Source: a virus
Direction: 5' to 3' (one strand)
Virus record (IMG/VR): IMGVR_UViG_3300025892_000010
Length of the DNA stretch: 64,000 bases
Below, piece after piece: positions 1-64,000 of this stretch. The notes under the pieces are model-generated. The model did not search any database and had not been told where the DNA came from. It saw only the letters and a list, made by a program, of their open reading frames with translations. Made by a program: the position numbers and the translations under genes. How positions within the stretch are numbered: position 1 is the first letter of the stretch; every line of letters starts with the position of its first letter.

Positions 1-665
1 TCTATATCACAACATTCATCATATAATTTTAACCATTCTTTTGAGTAATCACAATCTCTATATTCATTAAACCAAGGTCCACCCTCTGTAAAGTGAATAT
101 TTTTTACATCTTTTTTATACTCATACTCACCTGCTAACCAGTTCCACTCTAATGGTAATTCACCAATTAAATTATCATCTGACAACCATTTAAATTGATG
201 TAGTTGTAAACCTGTGGCTGTATTAACATAATCTGGTGTCAATGATGTACACTTATCACAATTCATAAGCATAAAACTAGACCAATTCTTTTTAGGATAT
301 TTTGTTTGTACTTGACCTAAAAATTTTGTTTCTGTTCTAGGTATATAATCGTGTTTACAAACTTGAACGGCATATTTCTCATCACGTAATCGCCATAATT
401 CAGCAATATCACCGACCATTAATTGGTCACAATCCATAAAAACTGCCCAGCCTTTATAGTTTGTAAGATGAGGTACAATAAATCTACTAAAACTAAATTC
501 AGTTGATTCTATATTACTTCTTTCTCTTGTAAAGTTATCTTTTATGTTAGGTAAATATACTGGTGTAATAGATACAGGTCTTGTACTATTTTTTAATATA
601 CTATAAGCAAGAACATTAAACGCCACTTTTTCTTTACTATCATAACCGATAAAAACTTTAATCAT
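1..665 (-). CDS. Glycosyltransferase (GT-A fold, GT8-like), runs off the window edge
   Basis: Not in the ORF track. Read by hand from ATG at 665: MIKVFIGYDSKE...STEFSFSRF...FMDCD...KNWSS...HFTEGGPW; DxD motif. Confidence 0.75.
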   Translation of the reverse strand, partial: MIKVFIGYDSKEKVAFNVLAYSILKNSTRPVSITPVYLPNIKDNFTRERSNIESTEFSFSRFIVPHLTNYKGWAVFMDCDQLMVGDIAELWRLRDEKYAVQVCKHDYIPRTETKFLGQVQTKYPKKNWSSFMLMNCDKCTSLTPDYVNTATGLQLHQFKWLSDDNLIGELPLEWNWLAGEYEYKKDVKNIHFTEGGPWFNEYRDCDYSKEWLKLYDECCDI

Positions 666-1146
666 ATGCAATAATACCCATAACTGGTGTTTTAGTTTCT
701 AAATCGTGTATCTCATCTAACTTCATTCTATACCATTTACCTGGTTCAGGTTTAAATTTAAACTTACACAATTCAGCTTCTTTATCCTGTACTCTTCTTG
801 TTTCATTAATACGTTCATTTTCAAACCATTGGTTCCAAAAACGCCATTGATTATCTTCAAACTTAACAGGATAAAAAAGTATTTCTTGTATTCTATTGTC
901 TACAAACTTATCTGTATCTTGACCAATATAATAGAAAAACTTTTCCTTTTCTGGTAATAGTGTCATTCTCAATTCATTCTTTAACCATTCTCTTAATTCA
1001 TCTGATACCTTATGATAACTAAATTCTTCTCTGTATTTTTCGTAAATACCATCTATTGGTTTTTCTTTTACTACATCAAAGTCTTCTATCAGTTCTTCAG
1101 GTACAGGTTTTATGTTTTCTTCTTGTACATATGAATTGTATATCAT
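658..1146 (-). CDS. Hypothetical protein
   Basis: 162-aa ORF overlapping both neighbours. Confidence 0.6.
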   Translation of the reverse strand: MIYNSYVQEENIKPVPEELIEDFDVVKEKPIDGIYEKYREEFSYHKVSDELREWLKNELRMTLLPEKEKFFYYIGQDTDKFVDNRIQEILFYPVKFEDNQWRFWNQWFENERINETRRVQDKEAELCKFKFKPEPGKWYRMKLDEIHDLETKTPVMGIIAYD

Positions 1147-1859
1147 ACTCTAGCCTCCGGACTTTTCATTAACTTCTTTCTTTTAGGACCTTTTATATGG
1201 TCATAAACTGGTCCTAATATTGACCTTGCTTGAACGTGTCCTACTTTACCGTCACCAATGTCTTTGTTTATAACACCATTTTTTTCAAATCTTTTTCTTA
1301 CTAAATCCCATATATAACTATCGTGTTGTTCTTTTTCTTTATATATTAAATCTTCATTATACATCTTTTGCATTTCAATGCCATAGTTTACCACTTCAGG
1401 ATGTTTCATATTAAAATATAAAAAACCACATTCACTATAATGATTGCCTCTACCTAGATAACTCATCATAGCATTATCACTATGTATATGTTTTTTAATA
1501 AAATCTTCATCTATCATTTTGTAGAATATACTATCTGCGTCTATACAAATTAAACCATCATAGTCTTCATTGGTTATAATTTCATTTGTATAAGCATATA
1601 CTTTATAACTAAATCTAACACCATCATTGATATAACCAGCAGGTGTATCTGCAACAGGTCTTTGTTTGTTTCTATTAACAAACTCCTCGCATTGTGGTAT
1701 TTCATCAAACGTACTTTTAGGAATTAAGTTAGTATGTGGTATATCTAACATATCTTCACTATATACAATCAAGTTAAATGGCCAGTTATAAGTTTCAAAA
1801 AACTTATGACCATATTGTTTGTATAACTTTTTGTTTAATGTGGTAACTACTGCAATCAT
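1143..1859 (-). CDS. Glycosyltransferase-like (GT-A) protein
   Basis: ICIDADS DxD motif, SECGFLYFN, HDSY. Confidence 0.65.
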   Translation of the reverse strand: MIAVVTTLNKKLYKQYGHKFFETYNWPFNLIVYSEDMLDIPHTNLIPKSTFDEIPQCEEFVNRNKQRPVADTPAGYINDGVRFSYKVYAYTNEIITNEDYDGLICIDADSIFYKMIDEDFIKKHIHSDNAMMSYLGRGNHYSECGFLYFNMKHPEVVNYGIEMQKMYNEDLIYKEKEQHDSYIWDLVRKRFEKNGVINKDIGDGKVGHVQARSILGPVYDHIKGPKRKKLMKSPEARV

Positions 1860-2551
1860 TTTGTAAATACGGTTTCTTTTCTCAAATTACCTCTACGGTG
1901 ATATTTAATTGATAACATAATACTTGCTACATCTTCAGCATATTCTTTTTCTCTATCGTTTCTTAATGGTAGTTCTAATACTACAACTGAATCATTCTTT
2001 GCCATCAGCTCTAAACCACCTAATACTATTTCTTTTTCGTGTTCTTGACAATCTACTTTAATAAAATCCACATTCTGGTCAAACTTATTAACATAATCAT
2101 CTAACACAACAACGTCTGTTGTGAGTTTCTTTAATGCACTTTCTTTTAATGTTCTTTTAGAATTACCATATTGTACACCGTGAGATAATAGACTTACGTT
2201 ACCACTTTCATCTGGACTTTGAAATAGAGTTGCACCTTTTTGGTGTTTGTTAGATAAGGCAACTTCTTCTAATTGCCAATTAGTATGGCCTTCCATATTC
2301 TTTTTATAACATTCTATATTATCTGGATGTGGTTCAAATGCAACTACCTTTTCAAACTTTAATGATAAGTCTTTAGACCAAAAACCAATATTACCACCTA
2401 TGTCTAACGCTAGACCTAACTTCTTACAAAATGATGTTGAGAAATCTCTTTGTTCTTTTTGATATTGAAAATTACCATTATGGTCTTGATGTAAATGGTC
2501 TTTGTAATGTGTGTCCCATTCAGGTAACCACCACGTTTTTTCTAGTTTCAC
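1856..2551 (-). CDS. FkbM-family SAM-dependent methyltransferase
   Basis: ALDIGGNIG, AFEP, FIKVDCQ motifs. Confidence 0.85.
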   Translation of the reverse strand: MKLEKTWWLPEWDTHYKDHLHQDHNGNFQYQKEQRDFSTSFCKKLGLALDIGGNIGFWSKDLSLKFEKVVAFEPHPDNIECYKKNMEGHTNWQLEEVALSNKHQKGATLFQSPDESGNVSLLSHGVQYGNSKRTLKESALKKLTTDVVVLDDYVNKFDQNVDFIKVDCQEHEKEIVLGGLELMAKNDSVVVLELPLRNDREKEYAEDVASIMLSIKYHRRGNLRKETVFTK

Positions 2552-3120
2552 TTTTCACTTCCTACTTTTTGTATAAAATAACTATCTGCAATATCTGATA
2601 ATGGATTGCCTGCTTTATCAGTATCAAATATTTTTTTCAAGTCAATTTTAGTTTCTTTTATAAATGCATTTAACATCATATCTTTGTCTGCGTTACCTTT
2701 TCCTGTTGCACCTTTTTTAACAACACTCGGTACAACGGTATCGTAAGGTATATTTTCTTCTTGTAATCTATATTTGAGTATGCCACAATTTTCAGCGATT
2801 TGAAAAAGGCCTTGACCTTTTGAACCATAAGAGTAACCCTCAATATAAACCATAGGCTCAAGTAATGGTTCAATAATGTCCAATGCAAAATCTGAAATGT
2901 ATTTGAATCTTTGAATAGGGTCAGTCCATTCTTTATGTTCATAACCAATAATTTCCTCACTCATCATACCAATATGTTTCTTTTTATTTGTCAAATAGAA
3001 AAACATTAAACTACCATTATCAATACAAATGGCAGGACTTGTTAAACTATAATCAATTCCAACTATCGTCTTCGGCTTTTTCAAAATCTGTGTCATCAAT
3101 TTCCTCAACTTCCCATCCAC
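2548..3120 (-). CDS. RuvC-like (RNase H fold) nuclease/resolvase
   Basis: GIDYS...IEGYS...ATGKGNADK...DIADS; true start probably the internal MTQILK. Confidence 0.75.
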   Translation of the reverse strand: MDGKLRKLMTQILKKPKTIVGIDYSLTSPAICIDNGSLMFFYLTNKKKHIGMMSEEIIGYEHKEWTDPIQRFKYISDFALDIIEPLLEPMVYIEGYSYGSKGQGLFQIAENCGILKYRLQEENIPYDTVVPSVVKKGATGKGNADKDMMLNAFIKETKIDLKKIFDTDKAGNPLSDIADSYFIQKVGSEK

Positions 3121-3226
3121 AAAAAGGACAAGTAAGAGGTTCTAAATCTTGAACCTCTGTATCCCATTCTATGGTATATTTAGTCTCGCAATTTGAACAC
3201 GTTTTTTTAGCTTTTTCTAATGACAT
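3053..3226 (-). CDS. Small zinc-ribbon protein, 57 aa
   Basis: Hand-translated MSLEKAKKTCSNCETKY...LTCPFCGWEVEEIDDTDFEKAEDDSWN; TAATG coupling to the nrdB stop. Confidence 0.7.
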   Translation of the reverse strand: MSLEKAKKTCSNCETKYTIEWDTEVQDLEPLTCPFCGWEVEEIDDTDFEKAEDDSWN

Positions 3227-4329
3227 TATAGTTTGAATTTCTTAAATTGGTCTTTCTTAACATCTTGTTTAATACCACCGATTACATAACTTTCAATTTC
3301 TGTTTCCTGTGGAGCATTTTGTGTTGAACGACTATTTAACCAATGTTCTACCCACGGAAGTGGATTTGCTTTCTGTTCGTATCTTGGCTCTAGGCCTATG
3401 CCTTTCATTCTTCGGTTCGCCATATACTCTACAAATTGGTGTAATAGTTTTTCTGATAAACCAATCATACTTCCTTTGGAAAATAGATAAGTTGCCCAAC
3501 GTTTTTCCTCCTGTACAGCCTCATCATACATTTTATAAACTTCTTTTTCAGTATCTTTAATAACCTTATTCATAACTTTGTCATTTTCGTGGTCTCTATA
3601 ATTATTAATAATTCTTTGAGACATTGCTAAGTGTTGTGATTCATCACGAGCAATAAATGAAATAATTTTAGCAGAGCCTTCTAGTAATTTTAATTCACCA
3701 AATGCAAACGAACAAGCAAACGATACATAAAATCTTAAACCCTCTAATATATTTACCGTTACCAATGCTTTCCATAATTTACTCTTTAGTGTATATTCAT
3801 CTACTGACTTTTTATCTAAATGCCATTTATAACCTGAATCAATCAAGTCATCATAAGTTTCAGTAATAGTCTTTGCTCTTCTCTGTATTTTCTCATCACC
3901 AATAATAGTGTCAAACACATCACTAGGTTGTGAGTATAAATTCTTTATAATGTAGGTATAACTTCTACTATGAATAGTCTCTATGAAATCCCAGGTAACA
4001 ATACAGCCTTCTATCTCCGGTAAAGATACAAATGGTAAAAATGCAAGACACGGACCTCTGCCTTGTACAGAGTCTAACATTGTCTGATACTTTAGATTAG
4101 CAGTAAATATAAACTTTTGCTGTTCATTAAGTTCAGCATAATCGTTTCTATCTTTCTGTAAAGATACTTCTTCTGGTCTCCAAAAATAGCCTAGTTGTTG
4201 TTGGTTAAGTTTATCAAATATAGGATATTTCATATCACTATATTGTTGTACTTGTAAATCTTCACCAAAAAACATAGGTTGTTTTGTGAAATCTAAATTA
4301 TTCTCTGTATTAAAAACGCTTCTTCCCAT
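3226..4329 (-). CDS. nrdB: Ribonucleotide reductase class Ia beta subunit
   Basis: FWRPEEV, ETIHSRSY, LEGLRFYVSF, RDESQH. Confidence 0.97.
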   Translation of the reverse strand: MGRSVFNTENNLDFTKQPMFFGEDLQVQQYSDMKYPIFDKLNQQQLGYFWRPEEVSLQKDRNDYAELNEQQKFIFTANLKYQTMLDSVQGRGPCLAFLPFVSLPEIEGCIVTWDFIETIHSRSYTYIIKNLYSQPSDVFDTIIGDEKIQRRAKTITETYDDLIDSGYKWHLDKKSVDEYTLKSKLWKALVTVNILEGLRFYVSFACSFAFGELKLLEGSAKIISFIARDESQHLAMSQRIINNYRDHENDKVMNKVIKDTEKEVYKMYDEAVQEEKRWATYLFSKGSMIGLSEKLLHQFVEYMANRRMKGIGLEPRYEQKANPLPWVEHWLNSRSTQNAPQETEIESYVIGGIKQDVKKDQFKKFKL

Positions 4330-4973
4330 TATTCCTTATTCTCCTTTAGTTCATAAAAAAACTTATCGTCATCACCTGCTGTCCATTTTTGTTCTCCCTC
4401 TACACTATACTCCTTGGTGGACACTTTGAAGTCGGGAAACTTCAACTCGCTTGGAGTATAACTCTTATCATAAAATATTACTCTATTATTAGGTTGAGCG
4501 GCAAAATGGCCATTCTCTAACTTTAGAATATTAAAACTCTTATGTTGACTTGGTACTTCGCTATAGGTCACATTCCTCTCCAAGTTCGTAGAGTTCGCAT
4601 TATCAATTGTAAACATATACCAACCTTTGTACCATTTTCTATTTGGCGACAAATACTTACATTGGTTGCCAGATAGCATTTGTTTTTCAACGATTGCAAT
4701 ATCATAACTGAAACAATCCCATAGCTGTAATTCTGTTAACGGTATACTTTCTTTTATATCTTTTTTCCATACAAACGCACTAATCGGTAATTTATCGTAT
4801 AAGGCACCATACTCTGGTATATAAGTTTCAAAGTATAAAGCTCTGCCTTGAATAGACTTTGCCGATACCCAAACGCCTTCAACTAATTCACCGTGTCCTT
4901 TTTCATTATTATATAGATACTCTTTCTTAACATACACATCAATATGAGGTGTATTGACACACAAATATGCCAT
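4329..4973 (-). CDS. Hypothetical protein between nrdA and nrdB
   Basis: 214-aa ORF, translationally coupled to nrdB. Confidence 0.7.
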   Translation of the reverse strand: MAYLCVNTPHIDVYVKKEYLYNNEKGHGELVEGVWVSAKSIQGRALYFETYIPEYGALYDKLPISAFVWKKDIKESIPLTELQLWDCFSYDIAIVEKQMLSGNQCKYLSPNRKWYKGWYMFTIDNANSTNLERNVTYSEVPSQHKSFNILKLENGHFAAQPNNRVIFYDKSYTPSELKFPDFKVSTKEYSVEGEQKWTAGDDDKFFYELKENKE

Positions 4974-4986
4974 AAGTTACCTTTCT

Positions 4987-7302
4987 CTATATTGTACAAC
5001 TATCGCAATCTTCTTCAGCCTGCAACGTTGCTGGTTCTGTTTCTTCTACCTTGTCTTTCCAACCAAGTGGATGACTAGGTTCATCTTCATCTTTCTTACT
5101 ATCATATGTATTTTGATAATAAGAAGTCTTCCAACCTAATTTATATGTAGTCAACAAGTCTTGAGCCATAACTGATATTGGCACTTGACCCTCTTCAAAG
5201 TGTTCGGGATTATATGACCAGTTACCAGAAATTGCTTGGTCAAAATATTTCTGCATAACTGCAACGATATTTATATATCCTGTGTTCCCTTTCATATCCC
5301 ATAATAGAGTATATGAGTTCTTTAATCGTTGATAATCTGGTACAATTTGTTTCAGCGTACCCTTTTTAGACTTTTTAACTGACAAATAGTCTCTAGGTGG
5401 TTCTATGCCATTTGTCGCATTAGAAACCACACTAGAAGATTCAGACGGCATTTGAGCAGATAAGGTGCTATGTCTTAGCCCAAACTCTTTGATGTCTTTT
5501 CTTAATTGTTCCCACTTCATAGATAGTTTACGATTTACAATCTCATCTACCTCTTTTTTGTAGGTATCAATTGGTAAGATACCGTCTGAATATTTTGTTT
5601 TATGAAAGTAATCACATTGACCTTTTTCTTTTGCAATCTCATTACTTGCTTTTAATAGATAATATTGGAAAGCTTCTGTTAATTCATCAACTTCTTTCCA
5701 CGCTTGTTTATCTTCATATGATAATTTTAGTTTTGCTAGATAGTGTGCAAGACCAATATAACCTATTCCTAAACTTCTTCTTGCCTTTGTAGATACTTCG
5801 GCAGCCTTAACTGGATATTGTTGATGGTCTATGATTTCATCTAAAGCTCTTACTGCTAAATCACAAAGACTATCTAAATCTTCAAGATAACTAATTTTAC
5901 CTACATTGATTGCACTTAAAATACACAATGCAATTTCACCACCACCATCAATGTGTTGAATAGGGTCTGTTGGTAATGTAATCTCTTGACATAAGTTAGA
6001 CATATAAATTCTGTCTTTAAAGCTAGAGTGTGTATTACAATGGTCAATATTCATAATGTAAATACGACCTGTCTCCGCTCTTTCTTTTAACATATTTGTA
6101 AATAATTCTTGAGCACCTATTTTTTTCTTTTTAACACTTGTTTTTCTTTCTGCTTTAAGGTAAATGTCATCAAACGTCTCTGTACCCCACGCTTCATAGA
6201 GTTCAGGTACTTCGTGTGGTGAGAATAAAGTAATTTCTTCATCATTAATAAATCTTTCATAAAATAGTTTAGATATTTGTATAGAGTAATCTAATTTTCT
6301 AACTCTATTATCCTCTGTACCTTTATTATTTTTTAAAACAATAATGTCTTCTATCTCTTGGTGCCAAATAGGGAAGTGAACCGTTGCACTACCACCTCTA
6401 ACACCGTTTTGAGTACAACACTTAACCGTTGCTTCAAACTTTTTGAGGAACGGTATAACTCCTGTGTGTTGGACTTCACCGCCTCTAATTCTGGCGTTAA
6501 TACCTCTAATTCTCCCAGCGTTAATACCGATACCAGCCCTTTGTGCAACATAGTTACCAATAGCCATATCACTACTGAAAATACTAGGCAAAGTATCATC
6601 AACATCAACCAACACACAACTAGCATACTGGCGAATAGGTGTCCTAACACCGGCCATAACTGGTGTAGGAATATTGATTTTAAATTTTGAAATAGCGTCA
6701 TAATATTTTTTAACATAACTCATCCTCTTTTGTTTTGGGTACTTTGCAAATAGTGTGGCACTAATCATCATATACATAAATTGAGGTGTTTCAAACAACT
6801 CGCCTGTACTTCTATCTTGTACCAGATATTTGTCAATTACCTGTCGTAGACCTGCATATGTAAAATCGTAATCTCTTTCGTGAGTAACCCAATTTTCCAT
6901 TCGGTCAAAATCTTTTTTATCGTACCAATTTAATATTTCTGAATCATATACACCAATGTCAACACCTTTTTTAACGTGGTCAAAAATATGTGGGTGGTCC
7001 CAAAGTTTTCTGAAAATTTGTTTTCTTAATGAGAACAATAATAGTCTTGAAGCGACAAATTGATAATTAGGATTATCTAAAGAAATTAAATCTGAAGCTG
7101 ACTTGATTAATATTTTTTGAATTTCGTCTGTTGTAATACCATCATAAAATTGTAAACCACTATTCATTTCAACCTGTGATGAAGAAACACCTGATATATC
7201 TTCACAAGCATACTCAACCATTTCGTGTATCTTATCAATGTTAAGAGGTTCGTATCCTCTGCCATTTCTTTTCTTCACTTTCAATACATTATTTTCTACC
7301 AT
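4987..7302 (-). CDS. nrdA: Ribonucleotide reductase class Ia alpha subunit with ATP cone
   Basis: N-terminal VKKRNG ATP cone, SNLCQEI, C-terminal CDSC. Confidence 0.97.
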   Translation of the reverse strand: MVENNVLKVKKRNGRGYEPLNIDKIHEMVEYACEDISGVSSSQVEMNSGLQFYDGITTDEIQKILIKSASDLISLDNPNYQFVASRLLLFSLRKQIFRKLWDHPHIFDHVKKGVDIGVYDSEILNWYDKKDFDRMENWVTHERDYDFTYAGLRQVIDKYLVQDRSTGELFETPQFMYMMISATLFAKYPKQKRMSYVKKYYDAISKFKINIPTPVMAGVRTPIRQYASCVLVDVDDTLPSIFSSDMAIGNYVAQRAGIGINAGRIRGINARIRGGEVQHTGVIPFLKKFEATVKCCTQNGVRGGSATVHFPIWHQEIEDIIVLKNNKGTEDNRVRKLDYSIQISKLFYERFINDEEITLFSPHEVPELYEAWGTETFDDIYLKAERKTSVKKKKIGAQELFTNMLKERAETGRIYIMNIDHCNTHSSFKDRIYMSNLCQEITLPTDPIQHIDGGGEIALCILSAINVGKISYLEDLDSLCDLAVRALDEIIDHQQYPVKAAEVSTKARRSLGIGYIGLAHYLAKLKLSYEDKQAWKEVDELTEAFQYYLLKASNEIAKEKGQCDYFHKTKYSDGILPIDTYKKEVDEIVNRKLSMKWEQLRKDIKEFGLRHSTLSAQMPSESSSVVSNATNGIEPPRDYLSVKKSKKGTLKQIVPDYQRLKNSYTLLWDMKGNTGYINIVAVMQKYFDQAISGNWSYNPEHFEEGQVPISVMAQDLLTTYKLGWKTSYYQNTYDSKKDEDEPSHPLGWKDKVEETEPATLQAEEDCDSCTI

Positions 7303-7311
7303 ACTTCTCTC

Positions 7312-8310
7312 CTAACATTTCTTATAATCGGTTAATTTCGTCAAGGCACTTAATTTAGAATACGTGTTATTACTTATAATATCTTTTATTTCACTTTTAG
7401 AGGTTCCTGACGTAATTAAATCATTTACATCTTTAGATTGTATGTGTTGTGGCCAAATAAAAATCTTATAATTTTTTTCAACAACATCATACATTCTTTT
7501 TATTATTTCTTTATTTCTTGGTTCATTATCAAATATATAAGTTACCTGTTCAGGTGGCACACGTAAAGTTAAGTCGGCGCCGCCAGCAGCCAAACAATTG
7601 TCAATAAACATACTATCAATTGGTCCTTCAACAATAAAAATATCATTCTGTAAATTTACTTTATCAAGACCAAAAACTTTTTGTTTATTCTCATCAAGTT
7701 TTATTGTGAGATATTTTGGTTGTTCTTTACCAAAGGCACGGCCTTGAAAAGCAAATGGTTTGCCATCAACACCGTAAAAAGGTATTAACAACCTAGGGTG
7801 TTCGCCTTTTGTGTGAGGGAAAGTATTTGGTTTAACCTCATTTACAAATGACATAAATTTATTACAAAAATACAACTTGTCAAAGTATTCAATTGGTATT
7901 TGTCTTTTTATAATATATTGTCTCGCTGGGTGTTCATCATCTAATTCACTTATCTTCTTAAATTTACTAAAATGGTCTATGTCATTAAACTTTGTAGGTT
8001 TAAAGTCAAATTTAGGTGCTGGCGTGGAGGGTGCCGAACCTTTATATCGTTCTAGTAAATATTGTTCATACTTTTTAGGGTCTATGAATTTTAAAAAATT
8101 AGTGAGACTTTGGCCTTCGCCACAATTATGGCATTTAAAGAACATATCATTTTTAACTTGATAAAAATACGCTCTCGCTTTTGTTTTACTCTTTTTAGAA
8201 TCACCACAATGAGGACACCTGAAGTTGAAAAGGTAGTCACCTTTTTTCTTGAATTGTCCTAATCTGGAAGATAATTCGTTAATAAATTTTAAATCAATAT
8301 AACTAGACAT
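7312..8310 (-). CDS. gp61: DNA primase (T4 gp61)
   Basis: CPHCGDS...CHNCG Zn finger, VEGPIDS TOPRIM, FDNE; start set at MSSYID. Confidence 0.93.
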   Translation of the reverse strand: MSSYIDLKFINELSSRLGQFKKKGDYLFNFRCPHCGDSKKSKTKARAYFYQVKNDMFFKCHNCGEGQSLTNFLKFIDPKKYEQYLLERYKGSAPSTPAPKFDFKPTKFNDIDHFSKFKKISELDDEHPARQYIIKRQIPIEYFDKLYFCNKFMSFVNEVKPNTFPHTKGEHPRLLIPFYGVDGKPFAFQGRAFGKEQPKYLTIKLDENKQKVFGLDKVNLQNDIFIVEGPIDSMFIDNCLAAGGADLTLRVPPEQVTYIFDNEPRNKEIIKRMYDVVEKNYKIFIWPQHIQSKDVNDLITSGTSKSEIKDIISNNTYSKLSALTKLTDYKKC

Positions 8311-8319
8311 AGCAAATAC

Positions 8320-8348
8320 AATATACAATAATCTCACTCAATTGTCAA
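8320..8348 (-). promoter_or_regulatory. Sigma70-type promoter for primase
   Basis: TTGACA-17-TATATT. Confidence 0.7.
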
Positions 8349-8417
8349 TGGTGGAAAAACTTCCTAATCAAAAAAATACCAGAGAATTTTCAGCGCTGTT
8401 TTTCTAACAAAAGCGCT

Positions 8418-8843
8418 TTAGTTCATCATAGCTAGAATAGTTTTGAAATTATTTGATAATATCCAACCTATTACGATAGAACCACCTAATACCAACCATT
8501 TATATTTCTCTAGTATACCAACTCTCCCACCAATGTCAAGCTTTAATTGCCTGATTTCTAGTAAAAGTTTTTTTTCTACCTGTTGGATTTCTTTTGATAA
8601 TTCTTTGTGAACATTATCTATCTCTCCAGCTCTTTCTCTTAATTTTTCAAAGATAACTTCGTCTGTTTGTTCTTGTCTGGAGATTTTCTCTTCGTGTACG
8701 GCTAACATCTGTTTAATACAGGTAGATACATCTGTTAGTTTGTCTATTGCTGTGTCAAGTCTACCGTGGATTGTTTGTACGTTCTCCACGTCTTTTTTTA
8801 GACCAGCTATATCAACGATTACTTGTTTCTCTATGTCAGCCAT
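8418..8843 (-). CDS. Coiled-coil protein with C-terminal TM helix (XhlA/holin-like architecture)
   Basis: Heptad-rich body followed by WLVLGGSIVIGWIL. Confidence 0.5.
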   Translation of the reverse strand: MADIEKQVIVDIAGLKKDVENVQTIHGRLDTAIDKLTDVSTCIKQMLAVHEEKISRQEQTDEVIFEKLRERAGEIDNVHKELSKEIQQVEKKLLLEIRQLKLDIGGRVGILEKYKWLVLGGSIVIGWILSNNFKTILAMMN

Positions 8844-8854
8844 TGATACACTTT

Positions 8855-9196
8855 CTAATTAGCTAATGGGTTTTGTGCTTTTAGTTTTAATTCTTGTATT
8901 TGTAATTTTAAAACTTCTACTTCTTTTTCTAATACTGCGACATTAGTTTCATTCTTTTTGATACCTGATACATCTGGTGCTTCTGCTTCAGATTTTTCAA
9001 GTAAAGAAATTCTTTCATTTGATTTAGCAATTTCAGCCGTATTTTTTGTGATACCTGATACGTCTATGCTAGAACCTTCTATTGCTGATAGTCTTGTATT
9101 AAATTCGCCCCAAGCATAAAAACCACCACCTATGGTAGCGATTACACCTATCAAGGCTGCGTATGTAGATAGTTTATCTACTATTCCATTTTTCAT
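8855..9196 (-). CDS. Membrane-anchored coiled-coil protein
   Basis: N-terminal TM (YAALIGVIATIGGGFYAW); internal repeat DVSGI(T/K)KN. Confidence 0.6.
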   Translation of the reverse strand: MKNGIVDKLSTYAALIGVIATIGGGFYAWGEFNTRLSAIEGSSIDVSGITKNTAEIAKSNERISLLEKSEAEAPDVSGIKKNETNVAVLEKEVEVLKLQIQELKLKAQNPLAN

Positions 9197-9207
9197 TTTT
9201 ATCCCTT

Positions 9208-11037
9208 TTATTGTAATGATTTCAAAGCAGCTATTTCTGCCTGTAAAGTATTTATTCGTGTTGACACCCTAGCTAGAGCATTCATTTGAACAGCAATTGG
9301 GTCATTACTTATATAGACATTTAAGGATGCCTCTTTATATATTTGTTGCTGTTCTAATATATTTAGTTTTTCAAATAACTCTAGGTTACCATCAGGAATT
9401 GTTCCACCGTTTAATCTTTTGTTCTTATATGCCGTTAAATCTGGTGCATTTGAAGATAACCCTGCTGATATTACTAAAGAAGTTGCTTGTAGTTTTTGGT
9501 CAACTCTTTTTAATTTAGAATTTATTTTTGCAATAATTCTTTCTACTTTTTTACCTATGCTGTCAATGTCGGTAGTGGCAATCTTCCTGTCCGAGACAGA
9601 TACATCTGTCTCATCTTCCACAACTTCGCCATCACTCTCCGTCTCCTTTTGTCCTTCTGTTTCCTTATCTTCAACCACCTCTGGTTCATTAGATACAACA
9701 TCACTCTCTTGTCCTTCCGGCTTTGTTGTTTTTTCATCTGTTGATAAAGTTTCCTCTGTCTTAACGGTTTCTGTTGTAAGTTCTTCATTAGTAGCATTTG
9801 GTTCTTCCTTTATGTTAGATTCTTCGGTTGTTTTTGACTCTATCATATCGTTATTTTCTACTTCAAAATTACTCGTCATTGTCTCTTCTTCTTTAAATTC
9901 TTCCATCTTCGGTTCTTCCATCATAATTTCTGGTTCATTTAAACTAGCAATTTCATTCATCATATCACCACCTAATTCTTTCATCATACTATCGCCTAAC
10001 TCCTCAAAAAATTGTTGTTCAGTAATACCTTCAACTTTTAATTCTTGTTTAAAATCTTGTACTAGATTATTGGTTTCTATAAAATCTGTAAATTGCATTT
10101 CTACAAATTCTTCAAACTTTACTTCTTCTATTTTACCAAGGTCATCTTCAACTATAACCTCAAATTTTATTTCCTCTATTTTTACTTCTTCCATTTTATC
10201 TATTTCTTTAAATGCGTCATCAACTTTATTATCTAAATCTAGGAATAAATCTTTACCATCAGAGGTTTTTAAATCAACTGCGTCTGCAATATCATTACCT
10301 GCGTCTGTACAAGTTCCTAATTCTGAGCAAGGTGTAATTGTTGTAGTGTTAACACCAGCAGTTGTAATAGATAACTGAACATTATCTACATCTGGTCCCC
10401 AATGGGCACCATCATTACCTGTGCCAGCTGTATTATTATAAACTTCAGCTCTTATTGTAAAATCTGTTTGTGTATTTGCATTGTGAGTATAACTATCAGT
10501 TTGATTATTCCATTGACCACTATTCGTTGACCTATTCGGGTCGTAGTCATTTATATTTCTTGTTTGTGTAGTTACCGTACCATCACCGGCTGTGATAGTT
10601 TGTTTAAGTGTTAGTGTGTTTTCAACACTATTCCAAAACCAAATGTCTGCTGACATTGTTGAAGTAAAACCCTCATTGATTTGTGATTGTGTTAAATGAC
10701 TATCGCCAACTAAATCTACATCTTGGTAAATACTACCATTTGGGTCGCCTTCAAATGCTAAAACACCACCTGAAGTATTTTGTCCTGATTGAGTTGAACC
10801 TGTTGTGGAGGTGTGGCCTTGACCGACATCACCTGAAATTGTCCAACCGTTTGAGTTGTAACCAGATGTTCCGAAAGTTGAGTTTGTTAAGACGTTGCCT
10901 GTGGTTGTTCCTGCTGTAGATGTAGTACAGGTACGGTCACCAAGGTCGTTGGTTGTACAGGTCTCTGCCTTACTTACGTTTAGAAAAGTCGTAAGGGTTA
11001 AGGCTATGACCAAACTTATAAACTTTATAACTTGCAT
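9208..11037 (-). CDS. Exported protein: signal peptide, beta-rich (CBM-like) domain, acidic linker, coiled coil
   Basis: MQVIKFISLVIALTLTTFLNVSKA signal; Cys pairs; NSTF..GW..YQDVDL..GPDVDNVQL pattern. Confidence 0.65.
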   Translation of the reverse strand: MQVIKFISLVIALTLTTFLNVSKAETCTTNDLGDRTCTTSTAGTTTGNVLTNSTFGTSGYNSNGWTISGDVGQGHTSTTGSTQSGQNTSGGVLAFEGDPNGSIYQDVDLVGDSHLTQSQINEGFTSTMSADIWFWNSVENTLTLKQTITAGDGTVTTQTRNINDYDPNRSTNSGQWNNQTDSYTHNANTQTDFTIRAEVYNNTAGTGNDGAHWGPDVDNVQLSITTAGVNTTTITPCSELGTCTDAGNDIADAVDLKTSDGKDLFLDLDNKVDDAFKEIDKMEEVKIEEIKFEVIVEDDLGKIEEVKFEEFVEMQFTDFIETNNLVQDFKQELKVEGITEQQFFEELGDSMMKELGGDMMNEIASLNEPEIMMEEPKMEEFKEEETMTSNFEVENNDMIESKTTEESNIKEEPNATNEELTTETVKTEETLSTDEKTTKPEGQESDVVSNEPEVVEDKETEGQKETESDGEVVEDETDVSVSDRKIATTDIDSIGKKVERIIAKINSKLKRVDQKLQATSLVISAGLSSNAPDLTAYKNKRLNGGTIPDGNLELFEKLNILEQQQIYKEASLNVYISNDPIAVQMNALARVSTRINTLQAEIAALKSLQ

Positions 11038-11086
11038 ATGCTACAAGGCAACTCCAAATAAGCCAATTAATAGTACCGTAATCCAT
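10970..11086 (-). CDS. Possible 38-aa membrane peptide overlapping the start of the 609-aa gene
   Basis: MDYGTINWLIWSCLVAYASYKVYKFGHSLNPYDFSKRK; AGGA upstream. Confidence 0.35.
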   Translation of the reverse strand: MDYGTINWLIWSCLVAYASYKVYKFGHSLNPYDFSKRK

Positions 11087-11099
11087 AAATTATTTATTC

Positions 11100-11873
11100 C
11101 TACTTCGGTGGATTTTGTTTCATCTCCAGGCTTTTTTTTTTCGATTCTATATCAGCAGCCTTATCTACTTCTTTCCACTCTTTATTAGATTTTTTTTCTT
11201 CTATCTTTTTTAATTTTTCTTGTACAACTTTTAATTCTTCTTGTCTAGCAATCTCATCTTTCTTTGCTTGAATTTTGTCTGCTTTCTGTACAACTTTTAA
11301 TCTCTTTGTATAGATGTCATAATCAGGTCTTAACTTATTGTATTTTGACCATTGTTCAGTTGCAGCCTTACCAATTTTACCTTCAAACGGACAAGGTGTA
11401 CCTGATTGTTCCATTGCAAAGAAAACTCTAGGATCCTGACATAAAATTGACACAGCAGCCACTTTCATACCAAGGTCATTTAAGACTTTAGATAATTTTA
11501 TACGTTCACAATTTTCGTCTGTTCTATATGAACCAGCAGATATACCTAAACCAAATGAAGACACACCACCTGACATACCAACCACACATAAATCCTGTGA
11601 CATTGCTGACATACTAGGTGCTGAAGATGAATTTACAACTCTTTGGTCACCTGTATAGGCGTTTGTTGTACTATTAGATGTGGTATTGGAAGACGAACCA
11701 CTAGCGTAAGTAGTAGTTGATTCTTGGCTATATCCACCAGAAATAGTGGTGTTAGAACCCGAAGTTGTTGTTTGTGTGTTGGTCGTGGCACCATTTGAAG
11801 TGGTGTCCGCAAGTGTCAAGTGTGTTAGTCCCATAACGAAACATATTATAAGACCGATTAAAGTCTTGTTCAT
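11100..11873 (-). CDS. Exported Cys/Gly-rich protein with possible -1 frameshift extension to 11041
   Basis: Signal MNKTLIGLIICFVMGLTHLTLA, T/S/N-rich stalk, four Cys in the mature part, A10 run near the 3' end. Confidence 0.7.
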   Translation of the reverse strand: MNKTLIGLIICFVMGLTHLTLADTTSNGATTNTQTTTSGSNTTISGGYSQESTTTYASGSSSNTTSNSTTNAYTGDQRVVNSSSAPSMSAMSQDLCVVGMSGGVSSFGLGISAGSYRTDENCERIKLSKVLNDLGMKVAAVSILCQDPRVFFAMEQSGTPCPFEGKIGKAATEQWSKYNKLRPDYDIYTKRLKVVQKADKIQAKKDEIARQEELKVVQEKLKKIEEKKSNKEWKEVDKAADIESKKKSLEMKQNPPK

Positions 11874-11952
11874 AATTTGTCTCTGCGCCTCTACGTGAGT
11901 TAATCTCACTTATTTGTATGCAATTTTCGTGCAAATGAGGTCGTTATACCTT

Positions 11953-11960
11953 TATTTATA
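11953..11960 (-). promoter_or_regulatory. T4-type late promoter
   Basis: TATAAATA in the intergenic gap. Confidence 0.7.
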
Positions 11961-11972
11961 AAGGATTTTATT

Positions 11973-12191
11973 TTATTCTAGTATCAAAGCCTTAATGCCT
12001 TTTGAGCCATCAATATTAATTTCTAATTCTGCCTTTGACTTAATGCAACTATACTGAACACTACCATTGGTTTTCAATTGTCTCTCGGCTATTCTTTTTC
12101 CTTTGAGACAAATTGACATAGTGTCTTGAATTCTATGCTCCTTAATTTCATTATTCACAATCATAAGTAATGCTACAATTGTTTCAATCAT
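11973..12191 (-). CDS. Small exported/membrane protein with two Cys
   Basis: Hydrophobic N-terminus, 72 aa. Confidence 0.55.
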   Translation of the reverse strand: MIETIVALLMIVNNEIKEHRIQDTMSICLKGKRIAERQLKTNGSVQYSCIKSKAELEINIDGSKGIKALILE

Positions 12192-12649
12192 TAGTGTGCG
12201 TCTCCGTTACCGTTCTTATAGACAATCTCTCTGTCTGCGTCTTTTAGTTTTTCAATATCTTCTTTAGCCTTAATCATTTGTTCTTTTAAGAAACCGATTT
12301 CTAATTTGTTGTTCATCATACCTTCAATGTGTTCTTCCATCTTTTCCACGGTCTTATATAAATCCTCAATCAACATAAATTGCTCGGAATCGGCAGGTAA
12401 ACTACCCATTTCACCTCTTGGCCATTTAATTCTAAACTCTGTATTCTTTTCCAAGTCAACTACTAACATTTCTGTTGCTTGTACTAAATCTTTTTCTAAT
12501 AATGTTATTTTAGTTTCTGATATGTTTAGGCGTTCTACTATGCCGAAATAACTCCACACTCCGACAGCCACGGCTCCGATTATGGCCAGCATATTCCGGA
12601 TTGGCATTGCAACAGCTGTGTTGTCATCTACTGATATTGGTTTACTCAT
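12191..12649 (-). CDS. Membrane-anchored coiled-coil protein
   Basis: TM MLAIIGAVAVGVWSYFGIV followed by heptads. Confidence 0.6.
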   Translation of the reverse strand: MSKPISVDDNTAVAMPIRNMLAIIGAVAVGVWSYFGIVERLNISETKITLLEKDLVQATEMLVVDLEKNTEFRIKWPRGEMGSLPADSEQFMLIEDLYKTVEKMEEHIEGMMNNKLEIGFLKEQMIKAKEDIEKLKDADREIVYKNGNGDAH

Positions 12650-13031
12650 CTTTTATATCTTCACTTTCATAGTATTCTTTATATTTATCTAACAAATCAT
12701 TTGTAATCTTCAACTGATTTCGGATTCTAGCAAAGTTCTTAGCCAAGAGTTCAAAGTCTTTATCTGTAAGTCCCCATAACACCGGGTCAATGCCTGATTC
12801 CTCTAGCTTTTTGAACACTTCCTCGGCGTTCTCACTAGTTATAATTATCCATTTTAAATTCTCTAATTCAAGTGGTGTGGGTTTGTTCAAATTGAGTTTT
12901 TCCCTCGGTACCTCTTGCTTAAATATCTCTAACTGCTTTACACCTGAGCAACCTGATAAGAATATACACAGCATTAATGGTACTGCTATTATCCAGGCAA
13001 GTCTGTATGTTTTATCTTTAGTATGGGACAT
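12642..13031 (-). CDS. Lipoprotein, o-spanin (Rz1-like)
   Basis: Lipobox FLSG-C after a hydrophobic stretch; start MSHTK overlaps the 3' end of the upstream gene. Confidence 0.65.
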   Translation of the reverse strand: MSHTKDKTYRLAWIIAVPLMLCIFLSGCSGVKQLEIFKQEVPREKLNLNKPTPLELENLKWIIITSENAEEVFKKLEESGIDPVLWGLTDKDFELLAKNFARIRNQLKITNDLLDKYKEYYESEDIKDE

Positions 13032-13488
13032 AATTTGGATTTGCAATACTAGGACACTCTGAATTAATTTCAGACTTCTTTGTAGCATTCTTTTCCTCAT
13101 CTGTTAAAGGTGAGCCACTAGCAATCTCTATACATCTTGTCGCCAATGCACTTGCACCGTTTGTTATTCGTTCAATAGATTCTGTTCTCTGTATGGCTAA
13201 CTTACCAACGTCTCTATTTTTTTTATTAAATCTCTTATCTAAATCTTCTAAATCTTTTTTAAGTACACTTACTAACTCATTCATCTTATTGTTAGCGTCT
13301 AGTATTTTCTTAAAATCTATCTTTTGATTTTCTATAAGTTCTTTCTGCTCTGATACAGCAGATTCTAATTTAATTTGATTTGCTTTTAACGTTGCGTTAT
13401 CAGCTCTTAATTTAAATACATAGGCGCCGGCGCCGGCAAGGCCGGCAACCATAACACCTATCATAATCATTCTCATACTACCAAACAT
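13018..13488 (-). CDS. i-spanin (Rz-like)
   Basis: N-terminal TM, long coiled coil, C-terminal Cys; overlaps the lipoprotein gene. Confidence 0.65.
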   Translation of the reverse strand: MFGSMRMIMIGVMVAGLAGAGAYVFKLRADNATLKANQIKLESAVSEQKELIENQKIDFKKILDANNKMNELVSVLKKDLEDLDKRFNKKNRDVGKLAIQRTESIERITNGASALATRCIEIASGSPLTDEEKNATKKSEINSECPSIANPNYVPY

Positions 13489-13489
13489 T

Positions 13490-13600
13490 TTATTTTTTCC
13501 AAAATTTTAGTTTCTTTGCCATAGCAGCTACGTCTTCAAATTTTTCATTGACGTACCAACCAGCAATAAAACCTACAATAAATCCTATTGTTGTAAACAT
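13490..13600 (-). CDS. 36-aa membrane peptide
   Basis: MFTTIGFIVGFIAGWYVNEKFEDVAAMAKKLKFWKK fills the gap exactly; AGGAG SD. Confidence 0.6.
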   Translation of the reverse strand: MFTTIGFIVGFIAGWYVNEKFEDVAAMAKKLKFWKK

Positions 13601-13601
13601 T

Positions 13602-14186
13602 TTAATCTCCTATTTTTGCGTTTCTTTTTCTATGACCATTCCACGCAACAAAGCCACCTGCTCTCAATGACCAGTATGCTAGATAATTCATAAGATAAAA
13701 ACCGTTAACATTAATGTTTATATCTCTAAAGATTTCGTCTGCTCTTTTTTGAGATATTTTACCTAACGTATCTCTTTTATTTTCTCTTAACAAAGTTTCA
13801 TACTTGTAAGCATAGTCGTGTACAAGACCACCTATTAGTAATACACCAACTGGTGAGAAAAATGTTCTTAAAAATTTTGGTATACTTGCACCATCAAATT
13901 TAAAGCCAGCAGGTATTACATATTTGTTTCCGTTTAACACGTAAGTAAAATCGTTTACTAGTTGCCAATTTCTAGTTCCTAATAACCACATTACTATTGC
14001 TTTAAAAAAACCTTTGCCTTTTGTTTTTATAGGTAAAGGTTTTAAATCTGGCATTGCTGTGTATGCGAAAGTATAACATTTAGGTCTCTTTCTATCAAAC
14101 AAGTTGATAGCAAAACCTAATATTACAAACGCAATTAACAATGACCATTGCCAAAACTTCATTGCTAAACCCATTAATAGTTCCAT
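13602..14186 (-). CDS. DUF1353-family protein with N-terminal TM
   Basis: PAGFKFDGASIP...HDYAY...RADEIF. Confidence 0.75.
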   Translation of the reverse strand: MELLMGLAMKFWQWSLLIAFVILGFAINLFDRKRPKCYTFAYTAMPDLKPLPIKTKGKGFFKAIVMWLLGTRNWQLVNDFTYVLNGNKYVIPAGFKFDGASIPKFLRTFFSPVGVLLIGGLVHDYAYKYETLLRENKRDTLGKISQKRADEIFRDININVNGFYLMNYLAYWSLRAGGFVAWNGHRKRNAKIGD

Positions 14187-14187
14187 A

Positions 14188-14727
14188 TTAATCCTTACTT
14201 TTTTTATTTGTATCTATATATGTCTGGTAAATCTTATGAGCCTGACCTAGATTTTTTTTCTTTTCAGGATCCTTTGCTCTCTCACTTGCAACCTTGGCTC
14301 TTTGCGACATTGCAATTGCAGCCTGCATTTTGTGAGCGTGTGTTTTACCAGAGTTCTTAATCTTACTTACAGATTTTCTAGCAGTTTCGCCATCTGTAAA
14401 ACCTAAACCGTGTATTGTACCTTTAGGATTTTCATCTGTATATAAATTTTTATCTTCTTTAATACCTAATCTTTTTTGTACTCTTTCAATTTCTTTTTTA
14501 ATTTGTTTTTGTTTTTGAGAACCTGGCATTACTGACATTGCTTGTCTTACAAGTTTGTAATATAAAGCTTTGTCTTTTAAATCATATTCTTTATTTGCAT
14601 TAATACCTACACTCCTTTTTGTCTTATATTGAGCGCCTTTAGGTGGCGTATCACCTAAACTAGCAATGGGAGCTAAACTATTAACACCATTACTAAAGCC
14701 TGTTATATATTCTTTTAGAGTCTTCAT
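14188..14727 (-). CDS. Putative internal head protein, modular
   Basis: MKTLKEYI N-terminus; basic domain LYTDENPKGTIHGLGF. Confidence 0.55.
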   Translation of the reverse strand: MKTLKEYITGFSNGVNSLAPIASLGDTPPKGAQYKTKRSVGINANKEYDLKDKALYYKLVRQAMSVMPGSQKQKQIKKEIERVQKRLGIKEDKNLYTDENPKGTIHGLGFTDGETARKSVSKIKNSGKTHAHKMQAAIAMSQRAKVASERAKDPEKKKNLGQAHKIYQTYIDTNKKSKD

Positions 14728-15062
14728 ACTTTAGATTTTTCTCTAATCGTTTCTTTTACTTCAGGTTCTTCTATTCTTATTTCTTCTTTAACAATACCTG
14801 ATAGTTCATCAACTTTTTCATCTAATTTATCTAGTGTATTTAAAACACCTTTTAAAACTACATTATTGTTATCGTTATTTTCTTTTATCTTTGCACCAAA
14901 CTTTTTCATAATAGTTCTTCGCAACACATCTTCAGCGTCATCTTTTTTCTTCTTCGCATTAGGGGCCATATCTACACCACCGTGTGCTACTGCGTTTGTT
15001 GGTGCCTCTTCATCCATCTTATTGATGATTTCATCCATCATTTCTTTATAGTGTTTGGGCAT
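14724..15062 (-). CDS. Hypothetical (probable head-internal) protein
   Basis: EEAPTNAV motif; charged. Confidence 0.55.
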   Translation of the reverse strand: MPKHYKEMMDEIINKMDEEAPTNAVAHGGVDMAPNAKKKKDDAEDVLRRTIMKKFGAKIKENNDNNNVVLKGVLNTLDKLDEKVDELSGIVKEEIRIEEPEVKETIREKSKV

Positions 15063-15525
15063 ATTCTTTCTCCGATATTAGTTCGTCACCTTTTTCATAA
15101 ACATCAATACCAAAACAAGTCATATACGGCTCTTGTTCTATATCCAATTCAGGTATTTCTCCTTCTTCGGATAACATTTCATCATATAAATTTTGTTCTT
15201 TTAAATATGTTATTATTGTTGATTCAAGAGTGTCTTTATATTGAGCATAACTCTTATCTTCTTTAATTAATAAAGCTAATGCAACTGCAAAAGAACCTAG
15301 TTTAGAACCTAGACCAACTCTTTTAAGTATTTTTTTGATATTAAATACAAATCTATGTAATAAAGTGTAGTGTCTTTTCTTACTACCTAATACATTTTTA
15401 TATTTAATTAACACCTTACCATCTTTGTCAATAATACCATTCTTAAATGCACCTGTTTTTTCAAACGGTGTAATAAGCATTTTGACAACACGATAAGTTA
15501 TTAAAAAATCAATACCTCTAGCCAT
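15046..15525 (-). CDS. Conserved T4-like hypothetical protein
   Basis: PFEKTGAFKNGIIDKDG. Confidence 0.65.
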   Translation of the reverse strand: MARGIDFLITYRVVKMLITPFEKTGAFKNGIIDKDGKVLIKYKNVLGSKKRHYTLLHRFVFNIKKILKRVGLGSKLGSFAVALALLIKEDKSYAQYKDTLESTIITYLKEQNLYDEMLSEEGEIPELDIEQEPYMTCFGIDVYEKGDELISEKEYAQTL

Positions 15526-15887
15526 TATAGTTCCTCTAACATCTTCTTAATGTTTTGGTCTTCTTTCTCCTCAACTAATTCGTGAGGGTAAAGGTAACCT
15601 AGATAACCACAAATAGTCTTTAGTATTGGCCAATAAACTTTATCTATTTTAAATAACAATAAAGTCATACAGGCGTCAGCACCAAAAACATTATGTAATA
15701 ATATAATATGGTTTAATACTAATCTTATCTTTAAATCACCAGACGTTTCATATTTACGAAACAATCTTTTAAGATATTTAAACCTTTTTACATCATCATC
15801 AAACTCTTGTTGTACTTCAAGAGTAGGGTTGTCATAATTATGCATAGCATATAACAACCAGTTTTGTTTGGTTATCGTATCAAACAT
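15525..15887 (-). CDS. Conserved T4-like hypothetical protein
   Basis: YDNP...EFDDDVKRFKYLKRL...NHIILLHNVFG. Confidence 0.7.
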   Translation of the reverse strand: MFDTITKQNWLLYAMHNYDNPTLEVQQEFDDDVKRFKYLKRLFRKYETSGDLKIRLVLNHIILLHNVFGADACMTLLLFKIDKVYWPILKTICGYLGYLYPHELVEEKEDQNIKKMLEEL

Positions 15888-15890
15888 TAT

Positions 15891-16328
15891 TTACACTAAT
15901 TTAGCGTAAACTTTAGACATTCCTGTTTTTAACGTTTCGTACTCTACTTGAAGTTTCAAACCACCTTCTTTTTTATGAGAAATACCATCATCATTAATAT
16001 CAGAACCATCTACGTCCTTACCAAATCTTCCTCCACCAAATTTTACTTCGGTTGTAAAGTTACCTTTTTCACCAGTAGTTTCTTGAACAGGTACAAATAG
16101 ACCTATTCTCATTAAATTATTTCTTATTTCTTCAACAGCTGTCTGAGCAGACATATATTCTTTGCTCGCTGTTCCACCAAGAAATGCATTAACTCTTTTT
16201 AAAACTTCCGGGTCTTGTATGTTGTGAACACCAATAGAACCATCTTCAAAAGAAGCTGCGTCAGGTGTACCAACGTGGCCGCCATCAAGACTTTCTTTGA
16301 TGTTTATGTGTTGTTTAAAAGTTTTCAT
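15891..16328 (-). CDS. Putative internal head protein
   Basis: MKTFKQHINIKE N-terminus. Confidence 0.6.
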   Translation of the reverse strand: MKTFKQHINIKESLDGGHVGTPDAASFEDGSIGVHNIQDPEVLKRVNAFLGGTASKEYMSAQTAVEEIRNNLMRIGLFVPVQETTGEKGNFTTEVKFGGGRFGKDVDGSDINDDGISHKKEGGLKLQVEYETLKTGMSKVYAKLV

Positions 16329-16483
16329 TACTCTTCTTCCTTGTTTTTTTCTTCTTTGTCTTCAGATTTTTTTTTAGTTTTCATACTAGCCATAGGTTTA
16401 TTAGTACCAAGACCAGGACCTAAAATATCTTCCTCAAAGTCTTTCAAATTTTCATCTTCTATAAAAGATTTAAATTTTTTCAT
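16328..16483 (-). CDS. 51-aa charged peptide, putative head cargo
   Basis: Hand-translated MKKFKSFIEDENLKDFEED...; TAATG coupling. Confidence 0.55.
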   Translation of the reverse strand: MKKFKSFIEDENLKDFEEDILGPGLGTNKPMASMKTKKKSEDKEEKNKEEE

Positions 16484-16709
16484 TTTTACTTTTCTTTACT
16501 TTCTTTAATACGACTTCTTTATTAGTTGCCATATTGATTAAGTTGGTAGAAAATTGTATTGCACCATTTAAAGCATTTAAATTACTTTTCATAGTACCAA
16601 CATCAATTTCTACTTTTTGAATCTTATCTTTCAACTCATTAAAGTCTTTAGTAAGTCGCTGTCTTTCATCTTGCAATTCTGCTAATGTTATATTCATAAT
16701 ATTCTCCAA
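16470..16709 (-). CDS. Small coiled-coil protein
   Basis: Heptad pattern, 79 aa. Confidence 0.55.
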   Translation of the reverse strand: MENIMNITLAELQDERQRLTKDFNELKDKIQKVEIDVGTMKSNLNALNGAIQFSTNLINMATNKEVVLKKVKKSKNEKI

Positions 16710-16717
16710 TTAATAAA

Positions 16718-17176
16718 TTACGCTGTCGTACCAGTATTTGCTAAAATGTTCCAAGAACCATTTTTAAAAAAACATACGGCAGTTTGACCTGCACCAGATA
16801 ATACTATACTAGTATGACCTCGTAAGTTTGCCGGTGTAATTGTAGCATTGTTAGAACCAGTTGATGATGTATTCATAAAAATTTTGATTTGACCATCTGC
16901 ACCATTAGCTAATGTAATAGTACCTGCTTGGTTTGTTGCGTTGATTTCAGTAACCGCTGAGGTAACATCAGCCGCTAAAACTGAAGAACCATCTAACGAT
17001 AGTTGTTGTGAAGCTTGTTTCAATCCTAACCAAGTTGGTATGTTATTGAATATAGAAGCTGCATTTACTTTTTTATTGATTGGTGTTCCAGTCGGGTCAT
17101 CCACAATGTGGAATAAATCTACTGAAGCTAATGCGTTACCTAAATCGGTAAGCTGTGTGATTTTCTTATCTGCCAT
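16718..17176 (-). CDS. Virion structural/fibre-like protein
   Basis: MADKKITQL start after AGGAG; late promoter upstream. Confidence 0.55.
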   Translation of the reverse strand: MADKKITQLTDLGNALASVDLFHIVDDPTGTPINKKVNAASIFNNIPTWLGLKQASQQLSLDGSSVLAADVTSAVTEINATNQAGTITLANGADGQIKIFMNTSSTGSNNATITPANLRGHTSIVLSGAGQTAVCFFKNGSWNILANTGTTA

Positions 17177-17241
17177 TTTTTCTCCTTTAAACCCTTTCGG
17201 GAATTCTACTTGCGCCAGTTGACGCAATCACTTTATTAATA

Positions 17242-17249
17242 TATTTATA
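17242..17249 (-). promoter_or_regulatory. T4-type late promoter
   Basis: TATAAATA. Confidence 0.7.
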
Positions 17250-17250
17250 A

Positions 17251-17268
17251 AGGGGGCCGAAGCCCCCT
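17251..17268 (-). terminator. cUUCGg-tetraloop hairpin/terminator
   Basis: AGGGGGC-TTCG-GCCCCCT followed by a short T run. Confidence 0.7.
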
Positions 17269-17282
17269 CTAATTAGTTGTTA

Positions 17283-17564
17283 TTAAGCGGCGTTAGTTAA
17301 AACTGATAAAGTCTCGTATTGTACTCTACCATTTCTACCACCTGAACCAGTAATTTTTAAGTTCCAACCTGCGTGGCCAGCACCTGCCGGTACTTCACCA
17401 TCTGCATAGTTAAATAAACCCAATGTGACACCTGTAATAAAGTTGTCAGCAGTTGCGTCTTCAAATAAGTTAGTTCTATTTGCACTTGTTGGTGCTAATT
17501 TAGCAGCGGCACAAGCCCATAAAGGTGCTCCTGCAGCTGAATCTGCGCTAGTTTGCATAGACAT
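17283..17564 (-). CDS. Small virion structural protein
   Basis: Late promoter upstream; HAGW...GRNGRVQYETL. Confidence 0.55.
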   Translation of the reverse strand: MSMQTSADSAAGAPLWACAAAKLAPTSANRTNLFEDATADNFITGVTLGLFNYADGEVPAGAGHAGWNLKITGSGGRNGRVQYETLSVLTNAA

Positions 17565-17616
17565 AGTATTCTCTCCCTTTGTTAAATTTAGGTACTCAAT
17601 TCTTAATATGTACCAC

Positions 17617-17624
17617 TATTTATA
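17617..17624 (-). promoter_or_regulatory. T4-type late promoter
   Basis: TATAAATA. Confidence 0.7.
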
Positions 17625-17630
17625 AGGGAT

Positions 17631-18113
17631 TTAATCTTCTAGGAGTTTTTTGAGAAGTCTGATAGTTCTTGAAGTATCACCATTATGGACAACACCTTGT
17701 CCACCTTTAGCTCTAAATTCATTAACGTTTTTAGGATAATCGTCTATCAGTATTGAATTCTTATCTGCGTATTGTTGTTTTTGTACACGCTTAACAAGAT
17801 TAATTCTATTAGAGGCAATGCCAAGATTTTTGGTTGCCCAATATTTTTTACCAGGTATACAATTCTTATCGTAAGTATCCTCTACGTAAGCTGATAAAAT
17901 TTCTGTATTATATTTTTTTAGGAAGTTCCAGAGTTGTTTGCCGCCTTTATGCCAAGGTAATGTAGACCAAAAATCTGGTTTACTTTTGATAGTACCCCAT
18001 TTTTCAGACTTACTGCCTTGAGCCCAAACGTCAATCTTCTTGCCGGTAAGTGTTTCAGCACCTTTTACAAAGTCGCATAGCACACCATCCATATCACAAT
18101 AGATTTTTTTCAT
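17631..18113 (-). CDS. HAD-family 5'(3')-nucleotidase
   Basis: YCDMDGVLCDF, LIDD motifs. Confidence 0.8.
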   Translation of the reverse strand: MKKIYCDMDGVLCDFVKGAETLTGKKIDVWAQGSKSEKWGTIKSKPDFWSTLPWHKGGKQLWNFLKKYNTEILSAYVEDTYDKNCIPGKKYWATKNLGIASNRINLVKRVQKQQYADKNSILIDDYPKNVNEFRAKGGQGVVHNGDTSRTIRLLKKLLED

Positions 18114-18136
18114 AGTGTTTGTCCTTTCATACTAGT

Positions 18137-18164
18137 ATAATAACACATCCAATATAAAAGGCAA
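18137..18164 (-). promoter_or_regulatory. Sigma70-type early promoter
   Basis: TTGCCT-16-TATTAT with extended TG. Confidence 0.5.
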
Positions 18165-18173
18165 GCGTTAATT

Positions 18174-18446
18174 TTACTTATTATACGTGATTTTTGGCTC
18201 GGTATCAACTTTAGTTTTAGTTTCACCAGACATTGTTTTGCCTTTGCCCTCTGATTCTTTTTTATACTTTGAGTCCATCTTATTGAAAAAATCTTTTTTC
18301 TCTTGGTCAGACATTGAAGCCAAACCTTTACCAGTTTTTTCTAATTCTTTTTTGAACATTTGTTGGTAAGCAGAATCATTAATATATTTTGTAAGGTCTT
18401 TAGTTGCTTCCTCTAAACTACCTGATTTTGAATTAAAATATCCCAT
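18174..18446 (-). CDS. Hypothetical head-associated protein
   Basis: 90 aa; coupled to the upstream gene. Confidence 0.55.
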   Translation of the reverse strand: MGYFNSKSGSLEEATKDLTKYINDSAYQQMFKKELEKTGKGLASMSDQEKKDFFNKMDSKYKKESEGKGKTMSGETKTKVDTEPKITYNK

Positions 18447-21400
18447 TATTTTCCTTTTACTTGTTTTGCTAAATCTTTATCTGCACCACCCCAAGTACCA
18501 CTTGATTTGGTTACAAAAGAATTAACTCTTGCGAAAGCCCATTGTTGTTGAGTAGCACCTGGTCTGTGGCCACCTCGCCAAGCTGCCATACCTCTATCGT
18601 AAACTTTTTTAAGAATACCATAAGGCATTCCTGATTTTTCAGCCTTATTTTTTAAACCTGCAATTTGTTCAAAGACTGCCCTAGCTGGGTGTTCTTCGTT
18701 CTTCATTTTAGGTTTCATACCTTGTTTTTTTAATCTGTCCATATCTGCAACAGCAGGAGCATTTTCAGCTTTTACTTTTGCACCATAAAAGTTTTTAAGG
18801 TCGTGAGCATACTTGTTTAAGTCTGCACCTTTACCATCTACTTTCATAACCGTACCTTTAGCATTAATAGTAAAACCTTGTTTTGCTAAATCAGTAGAAG
18901 CTTTTGACATATCATCCATAGATTTAAATGTAATAGTCATCTTTTTAAACTCATTTAAATCTTCGTTAGTTCTTTTCAAAACCTTTTGTACATCTGGATG
19001 TTTTGATAAACCTTTTGCAAGTTTCTCAATAGCTTTGACAGCGCCAGTATAATTACCTTGTTTGTATCTAGGGTCATTTGCAATACCGTATGCTTGTTTA
19101 ATTTGTTGTGAAGTAAACTCTACAAGTGTTTCTTCAGGCACACAATTAGGTACTTGTTTGCCACCTTTATCTTTCATACCAACTTGTTTGTAACCTGTCC
19201 AACAAGCTTCAAACATTTCTTCATCCATTTCTTCACCGAATTGGATATTTTTTACCGTAAATTTCATATTTCTTACTGCAAGTTTACTTCTTGAACCACT
19301 TGAAATAAAAGGTATGTTTTCTTTACCTAATTTTTGTAAGTCTGCTTCTTTAAATTTATCAAGAATATTCATAAGTTGTTTTGCTCTAGCAGCTGTAATC
19401 TTTTTATTTCTAAAAGGTTCGTATTCTTTTTTAAGAGTTGCAATCATTTGAGGTGTAATACCAGCTTCTGAAATTACTTCTTCATTTTTATATTTCTTTT
19501 CTAGTATCAATCTGCCTACATAACCTAATTTATCTTCATTTTTTCTTGTCATCTTTGATAAATCTTTAAACATATCTAAAGCAGCTTCTAATGAAGAATT
19601 ACATTTATGTGATTTTGTATAATTATCGTGGTCAGCATTTTCATCATAACAAAACTCTAATTCACCTGCAATCATTTCAAGTTTCTCTTTCATTTTTTCG
19701 TCTTTAGTTTCATCTGCTACACTTAATAATGAGTTAGCCATATCTTCTAGGTTCTGAAGTGTCTCTATAACTTCTGGTCTAAAACCTTTTTTAGCATTTG
19801 ACATACCACTACCAGGACTGCCTTCAGTTTTATCTGCATTTACCATATCAACTATTGTTTTTAAAGTTGCTGTACCATCTTTAATTAATGGTCCCATATT
19901 TTTTGAAGTCTGTTGAGGCATATCACCATATGCTTGGTCATTAAATAAATCTATTTGTTTATCAGCTACTTTCATTTTTTCTAATGACGCTAATTTTTTA
20001 CCACTAAATTTTGCCATCAAATCTTGAAATGCCGCTTCTGCTTTATCTGGTTCTGCTTCAGCAACATCACTACCTACATACCCAAGTTCATCTGCAAGGT
20101 CATCAAGACCCATTTCTCTACATTTTTCTATAGCAGCGTCAAATGAAAATTCATCATCAAAATCTAATTCTATTGGATTGCCATCTTCATCTTCTAAATC
20201 ACCATTGTCTAGGTCTTTTAAAAAGTTTCTTGATTTAATTTGTGTATCGTCTGCTTCTTTTGGTTTATCTTTTTTAGGTGCTTCAGGTTTTTTAGGAGCA
20301 GGTGTATCAGATTTTGGTTCATCATCTTTACCTACTTTTACTAGATTATCACCAGAAGTTTTATGAGTTACCTTACCATCTTTACCATAACGACCAAACT
20401 TCATATAGTCTAGTCCCATACCTTTTGCTTTATCAGAGGCAGCCGATTCTGTCATTTCTTCTTCTTCATCATTAAGTTTAGGTTTATCTTTACCCACTTG
20501 AGCAATCATATCTGAACGTTTTTTTGCTTCTTGTTCTTCTTTTTCTTTTTCCATCTTTTGCTTTAGATGTTTATAAGCAATACCTACCTGTAATAATGGT
20601 TCGCCTGTTTCAGGATTAACCATTTTATCTTGTGCTGTTCTAGCTCTTTGTGCTTGTTTCTGTGCGTCTGTTTGTGCTTTTTGTTTTACAGCAACCGTTT
20701 GCTCTCTACTTTTTTCTAATTCTTTTTTAAGTTTTTCTACTTCACCATTTTCTGCTTCTTCTAAACTTTCTTTGTATATAAAATCACCTGCATAGTCATT
20801 AAGTTTGTCAACTTCTCTATCAGAAATATAATTACCATCTTTCTCCATACCATTCATAGATACATCTAAAACAGACCTAGACCCTCTAGCTTGTGCTTGT
20901 TTGACGATTTTATTTAATGCTTGACCAAACTTTTTAGCAGCATCCTTAGGACTAAAAGCATTGATATTCATTTCTTTACCCTGGCCAACATATCTATTAT
21001 CAGCACCACTACTTGAATCTACATCATAATTAATAGTAAATTTTGCCTCTTCTAATTCTTCTTCTTTTACTTCAACAGGTACATCATTTTCAGGTGCTAC
21101 ATCTGTTTTTTCTTTCTTCTTTACAGCTTCTTCCCAAGTCTCAACGGTTTCTTTAATCTTATCTGTCTTAGCTTTTGCTTGAGCGTCTTGCATATCTTGA
21201 GCAGAATCACCCTCTGATTCACCTAGAATTGCTTTTACCGTTTTTACATCTATGCCTAATTCTTTTGCAATCTTAGCCGCTGACGCACCTTGTTTTCTCA
21301 TTGCGTCTATATCTGACATTCTACCTTCAACTAAATCTGATAGTTGATTAATACCTGCGTGTTTGATTGCTAGTTGTGTAGGGACATCCATATTTGCAAT

Positions 21401-21562
21401 CATTTTTTTGACTGCTGGTGTCACATCTGATTTTGTTTTATGTTTCCATAAATTTTTAATGTTCTTAATTTGTGTGTCATTCAGTCTTGATTGTAAGTAA
21501 CCAACTTCATTTAAGTTTACTTCAGCCATTGCTTCTGACATTGTTTTTCTATATCTACTCAT
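18446..21562 (-). CDS. Large modular polyprotein-like putative internal head protein
   Basis: Start set at MSRYRK; many small modules separated by acidic (L/I/M)xE linkers; HTH-like, CWxGY..PNCV and DRGMAAWRGGHRPGA modules. Confidence 0.65.
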   Translation of the reverse strand: MSRYRKTMSEAMAEVNLNEVGYLQSRLNDTQIKNIKNLWKHKTKSDVTPAVKKMIANMDVPTQLAIKHAGINQLSDLVEGRMSDIDAMRKQGASAAKIAKELGIDVKTVKAILGESEGDSAQDMQDAQAKAKTDKIKETVETWEEAVKKKEKTDVAPENDVPVEVKEEELEEAKFTINYDVDSSSGADNRYVGQGKEMNINAFSPKDAAKKFGQALNKIVKQAQARGSRSVLDVSMNGMEKDGNYISDREVDKLNDYAGDFIYKESLEEAENGEVEKLKKELEKSREQTVAVKQKAQTDAQKQAQRARTAQDKMVNPETGEPLLQVGIAYKHLKQKMEKEKEEQEAKKRSDMIAQVGKDKPKLNDEEEEMTESAASDKAKGMGLDYMKFGRYGKDGKVTHKTSGDNLVKVGKDDEPKSDTPAPKKPEAPKKDKPKEADDTQIKSRNFLKDLDNGDLEDEDGNPIELDFDDEFSFDAAIEKCREMGLDDLADELGYVGSDVAEAEPDKAEAAFQDLMAKFSGKKLASLEKMKVADKQIDLFNDQAYGDMPQQTSKNMGPLIKDGTATLKTIVDMVNADKTEGSPGSGMSNAKKGFRPEVIETLQNLEDMANSLLSVADETKDEKMKEKLEMIAGELEFCYDENADHDNYTKSHKCNSSLEAALDMFKDLSKMTRKNEDKLGYVGRLILEKKYKNEEVISEAGITPQMIATLKKEYEPFRNKKITAARAKQLMNILDKFKEADLQKLGKENIPFISSGSRSKLAVRNMKFTVKNIQFGEEMDEEMFEACWTGYKQVGMKDKGGKQVPNCVPEETLVEFTSQQIKQAYGIANDPRYKQGNYTGAVKAIEKLAKGLSKHPDVQKVLKRTNEDLNEFKKMTITFKSMDDMSKASTDLAKQGFTINAKGTVMKVDGKGADLNKYAHDLKNFYGAKVKAENAPAVADMDRLKKQGMKPKMKNEEHPARAVFEQIAGLKNKAEKSGMPYGILKKVYDRGMAAWRGGHRPGATQQQWAFARVNSFVTKSSGTWGGADKDLAKQVKGK

Positions 21563-21912
21563 TAGTTGTTTACCTTTGCTCCTGCTCTCCATTGATAACA
21601 AGACCAATATCGTGCTTTCCATTTAGGACCTGGATTATCACAATTGTGCCTTGCTCTAAACGATTTACGTCTAGCTGGGTCGTCTCTTTTAATACTTAAA
21701 CCTGTTGTGTCACCAAATGATACTTTAACTACATTACCTTTTTCGTTCTTAACATAAACATAAAACTTCTTACTACCACCACGAATTGGGTCATTAAGTT
21801 TGACCTTTTTGCCTTGATATTCAGACTCTTGTAAAGGTTCGTGTTCGTGTTCAAAAATACACTCATCACATTCTTTATCGTAGTTTTCAAATTCTTTTAA
21901 TGTTTTTACCAT
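21562..21912 (-). CDS. Basic conserved domain protein (KSFRARHNC...RYWSC)
   Basis: KTLKEF N-terminus, LQE linker, then basic domain. Confidence 0.65.
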   Translation of the reverse strand: MVKTLKEFENYDKECDECIFEHEHEPLQESEYQGKKVKLNDPIRGGSKKFYVYVKNEKGNVVKVSFGDTTGLSIKRDDPARRKSFRARHNCDNPGPKWKARYWSCYQWRAGAKVNN

Positions 21913-24209
21913 TAGACTTTCTCTATCATTTTAGCAACAGCCTCTTTTAGCTTTGCTTCCCATTGTTCTTTATAACGTTCCCTATATTTATTCATTGTGG
22001 ACTCTGTAGCTGCCCATTCTTTTATATCTTTTTCAGTAGGGTTATCCGTTTCTCTTTCTAGGAAACCTTTGATTTTCTTCTTAACTGCCATATCACCACT
22101 ACCTGGTTGTGACGGTTTGTATGTAGGATTTTCATATCCTGCATAGTCTGGTTCACCTGGTGTTATGGTTGATGTATGTTTAGCGTAGTCGTTACCAATG
22201 TCTGTCGCCTCTTTAATCTTTGAAACGAGGTCTTTTCGTAATTCTCCAAACATTTTTTTATATTTCTGCGTGTGTTTAGATGGTTTAGTTTTAGCTGTCT
22301 TATCTCCAGGTGCTGGAGTGTTGTCATTCTTGGTTGTGTCTTTGCCTTTAAAATGGCCAGCTCGTTTATCTTTAACATCTTTTTTTAGTCCACTATAATA
22401 CTTTTTAGGTTGTGTTCCTTTTTTATCTTTCACGTCTTTATCTTGAGCTAATCTATCAGTATGTGCTTTAGAAGCCTCTGATACTGCCTCAAATCCATAG
22501 TCAACGTCTAGGTTATATTCCCTCACGTCTACCTCTCTATCTGCCGATACAGGTACACAATCCCATATCCAAGCTTTATGTAAATTATTTTTATCGTCTT
22601 CTAATACGACATAATTAGTACCTTTTCTTTTTACGGTACCTTGTATATCTTCTTTGACATAATCAACTTTGTCACCAATATTAAATATCATTTCTCTAAT
22701 ATATAAATCTCTAATTTGTTGGTGTTCAAAGTCTTTAAATGGTACAACTTCTTTAGTCTCGCCTGTGTATTGAGCGGCTAAATTCATACCTTGTCTTACT
22801 TGTTTCATTATAGCATTTGCGTCAACACCTCTTGGTAGTCCTCTTTTAAAACTAGCAATATCGTTGCTTGAAGCAGCTGCTCTCATTTTACTCGCTGACA
22901 TACCTGATACGTTATCGGCATCGGGGTCTCTTTCGCCAGCAGATACAACATCAATATTATCAAAGTTATAATAACCGTGTCTTGATTTTACATCATTATA
23001 CTTTTTAATTATTGTATCAAATTCTCTAACTCTATCACTACCTACAACCATAGTTATATCACTATAACCTTTTTTGTAAAGTAATGTACAAATATCTAAT
23101 ATCATATTTGTATTATTAACTTCTATATTTCTTGCGTGTCTAGGAAACATCTTTTTCATTATGTCTAGTTTTTGTCTAGGCGATAATGGATTCTTTTTAG
23201 GGTCCTGACTTCTACTTAAATAAATTCTGTAATCGTTTGACCTAATACTTGCCACTTTATTAATTAACTTTTCGTGACCAGTTGTAGGTGGATTAAATCT
23301 ACCAAAACTAAATGCGATTGACTTGCCTTTAGCTTCGTGCATTTCTAAATCATCTATCTCTTTATCGGTAACTTTACCGTCATCTAAAATCTTTTTACAT
23401 TTTTTATAGAAGTTTAAATAGTGATATTTTTCTAACATCTTATAGATAACATTTTTAGGTAATCTATTCTTAATACCAAACTTTTGTATTTCGTCTGGTG
23501 TCATATCTGAATCAAAAGCAGCTCTTCTATCTGCGTCAACACCATCACCTACTTTAATAATGGCTTTGATACTATCTTCTATTTCTTCTAACTTATCGTT
23601 AATTCTATCTTGTAAATTTAAAATATCATTAGGTTCTAATTCTTCTAATTCTCTGTAATCAATAATGTCTCTTTTTAATTCACCTTTGATAACATCTAAC
23701 TCTTGTACTTTTTTCTCAAAATCTTTTAAGTATAAACTAGGGTCAAATGTAAAATCGTCAGGTCTTTTTATAAACTTATTACCCTCAATATCAAATACTG
23801 CGTCTGCCTTTTTATTCTGGTCATCATAAGTTTGTTTGTCTGTAATAAAATAATAATTAATAGGGTGTTTAGAACCTGGTATTAATTTGCCTTGTATGTT
23901 ATCTGGATTAGAAGCAGACAAATACTTTTTAGATAGTCTTAATCTTTCTTCTTCTTGTTTATCAACAGGTACATCAAACAATACATTAAGGTCTAGGTCT
24001 GCGTCATTTCTATATCTCTTTGTAAGAATAGAACCGATAAGAGAAACTTTTAAAACAGGATACTCACTTTCAAATTCTTCTAGTTGTTTATTGATTAATA
24101 CAACAACACTAGGTTTGATTTTAGGATTAGGAGTATCAGCGTCATCAAACACAGCCTTAGCATATGTTCTTCTTGGTATATCTATGATACTTTCTTTAAA
24201 CGTTTTCAT
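21912..24209 (-). CDS. Fusion of Pol-beta-type nucleotidyltransferase, helical domain and HxGH cytidyltransferase-like domain
   Basis: GSIL...DADLD; FGRFNPPTTGH; VVGSDR; MSASKMR; start set at MKTFKE. Confidence 0.75.
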   Translation of the reverse strand: MKTFKESIIDIPRRTYAKAVFDDADTPNPKIKPSVVVLINKQLEEFESEYPVLKVSLIGSILTKRYRNDADLDLNVLFDVPVDKQEEERLRLSKKYLSASNPDNIQGKLIPGSKHPINYYFITDKQTYDDQNKKADAVFDIEGNKFIKRPDDFTFDPSLYLKDFEKKVQELDVIKGELKRDIIDYRELEELEPNDILNLQDRINDKLEEIEDSIKAIIKVGDGVDADRRAAFDSDMTPDEIQKFGIKNRLPKNVIYKMLEKYHYLNFYKKCKKILDDGKVTDKEIDDLEMHEAKGKSIAFSFGRFNPPTTGHEKLINKVASIRSNDYRIYLSRSQDPKKNPLSPRQKLDIMKKMFPRHARNIEVNNTNMILDICTLLYKKGYSDITMVVGSDRVREFDTIIKKYNDVKSRHGYYNFDNIDVVSAGERDPDADNVSGMSASKMRAAASSNDIASFKRGLPRGVDANAIMKQVRQGMNLAAQYTGETKEVVPFKDFEHQQIRDLYIREMIFNIGDKVDYVKEDIQGTVKRKGTNYVVLEDDKNNLHKAWIWDCVPVSADREVDVREYNLDVDYGFEAVSEASKAHTDRLAQDKDVKDKKGTQPKKYYSGLKKDVKDKRAGHFKGKDTTKNDNTPAPGDKTAKTKPSKHTQKYKKMFGELRKDLVSKIKEATDIGNDYAKHTSTITPGEPDYAGYENPTYKPSQPGSGDMAVKKKIKGFLERETDNPTEKDIKEWAATESTMNKYRERYKEQWEAKLKEAVAKMIEKV

Positions 24210-24898
24210 CTTCTTTTTAATTTTCTTTCTGTAGCCATCCATCTTTTTGCTGTGTATGACTTAATTTTATTTGATAATAAACCTCTTACTGCTTTACCAA
24301 CTTTACTCATTACTATTGTTGTAAGTTCTTTATCGTCTTTACTATTATCTACAATCACCATATTATTCATACCAAATAAATTTTGAAATCTACCAATATT
24401 AGATTGTACACCTTCCCAAGATTTTCTTGTAATATATTCTGGTACGGTTCTCTCTCTTTTTTTATTTCTTTCTAATGCAACATCTAAACTAGTATTAACA
24501 AATATCATATAACAATCATAACCTAATTGTCTTAACATAGCAGTTTGGTTTTTAATCTTATCATAATCTCTACCAGTACCATCAACAACCATACCTAATC
24601 TACCTTTGATAGATAAGTCCATTATATTACCTGTTGTTGCCTTTGCTCTGGCTCTTACTATATCTCTCGCCTCTGCCTCATCTTCAGGCATTTTTAATGA
24701 AAGATTGTTTTTCTTTAATGCATTTTCAAAACCAGTATCAGAGTTAATCATTCTTAAACCTGTACCACCAAAAGCACTTCTTGTCACAAATGTTTTACCA
24801 GAACCTGGACCACCTGCAAGAAAAAATGCCTTAAAAATATTAGGGTCATATAAACCCTCATTTAATTCTGTATATTTTATGTCGTTAAATGTTTTCAT
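24206..24898 (-). CDS. P-loop kinase (zeta-toxin/AAA_33-like)
   Basis: LAGGPGSGKT, INSD, VDGT, ALERNKKRER. Confidence 0.75.
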   Translation of the reverse strand: MKTFNDIKYTELNEGLYDPNIFKAFFLAGGPGSGKTFVTRSAFGGTGLRMINSDTGFENALKKNNLSLKMPEDEAEARDIVRARAKATTGNIMDLSIKGRLGMVVDGTGRDYDKIKNQTAMLRQLGYDCYMIFVNTSLDVALERNKKRERTVPEYITRKSWEGVQSNIGRFQNLFGMNNMVIVDNSKDDKELTTIVMSKVGKAVRGLLSNKIKSYTAKRWMATERKLKRR

Positions 24899-25476
24899 CT
24901 TTCTATTCTTTTTATAATTTTATTTGCAATAACTTCAGGCTCTGCACCCTCAGCTTTAATATTTATTAATTGTTCATCAAAATGTTTAATAACAGGACCA
25001 ACTTGTTTTTCGTGTTCTCTTAATCTTTGTTTAATAACTTCTGGTTTATCATCTGCTCTACCTCTGGCCGTCAATCTTCTAATTACTTCTTGTTCAGATA
25101 CTTGTAAGTTAATAATAAAATTATGTTCTATATTATTTTTATCCATTGCTCTTACTTGTTCCATACTTCTAGGAAAACCATCAAATACATATCCGTTTCT
25201 TGCGTCTGGTTTTTTAAGTCTGTCCATAACTTCTCTCATAACAATCTCTGTCGGAGCAAACTTACCATTCGCTAATAATTCTTTTACTCTTTTACCATCT
25301 GGTGTATCTTTCTTTGCCAAGTCTCTCATCATATCACCAGTATAAATGTGTGGTATATTAAAATGTTTTGTAATATATTTTGAGTAAGTTGATTTACCCG
25401 AACCTGGTCCACCTATCATAATAATTTGCCAAGGTCCACCTTTTATTTCTCTTAAAAATCTTTCTACAAATTTCAC
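24895..25476 (-). CDS. adk: Adenylate kinase (short LID)
   Basis: GGPGSGKST, TGDMMR, DGFPR, RGRADD. Confidence 0.85.
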   Translation of the reverse strand: MKFVERFLREIKGGPWQIIMIGGPGSGKSTYSKYITKHFNIPHIYTGDMMRDLAKKDTPDGKRVKELLANGKFAPTEIVMREVMDRLKKPDARNGYVFDGFPRSMEQVRAMDKNNIEHNFIINLQVSEQEVIRRLTARGRADDKPEVIKQRLREHEKQVGPVIKHFDEQLINIKAEGAEPEVIANKIIKRIER

Positions 25477-25634
25477 TTTTTATATCCTGTACCTTTATCT
25501 CTGTTGCCCCATCTTTTTTGCCAAGCCCAAACACTCATTCTACCACCTATGCTTTCACATATTGAATAGTATTTGTCTAAAACACCAATCATTTTCTTTT
25601 TATATAAATCAATTGTATCTGGTAATGTTCTCAT
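25473..25634 (-). CDS. 53-aa hypothetical protein
   Basis: MRTLPDTID...WAWQKRWGNRDKGTGYKK; TAATG and GTGA overlaps with both neighbours. Confidence 0.6.
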   Translation of the reverse strand: MRTLPDTIDLYKKKMIGVLDKYYSICESIGGRMSVWAWQKRWGNRDKGTGYKK

Positions 25635-26851
25635 TAATTCCATCCTTTAGGCATTGTAAAGTTTTGCCTACTAAATTCTAATCTATCTACAAGTTTAACT
25701 GCACCTGCAACTCTATCAACGGCCACATATCCTTCAGGAGCGGTTACTCTATAACCACTTGAAGTTCTAACAAAATGACCTATACTTTGAATTTGATTCA
25801 TCTTTCTTAATAAAGTATTTTTAGCATTCGCTAAAGTAATATGACTTGCAATCGCAAAGTATAATGCTGTTCTATTTCTTTTGATAAAATTCATACCTTC
25901 TTTTTTTGCTTTTTGGTATGGTGCTTTACCTCTATCAGTTTTCTTACTATCAATTTCTTTATCTAATACGTTTTCGTAATATGTTTCAAATCTTTTTTGC
26001 ATATCTCTTACACCACCCATATTACCTTGCGTTGTTTTGATAAAGTGATTAAAGAAAGTTTTTAATCTAAATCCAACCGTATTAGTGTCTTGACTTGTTT
26101 TAGACATTTCATTTAACATAGGAGCTGCTTTAGATAAAGAGCCTTCAGCCATTCTTATTTGTGCGTCAAAAGCTTTTAGTTCATTAGCATTAAACATAAC
26201 TGAACCAGACTTATCTGTATATTGAGCAGACGCTAAAAATATATTTGAACCACCATTACCTCTAACGGTACCAAAACCTGCTGATAAACTTTTCATATTT
26301 TTACCAGTATATGATGTATGAAATACAATGCCCATTTTGGCTCTAGCAATTTGTTTACCGATATTACTATCTACCGGTACTGCATATGTAATTGTATTAG
26401 GTGTAAATGAAAGCATTTTTTCACCATCAATATTTACTACTTTTAAATCGTCTGTAAATAATAGGTCGCCTTGCAAGATACCTTTGATTGGTAATTTTTT
26501 AAGATAATTAAAACAATATGCAAGTTTTTGAGCTGCACCACCTGTGCCGTGATTTTTTTTAATATCTGATATTGAATAATTGATTTTAGGTGTGACGTTG
26601 AATACTGATTTAGTACCAACAAAGAATTTTCCGTTTTCTGGATTTTGGCCACATATAATAGCAGGCGCACCGTCCCATTTAACGGTCATATTAACTGCAC
26701 CTTTGGCATTACCAGCCAACATATTTCTAACTGATTTTAGAAAGCTTATTGCATTATCACCACCTTTGGCACCGTTATTAATAATATCATCTTCTAGGTG
26801 TTCAAGGTGTGTGTTTTTGTCCTGTGTAAAGAAACCTTTAAAACTAAACAT
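25634..26851 (-). CDS. Conserved T4-like protein (DUF6267-like) with ligase-type nucleotidyltransferase motifs
   Basis: TVKWDG (KxDG), QGDLL, PEGYVA, AVKLV. Confidence 0.6.
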   Translation of the reverse strand: MFSFKGFFTQDKNTHLEHLEDDIINNGAKGGDNAISFLKSVRNMLAGNAKGAVNMTVKWDGAPAIICGQNPENGKFFVGTKSVFNVTPKINYSISDIKKNHGTGGAAQKLAYCFNYLKKLPIKGILQGDLLFTDDLKVVNIDGEKMLSFTPNTITYAVPVDSNIGKQIARAKMGIVFHTSYTGKNMKSLSAGFGTVRGNGGSNIFLASAQYTDKSGSVMFNANELKAFDAQIRMAEGSLSKAAPMLNEMSKTSQDTNTVGFRLKTFFNHFIKTTQGNMGGVRDMQKRFETYYENVLDKEIDSKKTDRGKAPYQKAKKEGMNFIKRNRTALYFAIASHITLANAKNTLLRKMNQIQSIGHFVRTSSGYRVTAPEGYVAVDRVAGAVKLVDRLEFSRQNFTMPKGWN

Positions 26852-26910
26852 TTGTTCTCCAATTTATCCATTTATATAATAATCACTAACCCATTAACAA
26901 ATCATACTAC

Positions 26911-26918
26911 TATTTATA
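26911..26918 (-). promoter_or_regulatory. T4-type late promoter heading the cargo operon
   Basis: TATAAATA. Confidence 0.7.
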
Positions 26919-28394
26919 CTATGAAACCTTTAGAAAAAAGGTAGAAATATCCGTATTAGACATAGCATATCTAACAATCTGTCTTGAAAATTCATCTAGT
27001 TTTTTACCTTTTTTATCAGCTTCAACTGCCTCTAAAAAAAGTAAACCCATATATTTACCAAAATAAAAAGCTTTACTTTTATTTTGGCCTCTTTGTGTAT
27101 ATTCATCTGCGCTCTTTTTAAATATGTCTTCAGCTACCACGTCTTGTTTTTCAGTACCAGGTTTTTGTTTGTTTATAAATCTGGTATATAAATTGTAAAA
27201 GTTTTGAAGGTTAATATCTTTATAGTAAGTCTCTCTATAAGTTGATAGCTTACTTCTATGACCAATGGTTCTGTTAAAATTCTTTTCTACATAATGATTG
27301 ACAACACCACCACCTATTTTACCAGCAGCTGCATATTTGCCTTTCATTTCACCTTGCCAAGATTTAATTGTTTCCATAGCTCTTAATTGCATTTGACCAC
27401 CATCATTAAAATGTAAGTAAACATCTGCTGAATTAAAAAAATCTCCTGTCTGACCAAAAGTAAAACCAGTAAATTTTGTATCGGTATTATGAGTTCTTTT
27501 TCTAGTATTAAATGGTGTTACCGTTGCTTGTGAACCACCAACTTTTTTTAAAGATATACCTAAAGTATGTTCATCAACTTTATCTCTAACTGCCTCTCTT
27601 AATTCTGTCCATTCTACTGGTAAAGTTTTTTCATCTTTAGAAAATGGTAATCTACTAGTAGGTTGTTTTGTACTCATCCATATATCTCCTGGATTCCACT
27701 TATCATCATTAAAAGAACCAGGTGCTATAGGTGGATTGTTAACTTTCTTATCGTAGTCTTGAGCTTTCTTTTTATTATCATAAACAGCTTTCATAAAAGG
27801 AGACCCTCTATGAAAATAAACTTTTTTATTTTTAAAAACTTTTACATACTGCGAATTATAAATTGCATTGGCAGACTTTATAAAAACATCTGTTTTAAAC
27901 CAATCTTCAGGACATTTTTCGTATAAATCTTCAATTTTGTTTCTTTGAGATTTATCATAAGTAAAACAATAATCGTGTTGTTTTTTTAGTGCTTTTATAT
28001 CTGTATTTTGATTAGTTAATTTAGTAGCACTAGTATTAAAAAGTATAGATAGAAAATAACATTGTAATGATTCAGTTATAGCCGTGTCGTTTGCACCACC
28101 ACCTGAACCTTTACCACCACCAAAATCGGGGTCTTTGAAAAATTTAGAAACTAAATCTCTACCTGTTTCAGTTCTTCCTGATTTACTATTAGAATATACA
28201 ATAGTATATTTGTCTTTTTGGTCTTTAACTAATTTTAAACCATAGACTTTTCTACCATTAGCATTTTGACCTAATATAAATTCTTTTTTATCTTTGACTT
28301 TACATTCAAAAATACTTTCATAATCCTTACCTTTATAAGGACCACCGCTGGCTGTGTACTTGTCTCTAAATCTAGTAGCTGATAATTGACCCAT
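26919..28394 (-). CDS. PD-(D/E)xK-like nuclease-fold protein
   Basis: ESLQ...KWNPGDIW...GISLKK; late-like GATAAATA at 28413-28420. Confidence 0.5.
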   Translation of the reverse strand: MGQLSATRFRDKYTASGGPYKGKDYESIFECKVKDKKEFILGQNANGRKVYGLKLVKDQKDKYTIVYSNSKSGRTETGRDLVSKFFKDPDFGGGKGSGGGANDTAITESLQCYFLSILFNTSATKLTNQNTDIKALKKQHDYCFTYDKSQRNKIEDLYEKCPEDWFKTDVFIKSANAIYNSQYVKVFKNKKVYFHRGSPFMKAVYDNKKKAQDYDKKVNNPPIAPGSFNDDKWNPGDIWMSTKQPTSRLPFSKDEKTLPVEWTELREAVRDKVDEHTLGISLKKVGGSQATVTPFNTRKRTHNTDTKFTGFTFGQTGDFFNSADVYLHFNDGGQMQLRAMETIKSWQGEMKGKYAAAGKIGGGVVNHYVEKNFNRTIGHRSKLSTYRETYYKDINLQNFYNLYTRFINKQKPGTEKQDVVAEDIFKKSADEYTQRGQNKSKAFYFGKYMGLLFLEAVEADKKGKKLDEFSRQIVRYAMSNTDISTFFLKVS

Positions 28395-28415
28395 ATGTCT
28401 CTCCCTACATACTAT

Positions 28416-28691
28416 TTATCTTTTTGACATATAGTTTAAACATAAAAAAGGTGGTACGCCACCATTTACTTGCCAAACTTTATTTTTATTTTGAAAATCT
28501 ACAATCTTCTTTGCGTCTTCTTCAAAAAAATATTCATTAATAACAGAATTGGTTGGCTGTTCAATAACTTGCCAGACCATTTTTCTACCACGTTTTACTA
28601 GTTTTGTATTGTAAGACAATTTACCCTTTTGACCTCCTGGTCTCTTATCACCTTTATGAAATCTAACTTTTTGTTTTTTAGTTTTTGGCAT
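28416..28691 (-). CDS. Hypothetical protein next to gp41
   Basis: 91 aa, coupled to the gp41 stop. Confidence 0.6.
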   Translation of the reverse strand: MPKTKKQKVRFHKGDKRPGGQKGKLSYNTKLVKRGRKMVWQVIEQPTNSVINEYFFEEDAKKIVDFQNKNKVWQVNGGVPPFLCLNYMSKR

Positions 28692-30064
28692 TATACCTTA
28701 AAGTCACTAAACTTATCGTAAGCAACTTCTTTTTGGGGTTTAACTTCTCTTTGGTTGCTGTCAACAATATTTTGTGCTGATTGACCAACATCATATAGTC
28801 TCATCTTGGCTCTATCTACACCTATGATAAATGACCTGTTGACGCTTGGGTCATTGTATCTATTTTTAAGTTGTTTAACTTTCATTTGACCTAGTTGTTC
28901 TAGTTCTTCATTACTAATCAAAGCAAACATAAAGTCTGCTGTTGCTGGTAGACCAAAAGATTCAGACGTGTCTTCTAATCCAATATCACTTGAAGTGAAA
29001 CCTGTTCTAGTTGTTTGTGTTGCACTAAAGATTGGTACATTAAATTCTACTGCAAGACCTCTTAACTCTTCAGCAATAGCCTTAATATAGAAATAAGAAC
29101 CAATATTTCCACCTTTAAATCTACTTGAAGCACATATGTTTAAATAATCAATAAAGATAATATCTGGTCTAAATGATTTCTTTAATGCTAGTTCATCTAT
29201 TAATGATTTAAAGTGACCACTATGAGCAGACGCTGTTGGATATTCTTTAATAATAAGTTTACCATAAGTCTTGTCTGATATTTTTTTCATCTTATTTTCA
29301 TACAAGTCTTTAGGCATTACGTGTAGGTCATCCATAGAAACGTCTAATAAGTTAGCGTCTATTCTTTCTGCAATTCTTTCCTCTGCCATTTCTAAAGTAA
29401 TATATAAAACATTTTGACCCTCTGTTAAGAAGTTAGAAGCCATATGACACATAAACAAAGATTTACCAACACCGGTACCTGCTAATGCAATATTCAATGT
29501 CTTAGCTGGAACACCACCTTTGGTAATTCTATTCATATATTCTAAATCAAATTTATATCTTTTCTCTTTAGTATGGTACCAATCATATCTTTTTTCTGCG
29601 TCTTCTATATAATCGTGACCAACTGACTTGTCAAATGATACTGCTAATGCGTCTGATAATATATGTGGTATGGCCTCTGCTGTTTGTTTCTTATCTTTGC
29701 CATCTAATATTTTAATGCCACTTAATACTGCATTGTGAACAGCACGGTCTTTACACCACTTTTCAGTAGTATCTAAAAGCCATTGTTCATCTGTCTCCAG
29801 ATTTTTAACTGCATTTACATAGTCTTTTATATTATTGTGTTCAGTATCATTAATATCTTTTCTACTATTAACTTCAATTAGTATAGCGTCTTTTGTAGGT
29901 ACATTATTATACTTTGTAATAAAATCAAATATGGTAGTAAATAATACCTGTTCAGTTCTTTCAACAAAGTAATCTTCTTTTAGAAAAGGTAAAACTTTTC
30001 TAGCATACTCTTCTTTGTGAAATAAATTACTTAATATGGTATATTCTATTCTATCACTTATCAT
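28691..30064 (-). CDS. gp41: Replicative DNA helicase (T4 gp41)
   Basis: AGTGVGKS, LEMAE, IDYL, QLKNRY. Confidence 0.95.
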   Translation of the reverse strand: MISDRIEYTILSNLFHKEEYARKVLPFLKEDYFVERTEQVLFTTIFDFITKYNNVPTKDAILIEVNSRKDINDTEHNNIKDYVNAVKNLETDEQWLLDTTEKWCKDRAVHNAVLSGIKILDGKDKKQTAEAIPHILSDALAVSFDKSVGHDYIEDAEKRYDWYHTKEKRYKFDLEYMNRITKGGVPAKTLNIALAGTGVGKSLFMCHMASNFLTEGQNVLYITLEMAEERIAERIDANLLDVSMDDLHVMPKDLYENKMKKISDKTYGKLIIKEYPTASAHSGHFKSLIDELALKKSFRPDIIFIDYLNICASSRFKGGNIGSYFYIKAIAEELRGLAVEFNVPIFSATQTTRTGFTSSDIGLEDTSESFGLPATADFMFALISNEELEQLGQMKVKQLKNRYNDPSVNRSFIIGVDRAKMRLYDVGQSAQNIVDSNQREVKPQKEVAYDKFSDFKV

Positions 30065-30389
30065 TTATTATATCACCTCTCTCTAATTGGTCTTCTAATA
30101 GTTCTAATAGTATATCGCCAATATAATCTATAAATTCTTTATTGTCAAGCAGTATTAGATTTTTAGGATTTTTTTTAACGGTGTAATCAAACTTCATAGG
30201 AAGTTTACCGTCTTTTTCAACTTCACTCTCTGGAGCAAATGCAACTCTACCGTAGTGGTAAATTACATCTTTGAATTTACCCTCTGTAATTTTAACGCAA
30301 GAAAAGTCTTCGCCTTCTTTTTGTGCAAAGACGTATCTTTTAGGCTTCGTCTTCTTGTCCGTATGTAAATTTTCGTTTTGTGTGTTCAT
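30054..30389 (-). CDS. Hypothetical protein in the gp40 position
   Basis: Between uvsX and gp41; start probably MNTQNE. Confidence 0.5.
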
Positions 30390-31377
30390 CAATCTTATCC
30401 AATACCTCTTTTGTAAAATACTTTTCAGGCTCTGTATTGATAGACTTACCAAATACTTTTGTACCATCAGGCATTTCATATCTAGTAGATACTTTCTTAA
30501 ACACACCGGCTTCTTCACCTAGTTCTAACAGACCATAATGTCTATCTAAACCTTGTTTATATGAAAGTCTTACATCTATTTGAGCATTTTCTTTTGTTAT
30601 TCTTGACTTATAATTTTTACAATGAATAATATTACCAACTACCTCTGTGCCATCTTTTTCTTTTCTTTTGCTTAGGTAGATGATTGATGAAGCAGCGTAT
30701 TTCAAACCCGAACCGCCACCCATTTCTTTTTGTGGAAACATAGAACCAATTACATCATATGTATGATTGGTCATAATCATAGGAACACCTGCTTGACCTA
30801 GTTTTAAGGTCAATACTCTGAAAGTAGATTTGACAATTTGACTTCTTGTCATATCTCTTGTTTCTTTACCAGCAGCTGTATCTTCCATTTCTTTTGTAGT
30901 AGATAACATACCTAAACTATCTAATACAAACATCATAGGTTTTCTTTTAGCTTCTGGTTGTTCCAAATATTTGTCAATCACTTTAATTGATTGAGCTCTG
31001 AATTCTTGTACCGTTGCAACTGGCATTACAACTATTCTTGAGCTGTCAACACCTCTACTCTCAATCATATCTTTTGATATTGCATTTTCTGATTCAAAGT
31101 AAATTACACCTGCGTCTTTGTCACTATCTAAAAAGTGTTTTACTATGCCTAATGCAAAGAAAGTTTTACCTGTTGCAGCTTCGCCGGCGATTGCCGTAAT
31201 TCTATTGTTAGGTAGACCACCATAGATACTACCTGATAACAAAGCATTAAATGAATATGAACCGGTGTCTATAAAAGAATCTACATCACCGCCTGACACT
31301 CCGTCTTTAGCTAGTGTCGCATATTCATTACCTGTTTCTTTAATTATGTCCTTTAAAAAGTCGCTCATATTCTTCAT
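30340..31377 (-). CDS. uvsX: RecA-like recombinase UvsX
   Basis: [19 protein letters not shown]. Confidence 0.93.
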
Positions 31378-31510
31378 TCTCCTTGTCGGTATAAGTTATA
31401 GTATACCATTTTATGTTTTCATTATAACAAAATTGCTTGATAATGTCAAGCTTATCCGGCGAGAAGTCCAAATATATGTATTTTGGTTGTTTGAATATTG
31501 TTATTCTCAT
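31340..31510 (-). CDS. 56-aa hypothetical protein
   Basis: Hand-translated [22 protein letters not shown]...; fills the gap. Confidence 0.45.
31421..31449 (-). promoter_or_regulatory. Consensus sigma70 promoter for uvsX
   Basis: TTGACA-17-TATAAT. Confidence 0.8.
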
Positions 31511-31513
31511 TCA

Positions 31514-32617
31514 TTAACGGATAATATCTATATTACTATCTTTTGTCCATACTTCTAGTTCACTTCTTAAACGCTTTTCTTCTTGTAGTTTGTAAAAACG
31601 TTTAGTAGCTAACTTACGCCACCATTCTATAATCTCATTGTCGTAATACCGTTCATAGTTTTTTGCTCTAACTATTGTATCAGTTTTACCATTTACTATA
31701 TCTATATAGTTCTCAACACCATAGTTAGATACATAATATCTTTTTTGTTCAGTTAAATTCTTTGCATTTGCAATGGTTTGATTAAATTTTTTAAGTTCAT
31801 CTCCTTCTAATGCTCTTTTTGCAAGACCAATAATAGCTGTGGTCATTTTTAACTTTCTACTAGAAGCGTCTTCTTTTACTAACTCACCTTTACCTATAAT
31901 GTTTTCAACATACTCTACCATATCTAGGTATGGTTTGCCGTGCAACATTGGTATAAAATCTGAAATAGTATTACCTTTGTATCTCAACATAGGTTTCATA
32001 CCATCATACATTGAGGCACCTTTTGTATTACCATATAAACTTGTAGTCTCAAACATTACCAAGTTCATATCATACTTCTTATTTAATTTTTCTCTAACTT
32101 CGTGAGAACAACATAAACCAGCTAACAATTTGCCACCTAGATAATTATAACCAAATGGTTGACAAGGTACAATTACAAAACCCATAATAGCTGTTTTGTT
32201 AAATACTTTTAAATCGGGTACATTCCCCAATAAGTCATTTCGTGGTTTACAATTAATAACAGGACTACCAAAACGCATAAAGCCAACAAACTTATTTGTA
32301 TTTTTTTCTTTAACTGCAAGTTTCAATGCCTTTCCAGGTATACTTACCATATTACTATGACTTGAAATCATATTGATACAATTATCCCAAGTGCTGTTGT
32401 CTAGTTCAACAACTTCTAAATCCATCACCTCTGGTGACATTGTGAAATCATCAAACATATCTGAATCAAAACCCATACCAGGAAGTGGTTGTGCTATTGA
32501 GTCTATTTGTGCCATCTTTTGGTCACGCATATACTGGTCAATACGACTAAATTGACCAAAGTAATCATTAAATATACCAGCACAATGTAGTGCTTCTTCT
32601 CTAGTTAGGTTTTTCAT
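31514..32617 (-). CDS. DUF4338 (DruA-like) protein
   Basis: IVPCQPFGYNYLGGKLLA...ETTSLYG. Confidence 0.65.
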   Translation of the reverse strand: MKNLTREEALHCAGIFNDYFGQFSRIDQYMRDQKMAQIDSIAQPLPGMGFDSDMFDDFTMSPEVMDLEVVELDNSTWDNCINMISSHSNMVSIPGKALKLAVKEKNTNKFVGFMRFGSPVINCKPRNDLLGNVPDLKVFNKTAIMGFVIVPCQPFGYNYLGGKLLAGLCCSHEVREKLNKKYDMNLVMFETTSLYGNTKGASMYDGMKPMLRYKGNTISDFIPMLHGKPYLDMVEYVENIIGKGELVKEDASSRKLKMTTAIIGLAKRALEGDELKKFNQTIANAKNLTEQKRYYVSNYGVENYIDIVNGKTDTIVRAKNYERYYDNEIIEWWRKLATKRFYKLQEEKRLRSELEVWTKDSNIDIIR

Positions 32618-32693
32618 TATTCCACATTTTTAATAAGATTAGTGGTACACTATAACAGATAATTAGATATATGGCAACCAGTAAATATTCCAT
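32601..32693 (-). CDS. 30-aa membrane peptide
   Basis: MEYLLVAIYLIICYSVPLILLKMWNNEKPN; TAATG coupling; contains promoter TTGCCA-17-TATAGT (32649-32677). Confidence 0.45.
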   Translation of the reverse strand: MEYLLVAIYLIICYSVPLILLKMWNNEKPN

Positions 32694-33304
32694 TATTTTA
32701 ATAGGTGTTTTGCGCTTATTGGAAAGTGGTCTTTCAAATGCTTTTCAATATGCGTTGCAACAACTCTAGTCTCCGCTTGTGTATCTTCTTTGATTCTTAA
32801 ATTAACAACTCTTGCAAAGGCCATTAAACTACCTGACCAATACCATTCTGTCATCATATTTTGAGGCAATACCATTCTTGCCATTTCTGGTGCTATGTCA
32901 GCCTCTAACATTTCACTATAAAATTCTTTAGCTGTTTTAATTAAATCTGTAATATCGTATTCAACTTCCTCATCACTAGAGCCTTGTTTTTTATCCTCTG
33001 CTCTTTTACGCCATAGAAAAGGTATATAAAATTCTGGTTTATCATCTACGTATCTTCTACTTACTTCATTCCACACTAAACCAACTTGATGTTTTACTAA
33101 TTGACGTGCAACAAATATAGGTGCTTTGATTAAGAATTGTAAACTAGTATGACCAAAAGGCGACCAATGGTCGTGTTCAGCCAAATACTTAATTAGTTTT
33201 TCATCTTTCTCATCTATTTGTTCTTTTCTTTTAGCAAATGAAACACGAGCAGCGTTAACTACCGATAAATCACTACCCATTTTATCTATTAATTGTACGT
33301 TCAT
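32693..33304 (-). CDS. thyX: Flavin-dependent thymidylate synthase
   Basis: AARVSF, HWSPF, RQLVKH...NEVSRRY. Confidence 0.93.
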   Translation of the reverse strand: MNVQLIDKMGSDLSVVNAARVSFAKRKEQIDEKDEKLIKYLAEHDHWSPFGHTSLQFLIKAPIFVARQLVKHQVGLVWNEVSRRYVDDKPEFYIPFLWRKRAEDKKQGSSDEEVEYDITDLIKTAKEFYSEMLEADIAPEMARMVLPQNMMTEWYWSGSLMAFARVVNLRIKEDTQAETRVVATHIEKHLKDHFPISAKHLLK

Positions 33305-33858
33305 ACCTCATTACCCCAATAATCCCAATTTTTATATGGTTTGTTTCTAGCAAATAACTCTATGTAAGGACCACCAACTAACCTTTCAATCTCTTTATGC
33401 ATTAAAGGTTTCTTTGAGTGTTCTTCTCTTTGAGAAACTACTAATTGTTTTACGTCTTTAAAAATTCTTTTTGGTCTGCCTTTAGTTGCAAGTAAACACA
33501 TTTCGGGATTGCCTCTAGTCCAATAACCTAAACCGGTAAACATTCCCATATTTGTTTTATTTGTTTTTGCCCAAGTAAAACCTACGGTCTTGTATTGAAA
33601 ACCCCAAGCCTCTATAACATCAAATGCTAAATCTAACATAGGGTCAATTACCCACATTAATAATACAGAGTTGTCAGCTGATATATCCTTAACAGGTAAA
33701 TCGCATATGTCTTTTAGTTCCATACAATTATAGTGTTGATTAGGATTTCTGCCCTCACCTTTCTTTGACCTTGATTTAAAATACCAAGGTGGGTCGGCAT
33801 ATATCACACCATATTTTTTATTTGGAAAGTTTATATTCAAAGTTTTGTGTCTCATCAT
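33301..33858 (-). CDS. MT-A70-family adenine methyltransferase
   Basis: ADPPW, HSKKP, IELFAR. Confidence 0.88.
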   Translation of the reverse strand: MMRHKTLNINFPNKKYGVIYADPPWYFKSRSKKGEGRNPNQHYNCMELKDICDLPVKDISADNSVLLMWVIDPMLDLAFDVIEAWGFQYKTVGFTWAKTNKTNMGMFTGLGYWTRGNPEMCLLATKGRPKRIFKDVKQLVVSQREEHSKKPLMHKEIERLVGGPYIELFARNKPYKNWDYWGNEV

Positions 33859-34309
33859 TTATATGTACTTGTTTTGCACCATTTTTAATATGAAAATGTG
33901 TTGCCATTGGTGTTAATGGTGATAAAGTAACCAATCTTTTAAAATTATTTTCAATAGCCCACTCTCTTAATTTTATAATTATCTCTTTACCTGCACCTCT
34001 TTTTCTTGACCAAACGGTGTATGCAATAACAATTTCGCCTCTTTGACCATCTTGATTGGCCGCTTGAGACATATAATCCATTTCTCTTACCGTATATGGT
34101 ACTTCAGGACATAATGCAACACAAACAATCGCCTCAATTTCTTCATTATATTTTAGACCAAATATTTTTCTGCCGTTTGTAATTCTAAAACCTAAAGTTA
34201 ATTCTGGTCTAACAGGATCCTCTGACACATCTATGTCATCTAGTTCAACCAGTTCGGTGCCTTTTACCCATTTAAAAAAATCATCTATGTTATCTTTAAA
34301 TTTTTTCAT
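33818..34309 (-). CDS. GNAT/malonyl-CoA-decarboxylase-like protein
   Basis: YTVWS..RGAG, LVTLSP, HFHIKNGA; start set at MKKFKD. Confidence 0.5.
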   Translation of the reverse strand: MKKFKDNIDDFFKWVKGTELVELDDIDVSEDPVRPELTLGFRITNGRKIFGLKYNEEIEAIVCVALCPEVPYTVREMDYMSQAANQDGQRGEIVIAYTVWSRKRGAGKEIIIKLREWAIENNFKRLVTLSPLTPMATHFHIKNGAKQVHINDETQNFEYKLSK

Positions 34310-36795
34310 CCAAAAAATGCCTCTAAATTTGCCTTTGGTTCGTGTTCCCAACCGATTGCTTGTAATATAAATCGCATAGGATCCAAAAAGGTCTTTTCAA
34401 ATTGTGTATCTCTATCTATATATTGGTCTAGTTTAAACTCTTTTGGCAAACTAGTAATATAACTTATTACATCAAACTTAAATGGATTGGCTGGTATTAG
34501 TTTAATAAACTTAATCTTATCTCCTTCTTGTATAAAAGGAAACTTGTTTTGTAAACCAAACTCTTTTATTTGATGATTATATATCAACGCACCTTTAACG
34601 TGAATAGGTGTACCTTTGATAAAGATGTTTGCATTATCACGATACTTCTTCAAGTTATTACAACTTCTAGGAAAGGCAATTGACTCTGCTGGTAACGTCA
34701 TAAATTCTTTTCTAAAATCAGAAACTAACTTATGTAAATCTGTTTCTTCTTTTGACATAATAGTTTTAATTGCTTCTTTAATTTTAACTCTACAAACCTG
34801 TGGTGTTGATGATTTAACTGCCTCAATACCCATAAGTTTAAGTTTAGGGTCAGACAATCTAATGCCTTCTTCATCAATAACGTTTAACATATATCTTTTC
34901 TTCGCAACCCATATACCTTTGTTGGCAATAACTTCTCGTTTCATTACCATTGCATTTTTAAAAGCGTTTGAATAATCAGATAGTTCAGCAAACCATTTTT
35001 CAATTTCAGGCTCTAATCTACTATCACATACTCTACCTATAAAGTCTGTAATCTGGTCGTTTGTTTTACCTTGACAAGTTTTTTCTACAAGTTTATCCAA
35101 GGTTACGTAAATTGAATCTGTATCAGACGCAACAACATAATCTATTTTATCTTTTGTCTGTAATACTCTATTTAAATAATCATTCATTTTACCTTCAATG
35201 AAACGAATAATAAACTGACCTGCCGTGGTAATACCACTTGCCTGTCTTACATCATAGTATCTAAAATATTGGTTACCTACTGCACCATAAGCCGAGTTCA
35301 AGGCAATCTTTCTTGCCCATTGAATATTGTGACAACGAGATATTTCTTTTACCAGTTTAGGGTCTTTTGTTTTTTCATATTCTTTCTTTGCCTTTAACAT
35401 ACGTTTCTTATAAATGACACGTTCATTGTACATTGTTTCCATCATTTCAGGTAAGAAACCTTGACTATCATTTTTAAATTTTGCACCGTTTGGTGTAATA
35501 CAAGCACCCTCTGTTTTAAGATAATTAAGTGGTACTTTCATATCAATCATTTTATTAACATTGACGCCGTGACCACTTTCACCAAGTATTTTTTCTGGCG
35601 AAATATTGTATTGAATAATAATATGTGGATATAGTGAGTTAATATCAAACGATACCACCCATTTGTGCTGACCAACTTTAGGTTCTTTTACGTAAGCACC
35701 CTCATACTTTGTTAACTTAACATTGTCTTCTCTTGGTGGTACACATATCTTCTTCTTCATTAAATGGTTTGCAATCAATGTGTCCCATACTCTTACTTGC
35801 GAAAATATATCATCATAGTTTACTTTTGATTCATATGCAACGGTCAATGATAAGTCAATTAGACCTAGTTTATCTTCTAATGCGTCAACAATTTCTACGT
35901 CTTGAATATTGTAATCAATAAATGATTGAAAGTCTTTAGTATACCATTCTTTAAATGTATCGTATGGCATTTCATCTTTACCACGGCCAAGTTCTAGTTC
36001 ACCAATAAAATCTAGTCTATAACTTTCTTGTCGTGTAGGAATAAACCATTTATATAAGTCAAGGTAATCTAACATAGTAATACCAAACAACTTATAAACC
36101 GTTTGTGGTCTACCTCTTACAACAATCTCCTCACGATTAACTAAATTCCAAGGCGACATTCTATTTGCAACTTTATCGCCTGCAATCAGTTTAATTCTAT
36201 TCATCAAATAAGGTAAGTCAAAAAACTTGGTGTTCCAACCTGTGACAATATCTGGATGATTTTTAATCCAGAATTTCATAAACTCAAACATCAATTGTTT
36301 TTCATTTTTACAATAAACATAGGTAACATCTGGTCTATCTGTCTTGTATTGACCAACACCCCAAGTTATGATTTGTTTATTAGATTGATTTTTTACCGTG
36401 ATAGCCAACAACTCTTCAATAGGATTTTCTACATCTGGAAAACCATTTTCACAACTAGTTTCAATATCAAGTGTGAATATTTTAATATGTTCTTTTGAAA
36501 ATTCTATTGCTTCAGGATAATTTTGACCAATGTACTGATAATGGTATCTTTCAAGGCCATATAGTGGCGATTGTGCGCCATAGTCTTTTTTAAATTGACG
36601 TGCATTTCTAATATCATTAAACTTTATAGGTTTAAGATATTGTCCTTGTAAGGTTTTAAATTCTGTTTTTTCTGTTTGCGATAAGGCGTAGAGGGTTGGA
36701 CCAAAATCAATTTTTTCTTTGTAATCTTTCCCATTCATCACACCACGAATAAGAAGTTTACCTTTGTGTTCTATTACATTTTTATAAAAGTTCAT
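34306..36795 (-). CDS. gp43: Family B DNA polymerase (T4 gp43)
   Basis: DIET, FDINSLYP, KIALNSAYG, SDTDS. Confidence 0.97.
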   Translation of the reverse strand: MNFYKNVIEHKGKLLIRGVMNGKDYKEKIDFGPTLYALSQTEKTEFKTLQGQYLKPIKFNDIRNARQFKKDYGAQSPLYGLERYHYQYIGQNYPEAIEFSKEHIKIFTLDIETSCENGFPDVENPIEELLAITVKNQSNKQIITWGVGQYKTDRPDVTYVYCKNEKQLMFEFMKFWIKNHPDIVTGWNTKFFDLPYLMNRIKLIAGDKVANRMSPWNLVNREEIVVRGRPQTVYKLFGITMLDYLDLYKWFIPTRQESYRLDFIGELELGRGKDEMPYDTFKEWYTKDFQSFIDYNIQDVEIVDALEDKLGLIDLSLTVAYESKVNYDDIFSQVRVWDTLIANHLMKKKICVPPREDNVKLTKYEGAYVKEPKVGQHKWVVSFDINSLYPHIIIQYNISPEKILGESGHGVNVNKMIDMKVPLNYLKTEGACITPNGAKFKNDSQGFLPEMMETMYNERVIYKKRMLKAKKEYEKTKDPKLVKEISRCHNIQWARKIALNSAYGAVGNQYFRYYDVRQASGITTAGQFIIRFIEGKMNDYLNRVLQTKDKIDYVVASDTDSIYVTLDKLVEKTCQGKTNDQITDFIGRVCDSRLEPEIEKWFAELSDYSNAFKNAMVMKREVIANKGIWVAKKRYMLNVIDEEGIRLSDPKLKLMGIEAVKSSTPQVCRVKIKEAIKTIMSKEETDLHKLVSDFRKEFMTLPAESIAFPRSCNNLKKYRDNANIFIKGTPIHVKGALIYNHQIKEFGLQNKFPFIQEGDKIKFIKLIPANPFKFDVISYITSLPKEFKLDQYIDRDTQFEKTFLDPMRFILQAIGWEHEPKANLEAFFG

Positions 36796-37108
36796 TATCT
36801 CTCAATCTCACTTCAAGTCCATTATGTTTTTCTTTCAATTCTATCTGACAAGATAATCTACTTGTCATTCTATCATAGTCTTTTTCATACTCTAATAGTT
36901 CAGTTTCAAGACTATTATACTCTGCTGGTTCAACTTTGTCAATGCTCTTTACGTGTATGTGACAAGTACCACAAGCCTGATTACCACCACAGGTAGCAGG
37001 TACTTCAGGTATGTTTGCCATCACGGCAGCGTCCATCAAAGTAAAGCCCGGTTCTACATCAACTTTAATCCGTTCTTTACCATTTCTGATAAAGTAAACG
37101 GTTATCAT
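36782..37108 (-). CDS. 2Fe-2S ferredoxin (adrenodoxin type)
   Basis: CGGNQACGTCH...SRLSCQ. Confidence 0.9.
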   Translation of the reverse strand: MITVYFIRNGKERIKVDVEPGFTLMDAAVMANIPEVPATCGGNQACGTCHIHVKSIDKVEPAEYNSLETELLEYEKDYDRMTSRLSCQIELKEKHNGLEVRLRDNELL

Positions 37109-37422
37109 TATAGTTTAGGCAGATTAGTTTCTGTTATTAGACCAGGTTTTGAAGTAATAATCTCACTAATATTATGTTCGTAAGATTTTAAAATATCTGG
37201 TTTAGGCGTTGCAATTGTAATTACTTTGCTACAATCTATTGTCAGAGTTCTATCATCTGTATATGGCATCCACGGAGTTAAAATCAATTGTACTGGTTTT
37301 CCTGGCTGTGATTGCATTGGTATGATAGTAAAAGGTTTCTTAATAGAAACAACTTCTCCTTCTTCAACTTCACCTATAATATCTTCACCTGTTTGTAGTC
37401 TCATTATTTTTATATTTTTCAT
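37108..37422 (-). CDS. Conserved T4-like small protein
   Basis: LQTGEDIIG...PWMPY; promoter TTGACT-17-TAGGAT at 37429-37457. Confidence 0.65.
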   Translation of the reverse strand: MKNIKIMRLQTGEDIIGEVEEGEVVSIKKPFTIIPMQSQPGKPVQLILTPWMPYTDDRTLTIDCSKVITIATPKPDILKSYEHNISEIITSKPGLITETNLPKL

Positions 37423-37449
37423 TCTGTAATCCTATCACAAAGACTTAAA

Positions 37450-38838
37450 TTAGTCAATGCTGTATTTGGTTGTTATCACGTATTTTCTTTGGGGATTGAC
37501 CATAACGTTTAATCTCTTCATAAATGCACGGTCTAATAAGATAGGAGTTCTATCTTCTCTATCGTCAATGGTAAATTCTACATCTTTATAGAAACCACCG
37601 GCAAATTCTACATCTAGTTTTACGACATATCGGTCTTCATCATAATCTCTTAAGCCACCAACTTTAATCTCTTCTTTACGGACAATATCACTTGTAATAG
37701 TTTTACCTAATAAAGACCAAGTTATTTTATTACCATTGATTTTGTATTTGTCAGAGTGAATTACTGGCATTCCAGAATTACCCGTATCAAATTTTGAAAT
37801 TAATTCACCAAACGGTTTTATGGTCAAAATCTCCTTAAAACCACATTCCGTTGGCACAGAATATCTATTCTCCTCATTTGCAAAATGTTTAATTACTTCT
37901 TTTGCAATATTCATTTTAGTTGCTTCTTCTATACCCTCTGTACCAGGTGAAGAGTTTACTTCAAGAAAATATGGTGGTTTGTTTACTCTGTCTTTACTTG
38001 GTATAAAGTCAACAGCAGTCCAATATCCACCAACTGCCTTTGAGGCTAATAAGCATTGTTCTATTTCTAATTCTGTTAGTTTAATATTTTCTGGTTTAGA
38101 ACCTTGCGATACATTTGACCTAAAATCTCCTTCAATTACAGGTCGTTTCATAGCCGCTAAAAATTTACCACCTAGTATATGTACTCTGACATCATATTCT
38201 GTTTTAATATATTCTTGTATTAATAAATCTGTGTCTTCATCTTGTTTGTGTATAAGTTGTACAATAGAATCTAAACCTTTTGGACTATCTACAAATAAAA
38301 CACCAACACCTTTTGACCCTCTTAAAGTTTTCATAATTAAAGGAAACTTAATACCTGATTCATCAACTATCTCATTTGATTTTTCGGGGTCATTAATTAG
38401 TTTTGTTTGAGGTTGTGTTAGACCATAATCTGCAAGTCTTAATGAAGTTCTATATTTGTCAGCACACATATTAATTGTAGTTCTAGGATTTACCAACGTT
38501 GCATTGGCTCTTTCTAATATAGATACAAAGTCTAACCAACTATCTTTACGTGTAATAGAACCACGAACAATAGCAACGGTCATAGCACCAACTTCAAAAC
38601 CTTTTTTATCATCTTGATTATGAAATTTACGGATGCCGTCTTCGTAAGTGGTATAGCCACCTGTAAGTTTAAAAAGATAATATGGATAATTTAACTTATC
38701 ACATTCCTCTTTCAACCTATCGGCAGTATGAAATTCTTTTGCATTATCTGGCTCATCTGTAATAATGAGCAAACGCAAAAAGTCCTTTTTAGCCTCTGTT
38801 ATGTAATCTTTAAACTTGCTTACCTGCATTGCCTTCAT
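37450..38838 (-). CDS. RimK-like ATP-grasp ligase fused to a C-terminal DTG protease-like domain
   Basis: GSKGVGV, IQEYI, FRSNVSQG, LEVNSSPG; KFDTGN...ILLDRAF. Confidence 0.8.
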   Translation of the reverse strand: MKAMQVSKFKDYITEAKKDFLRLLIITDEPDNAKEFHTADRLKEECDKLNYPYYLFKLTGGYTTYEDGIRKFHNQDDKKGFEVGAMTVAIVRGSITRKDSWLDFVSILERANATLVNPRTTINMCADKYRTSLRLADYGLTQPQTKLINDPEKSNEIVDESGIKFPLIMKTLRGSKGVGVLFVDSPKGLDSIVQLIHKQDEDTDLLIQEYIKTEYDVRVHILGGKFLAAMKRPVIEGDFRSNVSQGSKPENIKLTELEIEQCLLASKAVGGYWTAVDFIPSKDRVNKPPYFLEVNSSPGTEGIEEATKMNIAKEVIKHFANEENRYSVPTECGFKEILTIKPFGELISKFDTGNSGMPVIHSDKYKINGNKITWSLLGKTITSDIVRKEEIKVGGLRDYDEDRYVVKLDVEFAGGFYKDVEFTIDDREDRTPILLDRAFMKRLNVMVNPQRKYVITTKYSID

Positions 38839-39259
38839 CTGTACTCGCTTCGTTAGGTTTCTTACCTATATTATATTTAGCGTTCAAAGTCCATTCGTTC
38901 TTTTCTTTATATGGCAAGACTTTGATTTGAGATAAAGGTGCTTTGTCTTCTACTTTAGATTTGTCAACAATATCTATTAAGTTCCAGTCTTGTAATAATA
39001 AAGCTATAGTATTTCTTCTTTGAATATCGTTGTTAACAAGTGTTGATGATTTACCGTCTAAAGCAAATAATTCTTTAAAATGTGTTATAAAGTATTTACC
39101 TTGTTTATGTAAAATATGGCAAGATTGAAATAATGTTTTATCTTTTCTACTTGCGACACCGATTCTTGTTAGGGTTTCTCTGACTTTTAAGAAGTCATCT
39201 GGTTGTTTGATGGTGACCTCAAGCATTTGCTCTGGCGACCAGTTAATATTTTCACTCAT
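38810..39259 (-). CDS. regA: Translational repressor RegA
   Basis: DDFLKVRETLTRIG, CHILHKQG. Confidence 0.95.
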   Translation of the reverse strand: MSENINWSPEQMLEVTIKQPDDFLKVRETLTRIGVASRKDKTLFQSCHILHKQGKYFITHFKELFALDGKSSTLVNNDIQRRNTIALLLQDWNLIDIVDKSKVEDKAPLSQIKVLPYKEKNEWTLNAKYNIGKKPNEASTDEGNAGKQV

Positions 39260-39651
39260 TTGTTCTTTCTCCCACCTTTAGTAAGGCTCATTTTTAATTC
39301 TTCAATCTGGCCATCTGAAAGTAGGTTAAGAATTTCTTTTGCTTTGTTATTACTATATCCATAATACTCTTTAACAACGTCTAAATTCTTTAGTTTGGAT
39401 TGTGATAACCACTTCCCACCAAATCGCTTCTTTTTTCTAATACTATTTATCAAATAGTGAAATTGCATACGCTTTGGTAGAAAATGCAAGCCGTTCATTT
39501 CGTTGCTATGCATTATTGTATCGTAAAACATAGACAGGCAACGATTGATTACAAACGGTGGAAATTTCTTTTCCCACGTTTTATCGTCACTATCTAGGAG
39601 TGGTTCTTTTGTTTCGTTAATCGCTTTTAGATAATCTTTTAGTTCGTACAT
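39256..39651 (-). CDS. gp62: Clamp loader small subunit (gp62)
   Basis: Position between gp44 and regA; start MYELKDYL. Confidence 0.88.
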   Translation of the reverse strand: MYELKDYLKAINETKEPLLDSDDKTWEKKFPPFVINRCLSMFYDTIMHSNEMNGLHFLPKRMQFHYLINSIRKKKRFGGKWLSQSKLKNLDVVKEYYGYSNNKAKEILNLLSDGQIEELKMSLTKGGRKNK

Positions 39652-39769
39652 TCGCTCTGCCCATATAATAATCACCTGGCTCATAGTTCCACCTTTTACC
39701 GTGGTGACCTCTTACATCTGCATAAGCCATTCTTATCTTTACAATTAATTTTCTTAATGTTAATACCAT
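39617..39769 (-). CDS. 50-aa hypothetical protein
   Basis: MVLTLRKLIVKIRMAYADVRGHHGKRWNYEP..., abutting the gp44 stop. Confidence 0.45.
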   Translation of the reverse strand: MVLTLRKLIVKIRMAYADVRGHHGKRWNYEPGDYYMGRANVRTKRLSKSD

Positions 39770-40714
39770 TTACTTAAACTTACAATTTGCCATTATTTCT
39801 GTCAAACAAGCGACCATATTAATCTCTTGGTCAGCAACAAAGGCTGATTTATATTGATACCCAGCAATAACTAATACTGCTTGAGGTACAGAATTACCCT
39901 CTAAATTCGTGTACAATAAATTATATATTGTTGAAAATAAAGAAGATGGTTCTTTATCAAGATTATTTATTACCCATTTTCGCATATCGTTAAATCTTTT
40001 TTCTTTTAATATCTTAACCAACTCTTTTGTGTTGGCTTCAGATAGACTAAACAATATACCACTATCAATCTTACCATTTACTGAATATCTTTGAAGCTCA
40101 TTGATAGTACGTCTAAAGTCTGGATAATGCTTTTGAATTAACTCAGCAAGAACCTTTTGGTCGTACTGAACCTCTTCCTGGTCAAGTATTTTACCTAGTC
40201 GTTTAAGAAACGCCTGTGCTGTCTTTACTTTCTGACCATTCTTGATTGCAAAATCAATAACGGTACAACGACTATGTAATGCTGGTAAAATTTTACTCTT
40301 ATAGTTGCAAGTAAATATGAATCTACAATTACTATGAAAGGTCTCAATGAAGTTTCTTAAAGCAGGTTGAACACTATCAGCGTTCATATAATCTGCCTCA
40401 TCTACAATCACGACTTTATGACCAGCTGATTCTGTCAATGAAACGGTAGACGCAAAGTTTTTAATCTTGTTTCTTAACGTATCAATTTGACGGCCTTCAT
40501 CTGAACCATTGATAATAATGTAGTCAACACCTAACTCTTCACATAAAGCACGTGCTACGGTAGTTTTACCAGTACCAGCTGTGCCAGATAATAGTAAGTT
40601 AGGTATTTCTTTTTGTTTTAAAAACTCTGAAAATGTCTTTTTAGTATCTTCAGGTAAAATACAATCACGTATTTTTTTAGGACGGTATTTTTCAACCCAC
40701 AAAAAATCACTCAT
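39770..40714 (-). CDS. gp44: Clamp loader large subunit (gp44)
   Basis: WVEKYRP, GTAGTGKT, DEAD, SRC. Confidence 0.95.
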   Translation of the reverse strand: MSDFLWVEKYRPKKIRDCILPEDTKKTFSEFLKQKEIPNLLLSGTAGTGKTTVARALCEELGVDYIIINGSDEGRQIDTLRNKIKNFASTVSLTESAGHKVVIVDEADYMNADSVQPALRNFIETFHSNCRFIFTCNYKSKILPALHSRCTVIDFAIKNGQKVKTAQAFLKRLGKILDQEEVQYDQKVLAELIQKHYPDFRRTINELQRYSVNGKIDSGILFSLSEANTKELVKILKEKRFNDMRKWVINNLDKEPSSLFSTIYNLLYTNLEGNSVPQAVLVIAGYQYKSAFVADQEINMVACLTEIMANCKFK

Positions 40715-40725
40715 ATGCCCTACCT

Positions 40726-41388
40726 CTAAAATTCAGAGTCAGGTTCAATAGCAATCCAATACTGAATTGGTTTGCCTTTAGCTATAAAGTGAGATATTTT
40801 CTGTTGTGAAATTGCAACATCATAATCATCTGGTAACATCTTCATATTTTCTGTCTTAAAATAAGCAGTAAATGTTTTATCTGTATCACCTAATGATATT
40901 GAATAGTCGTTTGATGGTGTCTTTTTATCAACAGCAACAATACTCATAGTCTTACCATCACCTTTTACTGCAATGTCTGGTAGATTTAAAGTATTTACAC
41001 CTCTCATAAGTTTAGCAAGGTTATCTTTAGTCAATGTAAAGGTAACATACTTATCAGGCATATTGATTGTTTTTGTTGGTGCAACAACAACCGACTTATC
41101 TGCAAAGAAATATTTGATTGATTGTCTTCCGTTTGCGTCTTTGATTGTCATATTCTGACTACCATTAAATTTAAGTTCAGACTTATCAAATAAGTCATAT
41201 GCTCTTAAAAATTCTGGTAAATCATAGATAGCAAACTCACTTTCAAACTTCTCTTTAATTTCAGCCTCTGCTAAAATGTTTTTTAACGTAGAGATAGTTT
41301 GAATCTTACTGCCAGGTTTAACAAGAATATTCTGATTGATGTCAGAAAAATTTTTGAGAATGGCAATGGTATCACTTGTTAGGTTCAT
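40726..41388 (-). CDS. gp45: Sliding clamp (gp45)
   Basis: LKNFSDINQ, IYDLPEFL, YWIAIE. Confidence 0.93.
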   Translation of the reverse strand: MNLTSDTIAILKNFSDINQNILVKPGSKIQTISTLKNILAEAEIKEKFESEFAIYDLPEFLRAYDLFDKSELKFNGSQNMTIKDANGRQSIKYFFADKSVVVAPTKTINMPDKYVTFTLTKDNLAKLMRGVNTLNLPDIAVKGDGKTMSIVAVDKKTPSNDYSISLGDTDKTFTAYFKTENMKMLPDDYDVAISQQKISHFIAKGKPIQYWIAIEPDSEF

Positions 41389-41413
41389 TATATAGTTCTC
41401 CTCATAATTTAAT

Positions 41414-41487
41414 TGGAGCGGCTAGTAGGTAACGCTCCTACGTCTGCGAGTTGGTAACCCGCCGTAATACTTTTATACGATAGCCGC
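41414..41487 (-). tRNA. tRNA-Gly, anticodon ACC, non-canonical D/T loops
   Basis: GCGGCTA/TAGCCGC acceptor stem, U73, encoded CCA, anticodon loop TTACCAA, T-arm GTAGG-AGCGTTA-CCTAC. Confidence 0.85.
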
Positions 41488-41494
41488 ATTATTT

Positions 41495-41523
41495 AATATA
41501 TCAAATTTCATTGAAATTGGCAA
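41495..41523 (-). promoter_or_regulatory. Sigma70-type promoter for tRNA and gp45
   Basis: TTGCCA-17-TATATT; predicted start lies at the tRNA 5' end. Confidence 0.7.
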
Positions 41524-41534
41524 TGCTCCTTTGA

Positions 41535-42800
41535 TTATATAAGGACAAGTTCATTTTGTTTATGTACCTTGCCTATAACTGGTAAGGTTCCGTATATTTC
41601 CACATTTGTGTTAATAATAGGTAGTACAACCTCGCCGTTAATTTGTCTTTTAAAGTAAGAGTTACCAATATTAATTACTTCTTGAGCGTAATTTGTATTG
41701 TGATTTTTAACTCTTTCATCATATTGTTCTTCTAATTTTTGAATTGTATTCATAGTATCTAAAGTAGATGTATGTAATACAAGTCTAATAGTTTTACCTG
41801 CAAAGTTAGTATTGTTTGCAATAGCAGCTACTCTGGATAAATTTTTAGTCCAGTATGAAGCCGCACCTATAACATACAAATATTCATTTAGATGTTTTTC
41901 ACCTAGTTTAGTTTGTACATAACAAGATTCTTTAGCAGACAAACCACTATTAGGATATTGGTCTTTTGCTTTCTTATAACCTTGTTCTATCATCCAATCG
42001 TGTACTCTTTCAGGAGTCCAAGAATTAATATAAGGTCTTGAAGCATTATTATTTAAAAGTGATTGAGCTATAATGTTTTTAGTATTGTCTGTAAAATGAC
42101 TACCCTCGGTAACTTCATTTACCCAAGCATTAATCTCATCTAAATTTTTACCTAAATCTAAATCATTAATTAGTTCTTGACCTACTAAAATTACATCACC
42201 AGTTGAAGCAACACCTGTTGGGTCATCAATTAAATTAAACTTTAAATTATTTGTTGCTAAAGTTTTGTTATCTTTTACTGAATAAACGGCTACAATAGCA
42301 TTTTTAAAATCGCAAGTTTTCTTTAAAATTTCTACCCTAGTTCTACCTGTTAAAAATCTAATTGAACCATCTGGATATTCAACGATTGCTATAGGGTTGT
42401 ATTTTAATTTAAAACCGTTTTCTAAAATAGAGTTTCTAATACCAATGTGTTTTTTATTAGTTGTAGCTCTACCTTTTTGTTTACCATATTTGTTTTTTAG
42501 ATTGTCAAATAATACATCTATATCTCTTAATTCAAATCTCTGAAAGAATAATCCTTTATCTTCTCTATCATATAATTCAGGATAGGCTTCTTTAACAATA
42601 AGTCTATCGTGTGTTTTTAAATTCTCATCTGTAAATCTATCCGTATTATTAACGTTTACAATAATTGAATTGTCGTTATTAATAATTTTTGGTTGTGATT
42701 GAATATCAAAAGCTGTGTCTAGCCTTTGATTAGTTTGTGGAATATTTAATGTCATAATTACTTTCTGCGACCTTTGTCGCTTTTCAATTTGTTTATACAA
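41535..42800 (-). CDS. Hypothetical protein with ParB/Srx-like segment
   Basis: SILENGF...PIAIV...FLTGRTR. Confidence 0.45.
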   Translation of the reverse strand: MYKQIEKRQRSQKVIMTLNIPQTNQRLDTAFDIQSQPKIINNDNSIIVNVNNTDRFTDENLKTHDRLIVKEAYPELYDREDKGLFFQRFELRDIDVLFDNLKNKYGKQKGRATTNKKHIGIRNSILENGFKLKYNPIAIVEYPDGSIRFLTGRTRVEILKKTCDFKNAIVAVYSVKDNKTLATNNLKFNLIDDPTGVASTGDVILVGQELINDLDLGKNLDEINAWVNEVTEGSHFTDNTKNIIAQSLLNNNASRPYINSWTPERVHDWMIEQGYKKAKDQYPNSGLSAKESCYVQTKLGEKHLNEYLYVIGAASYWTKNLSRVAAIANNTNFAGKTIRLVLHTSTLDTMNTIQKLEEQYDERVKNHNTNYAQEVINIGNSYFKRQINGEVVLPIINTNVEIYGTLPVIGKVHKQNELVLI

Positions 42801-42834
42801 ACAACAAAATTTTTTGTTTTAGTTTATATAATCC

Positions 42835-42865
42835 TATTTATACACTAAAGGCGTCCCATTGTCAA
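42835..42865 (-). promoter_or_regulatory. Overlapping sigma70 and late promoter
   Basis: TTGACA-17-TATAAA(TA). Confidence 0.6.
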
Positions 42866-42891
42866 TGCTGGAACGCCTCTAGTTTTAATCA

Positions 42892-43344
42892 TTATTTAAT
42901 ATTGATTGTTCTAGCCTTTTTATGGTCTGGAATAATCTTCTCTAAAGATACTCTTAAAAGTCCATCTTTTAATTCAGCACCTTTAACTTCAACGTCATCA
43001 GCGATTGTAAATGATTTAGTGAAGTTTCTTTTAGCAATGCCTTTGTGTAATACACCGTCATTGTCTTCTACTTCTTTTTCATCTTTATCTTTTACAGATT
43101 TAATTACAAGAACATTGTCCTCATAGTTTACTGATATATCTTTTTTACCATAACCTGCTAATGCCACCTCAATATTATATGTTAAAGAACCTGTCTTTAC
43201 AATATTGTATGGTGGATAGTTGTTAGCCGTCATATGTGGTAGATGATTTGATATTGTATCAAAATGGTCAAACATTTCGTCAAACCCCACGGTAAACGGT
43301 TTTAGTCCAGTAAAAATTGAATGAATTGCTTTGTGATTGGTCAT
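42892..43344 (-). CDS. hsp20: Small heat-shock protein Hsp20 (IbpA-like)
   Basis: NYPPYNI, EVALAG, HKGIAKR, LKDGLL. Confidence 0.93.
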   Translation of the reverse strand: MTNHKAIHSIFTGLKPFTVGFDEMFDHFDTISNHLPHMTANNYPPYNIVKTGSLTYNIEVALAGYGKKDISVNYEDNVLVIKSVKDKDEKEVEDNDGVLHKGIAKRNFTKSFTIADDVEVKGAELKDGLLRVSLEKIIPDHKKARTINIK

Positions 43345-43347
43345 TAG

Positions 43348-43399
43348 AACCTCCTTATTTTAAGCAAAGTTAATATTTGATACCTCTTATGAGCGTATC
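43348..43399 (-). promoter_or_regulatory. ROSE-like RNA thermometer in the hsp20 5' UTR
   Basis: AACTTTGCTT-AAAAT-AAGGAGGTT (UUGCU opposite the SD) preceded by hairpin GATACGCTC-ATAA-GAGGTATC. Confidence 0.6.
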
Positions 43400-43404
43400 A
43401 TTAT

Positions 43405-43437
43405 TATTTATATAGTCATTATATTTCATATTTCAAG
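43405..43437 (-). promoter_or_regulatory. RpoH-like promoter overlapping a late promoter
   Basis: CTTGAA...CTATAT overlapping TATAAATA. Confidence 0.5.
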
Positions 43438-43780
43438 TGGTAGTTTTTCTTTTTTGAGTTTAAAACTACCAAAACATTAACTCGCAGCTTTAGTTTGTTT
43501 TTTTACAGGTGGTGCGAAACTAAGCGCAAATGCTAAAACAATCCACCATTGAGTTTCACTCTCGCTCTACTCAACAACTTTCAGGCAGAGGTAGGTCTCA
43601 CCCTCTTTATACTAACTTATCTTACTAAGCCTATCACCGTAGTGCTACGAAGACCAATGAGCCCAAAACTCATAATTCTTGGTGGTTTTTATAGAGACCA
43701 CCAACTCTACCGGTTCGTTAATAGATTAACAGGTCGGCAACCTCTCCACGCCAGCAGGACTTACGAGTTGCCCGCTCATC
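43438..43780 (-). ncRNA. Putative pseudoknot-rich structured RNA
   Basis: Several H-type pseudoknots and hairpins; no credible minus-strand ORF; GATAAATA at 43783-43790. Confidence 0.55.
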
Positions 43781-43814
43781 TATATTTATCATCATCTAGG
43801 CACAGGCGGGGAAA

Positions 43815-44024
43815 TTAGTAACCTCTTGTTTGTTCAAGTTTCTTCATCTTTTTCTTGAAGTTCTTGATACCCTCTTTTTTCTTCTCACGCTTGATTTCAC
43901 TAGGCTTTTGATAGTATTGTTTAGCTCTTAACTCTTTTACAATACCCTCTTTTTGTACTTTTTTCTTAAGCACTCTCATAGCTTTTTCAAGGTTTCCTTT
44001 TCTTACTTCTACAACTATTGACAA
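43815..44024 (-). CDS. rpsU: Ribosomal protein bS21
   Basis: VEVRKGNLEKAMRVLKKK...YYQKPSE; TTG start. Confidence 0.88.
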   Translation of the reverse strand: MSIVVEVRKGNLEKAMRVLKKKVQKEGIVKELRAKQYYQKPSEIKREKKKEGIKNFKKKMKKLEQTRGY

Positions 44025-44029
44025 ATTAA

Positions 44030-44149
44030 TTACCTTCCTTCCTTGTCGTTGTTATTAGAATCAATACAATTAAGTATTAAATATAAAACACCAATACTAA
44101 TTGGTATGGTTATAAACAAAAATAATATAGCACTCTCAATATCAAACAT
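44030..44149 (-). CDS. 39-aa membrane peptide
   Basis: MFDIESAILFLFITIPISIGVLYLILNCIDSNNNDKEGR. Confidence 0.5.
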   Translation of the reverse strand: MFDIESAILFLFITIPISIGVLYLILNCIDSNNNDKEGR

Positions 44150-44160
44150 AAATTCTTTCC

Positions 44161-44219
44161 GTGTAAAAACGGTGACGAGGCCACTACACCTCGCCACCAA
44201 GGACTTACACTATGATAAT
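44161..44219 (-). ncRNA. 3'-UTR antisense element plus terminator hairpin (candidate sRNA)
   Basis: TTATCATAGTGTAAGTCCTT followed by GGTGGCGAGGT-GTAGTG-GCCTCGTCACC and GTTTTT. Confidence 0.55.
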
Positions 44220-45416
44220 TTAGATAACGTCAGCGTCATCCGAGGATTCATCTTCCTCATCCGTTTGAGAGTCAACTTCAGCTTTTCTCTGGTCTTCAGC
44301 GATTTGCTCGGCAGAAGCACCAGCGTCCACTTTAGTGTATAACTCCATAAACGAATTCTTTGTATCATCATCAAATCTATTCGTACAAACTTCAATAGCT
44401 TTTATTTTTTGATTAAAGATTGTATAGGCTTGAATAATGTGGACTAATCTTCTCGTTGAGATAATCTCATCAACACCACCGTCAAAGTAGGTTTTTCTGA
44501 TTACATCAGCCCAAGTTACCAACTTCTTACAAAAGTCGGCGTCTTTTTTACCAGACTTGGCAAGAGTACCAACTAGGATTTTTTCTTCAATCTTAGCAGT
44601 AGGATACTTTTGCTCAAAGGTAATTGGAAATCTTTCCAAGAACGCTTCGTTAAGTACGTTAGTACCTATAAATTTACCGTCATCACTACCTTGACCTTTT
44701 GTATTGGCAGTAGCAACAACATTGAAGCCATTAGCAGGTTTTACAAACTTGTTAATCTTCTTAACATAAACACCTGAGCCTTCAAGTATCGGTTGTAAAC
44801 ACATAATCTTGTTAGAGGCAAGGTCAATCTCATCAAGAAGCAACAATGCACCTCTCTCCATCGCCTCAATAACAGGACCATTTTGCCAAACGGTCTGACC
44901 ATCTTTAAGTCTGTAACCACCTAAAAGGTCATCTTCATCTGTTTCAATTGTAATGTTAACCCTAATCAGTTCTTTTCTTGCTTCGGCACAAGCTTGGGTC
45001 ACACCCATAGTTTTACCGTTACCAGATAAACCTGTAATGAATACAGGATAAAACATATTAGATTTTACAATTGATTTTAAATCGGGATAATTACCGAATG
45101 ATACGAACACAGGATCCTTTTTAGGAACAATGTCGCCAACTAATGAAGATACCACATAGGCAGCTTCAGAGTTAGTTGTAGTTTCAATAGGTAAAACTTT
45201 TTCAGTTTCGCCTTTAGTTTTAACTACTTCGTTTTCAGTAGGTAATTTAAAGAGTGATTTGCCAACTTTGAAATCACTATTTTTTATCAACCATTGTGGC
45301 GCATACTTGCAACCAAAATGTTTGTTGGCGCTCTTTAATTGAGTCACCGTCAATTCGTTTGTACCAAACTTTTTAACAGCATAGTCAACGAATTCTTGTT
45401 GTTTAGCATTTAACAT
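44220..45416 (-). CDS. MoxR/CobS-like AAA+ ATPase
   Basis: GLSGNGKT, LLLDEID, ATANT, AFLERF, STRR. Confidence 0.88.
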   Translation of the reverse strand: MLNAKQQEFVDYAVKKFGTNELTVTQLKSANKHFGCKYAPQWLIKNSDFKVGKSLFKLPTENEVVKTKGETEKVLPIETTTNSEAAYVVSSLVGDIVPKKDPVFVSFGNYPDLKSIVKSNMFYPVFITGLSGNGKTMGVTQACAEARKELIRVNITIETDEDDLLGGYRLKDGQTVWQNGPVIEAMERGALLLLDEIDLASNKIMCLQPILEGSGVYVKKINKFVKPANGFNVVATANTKGQGSDDGKFIGTNVLNEAFLERFPITFEQKYPTAKIEEKILVGTLAKSGKKDADFCKKLVTWADVIRKTYFDGGVDEIISTRRLVHIIQAYTIFNQKIKAIEVCTNRFDDDTKNSFMELYTKVDAGASAEQIAEDQRKAEVDSQTDEEDESSDDADVI

Positions 45417-45456
45417 AGTGTATTGTCCTTTCGCTTTCATTATTAATTATACGTAT

Positions 45457-45485
45457 ATCCTATCATACTGATTCGCTTTTGGCAA
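45457..45485 (-). promoter_or_regulatory. Early sigma70-type promoter
   Basis: TTGCCA-17-TAGGAT. Confidence 0.7.
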
Positions 45486-45526
45486 CCCATAAAATTTATG
45501 AGACCAGGTAAGGGTTGTGGAACCCA

Positions 45527-47785
45527 TTAAGCAACCTCCTGTATGAATTTGTTTAAAACTACTCTTGAAGTGATTCGGTTCTTCATAGAACCAGCAAACA
45601 ATCTTTTTAATTCACTAGTAGTTCCTTTCTTAACGGTAGCATCCTGCATATTAAAGTTCTCAACATTCATAGCTTTACCATTGATTAAGAAATATTTGTT
45701 ATATCCAAACTTATCAACAACAACTGCTTTTTCTTTAGTCATTTGTTTTCTCATAGCTAGATATTTTTTGTCTCTATCAAAATAGTCTTTAGCGTCAACA
45801 TATCTTTCTAGGTCCCATCTTCTAATTCTTTTTAGAATATAAAAACCAATAGTGTTTACATCATAAGTATGTTTAATATGTTCTAATATCATACCAGTAA
45901 GGTTTTCATCTGAATCTTTTTTGACTAATTTTTTCTTACCAATCATATATACTTTTTCAGTAGACCAATCATAATCTTTATTGTCACCAAAAACTTTACC
46001 TCTCATACCATTGGCACCACCATCTGTTAGAGTAATAAAAGTCATCTTCTCAATACCATATTTTTTCTTAAACATTGGTACCAATTCATTACAATAAACT
46101 AAAGCTTCGTTTAATGGTGTATTACCTAAACTGAATTCGCTTGGTATACCATAAGCAGAGGGCTTATTATGGTCATAGTCTCTATAACCTCTACCATAAT
46201 TAGACTTGTAATAATCTCCCATATGGTACATATACATCATAGATAAATCTAATTGTCTTTTAGTCATTTTGTGGCTGGCAACATTAACTAAATTAAAGTT
46301 TTCAAAATACCAATCACCATCTTTATATGTAAATGACTTATCATAACCAGTAGAATCAGACATATATTTTCTTTCACTAGTAAAGAAGTAAACCTCAAAA
46401 GGTATATTAACTCTTCTAACAAACTCTACCAAGTTAATTAATTGTTGTATGGTTTCACTCAATACATCTGACATAGAACCTGACCAATCAAGCAACATCA
46501 TCATACCGTGGTTTTTACCATCAGGAACAATAGTCAATCTTTTGAATATGTCATCACTATGTTTGTATTTTGGCAATTTTAATGGGTCAATAATACCAGT
46601 TTTATCTGTACTTGCTCTCTTATAAGCAGTAGCGGCTTTTTTCATTTCAAATTCTTTTACAAGATATGATACCGTTTTTTTATTATCTTTGATAAACTTT
46701 TTGTAATCATTTAATAACCACTTATCATATGAAGCTGTATTAGTATAACTTCTCGCTTTGACTTTTTCTTTTTCAAAAGCTTTTAAGAAATCTTGGTAAG
46801 AAGTCAAACCGTCTTTAAAGTTTGCTTTTGGAATATTACCATAAGTATAACCTTTAATGTCTCTGTTTAATAATTCTGTATGTTTATTATCAAAAGCTTC
46901 CTGTGTAACCGCTTTAAGTAATTTACCATTATCAAAATCACCACCAGCACCAGGTCCATAATGAGAAGACTCTTCTTTATTTTTATCTTTCTCATCTGAT
47001 TTTTTACCCTCTTCAAGGTCGCCATCTTGGTTAGCAGACTTTTCACTATCTGCTTTTTCATCACCAAAGTTATTGAAATCATTTTTTTCATCAGCGTCAT
47101 CACTTGACTCATCTGATTCTTGATAAGCATTTGATTCTTCTTCATCATCAAAATCATCTTCATCATTACCAAGGTCATAATTTTTAGCAATAACGTGATT
47201 GTCAAAATCTGGTAACTTCTTCATTTGCTCAACTTGTTTTTTCTGCCAATCAATTAACTCTTTGGCCAAAGCAACGGTATCAGCAAACGTTTTGATAGCG
47301 TCAACTTTAGCCAACCATTTTTTATCATCAGGAGCAAATATGAATGGTAATCTGTTTAATGATTTACTTCTCATATTAATTTTGTCAATTAACATAAGGT
47401 CTTTATTAATATCTTTACCTAGTAAACCAAAGAAATTCTTTTTATCTAATAAATCAAAACCGTTTTGATAGTTTCTAACAACACCAGGATATTTGTTTTG
47501 AATTAACTTGTCAATTCTAGTATCTTCAAGGACATTAACATATGCTCTTAATTCTTGGTCATCACATATTGAAGACCATTCTTCATATGGTGTCCATAAA
47601 GCGTGAGCACATTCGTGAGCAATTAACATATCATACACATCACCTTTTTGTTCTTTAAAAATAGGTAATGTTAGTACACGATTCTTTACATCAAAAGAAG
47701 CTGTCTTAACTTTGTTGTGTTGGATTATTATATTCTCTGTAGCAATTAGTTTTGCTAGAGTGCCTTTTACATCAAGATTTATCAT
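45527..47785 (-). CDS. CobT-like VWA protein with N-terminal HExxH domain and acidic linker
   Basis: AHECAH, NVLEDTRI, DWSGSM MIDAS, NTPL, LTDG. Confidence 0.82.
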   Translation of the reverse strand: MINLDVKGTLAKLIATENIIIQHNKVKTASFDVKNRVLTLPIFKEQKGDVYDMLIAHECAHALWTPYEEWSSICDDQELRAYVNVLEDTRIDKLIQNKYPGVVRNYQNGFDLLDKKNFFGLLGKDINKDLMLIDKINMRSKSLNRLPFIFAPDDKKWLAKVDAIKTFADTVALAKELIDWQKKQVEQMKKLPDFDNHVIAKNYDLGNDEDDFDDEEESNAYQESDESSDDADEKNDFNNFGDEKADSEKSANQDGDLEEGKKSDEKDKNKEESSHYGPGAGGDFDNGKLLKAVTQEAFDNKHTELLNRDIKGYTYGNIPKANFKDGLTSYQDFLKAFEKEKVKARSYTNTASYDKWLLNDYKKFIKDNKKTVSYLVKEFEMKKAATAYKRASTDKTGIIDPLKLPKYKHSDDIFKRLTIVPDGKNHGMMMLLDWSGSMSDVLSETIQQLINLVEFVRRVNIPFEVYFFTSERKYMSDSTGYDKSFTYKDGDWYFENFNLVNVASHKMTKRQLDLSMMYMYHMGDYYKSNYGRGYRDYDHNKPSAYGIPSEFSLGNTPLNEALVYCNELVPMFKKKYGIEKMTFITLTDGGANGMRGKVFGDNKDYDWSTEKVYMIGKKKLVKKDSDENLTGMILEHIKHTYDVNTIGFYILKRIRRWDLERYVDAKDYFDRDKKYLAMRKQMTKEKAVVVDKFGYNKYFLINGKAMNVENFNMQDATVKKGTTSELKRLFAGSMKNRITSRVVLNKFIQEVA

Positions 47786-47812
47786 AGTGTTGTCCTTTTT
47801 CATTATGTATAT

Positions 47813-47841
47813 ATCCTACAGGAGAAAATCGCAAATGTCAA
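47813..47841 (-). promoter_or_regulatory. Early sigma70-type promoter
   Basis: TTGACA-17-TAGGAT. Confidence 0.75.
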
Positions 47842-47885
47842 GCGTTTTATTTCCTACGGTCCATAACGGTTACCGACTATACTAT

Positions 47886-47900
47886 GTTCTGGTATTGTTC
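47886..47900. promoter_or_regulatory. Alphaproteobacterial LexA-box-like site
   Basis: GTTC-TGGTATT-GTTC (GTTC-N7-GTTC). Confidence 0.4.
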
Positions 47901-47918
47901 TATTTTGTGTGATTCTTG

Positions 47919-48335
47919 CTACCGATTGTCGCCGGAACCTGATAGTTTCCCACGATTCGCTCTGTCTAGTAGTTTATCTAAATTAGTGTTAGCAATGTCG
48001 GAAAGCTTAAAACCAATATCATCAGCCAATATACTGATATACCAAAGGCAATCGCCAAGTTCTTTGGCGAGCTCTCCTCTATAATCTTTATTATTTTCAT
48101 ATCCGTCTCTTAATAGTTTTTTGACCTTGTTAGCTACTTCTCCTGCTTCACCGGTCAATCCTAATGTCGGATATACTATGGCCTGTTCTCTCGGATATAT
48201 TGCCGTTGTCTTTGCAACCCTTTGGTACATATCTAGGTCGCTTACTCTTTTGTATTTATGATTCTCATTTGTTCTAGTACCAAATTCTTTTTCCAATTGT
48301 CCTTCTCCTTGTTCTTCAAGATATAAATTTGTCAT
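47919..48335 (-). CDS. MazG-like NTP pyrophosphohydrolase
   Basis: GLTGEAGEVANKVKK...ELGDCLWY. Confidence 0.85.
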   Translation of the reverse strand: MTNLYLEEQGEGQLEKEFGTRTNENHKYKRVSDLDMYQRVAKTTAIYPREQAIVYPTLGLTGEAGEVANKVKKLLRDGYENNKDYRGELAKELGDCLWYISILADDIGFKLSDIANTNLDKLLDRANRGKLSGSGDNR

Positions 48336-48339
48336 TTAG

Positions 48340-49638
48340 TTATCTTCCTACCTGTGTTAAATATTTTGATTTACATTCTTCCCAAGACATATAGATAATA
48401 TCATCATAGAAATGTGTCTCTTTAGATACTCTGTCTTGTTTCTTTAAACTAGCCAATCTCTTCTTGGCGTACTTGTTCTTCCATAAATCAGTTAATGCTT
48501 CTACTGAATTGTCAAATTTTCTTATTAATTTGTCTTCTTTTATTTCTTCTCTTAAAAATTCTCTAGTATTTTCGTATAATTCACCAAAGTATATGCCTCT
48601 AGCGTGTTCAGACTTTATAAGTTTCTTATCTATACCTAGTTTATTATATGTAAATGTATGACTTCTATTTCTATGGTCTCTTTTATGTGGTTGACCTGTG
48701 TCTTTCTTTGCAACATACCATTCAAAGTATTTGTAAGTGTGTTGTTTCTTTAACCAGTTTTGTATCATCATTCTAGTTGGTTTTAATGGTTCATATGAAA
48801 CTGAACCAGCAGTCCAACCCATTTTCTTCCAGTTTTTAAGTCTATCATATTGTGATAATGGTATTGTTTTTGTTTTACCATATAGACTTGTTGTGGTTAC
48901 ACCTACTAGTTTATCTTTATATTGATATTCCCAGGTCTTTTCTACCGTATCTGATAGACATAGTAAAGCTAGTAGTTTCCCACCAACCAGGTTGTATCCA
49001 AGCGGCTGTATTGGTACAATTGTACTTCCGATACACGTATGATTAATCATTCTTTGCGTCTTGGCCTCACGTTCCCAGCCAATGTAATTGTCTCTAGGTG
49101 TAAGGTCTAGGAAATCACTAGACATACAGGTAACACCAAGTAATTTCTTTGTTTTCTTATCTCTAATTAAAAAGTTTAAATTTCTACCAATATTACTATT
49201 GTTTTTCATAGTAGATAAAAACGTTCTCATACCATTCCAGATTGCTGGCATATTGGCACCAGTAATAGATTTTACATCATCACCATCTGTCCATAATAAT
49301 TCAGGTTCTAAATTTAAGTATTCTTCGGGGTCTTCAGGCAACCAGAAATTGTTTTTAATCTCTTGTAGTAAAGCGCCTTGTTGTGGATTTTTAAGTGCTG
49401 GTTTATCATCAAAGAAACTATTTGTTTCTGCTGTAGGATATTTGTCGTGTACCTCACACCATTTTTGATATAAAGTATATTCTTTTACATCCATTTGAGA
49501 TACATAAGATAAATCTTTAATGATTGTTTCTTTTAATGTATCTGTATCTATATCTGGTATTTTGTCTAATGGATTGTGTTCTTGCCAACTTTCCCATTGG
49601 TCGTCAATAGACATACCTTTTTTCCACGAATAAGCCAT
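48340..49638 (-). CDS. DUF4338 (DruA-like) protein, second paralog
   Basis: IVPIQPLGYNLVGGKLLA...TTTSLYG; promoter TTGACA-17-TAGGAT at 49648-49676. Confidence 0.65.
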   Translation of the reverse strand: MAYSWKKGMSIDDQWESWQEHNPLDKIPDIDTDTLKETIIKDLSYVSQMDVKEYTLYQKWCEVHDKYPTAETNSFFDDKPALKNPQQGALLQEIKNNFWLPEDPEEYLNLEPELLWTDGDDVKSITGANMPAIWNGMRTFLSTMKNNSNIGRNLNFLIRDKKTKKLLGVTCMSSDFLDLTPRDNYIGWEREAKTQRMINHTCIGSTIVPIQPLGYNLVGGKLLALLCLSDTVEKTWEYQYKDKLVGVTTTSLYGKTKTIPLSQYDRLKNWKKMGWTAGSVSYEPLKPTRMMIQNWLKKQHTYKYFEWYVAKKDTGQPHKRDHRNRSHTFTYNKLGIDKKLIKSEHARGIYFGELYENTREFLREEIKEDKLIRKFDNSVEALTDLWKNKYAKKRLASLKKQDRVSKETHFYDDIIYMSWEECKSKYLTQVGR

Positions 49639-49672
49639 AATATATACATCCTATACTAAAAAATTATAATTG

Positions 49673-50260
49673 TCAAGCGTTAGAGGACTTTTGTGTTTTT
49701 TCTAATTCTGCAAGTTGTAAGTCTCTTTTATACATCTTTTCTGCCTTTTTCTTGGCCATATCAAATTTTAATTTAGATACTTTTTCAACAAAGGTTACAC
49801 CCATACAATGGTCAAATTCGTGTTGATAGATTCGTGAGAATAGATTATTAAATTCTTTCTTAATTACTTTACCATCATCATCTTCAAACTCTACCTCTAC
49901 TGACCAAGGTCTTTCTATTTTTAGAAATAGATAAGGAAAAGTTAAACAGCCCTCTTGCATTAAGACCGTTCTATCAGACGAGTTTATTATTTTAGGATTC
50001 CAAACAGCATACTTTTCACCATTTTTTAATGATAAATGATTACCCATTACAAACATTCTAAAAGGAAGACCTGCTTGATTACAGGTTAGACCTATACCAC
50101 CATATTTTTTCATACACATAAACATTGCTTTTGAAACCTCTGCTCTATTTTCAAAGCCGTGTTCTTTTAACATTGCGTCATTAAACGGTGCAATGGCCGT
50201 GTTAACTCTTATATCGTTAGCTGGTATTAGTCCTAGTTGTTTTATTTCTTTTTCTGCCAT
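49673..50260 (-). CDS. def: Peptide deformylase
   Basis: GIGLTCNQ, EGCL, HEFDH. Confidence 0.9.
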   Translation of the reverse strand: MAEKEIKQLGLIPANDIRVNTAIAPFNDAMLKEHGFENRAEVSKAMFMCMKKYGGIGLTCNQAGLPFRMFVMGNHLSLKNGEKYAVWNPKIINSSDRTVLMQEGCLTFPYLFLKIERPWSVEVEFEDDDGKVIKKEFNNLFSRIYQHEFDHCMGVTFVEKVSKLKFDMAKKKAEKMYKRDLQLAELEKTQKSSNA

Positions 50261-51975
50261 TATATTGTACCTAGTTGTGTAAAGTTTTGATGTTTTTCAA
50301 ACTTTATTATGTTAGTAAATTTATCAAATAGTATATCACCTTTATGAGATATGATAAAGATATTTTCTTTTTCTAAAGTCTTAATAATTTTAAAGAAGTC
50401 ATCTGTACCTTGGCCGTCTAGTGATGAATCAAATATCTCATCTAGTATTAGTAGATTTGTATTTGTACTATTCTTCATTCTTGCAATATCTCGCCAAGTA
50501 AATAGTAAAGCAAGGTCTATTCTCATTTTCTCACCCTCACTAAAGTTATTGTAGTTAAAGGTATCTCTAAATCTTGACTTAACGGTTTCGTTAAACTCTT
50601 CATCTAGGTTAAACGAGATATAAAAGTCCATTGCCTGTAAATATTTATTAATAAGACTATTCATAATAGGCACATACTTTCTAATGATAGTTGCTTTAGC
50701 GCCTTTGTCGTTTAGTATTTCTCTTAACACATCTACATAACCTTTTTCTTCTTGTACATCTGTAAGGTTAGCGTCTGCAACACCAAGGTCTGCTGACATC
50801 TTTTCCAGTTCAAGTTCAATAGATTCTATATCTGTATCTCTTTCACCTAATCTATTAATATCATCTTGTATTTGGTCACTATGGTTTTTCAAACTCTCTA
50901 ATGATGAGGTGATTTTTGCTATCTCCACATTCATATCTGATATTTTGTTTGAGACCTTGGAGAAAGTAGATACTTTTTGTTCGTGTTTTGAGATTTCTTC
51001 TACGAGCTGGACTAGACCACTTTCTAGTTTTGTGATTGTACCTTTTTCGTGTTCGCATTTCTCTTCCTTAAACTGGTCATCTATCTTTTGTGTACACACA
51101 GGACAATTATCATTTTCTTCAAAAAATGTTAAAGACTTCTTATGTGTGTCTAGGTTTTGTTCTATCTTTGTTTCTAGTTTTTCTAACTCTTTTAATTTCT
51201 TTTCGGTTTCTTTTTGACCACTTAACTCATTTTGACTTACGGCTATAGCTTCGTTCAAGCTCTGTAGCTTTTGAGTATATTTTAACCTATTATCTTCGTT
51301 TTCCTGTAATTTATTTTGTTGTACCTTTTGGTTGTCGCTACCTTTGGTCTCCAGCGTCTTTAAGTATTTTGCTTCAGTTTCATACTTGGTCTTTATTAAC
51401 TCACATTGGTGCCTCACCTCCGTCAACTTTTTTTGAAGGTCGCTCTGTTGTGAACGTAAAATTAAGTCCATTAGGCCAAAAACTCTAATATCAAGTATCT
51501 CTTCAACAACTTCTCTTCTATATCTTGGTTTCATCTTCATAAACGGCTCGTATGATGATGACCCTAATAATACTACTTGAATAAATGACCTGTAATTTAG
51601 TTTCATTATATTTTGTTCTAGGTATTTTTGATAATCAATATTGTTAGCGTCTTGATTTAACTTTTTACCATCACAAAATATCTCAAATATATTTGGTTTG
51701 ATACCTCTACGTACTTTAAACTTTTTGGTACCAACTTCAAAGTCTACCTCAACCACACAATCACCATTGTTAATAGTATTAACCATTTGTTCTTTTTTAA
51801 TAATTCTAAATGGTCTATTAAACAAGGCAAAACATAAGGCGTCAAGCAAAGTAGATTTGCCTGAGCCGTTTGTTCCTACAATTAATGTAGTTTGAGACAT
51901 ATCAAGATTGACAACGATAGGTACGTTACCAGTTGATAAAAAGTTTTTATAAGTTAGTCTTTTAAATAATATCAT
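50260..51975 (-). CDS. gp46: Recombination nuclease SMC-like subunit (gp46)
   Basis: GTNGSGKS, CPVC hook, FSEGE, LDEIFD. Confidence 0.95.
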   Translation of the reverse strand: MILFKRLTYKNFLSTGNVPIVVNLDMSQTTLIVGTNGSGKSTLLDALCFALFNRPFRIIKKEQMVNTINNGDCVVEVDFEVGTKKFKVRRGIKPNIFEIFCDGKKLNQDANNIDYQKYLEQNIMKLNYRSFIQVVLLGSSSYEPFMKMKPRYRREVVEEILDIRVFGLMDLILRSQQSDLQKKLTEVRHQCELIKTKYETEAKYLKTLETKGSDNQKVQQNKLQENEDNRLKYTQKLQSLNEAIAVSQNELSGQKETEKKLKELEKLETKIEQNLDTHKKSLTFFEENDNCPVCTQKIDDQFKEEKCEHEKGTITKLESGLVQLVEEISKHEQKVSTFSKVSNKISDMNVEIAKITSSLESLKNHSDQIQDDINRLGERDTDIESIELELEKMSADLGVADANLTDVQEEKGYVDVLREILNDKGAKATIIRKYVPIMNSLINKYLQAMDFYISFNLDEEFNETVKSRFRDTFNYNNFSEGEKMRIDLALLFTWRDIARMKNSTNTNLLILDEIFDSSLDGQGTDDFFKIIKTLEKENIFIISHKGDILFDKFTNIIKFEKHQNFTQLGTI

Positions 51976-52667
51976 TATTTAAGATGTTCTGGTCTTGGAT
52001 GTTTTGCGTCTTCGTCAATTGCTGTTTCTATAATACCAGAATTTGCTTTAGGGTCTATATGATATAGATTGCCTGATACACTTATTCTAGTACCATCTGA
52101 TTTAAAAGGAACAACTTCGTGTCTTAATAGACAAGGAAAAATCCACATATCACCTTTTTGAGGAACAAAACCAAACGTATGTATTGCCCATTCAGGTATT
52201 TGTGGGTCGCCATAATGAAAACATATACCACCTGGTCCTACACTTCTACCTTTGTATTCAGCTCTTTCTTTTTCTAAATCAGGTGTTTCTAAATAAATTA
52301 CCCAAGTTAATTGGCCACTATGATGATGATTAGGATTGTATTCGTTTTTTTTCATATAGTTAATCCATAATGACATCAAGTTAAACTTATCTGTCCAACC
52401 ACCTTTTTCCCAATCGCCACCTCGCCATTCACAATTACGTCTTGAATAGTCTGATATATAAGGTTGAAACTCTTGTACAAACCATTTTTTATCATCACTA
52501 CTATAACCACGCTGGTCATTTAATACACCAGCCAATTCTTCATTAGCTGCGCCTTCTACTTTTGGTGCGCCTCTTTCTAGTAAACCTTTTATTAATCCGT
52601 CGTGTGCTTTATAGTGGTGTACAAAAGGTCCAAAATTTATACTACCTACACTATTTACTTTCATCAT
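51975..52667 (-). CDS. 2OG-Fe(II) oxygenase-like protein
   Basis: WINY...NPNHHH...FPCLLRHEV...RISVSGN. Confidence 0.7.
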   Translation of the reverse strand: MMKVNSVGSINFGPFVHHYKAHDGLIKGLLERGAPKVEGAANEELAGVLNDQRGYSSDDKKWFVQEFQPYISDYSRRNCEWRGGDWEKGGWTDKFNLMSLWINYMKKNEYNPNHHHSGQLTWVIYLETPDLEKERAEYKGRSVGPGGICFHYGDPQIPEWAIHTFGFVPQKGDMWIFPCLLRHEVVPFKSDGTRISVSGNLYHIDPKANSGIIETAIDEDAKHPRPEHLK

Positions 52668-53710
52668 TCACTTGCCTCACTATATAGTTCTTTTGCAAAA
52701 GCTTTTAATTTTTGTTTATCTAGGTCTGTATTAGTTTGTTCAATATAGTTACCTAAAAAAGTTAATGTGTCTTCGCCTTGCTCAAGTATATCTTGTTTAA
52801 CAGATACATTAACATCTGACATATCTTCTATAACATCAACAGAGTGTACATTTATTTGATTGTACAATCTATCCATTAAATTATTAAACATATCGGCGTC
52901 TGTTCTTTGAGACACAAATAGTTTAATAAAACATTCATCATATTCGTTTATATCAAATTCGTTATAATTTGTTGACTTATCATCATATATTATTTTCTTA
53001 AACATCTTAACAGGATTTTCTACTCTTGTCAAGTCTCTGGTGTCAGTATCAAATATATGAAATCCTTTTGGACAATTGTAATCTGACCAAGTCATTTCGT
53101 ATTGAGTACCTAGATAATATATCTGGCCGTCATCTGATTTCTTATGAAAATGGCCTGATAATACCTTTTCAAATCTCTTAAACATAGCCTTGTCTTGACC
53201 GTGGTCATTAAAATGGCCGTTGTGCATTTCAAAACCTTTAACTTCTAAATGACCCATTGCAATAGCTGATGTACTATTTTTAATCTTTTCAACCGAATCA
53301 GTTTCGTTATCATCACAAATCCAAGGTATGAATAAGATAGGCAAGTTATCAAACTCAACCTCGGTTGTTTGTGTATAGACTTTAGCACCTTTGTTTATTT
53401 CTAAATTTTGTAAGGCATTTACTTCGTTTGTATTCTTATAATAGGTATCGTGGTTACCAATGATAATATGAGTATCAATGTTTAGTTCTTCTAATCTATT
53501 CCAAAACTTCTTTTTAAAGTTATGTGCTGTATTGTGGTTAATAAACTTTCTTCTATCAACTACATCACCTAGGTGTATAAGTGTAGTAATATTGTTTTCT
53601 TTTAAATATGGAAAAAACAATTCATCATAGAATCTATTTTGATATTTTAAGAAAGCTGGACTATCATTTCTCACACCAAAGTGAGTATCATTTAACAACG
53701 CTATTTTCAT
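52664..53710 (-). CDS. gp47: Recombination nuclease subunit (gp47)
   Basis: DTHFG, GDVVD, GNHD, GHFH. Confidence 0.95.
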   Translation of the reverse strand: MKIALLNDTHFGVRNDSPAFLKYQNRFYDELFFPYLKENNITTLIHLGDVVDRRKFINHNTAHNFKKKFWNRLEELNIDTHIIIGNHDTYYKNTNEVNALQNLEINKGAKVYTQTTEVEFDNLPILFIPWICDDNETDSVEKIKNSTSAIAMGHLEVKGFEMHNGHFNDHGQDKAMFKRFEKVLSGHFHKKSDDGQIYYLGTQYEMTWSDYNCPKGFHIFDTDTRDLTRVENPVKMFKKIIYDDKSTNYNEFDINEYDECFIKLFVSQRTDADMFNNLMDRLYNQINVHSVDVIEDMSDVNVSVKQDILEQGEDTLTFLGNYIEQTNTDLDKQKLKAFAKELYSEASE

Positions 53711-54234
53711 TATTTCTTTTTCTTAACTGCTTTTTTAGGTTTCTTGTCTTCTTCGGATGTTTCTTCTCTAGGTAAATTAGCTCTTAAATATTCGCTAAAC
53801 TGATTTTTAAATTCTCTATCTTCACCTGGATGTAAAGTCATATCATCATAATTACCATCTGCAATCATCTTTTGTTTGATTGTAGTTTGCTTCTTTTCTT
53901 TTTGAATACGTCTAATAAAAGCGTAATATATTATTTGTGTAAAGTAAGCAAATGGATTATTTGATTTATCTGGATTAAAGTTGTCTAGGTATTGTAAACA
54001 ATTTTCTATACCATCACTAATCATATCGTCTCTATATGTGTAATTAATAAAGTTAGGTCTGTATGATAAATGATTCGCTATCTTTAAGAAACAACTACCA
54101 ATATAATCGGTAACTGGTGGTTTTGCTTCTTTTTTTCTTTCAGCTCTTTTAACAGACTTACGATACTCAACCATAGCGGCTAAGAAATCTTTGTTGTTTA
54201 CGTAATGTTCGGGTTTTGATTTTTGTCTTGCCAT
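53710..54234 (-). CDS. gp55: Late sigma factor (gp55)
   Basis: HYVNNK, DMISDGIENC, NPFAYFTQI; promoter TTGACA-17-TAGTAT at 54244-54272. Confidence 0.93.
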   Translation of the reverse strand: MARQKSKPEHYVNNKDFLAAMVEYRKSVKRAERKKEAKPPVTDYIGSCFLKIANHLSYRPNFINYTYRDDMISDGIENCLQYLDNFNPDKSNNPFAYFTQIIYYAFIRRIQKEKKQTTIKQKMIADGNYDDMTLHPGEDREFKNQFSEYLRANLPREETSEEDKKPKKAVKKKK

Positions 54235-54286
54235 AATATCCTCATACTATCTTATTTAATAATAAATGTCAATGTTCATTTCACAC

Positions 54287-54314
54287 TTGACAATTGAAAA
54301 TTCCTATGTATAAT
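54287..54314 (+). promoter_or_regulatory. Plus-strand (antisense-facing) consensus promoter
   Basis: TTGACA-16-TATAAT. Confidence 0.55.
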
Positions 54315-54345
54315 GAGCGGTGTAGCGTTTTCAAGAACAGCTATA

Positions 54346-54792
54346 TTAATGGATAGTTTTATCTTCCTCATCATCATCAAATTCTTCAAATATTTCTCTT
54401 AATTTTTTAGAGTCCAAATCACCTAATTGTTCAGACTTATAATTCTTATCTTCTTTCGGAGGCCGAAGAGTGTGATAATCTTTAGAGATAATCGCATACT
54501 GACCTGCCATTTCTTTAGTAGCACCGGCGATAGTCATAATTTTATCTTTAGGTATAGTAATTATGTTATCAGGTGAAAAGTTTACCCAACGAATCAAAGC
54601 AATATAATCCTTAAATCCACCAGGTGTGAATTGAGGTATATACTTAACCTGTAAAGGCTTTTCTAATCTTAATAGTGGTGAGTTATCCGGAAGTTGAGTA
54701 TCTTTCTCCGGTAAATGACAAACTATGTCATCACCATTTATTAATTTAATTAACTTTATATTAGTTTTATTATCTTTAATCTCTTGGTGCAT
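54346..54792 (-). CDS. Conserved T4-like hypothetical protein
   Basis: IKLINGDDIV; similar pattern to 37108-37422. Confidence 0.6.
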   Translation of the reverse strand: MHQEIKDNKTNIKLIKLINGDDIVCHLPEKDTQLPDNSPLLRLEKPLQVKYIPQFTPGGFKDYIALIRWVNFSPDNIITIPKDKIMTIAGATKEMAGQYAIISKDYHTLRPPKEDKNYKSEQLGDLDSKKLREIFEEFDDDEEDKTIH

Positions 54793-56266
54793 TGTCTATC
54801 TCTACGTTGTGAATTTCATAATCAAAGTCTTCGCCGTTGTATATATTTATCCGTTCTCTAAAGTGTGCCAAAGTATAGTTTTCCTTTTCATTATAAGTTA
54901 AATCGTCTGCGACATCATACAAAGTTGCGTGTGAATTATTATCTTTTAATCGGAGACCTCTACCTATTGATTGTAAGTTTCTTATCCTGGATTTACTAGG
55001 ACTAGCAAAAATAATGTTATGCAAATTCCTAATATTAATGCCGGTACTGAAAGTCCCATAACTCGCAACGATAATAGAGTTGTCAGACTTTTCTGTAAGT
55101 TCTCTAATACGTTCTCTTTCTTCGGTATCAACACCACCATAAACATAAAAAACCTGTTTATCAGTAGCCTTATCTTTAATTGCTTCATACAAATCCTTTC
55201 CGTGTTTTTCTACATATTGAAACAAACATAGTGTATTGCCTTGTAGGCCAGAGGCCAAATTTCTTATGTACTTATTTCTTTTTTCGTGAGAGACTAAAAA
55301 GTCCATTTCTTCTTGATATGTTTTACCTTTAATAAATTCTCTTTCTTGTTTACCGTGTTGTAAGACCAAACAATATATTTTGAGGTCAGCTAGTTTTCCC
55401 TTTTCCTGAAGTTCAGTTGTGGATACTACCTTATTTACAGCACCAAACAAACCCTCTAATACTAATTTGTGTGTTTTACTACCATCTAAAGTACCTGTCA
55501 TTCCTACTCTATATGGACATTTTACTAACTTGGTCATTATCTTTGTTAATGATATTGCTTTAAATAAGTGTGCTTCATCACCAATAATCATACCAAATTG
55601 TTGAAACCATTTTTTAGGTTGATTGTATATAGATTGCCAAGTAGATATTATAATAGACTTGTTTGTTTCTTTTTCGTGACCTTGATATATTCTATGTACA
55701 TTTTTTTCAGGCGACCAACCATAATCTTTAAAATCTTTAAACAATTGTTCTACTAATGATGTTGTTGGTACAATAATTAATATTTTTTTATTGTTCTCTT
55801 TTAATCTTAATATATTAAATCTTACCAATAGATAAGTTATCAGAGATTTACCAGAGGCAGTTGGCGACAATAACAAGCACCTATTTGTTCTTGTTGCATA
55901 TACAAATGCCTCTTTTTGGTAATCTCTAACTTTGAAAGGTATCTTTAAGGCTTCAATAAACTTATTAACTTTTTTATCATCAACCTTTGTTTCAGTAATT
56001 TTTGTTCCGTCAACTACTTCTATTTGATTGTCTTTACACCATTGTAATATGTAAAGATAAAGACCAGCATATATCTGTCCTGTTTGATAAGAGAATAATC
56101 TAATTTTACCGTCCCATTGTCTTGCCCTATATTGAGGCATAAACTTAAAACCTGGCACTTCAAACGTAAAGAATTCTCCTAACTCTCTACGAATAGAATC
56201 ATCAGCTTCAATTTTTAGGTAAACATCATCCTTCTTATCAATGATAAGGTATCTTACATTGGTCAT
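54776..56266 (-). CDS. uvsW: Helicase UvsW
   Basis: PTASGKS, DEAH, QSIGRGLR. Confidence 0.93.
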   Translation of the reverse strand: MTNVRYLIIDKKDDVYLKIEADDSIRRELGEFFTFEVPGFKFMPQYRARQWDGKIRLFSYQTGQIYAGLYLYILQWCKDNQIEVVDGTKITETKVDDKKVNKFIEALKIPFKVRDYQKEAFVYATRTNRCLLLSPTASGKSLITYLLVRFNILRLKENNKKILIIVPTTSLVEQLFKDFKDYGWSPEKNVHRIYQGHEKETNKSIIISTWQSIYNQPKKWFQQFGMIIGDEAHLFKAISLTKIMTKLVKCPYRVGMTGTLDGSKTHKLVLEGLFGAVNKVVSTTELQEKGKLADLKIYCLVLQHGKQEREFIKGKTYQEEMDFLVSHEKRNKYIRNLASGLQGNTLCLFQYVEKHGKDLYEAIKDKATDKQVFYVYGGVDTEERERIRELTEKSDNSIIVASYGTFSTGINIRNLHNIIFASPSKSRIRNLQSIGRGLRLKDNNSHATLYDVADDLTYNEKENYTLAHFRERINIYNGEDFDYEIHNVEIDNAPRD

Positions 56267-56694
56267 TAAATAGCGCCGCTAGTAAACTTACGCCACTCAA
56301 TCGCATTTTTTATTGTAAAGGTTCTATTTGAAATTTGTCTAATAGTTTTGTCTAAAAAATCTGTGGTGGTTTGTAAGTAATCTACTTTTTGTTTTGCACG
56401 TTGTATCTCTTCATCTGAATCAAGATACTTGTCAACGTCTTGTCTTAATAATTTAAAGTTAAAAGGTTTCTTTGCATATACTGAAGCGTCTGATTTGCCT
56501 GTATAATATTCCCACTTATCTCTTTTAATAGTGTGAAGTTCAGACTCAGCTCTACTTAACATAAGTTTATACTTTGTCAAGTGTTTCATATATGTGTTGT
56601 GTAATTGAGGTGTTTTTAAAGATTCTAAATCTAATTCAGTATCGTTTAATTTTAAATCTTTATCAACTTGTTCTTGTAGTTTTTCTAAATCCAT
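56266..56694 (-). CDS. uvsY: Recombination mediator UvsY
   Basis: WEYYTGK...IKNAIEW; position. Confidence 0.85.
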   Translation of the reverse strand: MDLEKLQEQVDKDLKLNDTELDLESLKTPQLHNTYMKHLTKYKLMLSRAESELHTIKRDKWEYYTGKSDASVYAKKPFNFKLLRQDVDKYLDSDEEIQRAKQKVDYLQTTTDFLDKTIRQISNRTFTIKNAIEWRKFTSGAI

Positions 56695-56739
56695 AATGTA
56701 TCCAATCTATCATAATTTACTCAAAAAGTAAAGTCTGGT

Positions 56740-57363
56740 TTAACTTATTGTATCTAAAGTTTTTCCACCTTTTACAGCGAATTCGTATATCTTATATTTA
56801 AATGTAACCGTTGCCGATAGATATGCTACATCATCAGCTTGTTGATTAAAGTTTAGTCCTGACAAACTAATAGGAAAAACATCACTAAAACGTACTTCAA
56901 TATTGTGTCTATTTTTACTAGATAATACGTTTAAAGTTGCGTCTGAAAAAGCAGGACCCATTGGCGTAGCACCACCTGTTACCTTACCGGGGTCTGTAAT
57001 TTTTTGACTAGAACCTTGCAAAGGAAATCTATCAGCACCTGATTTGATTAAATCTGCGAATTGTGTTCTTGACTTTGGAAATCCTAACCCCATCATCCAA
57101 CCGTGTATTTCTCGGTAGTTTTCTAAATTCTCATCTACCATAAACGTACACTCTAGGTCACCAAAAGTAATCTTTTCTCCTGGTACAGGTATATCTGCAA
57201 GAGGAGTAGGTTGTTTAATATCATTTAAATTAATAGAGGGTATATTAGCAGCCGTACAAAAGTATTCTACTTTAGGTAATTTGATAATAGAAAATTTAAA
57301 CTGCGTTGGAGCAGCTAAATCTAATTTAGTTGGTTGTCTTGATAATGCGTTAGTTGTTGTCAT
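56740..57363 (-). CDS. gp3: Tail tube terminator/completion protein (gp3)
   Basis: FMVDENLENY, FPISLS; position after gp23. Confidence 0.8.
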   Translation of the reverse strand: MTTTNALSRQPTKLDLAAPTQFKFSIIKLPKVEYFCTAANIPSINLNDIKQPTPLADIPVPGEKITFGDLECTFMVDENLENYREIHGWMMGLGFPKSRTQFADLIKSGADRFPLQGSSQKITDPGKVTGGATPMGPAFSDATLNVLSSKNRHNIEVRFSDVFPISLSGLNFNQQADDVAYLSATVTFKYKIYEFAVKGGKTLDTIS

Positions 57364-57393
57364 ATGGATATTTATCCATCCTGGAGGAAGGCC

Positions 57394-57423
57394 AAAAAAA
57401 AGGGCGGATAAACCGCCCTTTTT
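57394..57423 (-). terminator. Intrinsic terminator after gp23
   Basis: AGGGCGG-TTTAT-CCGCCCT followed by a T run; A/T runs on both sides. Confidence 0.85.
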
Positions 57424-57450
57424 CTGAAGTTTGTACTTCGCAAAGTAAAA

Positions 57451-58788
57451 TTACATTAAGTTTGCAACTTGTACTTTTTGGTAGTATCTGTTAGAGTTTG
57501 CTGAACCAGCGTCATTTACTGCTGAAGCAGCACCTGAAATTGCACCAGTTTCGGCAAATGGGTTCGCTACTAGACCGTATCTAGTTTTGAAACCAATTTT
57601 AGGTTGGAAAGTATCTTGACCAACTGCTCTAACCATTTGTAGAGGTACATATGGACAATAGAACATACCAGCGTCATAAGGTGAAGTACCTTTATAACCA
57701 ACTACGTAGTATTGTTTCGCCGAAGAGTTTGCACTATACGGGTCAATGTACACTTTGTATCTACCGTTAAGAACACCAGCAAAAGTATTACCAGTATCGT
57801 CAACGTTTAGGTTGTTGTTAAGAGCAGGAGTATAGTCTAATACACCAGCCATTTGAAGAGCAGAAGCGACATCTGAAGAACAGATAATCATATTTCCTTT
57901 TCCTCTTCTTGTTCTCTGAGCGATTCTGTTTGCGTCTCTTTCCAATTGGAACATAAGACCTTTGAATCTCTCAACAGACCATCTACCATTTGAGTCTGTG
58001 TCTAAATCAAAGATACCAGCAGTTGTTGTATTTACAGCAGCGCCTTTTTCAGCGTTAATGTAGATAGTTCTAACTACTTCTCTATTGATTTCAGCCAAGA
58101 TTTCAGCAGATAAGATGTTTGCTAACTCTGTTTCAGCGTCTAAACCGTGGATTGCTTTTAAGTCTTGAGCAAGTTCCATAGTGTATTCAGCTTTAAGAGC
58201 TCTTGATTTAGCAGTTACCGTAGATTTCTCAATTGAGAAAGCCATTTCAGCAAATGCGTTACCACTAGCGTCACCCAATGCTTCAGCAGCTGCTGTAGTC
58301 ATTGCTGTACCTTTTGTGTAAGTACCTGGTGAACCGTCATTTAAGACAGCTGGGTTAGTACCGGCGTTAGCAGTAGTTGAATAACCATCTACAGCTGAAC
58401 CAGCAGCGTTTCTACCAGAGAAATCAGTATCAGCTTCGTCAAACATAGCTTCTTGACCAGTTTGTGAAGTGTATCTGCTTCTCATAGCAAATATAAGACC
58501 AGTTGGACCGGTCATAGGTTGAACACCTGCAATATCGTAAGCGATAAGGTTAGGCATTGCTCTTCTTACTAAACTAATTAGGATTGGATCCCAGTTAGAT
58601 ACAGCTGAACCAGTTGAGTTTGTTGGTGCAGCTTCAGATAAGAACGCATTGTCTTCCTTAGCAGCTCTTTCTTGGTTTTCCAAGATAACAGAGGTGACGG
58701 CACGTCTATAAGAATCCGTGATTTTTGGTAAATCAGGATGCTCAAGGACTGGCTGCCATTTTTTTTCGTGAGTTTCGGATAAGTACAT
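57451..58788 (-). CDS. gp23: Major capsid protein (gp23)
   Basis: VQPMTGPTG, KSRALKAEYT, FQPKIGFKTRYG. Confidence 0.97.
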   Translation of the reverse strand: MYLSETHEKKWQPVLEHPDLPKITDSYRRAVTSVILENQERAAKEDNAFLSEAAPTNSTGSAVSNWDPILISLVRRAMPNLIAYDIAGVQPMTGPTGLIFAMRSRYTSQTGQEAMFDEADTDFSGRNAAGSAVDGYSTTANAGTNPAVLNDGSPGTYTKGTAMTTAAAEALGDASGNAFAEMAFSIEKSTVTAKSRALKAEYTMELAQDLKAIHGLDAETELANILSAEILAEINREVVRTIYINAEKGAAVNTTTAGIFDLDTDSNGRWSVERFKGLMFQLERDANRIAQRTRRGKGNMIICSSDVASALQMAGVLDYTPALNNNLNVDDTGNTFAGVLNGRYKVYIDPYSANSSAKQYYVVGYKGTSPYDAGMFYCPYVPLQMVRAVGQDTFQPKIGFKTRYGLVANPFAETGAISGAASAVNDAGSANSNRYYQKVQVANLM

Positions 58789-58812
58789 TGTTTATTTCTC
58801 CCTTTTCCTTGA

Positions 58813-59997
58813 TTAAGATATTTTAATATCTTTTGTTTTGCTAATAGCGGCAGTGTAAGCAGCCATCGCTTTTGATAAATCCTCATTACTTAATGAAGTT
58901 TCACCAGCAGCCGCCACATCATCTAAAGCCTCATCTGCTTTTGCTTTTTGTCCAAAGTATGATTCTTTGATAGTCTCACACTTTTTCTTAAAATCTTCAG
59001 CAGTTGAGTATTCAATCTCTTCAGCAAGTTTAGCAAATTTTTCTTTTTGAGTGTCTGCTAAATCATTAGCAACTTCAGCCATAATCTCTTTTTGAGATTT
59101 TACTGAATTGTCTTTGTTTAGTTCAACATTCTTTTCAATTTGCTCGTTTAACTTTGACTCTAATGTCTCAATTTTAGTTGCTTGCGCTTCTAAAACATCA
59201 TACTTCTCATCTGGAACATCAATATAATGTTCGCTGAAAAGTTTTTTAAGACCAGAGATAAAGTCTTCAGCAATCTCGCCTTTAATACCTCGTTCAAGAG
59301 CGATTTCGTTTTCTTTCATCCACTCTTCAACAACGTAAGACAAGTAAGAGTCAACTTTTTCAGTTAATTCTTCTTTTGCTTTTGCACTTTCTTGCTCTAA
59401 TTTGTTGTTATAATCTGCTTCCATTGATTCAGCAATTTCACCAACTTTTGATTTAATTGCAGCTTCAAAAACGGTAGCAGCTTTTGTTTTAAATTCTTCT
59501 GATAAATCATTTTCGCCATTTACAAGAGCGTCAACGTGCTCTGAAACATCAATGTCTTCTTTTGCATAAGAAGCCATTTTCATTTTCATTGCAGGTTTTT
59601 TCTCTTTGTCTTCAGCGTCAGCTTCTTCAGACTTTTCTTTTTTATCTTGCGATTTTTTAAGAGCGTCTAAAGCTGCTTTAGGCATTTCGCCTTCTTTGAT
59701 TTCAGAACCTTCTTCAGTTTCTTCGCTCTCTTTTAACTTCGGCATAGGGTCAGCTGCGCCTTGGCTTTTTTGTTGAGCGTCACCAGAAACTTGTTTAGTT
59801 TTTTTCGTAGCGTCTGGATTGCTGTCTGTTGGTTTAACAACAGCTGCACCTAAATCCTCTGCATTATTCATACTTGCAATGTGAGAAGGTTCAGCCGCAA
59901 CAGCATTTTTCTTCGGAGCATCCGCTTGTGGGTTAGCACTTGCTTCAGCAACCGCTGATTTTTCCAAAGCCTCTACTTTATTGTCTGTCTCGGCCAT
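58813..59997 (-). CDS. gp22: Prohead core scaffold protein (gp22)
   Basis: FEAA...KVDSYL.YVVEEW; late promoter at 60054-60061. Confidence 0.9.
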   Translation of the reverse strand: MAETDNKVEALEKSAVAEASANPQADAPKKNAVAAEPSHIASMNNAEDLGAAVVKPTDSNPDATKKTKQVSGDAQQKSQGAADPMPKLKESEETEEGSEIKEGEMPKAALDALKKSQDKKEKSEEADAEDKEKKPAMKMKMASYAKEDIDVSEHVDALVNGENDLSEEFKTKAATVFEAAIKSKVGEIAESMEADYNNKLEQESAKAKEELTEKVDSYLSYVVEEWMKENEIALERGIKGEIAEDFISGLKKLFSEHYIDVPDEKYDVLEAQATKIETLESKLNEQIEKNVELNKDNSVKSQKEIMAEVANDLADTQKEKFAKLAEEIEYSTAEDFKKKCETIKESYFGQKAKADEALDDVAAAGETSLSNEDLSKAMAAYTAAISKTKDIKIS

Positions 59998-60064
59998 TTT
60001 AGAAATCTCCTTATTCTTTATTAAAATAAACGTTTATTTTATTCTCTGTAAGATATTTATAATA

Positions 60065-60709
60065 TTAGAGCTTTTTAAGAAAGGTTTTAAACACTTCCGC
60101 CTTAGCTTCTGCTAATTGGATTGATTTTGCCTTCTCAATATATCTCTTATATTCTTCAATATCCTGTACCTTAATCTGACCATTGTCCCATATCCACTCT
60201 CTATTCTCCATAATACCCTCTACGAAAGCGTCTGGAGCGCTTGGGTCTGCAACAATGTCAGCCGCCGTTGCTAAATAGAAGTCTTTACCTACATAATTAG
60301 CACCGTTCTTTGTAACCAAGGAACCCATACCTCTTGATGATACACCCAATTGAGCGCCTTCATCAATAAGACCTTTTACAATCTTACCGTAAGGTGTGTT
60401 CATAATCTTGGCTTCACCCATAAAATTTTTACCGTCTGGTGCTAGAGCAGTAACCATATGTGATACTCTCTCTAAATTTACGGTTGGACCATCTGGATGG
60501 CCTAACTCACCGAACGCTCTATTTTTTTGGATAAATTCTCTGTTATATCTGTTTACTTCTTTCGCTAGAATATCATTCTCGTATATTCTTCCATTTCTAT
60601 TCTTGATGTCAGATTGTAGAAAGACACCACGGATTTTGTAATCTTTTTTACCGTTTTTTTCTTCTACAATATACTCTGCCGAAGCAACTTCTTCCGATAT
60701 TAATTTCAT
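60065..60709 (-). CDS. gp21: Prohead protease (gp21)
   Basis: NRNGR, GELGHP, VSSRGMG, DPSAP; late promoter at 60731-60738. Confidence 0.95.
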   Translation of the reverse strand: MKLISEEVASAEYIVEEKNGKKDYKIRGVFLQSDIKNRNGRIYENDILAKEVNRYNREFIQKNRAFGELGHPDGPTVNLERVSHMVTALAPDGKNFMGEAKIMNTPYGKIVKGLIDEGAQLGVSSRGMGSLVTKNGANYVGKDFYLATAADIVADPSAPDAFVEGIMENREWIWDNGQIKVQDIEEYKRYIEKAKSIQLAEAKAEVFKTFLKKL

Positions 60710-60745
60710 TTAGTCTCTCTCTTTGTTATATATTTATAAAGGATT

Positions 60746-61138
60746 TTATCTAAACTCTACAATTATTGTGTAGTTATCGCCTAAAGCAAAGTTTTTAGTA
60801 GATAATAACACATCACCAGTAGGTGTTGTTGCATTATTTGTAATTTCATTGCCGGCTGTTCTTAAATCCCAATAACCATTACCACTTAAAATAGCTGCTG
60901 TAGAATTAGTTTCTCCGTCCCATACCAATTCAACTGCCGATTTAGTATCAGATACATTTATTGAATACCATATCTTTGCAATTTTTCTAGTTGCGTCTTC
61001 GGTCATAAATGTAACCTCTGAAGCGTCAATCTTTTTAACTAAACTCTCGCCTGTGCCATCTGAAAAGTTTGTTAACTTCGCAACGAATTTTACACCTTGC
61101 GTATCAGCTATAGTTTGTGTTGTTACCGTGTCTGCCAT
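60746..61138 (-). CDS. Virion structural protein (beta-rich)
   Basis: In the head cluster; paralog of the adjacent gene. Confidence 0.55.
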   Translation of the reverse strand: MADTVTTQTIADTQGVKFVAKLTNFSDGTGESLVKKIDASEVTFMTEDATRKIAKIWYSINVSDTKSAVELVWDGETNSTAAILSGNGYWDLRTAGNEITNNATTPTGDVLLSTKNFALGDNYTIIVEFR

Positions 61139-61140
61139 TT

Positions 61141-61530
61141 TTATTCCTCAAATCCTGATTCTTTGTGGCACTCTAAACTAATATTAAATTTAGGTACCGT
61201 AGAATCTGCTTGTAATACTACGTTTTGTTCTGCTTCATCAACCAACTTATTTTCTGTTGGTTTAATCCCATAATTTCCTCTACCACTAACAGATAACTCT
61301 TTACTGCCTAGTGTTAGTTTAACATTACCTGTTCCAAATATTTCATAATAAACATTTGCAATACTAATTTTAGGTTGACTAGTTGCGTTATTTAATTTTG
61401 CAACATCAACAACCGTACCACCATCAGATTGTATACCTTTAATGTTTGTTATAACTTTAAAGTTATCATCTGTCTTATGTACAATAGACTTATTCTCTTT
61501 ATCTAAATTATCAAACCAAAGAATAGTCAT
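61141..61530 (-). CDS. Virion structural protein, paralog of 60746-61138
   Basis: IANVYYEI vs IAKIWYSI; SGRGNY vs SGNGYW. Confidence 0.5.
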   Translation of the reverse strand: MTILWFDNLDKENKSIVHKTDDNFKVITNIKGIQSDGGTVVDVAKLNNATSQPKISIANVYYEIFGTGNVKLTLGSKELSVSGRGNYGIKPTENKLVDEAEQNVVLQADSTVPKFNISLECHKESGFEE

Positions 61531-61538
61531 TATAAAAA

Positions 61539-61802
61539 TTAACTCCTTGGTGCTACAGCCGTAGCACTTACAGCACCACTTGATGATAAAGTATCTGTTG
61601 GTGCTTTCTCAATTGTAATCACATCACCAGCTGCGTGTAGATAAACCGTACCTAATGTTGTACTATCACTATTTTTTACGGTAATAGTATTAGTTCCAGC
61701 TGTTGCTGTAATTCTGACAAAATGAGAATTACCTACATTGTTGTCTGATAAAGTTCCTGTGACTGCACTACCTTTAATAATAAATGTTCCTGAATATGCC
61801 AT
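61539..61802 (-). CDS. Small virion (decoration-like) protein
   Basis: 87 aa, T/S/A/G-rich; IEKAPTDTL. Confidence 0.55.
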   Translation of the reverse strand: MAYSGTFIIKGSAVTGTLSDNNVGNSHFVRITATAGTNTITVKNSDSTTLGTVYLHAAGDVITIEKAPTDTLSSSGAVSATAVAPRS

Positions 61803-61816
61803 TGTTTCTCCTCTTA

Positions 61817-62614
61817 TTAATGTCCGTTTGTATCTGAATTATAAAATAAACGACCACTAAAATCTGTTGTTTTACTAATACTAGGTCCTGAAAAACTGAA
61901 AACAGCCGTACCAGGTCCTGTATGATTACCAAATACTGCAAATAATTTATAGTAATTATCTTGTTCTAAATAAAAATTACCACTTCTTTCAGTAGCTCCG
62001 TGTTTACCACCATTATCAACTACAGCATTTGATAAATTAATACCAACTGGTGGATTATCTGCTGAACCACCTAAAAATAAATAACTAGCGTCATCACTAT
62101 TAATAAAAAAAGTAAATGTACCAGTTGCTGGTGCTTTAAAATAACCTATCATAGTATAAGAGGTATTTTCAGGCACCGTTGCACTTCTACTAATACTAGT
62201 CACCGTTGTTGTGGCACTAGGTGATTCTGAACCAGTAAAGTAAGCGTCATATGAAGTTTGGTCATCATAAGGGGTTGTAGTATCAAAAACATATGCACTA
62301 TAAGTTCTTTCAACTGCACCTGCAGCTAAAGTTAAACTATCAGTATCTTCACTACCAACTACTGGCGAACCAGAATAGATTGCTTTATCTGTTGATAATG
62401 AATGAGCAGGTTGTTTTTCAATAACAACTTCCTCACCAACATTTACCAATAAAACAGAACCAATATTAGCATCCGTTTCATCCGTTAATGTTACCGTTGT
62501 ATTAGCATTTACATTAACAAGTTTAGCAAAATGTCTTTTGTTCATATCATTATTAACTAATTGACCTGAAGCGGCTACATCTTTTGCTATAAACCTGTTG
62601 TCTGTATAACTCAT
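61817..62614 (-). CDS. Decoration-like domain fused to a PA14/GLEYA carbohydrate-binding domain
   Basis: GYFKAPATGTFTF.INSDDAS...DNGGKHG. Confidence 0.7.
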   Translation of the reverse strand: MSYTDNRFIAKDVAASGQLVNNDMNKRHFAKLVNVNANTTVTLTDETDANIGSVLLVNVGEEVVIEKQPAHSLSTDKAIYSGSPVVGSEDTDSLTLAAGAVERTYSAYVFDTTTPYDDQTSYDAYFTGSESPSATTTVTSISRSATVPENTSYTMIGYFKAPATGTFTFFINSDDASYLFLGGSADNPPVGINLSNAVVDNGGKHGATERSGNFYLEQDNYYKLFAVFGNHTGPGTAVFSFSGPSISKTTDFSGRLFYNSDTNGH

Positions 62615-62877
62615 AAACCTAATTCCTTATCAATGTAATCATAAATTACATCTGTATTTACTTCGTGCTTAACAGCAACGTTATCAATTGTTGTTTCAAC
62701 TTCCTTGACAACATCATCTGTATCATAATCAACTTGGTTATAAAAATCACTCACCACATCTTTTTGACGTGGCGACAATTTATTAAATGTCTCCGTGTCT
62801 ACCGGTGACTTACTGATTAACTGGCTGACTCTCTGCACTTGGAACCTCGGCTTCAGGTGTAGGTTGTTCGTTACCAT
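62611..62877 (-). CDS. Hypothetical head-region protein (start uncertain)
   Basis: ORF track; coupled to the downstream gene. Confidence 0.5.
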   Translation of the reverse strand: MVTNNLHLKPRFQVQRVSQLISKSPVDTETFNKLSPRQKDVVSDFYNQVDYDTDDVVKEVETTIDNVAVKHEVNTDVIYDYIDKELGL

Positions 62878-63133
62878 TATCAGTAAACTCTATTTCTTGA
62901 CCTGTTGTATCCATAATTTGGTCTGTCTTATCGCTTGGGTCAGTTACCGCCGGTTTAGGGTCGCTATGAGCTTCTGGCTCTACACCACTAAAAATTCTAC
63001 CAGCAATATCTTGTCTTTGTGCGTCAAGTGAAGTTGCTACTTTATCTCTTAATGCGTCTTTAAATGCTTCACCAGCACCTGCATTATCTCCTGTATTCAA
63101 CTTGTTAATAAAGTCTGTTATTTTTTCTGACAT
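62810..63133 (-). CDS. Prohead core protein-like (gp67 position)
   Basis: Acidic 107-aa protein directly after the portal gene. Confidence 0.55.
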   Translation of the reverse strand: MSEKITDFINKLNTGDNAGAGEAFKDALRDKVATSLDAQRQDIAGRIFSGVEPEAHSDPKPAVTDPSDKTDQIMDTTGQEIEFTDNGNEQPTPEAEVPSAESQPVNQ

Positions 63134-63143
63134 AATTTATCTC

Positions 63144-64000
63144 CTATTTGATTTCTCTAGTATATTCGCCTGTGTCTGGCATTGAAATTATACCGTCATC
63201 AATTTCTTTCCTAATTTGTTTATCTATATCTGCTATTTCTCTATCTGTTTGTCTTAATACATTCTTTCTAACAAACTCCACAGAGAAGTATTTACCAACA
63301 TAATCTCTCATTGAATCGGCCAATCTCAATCTTTCCATTAACATTTCTGACTCTTTCAATTCTGCAAAATGTCCATCTTGTAAAAAATTATATTGTATAT
63401 TGTCTCTTAATGTAGCCCATTCTGGTTCTGCAATTACACCTTTTAATACTAATTGAGTTTTTAAAATGTCATTAAAGAGTTCAGTAAATTTCTTTCTTAA
63501 TCTTTGTACAAATTTTGTAAACTTCAATTCGTCTCTTGTAATTTCAGTTGAACGGCCTAAATTAAATCCTGAAGAAGACTCTAATCTACTTACAGGTACA
63601 TTTAAAGAACGATAAAGTTTACTTCTAAAGTATTCTATATCGTTAATTTCTCCTAGATTTTGACCACCTGGTAAAGTATCTATTTGTGTACCTCTACCGC
63701 CTTCTCTACTTGGTAACCAGAAATCTTCCAACATAGACATATAGTTTCTGTCGTCTCTGATTTCACCTGTGTTTGCGTCATAGACAAGTTTGTTTCTGTA
63801 TCTTGCCATAACATCACGTAGATATTGTTCAGCTTTTGCTTTAGGTAAATTACCAACATCAATCTTAAATATTCTTCTTTCAGGCGCTCTTGCAATTCTG
63901 TAAATAACAGAAGCGTCTTCAATCATTCTTAATTGATTAACTGGTTTAATTGCCTTATGCAAATAAGATAATACTAGATTTTTGTTTTGGTCAATTATAC
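63144..64000 (-). CDS. gp20: Portal protein (gp20), 5' part outside the window
   Basis: RAPERRIF, EDFWLP.REGGRGT, EITRDE. Confidence 0.95.
   Translation of the reverse strand, partial: IIDQNKNLVLSYLHKAIKPVNQLRMIEDASVIYRIARAPERRIFKIDVGNLPKAKAEQYLRDVMARYRNKLVYDANTGEIRDDRNYMSMLEDFWLPSREGGRGTQIDTLPGGQNLGEINDIEYFRSKLYRSLNVPVSRLESSSGFNLGRSTEITRDELKFTKFVQRLRKKFTELFNDILKTQLVLKGVIAEPEWATLRDNIQYNFLQDGHFAELKESEMLMERLRLADSMRDYVGKYFSVEFVRKNVLRQTDREIADIDKQIRKEIDDGIISMPDTGEYTREIK

What the first reader, a model, noticed from the sequence alone, without database searches (positions are those of the whole stretch)
11035..11141. A10 slippery run: the -1 frame adds a transmembrane anchor and stops in frame one codon before the next gene
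Seen: the secreted protein's gene reads TCG AAA AAA AAA AGC and ends at 11100 in frame 0. A -1 shift (or one extra A) at the 10-A run (11132-11141) gives KPGDETKSTEVGINNLWITVLLIGLFGVAL*, a clean C-terminal TM helix. Its TAG (11041-11043) is followed by CAT ATG, the start of the 609-aa exported gene in the same frame. Inference: programmed ribosomal frameshifting, transcriptional slippage or phase variation gives soluble and membrane-anchored isoforms. Additional UAG readthrough would give a topologically consistent two-TM fusion; that part is speculative.
Basis: partly seen in the sequence, partly recalled or inferred. Interest (0 to 1): 0.8.

Follow-up and report, generated by a model that had tools for sequence, protein, structure and literature searches.

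The report
Conserved frameshift adds membrane anchor
A late gene of an ocean virus that infects the very abundant bacterium SAR11 carries a slippery run of A's at which reading slips back one base, so that one gene most likely makes both a free and a membrane-anchored form of an exported protein, and over a hundred related viruses keep the same arrangement.

Summary
The window comes from a T4-like Pelagibacter myophage; its closest cultured relative is phage Mosig. The gene at 11873..11100 (- strand) encodes an exported protein. It holds an A10 run 39 nt before its stop, and the -1 frame from that run encodes a 30-aa tail ending in a transmembrane helix.

This is not an assembly error, and phase variation is unlikely.
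- Of 173 distinct homologous loci, 102 have an in-phase A_AAA_AAN heptamer (runs of A6 to A10) followed by a -1 tail ending in a TM helix.
- None of these -1 ORFs has its own start codon.
- Only one lineage of four loci carries the tail in frame 0, and that tail is homologous to a -1 tail in its relatives.
- In-frame C-terminal TM helices also occur in distant family members.

Short runs are always A_AAA_AAG. They come with a Shine-Dalgarno-like motif about 10 nt upstream, plus a hairpin or an adjacent stop, as in dnaX. Long runs such as the window's lack these signals, which fits RNA-polymerase slippage.

The UAG-readthrough fusion is not supported. The protein's function is unknown and its fold has no solved relative. 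A conserved, unannotated 38-aa membrane ORF overlaps the tail.

Earlier scan notes record this frameshift only on this same stretch. They note the surrounding gene module on other genomes.

The parts
11953..11960 (-). T4-type late promoter motif TATAAATA, about 80 nt upstream of the start codon
   Evidence: Read directly from the sequence. Function is inferred from the known T4 late-promoter consensus; it was not tested.
11100..11873 (-). Frame-0 gene for the exported protein (257 aa, ends ...ESKKKSLEMKQNPPK, stop TAG 11102-11100). Predicted signal peptide, S/T/N-rich disordered linker, beta-hairpin plus four-Cys helical head, and a roughly 70-residue helix.
   Evidence: 5836 hits; 1594 clusters at 50% identity. 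AF2 model with pLDDT 80. PHROG 20531, function unknown.
11808..11873 (-). Predicted Sec signal peptide MNKTLIGLIICFVMGLTHLTLA
   Evidence: Hydrophobic N-terminal helix in the sequence and in the model. The cleavage site after LTLA is inferred.
11132..11141 (-). Slippery A10 run (TCG AAA AAA AAA AGC). It contains the in-phase heptamer A_AAA_AAA and is the site of the -1 shift or of a one-A insertion in the mRNA.
   Evidence: An in-phase A_AAA_AAN is conserved in 102 of 173 distinct homologous loci.
11041..11133 (-). -1 frame extension KPGDETKSTEVGINNLWITVLLIGLFGVAL plus stop TAG (11043-11041). It would make a 277-aa trans-frame product.
   Evidence: No ATG, GTG or TTG precedes the TM in the -1 ORF in any of the 102 loci. 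The ORF opens a median of 6 nt before the run.
11044..11088 (-). C-terminal transmembrane helix LWITVLLIGLFGVAL of the -1 product
   Evidence: Kyte-Doolittle 14-residue mean 2.49. Codon-position variability follows the tail frame. The tail is homologous to in-frame C-terminal TM helices in the L275 lineage and in distant family members.
10970..11086 (-). Unannotated 38-aa ORF in the +1 frame (MDYGTINWLIWSCLVAYASYKVYKFGHSLNPYDFSKRK). Its N-terminal TM overlaps the tail and its C-terminal NPYDF motif overlaps the next gene's signal peptide.
   Evidence: It is conserved as a stand-alone ORF in loci without the frameshift and in podophages HTVC023P and HTVC202P. Variability downstream of the tail stop follows this ORF's frame.
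9208..11037 (-). Next gene, a 609-aa exported protein. Its ATG lies 3 nt after the tail's TAG and in the same frame.
   Evidence: The spacing is conserved in 57 of 102 loci.

Best explanation
This is a conserved, programmed -1 recoding site near the 3' end of a late phage gene.

Standard decoding gives a 257-aa protein that is exported by its signal peptide and stays soluble in the periplasm. A -1 shift at the A run replaces the last 10 residues with a 30-residue tail. That tail ends in a hydrophobic helix, giving a 277-aa isoform anchored by its C-terminus, most likely in the inner membrane. The roughly 70-residue helix would then act as a stalk that holds the Cys-rich head in the periplasm.

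Shown by sequence and comparison:
- the site, the -1 ORF and the TM tail;
- their conservation, always in the -1 frame;
- the absence of any independent start codon in the -1 ORF;
- homology of the tail to in-frame C-termini in relatives.

Inferred:
- that both isoforms are made;
- their ratio;
- the membrane topology.

The mechanism differs among relatives. Lineages with short A_AAA_AAG runs carry dnaX-like stimulators, which points to ribosomal -1 frameshifting. The window's phage has A10 with no Shine-Dalgarno-like motif and no significant downstream structure. That fits RNA-polymerase slippage inserting one A, with or without unstimulated ribosomal slippage on A_AAA_AAA. I put this at roughly 55:45 for the window, unresolved.

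The protein's function is unknown. From its late promoter, its export, the spanin-like neighbours and the conserved three-gene cassette, I infer a role at the host envelope late in infection.
For: 1. Conservation. Of 173 distinct loci from IMG/VR, JGI and ENA metagenomes plus phage Mosig, 102 have an in-phase A_AAA_AAN heptamer within 75 nt of the frame-0 stop and a -1 tail ending in a TM helix. There are 47 distinct tail ends of at least 8 types. Runs are A6 to A10 in all three phases, and the shift needed is always -1.

2. No other access to the tail. None of the 102 -1 ORFs has ATG, GTG or TTG before the TM, and the ORFs open a median of 6 nt before the run.

3. The tail is a real C-terminus.
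- Four loci from four metagenomes (L275, L276, L277, L279) encode ...EKKKIEEINQWYEAKDNSSSGLPFILLLLGLLVL in frame.
- This aligns at nucleotide level with the -1 tail KKVVNEIDAWYEAKENSWLYFIPLLFGLLLL of their relatives in the L252 group.
- About 19 of the 149 best cluster representatives of the wider family were flagged with a hydrophobic stretch at the extreme C-terminus, in frame; at least one is a frame-broken artefact.

4. Selection on the tail frame.
- In the overlap with the small ORF, column entropy summed by tail-frame codon position 1/2/3 is 9.6/7.7/11.6. That is the usual coding pattern for the tail frame, whereas third positions of the small ORF vary least.
- Tails with no overlapping ORF keep their peptide. 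L027 against L317: 24 of 34 residues identical, nucleotide differences 9/3/12 by codon position, pN/pS 0.44. L047 against L053: 9/1/6, pN/pS 0.35.

5. Stimulators.
- All A6 and A7 runs are exactly A_AAA_AAG.
- 16 of 21 short-run sites have AGGAG, GGAGG or AAGGA ending 6-14 nt upstream, against 2 of 63 long-run sites.
- The Mosig type adds a hairpin 6 nt downstream (-11.2 kcal/mol, z = -4.7, 0 of 200 shuffles fold as well).
- The L252, L032 and L131 types have a stop codon directly after AAG.

6. The top 120 protein clusters and all the unusually long ones end with the frame-0 C-terminus.

7. Bacterial RNA polymerase slips efficiently on runs of 9 A or T, and dnaX reaches the same product ratio by ribosomal or transcriptional means in different bacteria (PMC5009743).
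Against: - There is no protein or RNA evidence; everything is comparative.
- In the window's own lineage the tail overlaps a conserved small ORF and a GGAG that may serve the next gene, so part of the tail's conservation there has other causes.
- L325 keeps a hydrophobic -1 frame although its run is broken and a -1 stop intervenes. This shows the overlap alone can maintain such a frame.
- Purifying selection on the non-overlapped tails is modest and rests on few sequences.
- The anchor is short (15-19 hydrophobic residues) and has no charged cytoplasmic tail, so stable inner-membrane anchoring is an assumption.
- 67 of 173 loci (71 non-frameshift loci minus the 4 in-frame ones) have no tail at all, so the anchored form is dispensable in some lineages.
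- The tree used to place these states is weakly resolved (113 columns, FastTree).
Confidence: 0.85

Rival explanations
1. Phase variation: DNA-level slipped-strand changes in the length of the A run switch the phage population between a soluble-only and an anchored-only state. There is no recoding at the RNA or ribosome level.
For: A10 runs are prone to replication slippage. One 1.2-kb ENA contig (L327, about 1x coverage) has A10 where its relatives have A9, which puts a tail of the window's type (...LFGVxL) in frame. One lineage (L275) is fixed in frame.
Against: Among 102 distinct frameshift-type loci from independent assemblies the tail is always in the -1 frame. Close relatives of the window (L002-L004, L093, L095, L097, L100) all have A10 in the same phase, and L098 differs by a substitution, not an indel. 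Thirty-three loci use A6 or A7 heptamers, which are poor substrates for DNA slippage, and these carry Shine-Dalgarno and hairpin or stop stimulators that make sense only for ribosomes.
Confidence: 0.05
2. No recoding: only the soluble protein is made. The hydrophobic -1 frame is a by-product of the overlapping small membrane ORF, of the next gene's signal peptide, and of T-rich sequence in an AT-rich genome.
For: In the window's lineage the tail overlaps the N-terminal TM of a conserved 38-aa ORF. In the L252 and L032 groups it overlaps a hydrophobic start of the next ORF. L325 keeps the hydrophobic -1 frame without access to it. Four of 71 window ORFs have a hydrophobic -1 extension by chance.
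Against: Groups G3 (L047-L057, L181), whose tails end ...FFLI or ...GMII, and G5 (L027, L030, L317), whose tails end ...GIIF or ...FFGVI, have tails with no overlapping ORF. These tails include a conserved hydrophilic segment, KIDSAV.(A/S)INYEYNK.LFKK. The tail is homologous to in-frame C-termini. The in-phase heptamer, the opening of the -1 ORF at the run, and the stimulators have no explanation under this view. Codon-position variability in the overlap follows the tail frame, not the small ORF.
Confidence: 0.07
3. Assembly or sequencing error: the true run is A11 and the protein is simply membrane-anchored.
For: Homopolymers are error-prone in some sequencing chemistries.
Against: The same out-of-frame relation appears in 102 distinct loci from many independent metagenomes and in the cultured phage Mosig, with run lengths from 6 to 10. 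A 100%-identical locus from an independent JGI assembly (L093) also has A10. Errors would not create in-phase A_AAA_AAG sites with Shine-Dalgarno motifs and hairpins.
Confidence: 0.02
4. Frameshift plus UAG readthrough fuses the anchored isoform to the 609-aa protein, giving a two-TM fusion.
For: In the window and in 57 of 102 loci the next ATG lies one codon after the tail stop and in the same frame.
Against: The stop is TAA in 30 of those 57 loci, and in 44 of 102 overall, with TGA in 2. In G3, G5 and the L252 group the next gene is in a different frame or overlaps the tail. No known readthrough context or suppressor was found. The spacing is better explained by the overlap constraints and by possible termination-reinitiation.
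Confidence: 0.01

Closest known systems
E. coli dnaX tau/gamma -1 programmed ribosomal frameshift (A_AAA_AAG, upstream Shine-Dalgarno-like AGGGAG, downstream stem-loop)
   Same: The short-run relatives (Mosig, L252, L032 and L131 types) have the identical heptamer A_AAA_AAG in phase. They have AGGAG, GGAGG or AAGGAG about 10 nt upstream, and a hairpin 6 nt downstream or an adjacent 0-frame stop (PMC5009743). Two products share an N-terminal body and differ at the C-terminus.
   Different: Here the shifted product is the longer one and gains a membrane anchor, whereas in E. coli dnaX the shift truncates. The window's own site is A10 without these stimulators. The gene is an exported phage protein of unknown function, not a replication factor.
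Thermus thermophilus dnaX, and bacterial transcriptional slippage on runs of 9 A or T (also Shigella and endosymbiont poly(A) tracts)
   Same: There is a homopolymer of 9-10 A in the sense strand, no phase requirement and no ribosomal stimulators. Long runs occur in all three phases and 61 of 63 lack a Shine-Dalgarno-like motif. As with dnaX, one protein family seems to reach the same two products by ribosomal or by transcriptional means in different lineages (PMC5009743).
   Different: mRNA heterogeneity was not measured here. The polymerase involved would be the SAR11 host enzyme as redirected by a T4-like phage, whose slippage behaviour is unknown.
Ebola virus GP gene editing (sGP against transmembrane GP by insertion of A at a poly-A/U run)
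   Same: It works like this. The unedited message gives a soluble secreted protein. One extra A at an A run gives a form with a C-terminal transmembrane anchor (PMC5009743).
   Different: Ebola is an RNA virus using its own polymerase, and the shifted part is a large domain. Here it is a DNA phage, the tail is 20-40 residues, and in some lineages the ribosome rather than the polymerase does the shifting. There is no sequence relationship.
Phage recoding cases: lambda G/GT tail assembly chaperone and T7 gene 10A/10B capsid (-1 frameshifts)
   Same: A conserved -1 frameshift near the 3' end of a late phage gene makes a C-terminally extended minor product.
   Different: Those products are cytoplasmic virion-assembly proteins. 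This one is an exported protein, and the extension changes where it resides (soluble or membrane). The family hits only PHROG 20531, of unknown function.
T4 antiholin RI (signal-anchor-release domain gives membrane-tethered and soluble periplasmic forms)
   Same: A T4-like phage periplasmic protein that exists in membrane-tethered and free forms. The comparison concerns the outcome only (PMC11413866 was listed; the rest is my own knowledge).
   Different: RI achieves this post-translationally through an N-terminal SAR domain. Here the two forms would be set at decoding through a C-terminal anchor. No sequence or fold similarity was found.

Membership tests
-1 programmed ribosomal frameshifting (X_XXY_YYZ type, dnaX/IS911-like) | Slippery heptamer X_XXY_YYZ in phase with the 0 frame | tested here: met
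   The window has A_AAA_AAA within TCG AAA AAA AAA AGC. All 102 frameshift-type loci have an in-phase A_AAA_AAN: AAAAAAG in 55, AAAAAAA in 45, AAAAAAT in 2.
-1 programmed ribosomal frameshifting (X_XXY_YYZ type, dnaX/IS911-like) | -1 ORF reachable only from the 0 frame at the site, and conserved among homologs | tested here: met
   None of the 102 loci has a start codon in the -1 ORF before the TM. The ORF opens a median of 6 nt before the run. It is conserved in 102 of 173 distinct loci.
-1 programmed ribosomal frameshifting (X_XXY_YYZ type, dnaX/IS911-like) | Stimulatory elements: an upstream Shine-Dalgarno-like motif and/or 3' structure or an adjacent stop | tested here: not met
   For the window itself there is no strong Shine-Dalgarno-like 5-mer 6-14 nt upstream, and the downstream fold is -3.9 kcal/mol, z = -0.6. 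The feature is met in the short-run relatives: 16 of 21 have the motif, and the Mosig hairpin has z = -4.7.
-1 programmed ribosomal frameshifting (X_XXY_YYZ type, dnaX/IS911-like) | Both the 0-frame and the trans-frame proteins are detected | not testable with these tools
   This needs mass spectrometry, immunoblots or reporters.
Transcriptional slippage (RNA-polymerase realignment on homopolymers) | Homopolymeric run of about 9 or more A/T in the transcribed region | tested here: met
   A10 at 11132-11141. 61 of 102 loci have A9 or A10. The threshold is taken from PMC5009743.
Transcriptional slippage (RNA-polymerase realignment on homopolymers) | The mRNA population is heterogeneous in run length while the DNA is homogeneous | not testable with these tools
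   No read-level RNA or DNA data are available, and no genome is held for this window.
Phase variation by slipped-strand mispairing | Closely related genomes differ in run length so that ON and OFF frames both occur | tested here: not met
   The eight close relatives listed for the window (L002-L004, L093, L095, L097, L098, L100) keep the same frame. The only deviant is a 1x-coverage contig of another sublineage.
Signal-peptide-bearing protein with a C-terminal stop-transfer anchor (type I topology) | N-terminal signal peptide plus a single hydrophobic helix at the C-terminus of the -1 product | tested here: met
   An N-terminal hydrophobic helix (residues 2-20 of the model) and a tail with Kyte-Doolittle 14-residue mean 2.49. 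The actual insertion and orientation are untested, and there is no charged cytoplasmic tail.
Spanins (Rz/Rz1-like), considered because of the neighbouring genes | Match to spanin families, or the i-spanin architecture (N-terminal TM plus periplasmic coiled coil) | tested here: inconclusive
   Pfam gave no hit and PHROGs gave only phrog_20531, of unknown function. The protein has a cleavable signal peptide and a C-terminal rather than N-terminal anchor. Only the long helix resembles a coiled coil. The two ORFs 12642-13100 and 13018-13488, further upstream, hit Rz-like PHROGs weakly (about 1e-7).

The most novel reading that the evidence does not exclude
The frameshift may act as a stoichiometry dial for an undescribed envelope-spanning late module of SAR11 phages. 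The soluble:anchored ratio of the Cys-head/stalk protein would be set by ribosomal frameshifting in some lineages and by RNA-polymerase slippage in others. Ribosomes that shift also read through the start of the overlapping 38-aa membrane ORF and terminate 3 nt before the 609-aa gene's ATG. The shift frequency would then also couple expression of the two partner genes, lowering the small ORF's initiation by occlusion and raising the large protein's by termination-reinitiation. That would make about 150 nt of triple-overlapping code a single regulatory device for lysis timing or superinfection control.
Probability: 0.15. Interest if true: 0.85.

Novelty: new member of a known kind. Interest (0 to 1): 0.7.

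Why it matters
Conserved recoding sites in phages outside the tail-chaperone and capsid cases are rare. In the papers I could search, I found none that switches an exported protein between a soluble and a membrane-anchored form.

This case sits in viruses of SAR11, the most abundant marine bacterium. The protein family is very common in ocean metagenomes: 5836 hits in one search and 1594 clusters at 50% identity in another. Current annotations, including that of the cultured phage Mosig, miss both the anchored isoform and the overlapping 38-aa gene.

Within one family, short heptamers with dnaX-like stimulators alternate with long bare A runs. That offers a natural comparison of ribosomal against transcriptional routes to the same product. 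It can be tested directly in Mosig and in the window's phage if it is in culture.

It also warns gene callers that in AT-rich phage genomes a hypothetical protein ending just after a poly-A run may have a second, longer product.

Tried and rejected
- A DNA pattern scan of IMG/VR for the run plus its downstream context returned only 11 loci, almost all already held, so it added nothing.
- Pfam gave no family for the protein, the 609-aa protein or most neighbours. PHROGs gave only families of unknown function.
- Structure searches found nothing informative.
  - Whole model: Foldseek against the PDB found nothing at E <= 0.001, the ESM Atlas returned only viral hypothetical clusters, and the wide VIA-align search returned only generic coiled-coil matches to the long helix (Z <= 6.6).
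  - Head domain folded alone (pLDDT 81): best Z was 2.8 and Foldseek found nothing.
  - This leaves the function open and does not prove that the fold is new.
- Nei-Gojobori ratios on the small groups G4, G5 and G6 were too noisy to use alone, and frames containing stops gave spurious low ratios.
- The core-domain tree (113 columns, FastTree) is too weakly resolved to count gains and losses beyond 'at least 7 changes, one main clade'.
- No whole genome is held for this window, so genome-wide homopolymer statistics and read-level checks were not possible.
- The literature searches found no earlier report of this site.
- An independent gene starting inside the -1 ORF was considered and rejected, because there is no start codon in any of the 102 loci.
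Full report
**What the window is.** Ribonucleotide reductase, primase and tail-chaperone hits, many small co-oriented ORFs and 32.7% G+C indicate a large phage. The nearest record in the phage collection is Pelagibacter phage Mosig EXVC030M, a T4-like myophage of SAR11. It shows 78% DNA identity over part of the region, and its homolog of the protein is 78% identical.

**The observation.**
- On the - strand the gene reads ...GAT ATA GAA TCG AAA AAA AAA AGC CTG GAG ATG AAA CAA AAT CCA CCG AAG TAG.
- The A10 run is at 11141-11132 and the frame-0 stop at 11102-11100.
- Reading from 11133 in the -1 frame gives KPGDETKSTEVGINNLWITVLLIGLFGVAL and TAG at 11043-11041.
- CAT ATG follows, and that ATG starts the 609-aa ORF (9208-11037) in the same frame.
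- The gene really starts at ATG 11873 (MNKTLIG..., 257 aa), as in its homologs.
- A T4-type late promoter motif TATAAATA lies at 11960-11953.
- This is the only homopolymer of 10 or more bases in 64 kb. Runs of 9 or more are depleted, 2 observed against about 8.6 expected.
- Among 71 ORFs of at least 100 aa on this strand, it is the only one that combines an in-phase A_AAA_AAN near its end with a hydrophobic -1 extension.

In Mosig the annotated homolog ends ...SEKKYIPVENTGGR*. Its DNA reads TCT GAA AAA AAG TAC, which is A_AAA_AAG in phase. The -1 frame is closed by TGA just before the run and open from the run to ...EINKLWITIPLMLFFGVAF*, followed by CCT ATG of the next gene.

I then fetched homologous loci from IMG/VR and from metagenome contigs and classified every distinct one by script. 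Of 173 distinct loci:
- 102 have an in-phase A_AAA_AAN heptamer within 75 nt of the frame-0 stop and a -1 ORF ending in a hydrophobic helix.
- Runs range from A6 to A10 and occur in all three phases. The counts are A6 in 5 loci, A7 in 28, A8 in 8, A9 in 49 and A10 in 12.
- The tail is always one base back.
- There are 47 distinct tail ends of at least eight sequence types, such as ...LFGVAL, ...LFFGVPL, ...ILFFGLPL, ...FILFVFFLI, ...ILFFGIIF, ...LLLLFVGVLI, ...LLFGLLLL and ...LLIGIPAL.
- None of the 102 -1 ORFs contains ATG, GTG or TTG before the helix, and they open a median of 6 nt before the run. The tail can therefore be reached only from frame 0 at the run.
- The 120 best protein clusters in a 5.8-billion-protein collection all end with the frame-0 C-terminus, including the unusually long ones.

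This rules out an assembly error. It also makes DNA-level phase variation unlikely. The window's close relatives L002-L004, L093, L095, L097 and L100 all have A10 in the same phase, and L098 differs by a substitution. The only ...LFGVxL-type tail found in frame comes from a 1.2-kb contig at about 1x coverage.

**The tail is a real C-terminus.**
- Four loci from four metagenomes (L275, L276, L277, L279) encode ...EKKKIEEINQWYEAKDNSSSGLPFILLLLGLLVL* in frame 0 after an A10 run.
- Their relatives in the L252 group have CCT GAA AAA AAG TAG, and in the -1 frame KKVVNEIDAWYEAKENSWLYFIPLLFGLLLL*.
- The two align base for base.
- In an exhaustive search (1594 clusters at 50% identity), about 19 of the 149 best representatives were flagged with a hydrophobic stretch at the extreme C-terminus, in frame; a few flags are artefacts such as P0253. 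A terminal anchor is therefore a native option of this family.
- On a weakly resolved tree of the core domain, the frameshift type fills one clade of 134 rows: 102 frameshift, 28 without a tail and 4 in frame. Deeper branches lack it. The minimum is 7 changes of state.

In the third frame a 38-aa ORF (11086-10970, MDYGTINWLIWSCLVAYASYKVYKFGHSLNPYDFSKRK) overlaps the tail with its own N-terminal hydrophobic segment. Its C-terminal part overlaps the signal peptide of the 609-aa gene.

This ORF is real.
- It stands alone, directly after the upstream gene, in loci without any frameshift (L017, L029, L033, L039).
- It does the same in the cultured podophages HTVC023P and HTVC202P.
- Its NPY(D/N)F motif explains the otherwise odd conservation of LTLTT in the next gene's signal peptide.

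So the hydrophobic -1 frame could have been a by-product of this overlap. Four results argue against that.
- Within the overlap, column entropy summed by tail-frame codon position 1/2/3 is 9.6/7.7/11.6. This is the usual coding pattern for the tail frame, while third positions of the small ORF vary least. Downstream of the tail stop, the pattern switches to the small ORF's frame.
- Groups G3 (L047-L057, L181/L182) and G5 (L027/L030/L317) have the run and the tail with no overlapping ORF, and the next gene lies in another frame.
- Those tails keep their peptide through synonymous and conservative changes. This includes a hydrophilic stretch, KIDSAV.(A/S)INYEYNK.LFKK, where 24 of 34 residues are identical, differences by codon position are 9/3/12 and pN/pS is 0.44.
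- The in-frame homologs described above point the same way.

One counter-example is instructive. L325 has a broken run and a -1 stop yet keeps a mildly hydrophobic -1 frame. The overlap alone can therefore maintain such a frame once access to it is lost.

**Mechanism.** The sites fall into two classes.

Short runs (A6 and A7, 21 distinct sites in about four lineages):
- All are exactly A_AAA_AAG in phase.
- 16 of 21 have AGGAG, GGAGG or AAGGA ending 6-14 nt upstream.
- The Mosig type adds the hairpin CCGGUG-GAGAA-CACCGG 6 nt downstream (-11.2 kcal/mol, z = -4.7, 0 of 200 shuffles fold as well).
- The L252, L032 and L131 types have a 0-frame stop directly after AAG.
- This is the anatomy of the E. 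coli dnaX site and of 'heptamer plus stop' sites (PMC5009743).

Long runs (A8 to A10, 63 sites, including the window):
- Only 2 of 63 have the upstream motif.
- The window's downstream sequence folds no better than shuffles (-3.9 kcal/mol, z = -0.6).

Bacterial RNA polymerase slips efficiently on runs of 9 A or T, and Thermus dnaX uses that route where E. coli uses the ribosome (PMC5009743). The same tail type (...GVLSILFFGLPL) occurs with A7 plus motif plus hairpin (L140, L172) and with a bare A9 (L134-L137 and others), so lineages appear to switch between the two solutions.

For the window I therefore favour insertion of one A by the polymerase. Unstimulated ribosomal slippage on A_AAA_AAA is a close second. 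Sequence alone cannot decide between them.

**What the protein is.**
- The AF2 model (79-sequence alignment, pLDDT 80) shows a signal-peptide helix, a disordered S/T/N-rich linker, and a Gly-rich beta-hairpin.
- It then shows a small helical head with four nearly invariant cysteines, and a single helix of about 70 residues that ends at the shift site.
- The anchored isoform would thus be a head on a stalk rooted in the membrane by its last 15-19 residues.
- Neither the whole model nor the head alone matches a solved structure. The only matches are generic coiled-coil hits to the long helix, with Z <= 6.6.
- Pfam gives nothing, and PHROGs gives only family 20531, of unknown function.
- The gene heads a cassette that is shared by podo- and myo-type pelagiphages: this protein, the 38-aa membrane protein and a large exported protein. 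In the window the cassette sits behind a late promoter and near weak Rz-like spanin hits.
- A role at the host envelope late in infection is a reasonable inference, but it is untested.

**The readthrough idea.** The tail stop is TAG in 56 loci, TAA in 44 and TGA in 2. The spacing 'stop, one codon, ATG' holds in 57 of 102 loci, 30 of them with TAA. Elsewhere the next gene is in another frame or overlaps the tail. There is nothing to support a fusion. Termination-reinitiation onto the 609-aa gene is a more natural reading of the 3-nt spacing and remains speculative.

**Comparison and novelty.**
- In mechanism this is a new case of two known kinds of recoding: dnaX-like -1 frameshifting, and slippage on a poly-A run.
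- In outcome it works like the Ebola virus GP gene, where the unedited message gives a soluble protein and one extra A gives the transmembrane form (PMC5009743).
- I found no report of it, nor of any phage frameshift that adds a membrane anchor to an exported protein, in the searchable literature.
- The Mosig annotation lacks both the extension and the 38-aa ORF.
- Earlier notes of this scan record the A10 tract only on this same stretch. They record the surrounding late exported cassette on this and other genomes.

**Verdict.**
- Confidence that this is programmed recoding producing an anchored isoform is 0.85.
- The mechanism in this particular phage and the protein's function remain open.

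Noticed in passing
window 10970-11086 (- strand): An unannotated 38-aa ORF (N-terminal TM, C-terminal NPYDF..K) in the third frame overlaps the frameshift tail and the signal peptide of the 609-aa gene. It is conserved in myo- and podo-type pelagiphages, and is also absent from the Mosig annotation.
   Followed up: partly
window 10970-11037 (- strand): Dual coding: the LTLTT(F/I)L motif in the 609-aa protein's signal peptide mirrors LNPYDF of the small ORF. Variability by codon position follows the small ORF here, so the signal peptide is the passive partner.
   Followed up: partly
L328 (HTVC023P gp45-gp46) and L330 (HTVC202P gp24-gp25); window 9208-11873: A three-gene cassette is shared by unrelated pelagiphage morphotypes: the Cys-head exported protein, a small NPY(D/N)F membrane protein and a large exported protein. 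The podophage versions have no frameshift site.
   Followed up: partly
L275, L276, L277, L279 (IMG/VR): The lineage with the tail in frame still has an A10 run (GAG AAA AAA AAA ATT). Slippage there would truncate instead of extend, a reversed arrangement like that described for dnaX in different bacteria.
   Followed up: no
L327 (ENA ERZ6049607 contig, 1176 bp, coverage about 1x), 800-812: This is the only ...LFGVxL-type tail found in frame (A10 where relatives have A9). It could be a real variant, a sequencing error, or a slipped transcript if the sample contained RNA.
   Followed up: partly
window 11053-11056 (- strand): The conserved F-G-V codons of the tail (TTT GGA GTT) contain GGAG about 15 nt before the 609-aa gene's ATG. 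This may serve as its ribosome-binding site and add a third constraint on this stretch.
   Followed up: no
window 16367-16375: The only other long homopolymer in the window (T9 on the + strand) lies between ORFs 15891-16328 and 16718-17227, apparently in intergenic sequence.
   Followed up: no
window 14188-14727 and 13602-14186 (- strand): The 179-aa ORF upstream of a tail-assembly-chaperone-like gene (phrog_1158) has an in-phase A_AAA_AAN in its last 75 nt, but its -1 frame stays open for only 4 codons past the stop. It is not an obvious G/GT-type site.
   Followed up: no
L325 and L042 (IMG/VR): Sister loci. L042 has GAA AAA AAC and a weakly hydrophobic -1 tail. L325 has the run broken and a -1 stop before the tail. 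This looks like a recent loss of the frameshift.
   Followed up: partly

Follow-up and report, generated by a model that had tools for sequence, protein, structure and literature searches.

The question raised by this locus is whether a short minus-strand segment of the window (the whole stretch of viral DNA that was analysed, 64,000 nt long), which reads as a glycine tRNA with the anticodon ACC and an altered elbow, is a working gene, and what its anticodon and its elbow would then be for. The one standard bacterial tRNA with A at position 34 is tRNA-Arg(ACG), a substrate of the deaminase TadA. To our knowledge, bacterial A34 tRNAs are described as essentially limited to tRNA-Arg, and tRNA-Gly(ACC) is described as absent from eukaryotes. 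The gene and its parts lie as follows.

41414..41487, minus strand: tRNA-Gly(ACC) gene, 74 nt with encoded CCA, recognised from its sequence, fold, RF00005 score and the covariation of its homologues
41487 (G1), 41417 (U73) and 41416-41414 (encoded CCA), minus strand: end points of the tRNA
41453..41455, minus strand: anticodon A34 C35 C36 (A34 at 41455), inside the loop UUACCAA at 41457-41451
41468..41474, minus strand: D loop AAAAGUA, with A18 (41471) in place of the near-universal G18 and with G19 (41470) kept
41430..41436, minus strand: T loop AGCGUUA (A54 G55 C56 G57 U58 U59 A60), with its closing pair G53-C61 kept

The sequence was read as an acceptor stem GCGGCUA/UAGCCGC followed by U8 and C9, a D arm GUAU-AAAAGUA-UUAC containing a U13-U22 mismatch and followed by G26, an anticodon arm GCGGG-UUACCAA-CUCGC, a variable region AGAC and a T arm GUAGG-AGCGUUA-CCUAC, with U73 and CCA at the 3′-end. 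This cloverleaf was the minimum-free-energy fold (-27.3 kcal/mol, z = -3.0) and was equalled by 3 of 200 shuffles. Bacterial GlyRS recognises its substrates by G1-C72, C2-G71, G3-C70, U73, C35 and C36, and this set was complete in the window tRNA. Only G19 and C56 were present from the canonical elbow set (G18, G19, U54, U55, C56 and A58), and with G55 and A54 in place the near-universal modifications pseudouridine-55 and T54 have no site. The numbering of A18 and G19 rests on alignment with the D loops AAUGGUA of T4-type tRNAs, which are of equal length.

Detection of the gene depended on the method. ARAGORN called no tRNA anywhere in the 64,000-nt window, and the default fast scan with Rfam gave no match over the same stretch. 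When positions 41300-41600 were searched with the sensitive Rfam scan, the tRNA family RF00005 matched over model positions 1-71 of 71 with 45.2 bits (E = 1e-8), the threshold being 29. ARAGORN, whose scoring the first-pass annotation of this DNA had put forward as a check beside tRNAscan-SE, thus missed the gene, and the Rfam model placed it above threshold. We attribute the failure of the tRNA finders to a T loop that is unlike the usual UUCGAAU type; within the wider family sharing the A18/G55 elbow (described below), ARAGORN recovered 36 of 182 members. The same annotation had read from the letters alone a full cloverleaf with glycine identity elements and an encoded CCA, a reading that sequence, fold and RF00005 score all uphold; its anticodon ACC, its A18 in the D loop and its T loop AGCGUUA agree with the sequence, the numbering being backed by the T4-type relatives.

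A BLAST search against cultured phages revealed homologues in two Pelagibacter phages, HTVC008M and Mosig. The loop UUACCAA was found in all three copies, while their anticodon and T stems differed by paired changes. A pattern scan of IMG/VR with the D arm and UUACCAA retrieved 65 contigs carrying 27 distinct 77-nt sequences. In every one of 19 distinct ACC sequences of 71 nt, all 20 stem pairs were intact, and most pairs showed double changes; U8, A14, A21, U33, A37, G53-C61, G19, C56 and U73 were invariant in them, and a purine was kept at position 57. The same behaviour was observed in a larger set of 110 distinct T4-type tRNA-Gly sequences, in which 92.2% of cells were paired compared with 73.1% in shuffles, and the covariation score was 0.557 compared with 0.166, a value reached by none of 500 shuffles. 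The acceptor, anticodon and T stems were 97.8-99.6% paired, with 13 pairs altered on both sides; the D stem (three pairs and the U13-U22 mismatch) was invariant and hence uninformative on covariation. G1-C72, C2-G71, G3-C70, C35 and C36 were invariant in all 110 sequences and U73 was present in 109.

The suggestion that the locus is not decaying is therefore borne out by stem covariation and invariant identity elements, and the search for homologues that had been proposed with it recovered the same tRNA in HTVC008M, Mosig and the 65 IMG/VR contigs. A pseudogene or sequencing error was rejected on this recurrence and on the lack of broken stem pairs. From the comparative evidence we infer that 41487-41414 is a genuine tRNA-Gly gene kept by selection. 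An origin of the tRNA in the host was also rejected: the D-arm and anticodon-loop pattern matched 2 of about 185,000 bacterial species genomes, neither match being a host gene. One was a chance match and the other a phage contig binned in the metagenome-assembled genome (MAG) Alphaproteobacteria bacterium TMED93. This contig, NHEU02000038.1 (10.8 kb), carries an identical tRNA followed by a phage sliding-clamp gene and is a pelagimyophage fragment; the MAG itself (about 30% G+C, 1.4 Mb) has its own tRNA-Gly(UCC) and tRNA-Gly(GCC), both with canonical elbows. A literature search for 'Gly-ACC' together with phage gave nothing relevant, and neither a natural A34 tRNA-Gly nor an A18/G55 elbow was found described in the literature searched.

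To follow the elbow beyond the ACC tRNAs, IMG/VR was scanned for this D arm combined with any base other than A at position 34. The A18/G55 elbow with G19-C56 was found in 114 further contigs, mostly with UCC and in some cases with GCC, and the T loop in all of them was N-G-C-R-N-U-A. A broader scan, which demanded a non-A base at position 18, brought in the canonical tRNA-Gly of the T4 type, with AAUGGUA as D loop and UUCGAUU as T loop, together with intermediates. One of these, AAUGAUA with UUUGAUU, carries an A19-U56 swap; another, AAAGGUA with AUCGUU(A/C), has A54/U58 and yet keeps G18/U55; a further one combines AAAGAUA with GUUAGUA. In the 110 distinct sequences, positions 18/55 were G/U in 62 and A/G in 48 with no mixed case, positions 19/56 were G-C in 105 and A-U in five and never broken, and positions 54/58 were U/A in 68, A/U in 16 and G/G, U/U or C/A in the remaining 26. 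The paired change at 18/55 that had been noticed in the single sequence is thus confirmed, G18/U55 and A18/G55 never being mixed, and so is the retention of G19/C56, five relatives carrying the A19-U56 swap instead. Of the proposed compensatory swap at 54/58, A54/U58 is indeed there but is one of several states; A/U, G/G, U/U, U/A and C/A all occur in relatives, so these positions do not covary strictly. The A18/G55 combination may have arisen once and then been inherited, and so it counts as at least one double change with long retention rather than as many independent events.

In known tRNAs, G18 lies intercalated between positions 57 and 58 and forms one hydrogen bond with pseudouridine-55, and the exposed face of G19-C56 is a stacking surface for the ribosome (L5 and the L1 stalk), RNase P and T-boxes (PMC4810234). 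Since the present tRNA retains the G19-C56 face and has purines at 18 and 57, the overall architecture of the elbow is probably preserved. In total, A18/G55 stands in place of G18-pseudouridine-55 in about 180 contigs, from phages of SAR11 and of cyanobacteria, and would allow elbow structure, and the enzymes acting on U54 and U55, to be tested on a natural example. One UCC group with A18/G55 comes from cyanophages, its gp43 being 92.6% identical to that of Synechococcus phage S-SSM7; in S-SSM7 the syntenic position is taken by a canonical tRNA-Gly(UCC). Neighbouring genes resemble those of pelagimyophages in another UCC group and in the GCC group. On one S-SSM7-like cyanophage contig (L124), a manA RNA motif (RF01745, 186.7 bits, 2909-3094) lies directly upstream of the A18/G55 tRNA-Gly(UCC). 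Three contigs (L069, L125 and L144) carry a canonical tRNA-Gly(UCC) followed 8 nt on by an A18/G55 tRNA-Gly(UCC), and L050 carries the ACC tRNA (24-97) as well as a host-like canonical tRNA-Gly(GCC) and a tRNA-Thr(UGU) (2059-2215). Such tandems of canonical and A18/G55 tRNAs are hard to explain by decoding alone, so the elbow may add a further property.

The anticodon ACC was also found with other elbows, namely with A19-U56 (contigs L234 and L255) and with fully canonical nucleotides (L264 and L312), and the nearest relatives of these four were UCC tRNAs of 79-91% identity. For the window tRNA, the nearest non-ACC relative was a GCC tRNA on contig L229 (84%), which has G18/U55 and A54/U58; it lies in a phage tRNA array at 6682-13672 with about 20 RF00005 matches. 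The occurrence of ACC in several T4-type tRNA-Gly backgrounds indicates that A34 arose or was retained in several of them. The elbow and the ACC anticodon had been presented as one coupled novelty, and this did not hold, as 114 contigs combine the elbow with UCC or GCC, and canonical elbows are found with ACC elsewhere. Canonical loops and UCC in the relatives would, it had been argued, point to error or a pseudogene; UCC and GCC relatives do exist, but they share the non-canonical loops, which makes these loops a lineage trait rather than an error or a pseudogene.

Comparison with T4-type tRNA-Gly(UCC) of Tevenvirinae places the gene further. By BLAST, the window tRNA matched the annotated tRNA-Gly of Erwinia phage IT22 (contig L003, 1522-1595) with 79% identity over 58 nt, the two sharing the 5′-half scaffold GCGG...UCGUAUAA..GUA, and in both the D loop measures 7 nt, the variable region 4 nt, and CCA is encoded. 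Copies of the T4 type on IMG/VR contigs also share U73 and the U13-U22 mismatch. The T4-type tRNAs differ in having G18 G19, the T loop UUCGAUU and UCC, where the window has A18, G55, A54, U58 and ACC, and graded intermediates within the lineage connect the canonical form to the window form. Also comparable are the A18/G55 tRNA-Gly(UCC/GCC) of marine T4-like phages, with the D arm GUAUA(A/G)AAGUAUUAC, the T-loop pattern given above and the same glycine identity set; their contigs differ from ACC contigs in the anticodon and in using less GGT and more GGA. Judged by these sequences, the window tRNA is a member of the T4-type tRNA-Gly lineage, and under the best explanation its non-canonical elbow would have come down from ancestors with UCC and GCC in marine T4-like phages, with no tie to ACC.

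The genomic setting was determined from the following elements.

41495..41523, minus strand: sigma-70-type promoter TTGCCA-17-TATATT with extended TG; its -10 element ends 7 nt upstream of G1
40726..41388, minus strand: gp45 sliding clamp, directly downstream (Pfam gp45-slide_C, E = 9e-14)
41535..42800, minus strand: 421-aa ORF, upstream, without a Pfam family, its stop codon 12 nt before the -35 element

The tRNA occupies a 146-nt gap between two genes of the same strand and lies 14 nt upstream of the gp45 ribosome-binding site (GAGGAG, 41403-41398); the clamp-loader genes come after gp45. In the clamp-adjacent relatives the promoter is conserved as CAGCATTGAC(A/T)-17-TATATT, 7-8 nt before G1, so that the promoter of its own that had been ascribed to the gene is real by this measure. 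No terminator-like site was found between the tRNA and gp45 on the minus strand, and the two are therefore probably co-transcribed. From the spacing of the promoter, the first base transcribed in the clamp-adjacent ACC group may coincide with the mature 5′-end or adjoin it, which could lower the need for RNase P. The genomic position varies: gp45 follows the gene in the window and in Mosig, and the HTVC008M copy has cobS on one side and S21 on the other. HTVC008M-type copies are preceded by a hairpin and are without the promoter of the clamp group. These differing sites indicate an independent gene rather than the leader of one mRNA, and a gp45-specific leader element was rejected on the grounds that HTVC008M-type and GCC-type copies adjoin other genes.

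As to the rest of the window, all 65 ORFs of at least 100 aa are on the minus strand and the G+C content is 32.7%. Genes identified were gp23, scaffold protein, prohead protease, UvsW, gp44/62/45, Hsp20 and a MoxR/CbbQ-type ATPase. A megablast search of the surrounding 2.2 kb against cultured phages gave no match, and no tRNA match was found in the nearest IMG/VR record, a 24.5-kb fragment (G001). Positions 21912-26851 (minus strand) encode an NTP_transf_2 and cytidylyltransferase-like fusion (776 aa), a zeta-toxin/AAA_33-like kinase, an adenylate kinase and a DUF6267 protein. A tRNA-repair or CCA-adding role of the nearby late cassette was considered and rejected, no recognised tRNA-enzyme domain being among its Pfam matches. 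At 37450-38838 (minus strand), a RimK-like ATP-grasp domain (Pfam E = 6e-37) is fused to a Zn_protease-like domain at the C-terminus (E = 3e-6).

Glycine codons were counted in the 65 minus-strand ORFs, and the major capsid gene, on which the observation of GGT dominance had been made by eye, was located by Pfam.

57451-58788: gp23 (Pfam Gp23, E = 1.8e-151)

GGT accounted for 826 of the 1141 glycine codons (72.4%), followed by GGC (163), GGA (131) and GGG (21), and for 31 of the 34 in gp23 (91%); the visual impression of GGT dominance is thus matched by the counts. In the other four-codon boxes of the window, T- and A-ending codons were about equal (for example GCT 476 and GCA 471), and SAR11-like MAG fragments had 33% GGT and 51% GGA. 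Within the A18/G55 family, the median of GGT/(GGT+GGA) was 0.86 in ACC contigs (n = 67), 0.83 in GCC contigs (n = 14) and 0.66 in UCC contigs (n = 89), a comparison whose very small Mann-Whitney p-value overstates independence since the contigs are related. ACC contigs also had the lowest share of GGA (11%). In canonical-UCC contigs the median was 0.68, GGT being favoured by T4-like phages in general. The higher GGT with ACC than with UCC is in the direction expected of a decoding tRNA, and the idea of a codon-matched tRNA fits both the glycine-specific excess of GGT and the way in which codon usage goes with the anticodon from contig to contig.

Taken with the conservation described above, we consider it likely that the gene specifies a working phage elongator tRNA-Gly of the T4 lineage in pelagimyophages (T4-like phages of SAR11), reading GGU through A34. 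An early-type promoter of its own would drive it together with the gp45 clamp operon, transcription perhaps beginning at G1 or one base before, and it would be charged with glycine by the host GlyRS, as every bacterial glycine identity element is present. On the ribosome, A34 would pair with the U of GGU in Watson-Crick geometry, and GGC would probably also be read somewhat; A34 tRNAs in strong G/C boxes read the C-ending codon to some extent. The benefit would lie in a phage genome in which GGU makes up about 72% of glycine codons, compared with about 33% in a SAR11-like genome, where GGU would be read only by G-U wobble of tRNA-Gly(GCC). The elbow, with A18 and G55, G19-C56 kept and a variable 54/58, would be a compensated structural variant. 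Laboratory constructs with the same anticodon behave in this manner: an orthogonal ACC tRNA in E. coli read GGU and GGC at 76:24 with no inosine (PMC11066159), G34A tRNA-Gly was still charged by GlyRS (PMC4928997), and bacterial tRNA-Gly(ACC) was active in elongation according to the account of Boren et al. given in PMC4928997. The window tRNA differs from these engineered or mutant tRNAs in being a natural, selected gene in many phage genomes. [quoted passage not shown] A natural tRNA-Gly(ACC) under clear purifying selection in abundant ocean phages, despite that argument against A34 (PMC4928997), would make its recurrence a natural system for asking why A34 is avoided.

The same translational role would be served if host TadA turned A34 into inosine, ICC then reading GGU, GGC and GGA, but this we regard as improbable. 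The window tRNA does share A34 and C35, a 7-nt loop, U33 and A37 with tRNA-Arg(ACG), A34 being the position on which TadA acts, and I34 would cover the GGT, GGC and GGA that make up 98% of the window glycine codons. The substrate loop of TadA (U33-A34-C35-G36-A37) is nevertheless not matched, position 36 being C instead of G, and the amino-acid identity is another one. The E. coli enzyme shows high specificity towards the tRNA-Arg2 loop and leaves an ACC tRNA unmodified (PMC11066159), human ADAT barely deaminates tRNA-Gly(ACC) (PMC4928997), and the low GGA share of ACC contigs is unlike that expected of a GGA reader. A phage-encoded TadA was rejected, no deaminase-fold gene (PF00383, PF14437) being found in HTVC008M, Mosig or two long related contigs. 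The lack of a phage deaminase in these genomes, the unmodified ACC in E. coli and the charging of G34A tRNA-Gly together suggest that A34 most likely stays unmodified. Decoding itself would be secondary if the locus were mainly a tRNA-like element, acting as a 5′ processing or stability signal of the gp45 transcript, as an off-ribosome glycine donor, or as a frameshift or hopping factor through a weakened elbow, which seems highly improbable. Its place just upstream of the gp45 ribosome-binding site with no intervening terminator would suit the signal; destabilised elbows alter translocation and frameshifting (PMC4810234); and the non-proteinogenic tRNA-Gly of staphylococci, cell-wall donors serving Fem transferases, are likewise glycine tRNAs without the canonical D-loop/T-loop elbow nucleotides, having lost G18/G19-type contacts with U19 for G19 (PMC4574755). 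The window tRNA, however, keeps G19-C56 with 18/55 covarying, its family belongs to phages of Gram-negative hosts, U33, A37, C35 and C36 are conserved without exception, and anticodon and codon usage go together from one contig to another. We know of no Fem-type glycine bridges in SAR11 or cyanobacteria, and HTVC008M-type copies are not beside gp45.

A reading that concerns the elbow rather than the anticodon is that it hides the phage tRNA from a host tRNA-directed nuclease or toxin, or from a phage-driven depletion of host tRNAs, so that the phage copy sustains translation. The elbow persists across very different hosts, in S-SSM7-like cyanophages and in pelagiphages, it is absent from the genomes of about 185,000 bacterial species save for the binned phage contig, and the tandems of canonical and A18/G55 tRNA-Gly(UCC), like the ACC tRNA beside a host-like GCC tRNA, look non-redundant. 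Other phages are documented to carry tRNAs resistant to anticodon nucleases, but in known cases of escape the anticodon loop is involved rather than the elbow. This analysis identified no nuclease, toxin or target, the outer G19-C56 face on which most elbow readers stack is unchanged (PMC4810234), and neutral compensated change with inheritance accounts for the same data; we therefore hold an escape device to be rather unlikely. In a bolder form, which we put forward tentatively and as unlikely, A18/G55 would define a class of 'stealth' phage tRNA-Gly that is competent on the ribosome through G19-C56 and evades canonical recognition of the T loop and elbow, to which pelagimyophages would add an unmodified A34. 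The activities evaded, of host or phage, might be, for example, a tRNA-directed nuclease or toxin, T-loop modification enzymes or a dependence on RNase P, the last of which fits a promoter ending 7-8 nt before G1. If this were true, A34 would be viable in a four-codon box and the 'universal' contact of G18 with pseudouridine-55 would be replaceable.

Under the preferred reading of a working elongator tRNA, existing annotation has also to be reconsidered, as published annotation and standard finders have overlooked the tRNA-Gly(ACC) of SAR11 T4-like phages. The published numbers of tRNAs are 0 for HTVC008M in a survey table and 3 for Mosig in its announcement (PMC7029224, PMC7892664). In HTVC008M, the homologue at KC465899.1 91140-91213 is without any annotation; ARAGORN calls it tRNA-Gly (acc), and with 49.5 bits it is the sole RF00005 match in the complete genome. 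The Mosig copy was absent from the output of two Rfam scans, probably by a filter effect; a UCC relative with an identical T loop scored 42.3 bits. A Mosig CDS annotated as a hypothetical protein of 31 aa (Mosig_000011, MT647606.1 7774-7869, equal to L001 2498-2593) overlaps with the homologue of tRNA-Gly(ACC), and its annotation is almost certainly spurious. The low recovery by ARAGORN, the count of zero for HTVC008M and the Mosig copy registered as a protein indicate that tRNA tallies are too low in marine T4-like phages, so that tRNA-based host predictions for these phages undercount as well.

Follow-up and report, generated by a model that had tools for sequence, protein, structure and literature searches.

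A conserved structured RNA behind the cobS stop codon of pelagimyophages, with an arm complementary to the initiation region of the same gene

What is the short stretch of DNA that follows the cobS stop codon in a marine virus genome (IMG/VR record IMGVR_UViG_3300025892_000010), and why does it carry the reverse complement of a sequence found at the start of the same gene? The window, by which we mean the entire 64,000-nucleotide stretch that was analysed, comes from a T4-like pelagimyophage, a phage infecting SAR11, and among marine bacteria the SAR11 hosts of pelagimyophages are the most abundant. Of the cultured phages, Pelagibacter phage Mosig EXVC030M is closest to the window, with 79% nucleotide identity across part of the region, and the nearest record examined (G001) is a fragment of 24.5 kb. 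The genes around the element behind cobS are all on the minus strand. The genes and promoters that matter here are the following.

44220-45416, minus strand: cobS-like gene for a MoxR-type AAA+ ATPase, 398 codons plus stop (Pfam AAA_5, 1.7e-17, and CbbQ_C)
45527-47803, minus strand: 'VWA' protein, without a Pfam match, carrying a DWSGS MIDAS-like motif
43815-44024, minus strand: ribosomal protein S21 (Pfam match)
17631-18113, minus strand: 'HAD' nucleotidase (NT5C match weak, under the Pfam cut-off)
38810-39259: RegA (Pfam PF01818, 4e-44)
45457-45485, minus strand: early-type promoter of cobS, TTGCCA-17-TAGGAT, with an equivalent promoter in relatives
47813-47841, minus strand: early-type promoter of VWA, TTGACA-17-TAGGAT

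Among the gene names given in the initial annotation, CobS holds in the sense of a MoxR-type ATPase, VWA can be kept for its MIDAS-like motif alone, and HAD comes down to the weak NT5C likeness. We also corrected the position of the cobS start, the start codon being 45414-45416, and the TAA stop occupies 44220-44222. As judged from conservation and predicted folding, pelagimyophage cobS mRNA carries a conserved, structured RNA element directly behind this stop, in its 3' untranslated region (UTR). It is a new structured RNA motif, so far undescribed, and its being a functional RNA is close to certain. An Rfam 15 scan of positions 43500-48500 at E-values up to 10 returned noise only, with no match covering the element.

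The element is built of three parts, namely a 5' arm adjacent to the stop (CAUAGUGU-AA-GUCCUU), a GC-rich hairpin (P2), and a short 3' strand, which forms the local helix P1 with part of the arm.

44199-44219, minus strand: anti-initiation-region arm AUUAUCAUAGUGUAAGUCCUU, starting 1 nt past the cobS stop and antisense to AAGGAC-N-ACACUAUG
44170-44199, minus strand: P2 hairpin of 12 pairs with the hexaloop GUAGUG (44182-44187)
44161-44167, minus strand: P1 3' strand UUUACAC, the local partner of GUGUAAG (44204-44210)

Within the arm, CAUAGUGU is the antisense of ACACUAUG, as GUCCUU is of AAGGAC. The outermost pair of P2 is a U-G pair in which base 44199 is common to hairpin and arm, and the 3' strand of P1 itself resembles part of the initiation motif. 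The strong hairpin with a U-tract that had been noticed at the outset is present, with a U5 tail after P2 in the window that is terminator-like for its lineage, and the suggested pairing of GUGUAA with the downstream UUUACAC reappears in the predicted fold as the local GUGUAAG/UUUACAC helix. Moreover, the predicted folding energy of the 106-nt region is -37.1 kcal/mol (z = -4.6). As a separate point of annotation, the Mosig record has a spurious ORF drawn across its cobS 3' element.

As for the sequence that the arm mirrors, the pattern AAGGAC-N(1-4)-ACACTATG has four copies in the window against a mean of 0.01 in shuffled sequences, and four were reached by 0/100 shuffles. Three of these are sense copies on the minus (coding) strand, at 18111-18126, 45414-45430, and 47783-47797, and they place the motif at the 5' ends of the nucleotidase, cobS, and VWA genes, which the initial annotation had described as sharing it. 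The fourth is on the plus strand (44199-44214) and, on the minus-strand RNA, becomes the antisense directly 3' of the cobS stop, just as had been claimed, and beyond chance by the same shuffles. The quoted pairings proved correct too, with 6+12 bp for the VWA site and 6+9 bp each for the cobS and nucleotidase sites. A possible further site (12117-12124) stands ahead of, or within, a 72-aa ORF. Two other candidate gene starts were rejected, these being the motif copy at 55227-55234, which sits within a 496-aa ORF, and the plus-strand arrangement of the hairpin followed by AAGGAC-TT-ACACTATG, where the ORF has only three codons in the window (MII, then a stop) and is unconserved. We also observed that the recurrent early-gene leader cassette AUGAAA...AAGGAC...ACACUAUG is mis-annotated by gene callers.

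A CobS protein search of IMG/VR gave 376 relatives, and the best 80 of these 376, with CobS 74-99% identical to that of the window, were analysed. Among them, all pelagimyophage cobS loci examined in which the cobS stop is included carry the element, in 50 distinct versions; the antisense copy is, in other words, conserved in all of the pelagimyophage relatives examined. A covariance model built from the versions detects the element a single time at each of 77 loci. In the relatives, the sequence behind the cobS stop reads (C)AUAGUGU-A(A)(G)-UCCU and is followed by a GC hairpin, and the arm starts at -4 to +15 nt from the stop in all lineages (locus-wise, about 0-20 nt after it). A loose DNA pattern scan of IMG/VR provided further loci, of which 80 were taken, 62 being chance matches, and we kept just the 18 that the covariance model confirmed. 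In 18/18 of these, a cobS-type ORF ends at the element, with a cobS match on the contig in 16 and the other two contigs ending before the cobS match. The next gene in these 18 contigs is sometimes S21 and sometimes another, with S21 then lying 0.4-1.6 kb further on. Because the element stays at the cobS stop whatever gene comes next, it belongs to cobS and not to S21, and an S21 leader or autoregulatory site was rejected as the main reading on this same ground. In the four cyanomyophage cobS loci examined, cobS abuts the next ORF, and these loci have no element, no ACACUAUG start, and no covariance-model match.

The arm core UAGUGU (TAGTGT in the DNA) is invariant in a 47-sequence alignment, being part of twelve invariant columns, and the loop is GUAGUG in 45/50 lineages and GAAA in two (L054 and L056). 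By comparison, a codon alignment of cobS from the same lineages has 17 invariant third positions among 206 synonymous ones at invariant residues (8%). Since these non-coding bases are fixed while most synonymous sites of cobS vary, the bases of the element are under selection. For P2, both sides have changed in 9/12 pairs in a compensatory manner, 93.6% of the cells in the alignment are paired, and the covariation score of 0.36 (0.13 in shuffles) was reached by 0/500 shuffles. The 3' partner strand of P1 differs by group (UUACAC, ACUACAC, or AAGGAU beside the hairpin), the variation being one-sided, and because this partner changes while the 5' arm stays constant, the arm must be constrained by something beyond P1.

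The conserved hairpin brings up a structural or protein-binding 3' element, for which the likeness to the initiation motif would be secondary and P1 would be the functional state. Such an element might be a stabiliser or terminator, an RNase processing site before the next cistron, or a place where a protein of the phage or the ribosome recognises the repeated UAGUG. In fact, UAGUG occurs twice, once in the invariant arm and once in the loop, as expected for a sequence-specific protein. The P1 partner also tracks the arm variants (GUGUAAG/UUUACAC, GUGUAGU/ACUACAC, and AUCCUU/AAGGAU), the arm and the local 3' flank are lineage-matched (0/3000 permutations), and the hairpin stands ahead of S21 in most relatives. 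Likewise, the AAGGA/UCCUU helix is found flipped in lineage L054, with AAGGA on the 5' side and UCCUU on the 3' side, so that the local helix is kept and the pairing with the SD is lost. However, a helix alone leaves unexplained why the 5' arm is fixed and its local partner moves and changes, and it accounts neither for the pairing of the arm with every cobS start (41/41, below) nor for the standing of cobS as an outlier among 76 ORFs. The element is, moreover, tied to the cobS stop and not to the S21 start, and the initiation regions of regA, 44, 45, and 62 are all without ACACUAUG, so that the element is not evidently a RegA operator. The same absence weakens a RegA operator as the reason for the common motif, which we rejected, noting that the operator of this RegA may differ. 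All in all, we regard a purely structural or protein-binding role as rather unlikely.

The one partner that the arm has throughout the family is located at the start of cobS itself.

45411-45442, minus strand: cobS leader and initiation region AAUGAAAGCGAAAGGACAAUACACUAUG, the universal arm partner

In all relatives, the region of the cobS start retains AAGGA and, behind a spacer that varies, ACACUAUG, together with a promoter of the early type. Here, positions -5 to +1 of the site are paired with the arm in 41/41 distinct arm/site combinations, and the arm/site duplexes have a mean of -15.8 kcal/mol versus -4.4 ± 2.1 with shuffled arms, so the complementarity noticed in the window extends to the relatives. 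On the mRNA side, AUACU, ACAUU, AUAUU, and GCACU are the only site variants, all of them transitions (C>U, A>G) that leave G-U pairs, and opposite -5 to +1 the GU-rich arm, in which a transition at any base would cost a pair, shows no variation. Site variants that keep the wobble, together with an unvarying GU-rich arm, predict pairing between RNAs and argue against a repeat that acts at the level of DNA.

Such a DNA-level feature would consist of inverted repeats bracketing cobS, which would mark the borders of a cassette or of recombination, or would act as an operator that a DNA-binding protein recognises in either orientation. One 15-17 bp sequence does lie inverted at the two cobS ends, and the motif is within a promoter-leader cassette that is repeated at several early genes. 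As DNA, however, the G-U-keeping transitions of the sense copy are mismatches, and the asymmetry between these variants and an unchanging GU-rich copy is expected for RNA pairing only. Moreover, the adjoining hairpin has RNA-type compensatory changes that include G-U pairs, and the position and content of the element are stable in relatives down to 74% CobS identity, with no sign of mobility. On this evidence, a DNA-level explanation is very improbable indeed.

Returning to RNA pairing between the arm and the cobS start, the two also show lineage-matched variation, and the antisense idea thus withstands the checks of conservation and covariation that had been proposed for it at the outset. Own-lineage arm/site pairs have a mean of -15.93, as compared with -14.88 ± 0.19 for swapped pairs (0/5000 permutations, and 25/5000 within arm groups), in permutation tests that ignore the relatedness of lineages. 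Matched changes are seen where the arm has ACGUCC and the site GGACGU (L066 and L094), and where the arm has AUCCUU and the site AAGGAU (group C). As both partners are almost invariant, the true compensatory events are few, about three. The start region of cobS and its own 3' flank in the window pair at -21.8 kcal/mol, and cobS is the sole outlier for start/3'-flank complementarity among the 76 window ORFs (mean -6.7 ± 3.3, next best -14.3).

With the initiation region of cobS as the only universal partner, the evidence points to long-range pairing in cis, which the initial annotation had put forward as its alternative and which now draws support from predicted folds as well. In the MFE structure of the 1291-nt cobS mRNA of the window, leader and arm form a 5'-3' helix with a pair probability of 0.87-1.0, the leader being predicted to run round the base of the 3' hairpin through the pairings AAGGAC/GUCCUU, UACACUAUG/CAUAGUGUA, and UGAAAGC with the U-run. 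For the cobS mRNAs of 22 diverse relatives, 10-18 leader-arm pairs are present in the MFE structure of 22/22, and shuffling the arm leaves none in 18/22, these being folds of 1.3-kb mRNAs that disregard ribosomes and folding kinetics. P1 takes up part of the arm locally, forms first in transcription, and competes with the long-range helix. The two partners may share one transcript, with a promoter-like site upstream of cobS and a terminator-like hairpin downstream. In RNA-library contigs from four marine runs of one study, 88-96% of the sampled words are present, and one such contig (43635-44378) runs from inside cobS over the element into S21, though these contigs prove neither ends nor transcription.

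On this evidence, we consider it modestly probable that the element acts by pairing with the cobS initiation region, much like the 5'-3' UTR pairing of icaR mRNA, and perhaps with targets in trans besides. Once the 3' end is transcribed, the arm would fold back over about 1.2 kb to cover the SD and AUG of the same cobS mRNA, and in the closed mRNA further initiation would be shut or throttled. The arm/leader duplex may also present a double-stranded target to RNase III, as in icaR. A ribosome that terminates at the cobS stop would have the arm within its footprint, so that continuing translation would open the cobS mRNA again for short periods. Where further early genes share the leader cassette of cobS, as VWA and the nucleotidase do in the window, the arm might pair with them in trans or on read-through transcripts. 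Pairing in vivo, repression, and the part played by the ribosome are what we infer from the models, as is the direction of the effect, be it repression or stabilisation. The loop GUAGUG is without a role in this cis pairing.

Alternatively, a trans-acting small RNA of about 60 nt, released or terminated from the cobS 3' UTR, would shut off VWA, cobS, and the nucleotidase as a regulon by means of its arm and perhaps its loop, which is what the initial annotation had preferred. The two further sites in question, and the predicted binding of a 65-nt 3' fragment at all three starts, are as follows.

47783-47803, minus strand: VWA gene 5' end AUGAAAAAGGACAACACUAUG, with the upstream AUG (47801-47803) as the conserved start and the motif in codons 3-8
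18111-18133, minus strand: nucleotidase (NT5C-like) initiation region AUGAAAGGACAAACACUAUGA, with an upstream 6-codon ORF whose UGA stop overlaps the main AUG
65-nt 3' fragment with VWA: net -15.8 kcal/mol, rank 1 of 76
65-nt 3' fragment with nucleotidase: net -14.0 kcal/mol, rank 2 of 76
65-nt 3' fragment with cobS: net -11.0 kcal/mol, rank 3 of 76

The net values include the energy spent on unfolding P1 and the target structure, with a background of -3.3 ± 2.7, and the three or four window sites make up ranks 1-4 of 76 for binding of the 3' fragment. That its top three predicted targets are the VWA, nucleotidase, and cobS starts favours a small RNA, as do the terminator-like hairpin and U5 tail of the window. 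Within the window, the VWA 5' end is predicted to pair best with the arm (duplex -23.5 kcal/mol), and the complementarity of arm and VWA 5' end is lineage-matched (0/3000 permutations). Also in its favour, all six sense motif copies in the complete Mosig genome are at annotated gene starts (6/6), and the single antisense copy is the element. Moreover, the VWA codons ACC-ACU-ACA of group C (GCACUACA in L058 and L061) show no synonymous variation and are complementary to the apex of the hairpin, UGUAGUGG, with predicted energies of -12.5 to -13.5 kcal/mol (group C, L058, and L061). This post hoc observation hints that the GUAGUG loop may contact VWA, the complementarity of VWA moving between arm and loop across lineages.

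A small RNA of this kind would resemble the enterobacterial 3' UTR-derived trans sRNAs CpxQ, SroC, and DapZ, in which a seed just upstream of the RNA's own terminator hairpin targets the initiation regions of other mRNAs, and the window layout of arm, hairpin, and U5 fits this pattern. The cobS element differs from them in that its U-tract is unconserved in the family and its sole universal target is the parent mRNA. In fact, the set of motif-bearing genes ranges by lineage from one (cobS only) to six, and the motif is found in every lineage at cobS only, which stands alone in the large contigs G003 and G005. At least four consecutive U follow the hairpin in 22/50 lineages, the tail not being U-rich in the other 28/50, and S21 lies within about 30 nt of the element in most relatives, with a promoterless gap that implies read-through. 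Taken together, the U-tract count and the usual position of S21 as the next gene indicate that a terminated small RNA is not family-wide. The data that favour such an RNA are, in addition, compatible with pairing in cis.

The VWA site calls for a qualification of its own. Here, the motif is located where it had been described but not in a leader, as the in-frame AUG at 47801-47803 is conserved in relatives and places the motif within the coding sequence. The motif's own AUG (47783-47785) is a possible second start, and in L014 the VWA motif occurs without any AUG. The conserved AUG lies 5-11 nt past the -10 box in relatives (about 10 nt in the window), and with so few nucleotides between them the VWA mRNA would be nearly leaderless. 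For the claim of an early-gene regulon governed by a 3' UTR-derived sRNA, the predicted pairing in the window stands, and the conserved core is a different one, cobS being the sole constant member. The predicted pairing with VWA and the nucleotidase is strong in the window and lineage-specific. By these predictions, a trans or regulon form of the antisense idea is plausible, if unproven, and a discrete small RNA that shuts off all three genes is unlikely.

A further conception joins the two ends of these observations in a two-headed RNA hub that couples the MoxR-type ATPase with its VWA partner. In such a hub, the arm would close the cobS mRNA unless terminating ribosomes hold it open, and the loop would kiss CACUA(C/U) in the first VWA codons, so that both outputs would be balanced by RNA-RNA contacts alone. 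We put this forward as a speculative and quite doubtful extension of the pairing between the arm and the cobS start.

Phage mRNAs that hide a start site are known from other systems, among them the MS2 'Min Jou' interaction, a long-range RNA pairing that gates translation in an RNA coliphage, and the early transcripts of the T4 late genes e and soc, in which hairpins hide the start site. As proposed for cobS, a distant or upstream segment conceals the start in these mRNAs until ribosomes pass through or a different transcript is made. In contrast to the cobS arrangement, their pairings are within coding regions or upstream leaders and not between a 3' UTR and its own 5' leader, and none has the sequence or hairpin of the cobS element. 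A closer parallel is the icaR mRNA of Staphylococcus aureus, whose 3' UTR carries an anti-SD motif that base-pairs with the message's own initiation region, so that the initiation complex is blocked and RNase III is given a substrate (Ruiz de los Mozos et al., 2013; PMC3868564). The trait that defines this case, a 3' UTR motif complementary to the SD and initiation region of its own gene, is found at cobS with 6+9 bp in the window, and the cobS arm is additionally complementary to the AUG. The icaR 3' UTR is longer than 100 nt, with UCCCCUG placed internally, whereas the cobS arm starts 1 nt past the stop, covers SD and AUG in two blocks, adjoins a conserved hairpin whose loop is fixed, and is phage-encoded. 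The likeness is one of mechanism only, with no question of homology, the cobS case being known from sequence and predicted folds. In the hbs mRNA of Bacillus subtilis, a 5'/3' UTR interaction is reported to govern the action of ribonucleases and to tie mRNA stability to translation, rather than to hide the start site (PMC5737220). Here too, the two ends of one mRNA are base-paired and translation is linked with the fate of the mRNA. In our searches of the literature, we found no such element described for T4-like phages.

What the finding would mean for these phages can be stated against a small body of precedent, in which the icaR mechanism is the reference point for an mRNA that closes upon its own start. 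We know of nothing on the post-transcriptional control of gene expression in pelagimyophages, and to our knowledge regulation by bacterial 3' UTRs is limited to a handful of cases, and pairing between the two ends of an mRNA to essentially one well-studied example (icaR), with none in phages. The cobS element would extend icaR-like logic to a family-wide element under purifying selection in pelagimyophages. As more than 60 natural sequence variants amount to a ready-made mutational series, the idea is directly testable, including in the cultured Mosig/HTCC1062 system. If the two-headed hub is real, no 5'-3' UTR circuit and no 3' UTR regulatory RNA would have been described in a T4-like phage before it.

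Beyond the cobS 3' element (the arm, the GUAGUG-loop hairpin and its 3' strand, immediately after the cobS stop), the window carries a small ORF and a small gene:

44030-44149, minus strand: 39-codon hydrophobic ORF (MFDIESAILFLF...), between the element and S21.
43815-44024, minus strand: phage-encoded ribosomal protein S21 gene, with AAGGAAGG ahead of its start.

The 39-codon ORF is present in the window lineage and its closest relatives (cobS loci L002-L009), and beyond these S21, whose start codon appears to be UUG, directly follows the element in most other relatives. Although S21 adjoins the element in most relatives, the element nonetheless tracks cobS and not S21. In Pelagibacter phage Mosig (L001; MT647606.1, 10138-10245), the element and the end of cobS are overlapped by Mosig_00017, annotated as a hypothetical protein, but this ORF was probably called in error on what is a structured RNA. 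Moreover, we noticed three variant forms of the element after the cobS stop (L016/L017, L054 and L056). Here, L016 and L017 have an additional small hairpin ahead of the arm and show pairing of GUGUCCUUU with AAAGGACA, and L054 and L056 have a GAAA tetraloop in place of the GUAGUG loop, the AAGGA/UCCUU helix being also flipped in L054.

Two further sites in the window are a small hairpin and a copy resembling the initiation-region motif:

45500-45530, minus strand: small hairpin GGGUUCCACAACCC, which immediately follows the VWA stop and lies a short way upstream of the cobS promoter.
55227-55250, minus strand: motif-like copy GGCCUCUGGCC-UAC-AAGGCAAUACACUAUG, within a 496-aa ORF (54776-56266).

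When compared with the VWA 5' end, the post-VWA hairpin was without complementarity to it, and thus the predicted 5'-3' self-pairing is specific to cobS. The motif-like copy is no gene start, and may be a chance occurrence or an internal start.

An early promoter consensus, TTGACA/TTGCCA-17-TAGGAT, was found in the phage group upstream of both VWA and cobS (window 47801-47841 and 45440-45485; loci L002-L081), and in these same upstream regions AUGAAA lies within about 10 nt downstream of the promoters. For VWA, the conserved start codon is the promoter-proximal AUG, and translation of this gene would thus be nearly leaderless. For cobS, the promoter-proximal AUGAAA gives an in-frame extension in some lineages and an out-of-frame mini-ORF in others, and is missing in the remainder. 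An upstream ORF is also encoded in the nucleotidase leader:

18111-18133: nucleotidase leader AUGAAAGGACAAACACUAUGA, encoding the 6-codon upstream ORF MKGQTL.

The UGA stop of this ORF overlaps the main nucleotidase AUG, and the same overlapping layout is found at cobS in L016 and L033.

Lastly, in L060-L081 (group C, one arm group of relatives) and L058/L061, the first VWA codons ACC-ACU-ACA (Thr-Thr-Thr) have fixed synonymous sites, with variable neighbouring codons. These codons are exactly complementary to UGUAGUGG, the apex of the hairpin in the cobS 3' element, so a kissing contact between the element's loop and the VWA mRNA is possible.
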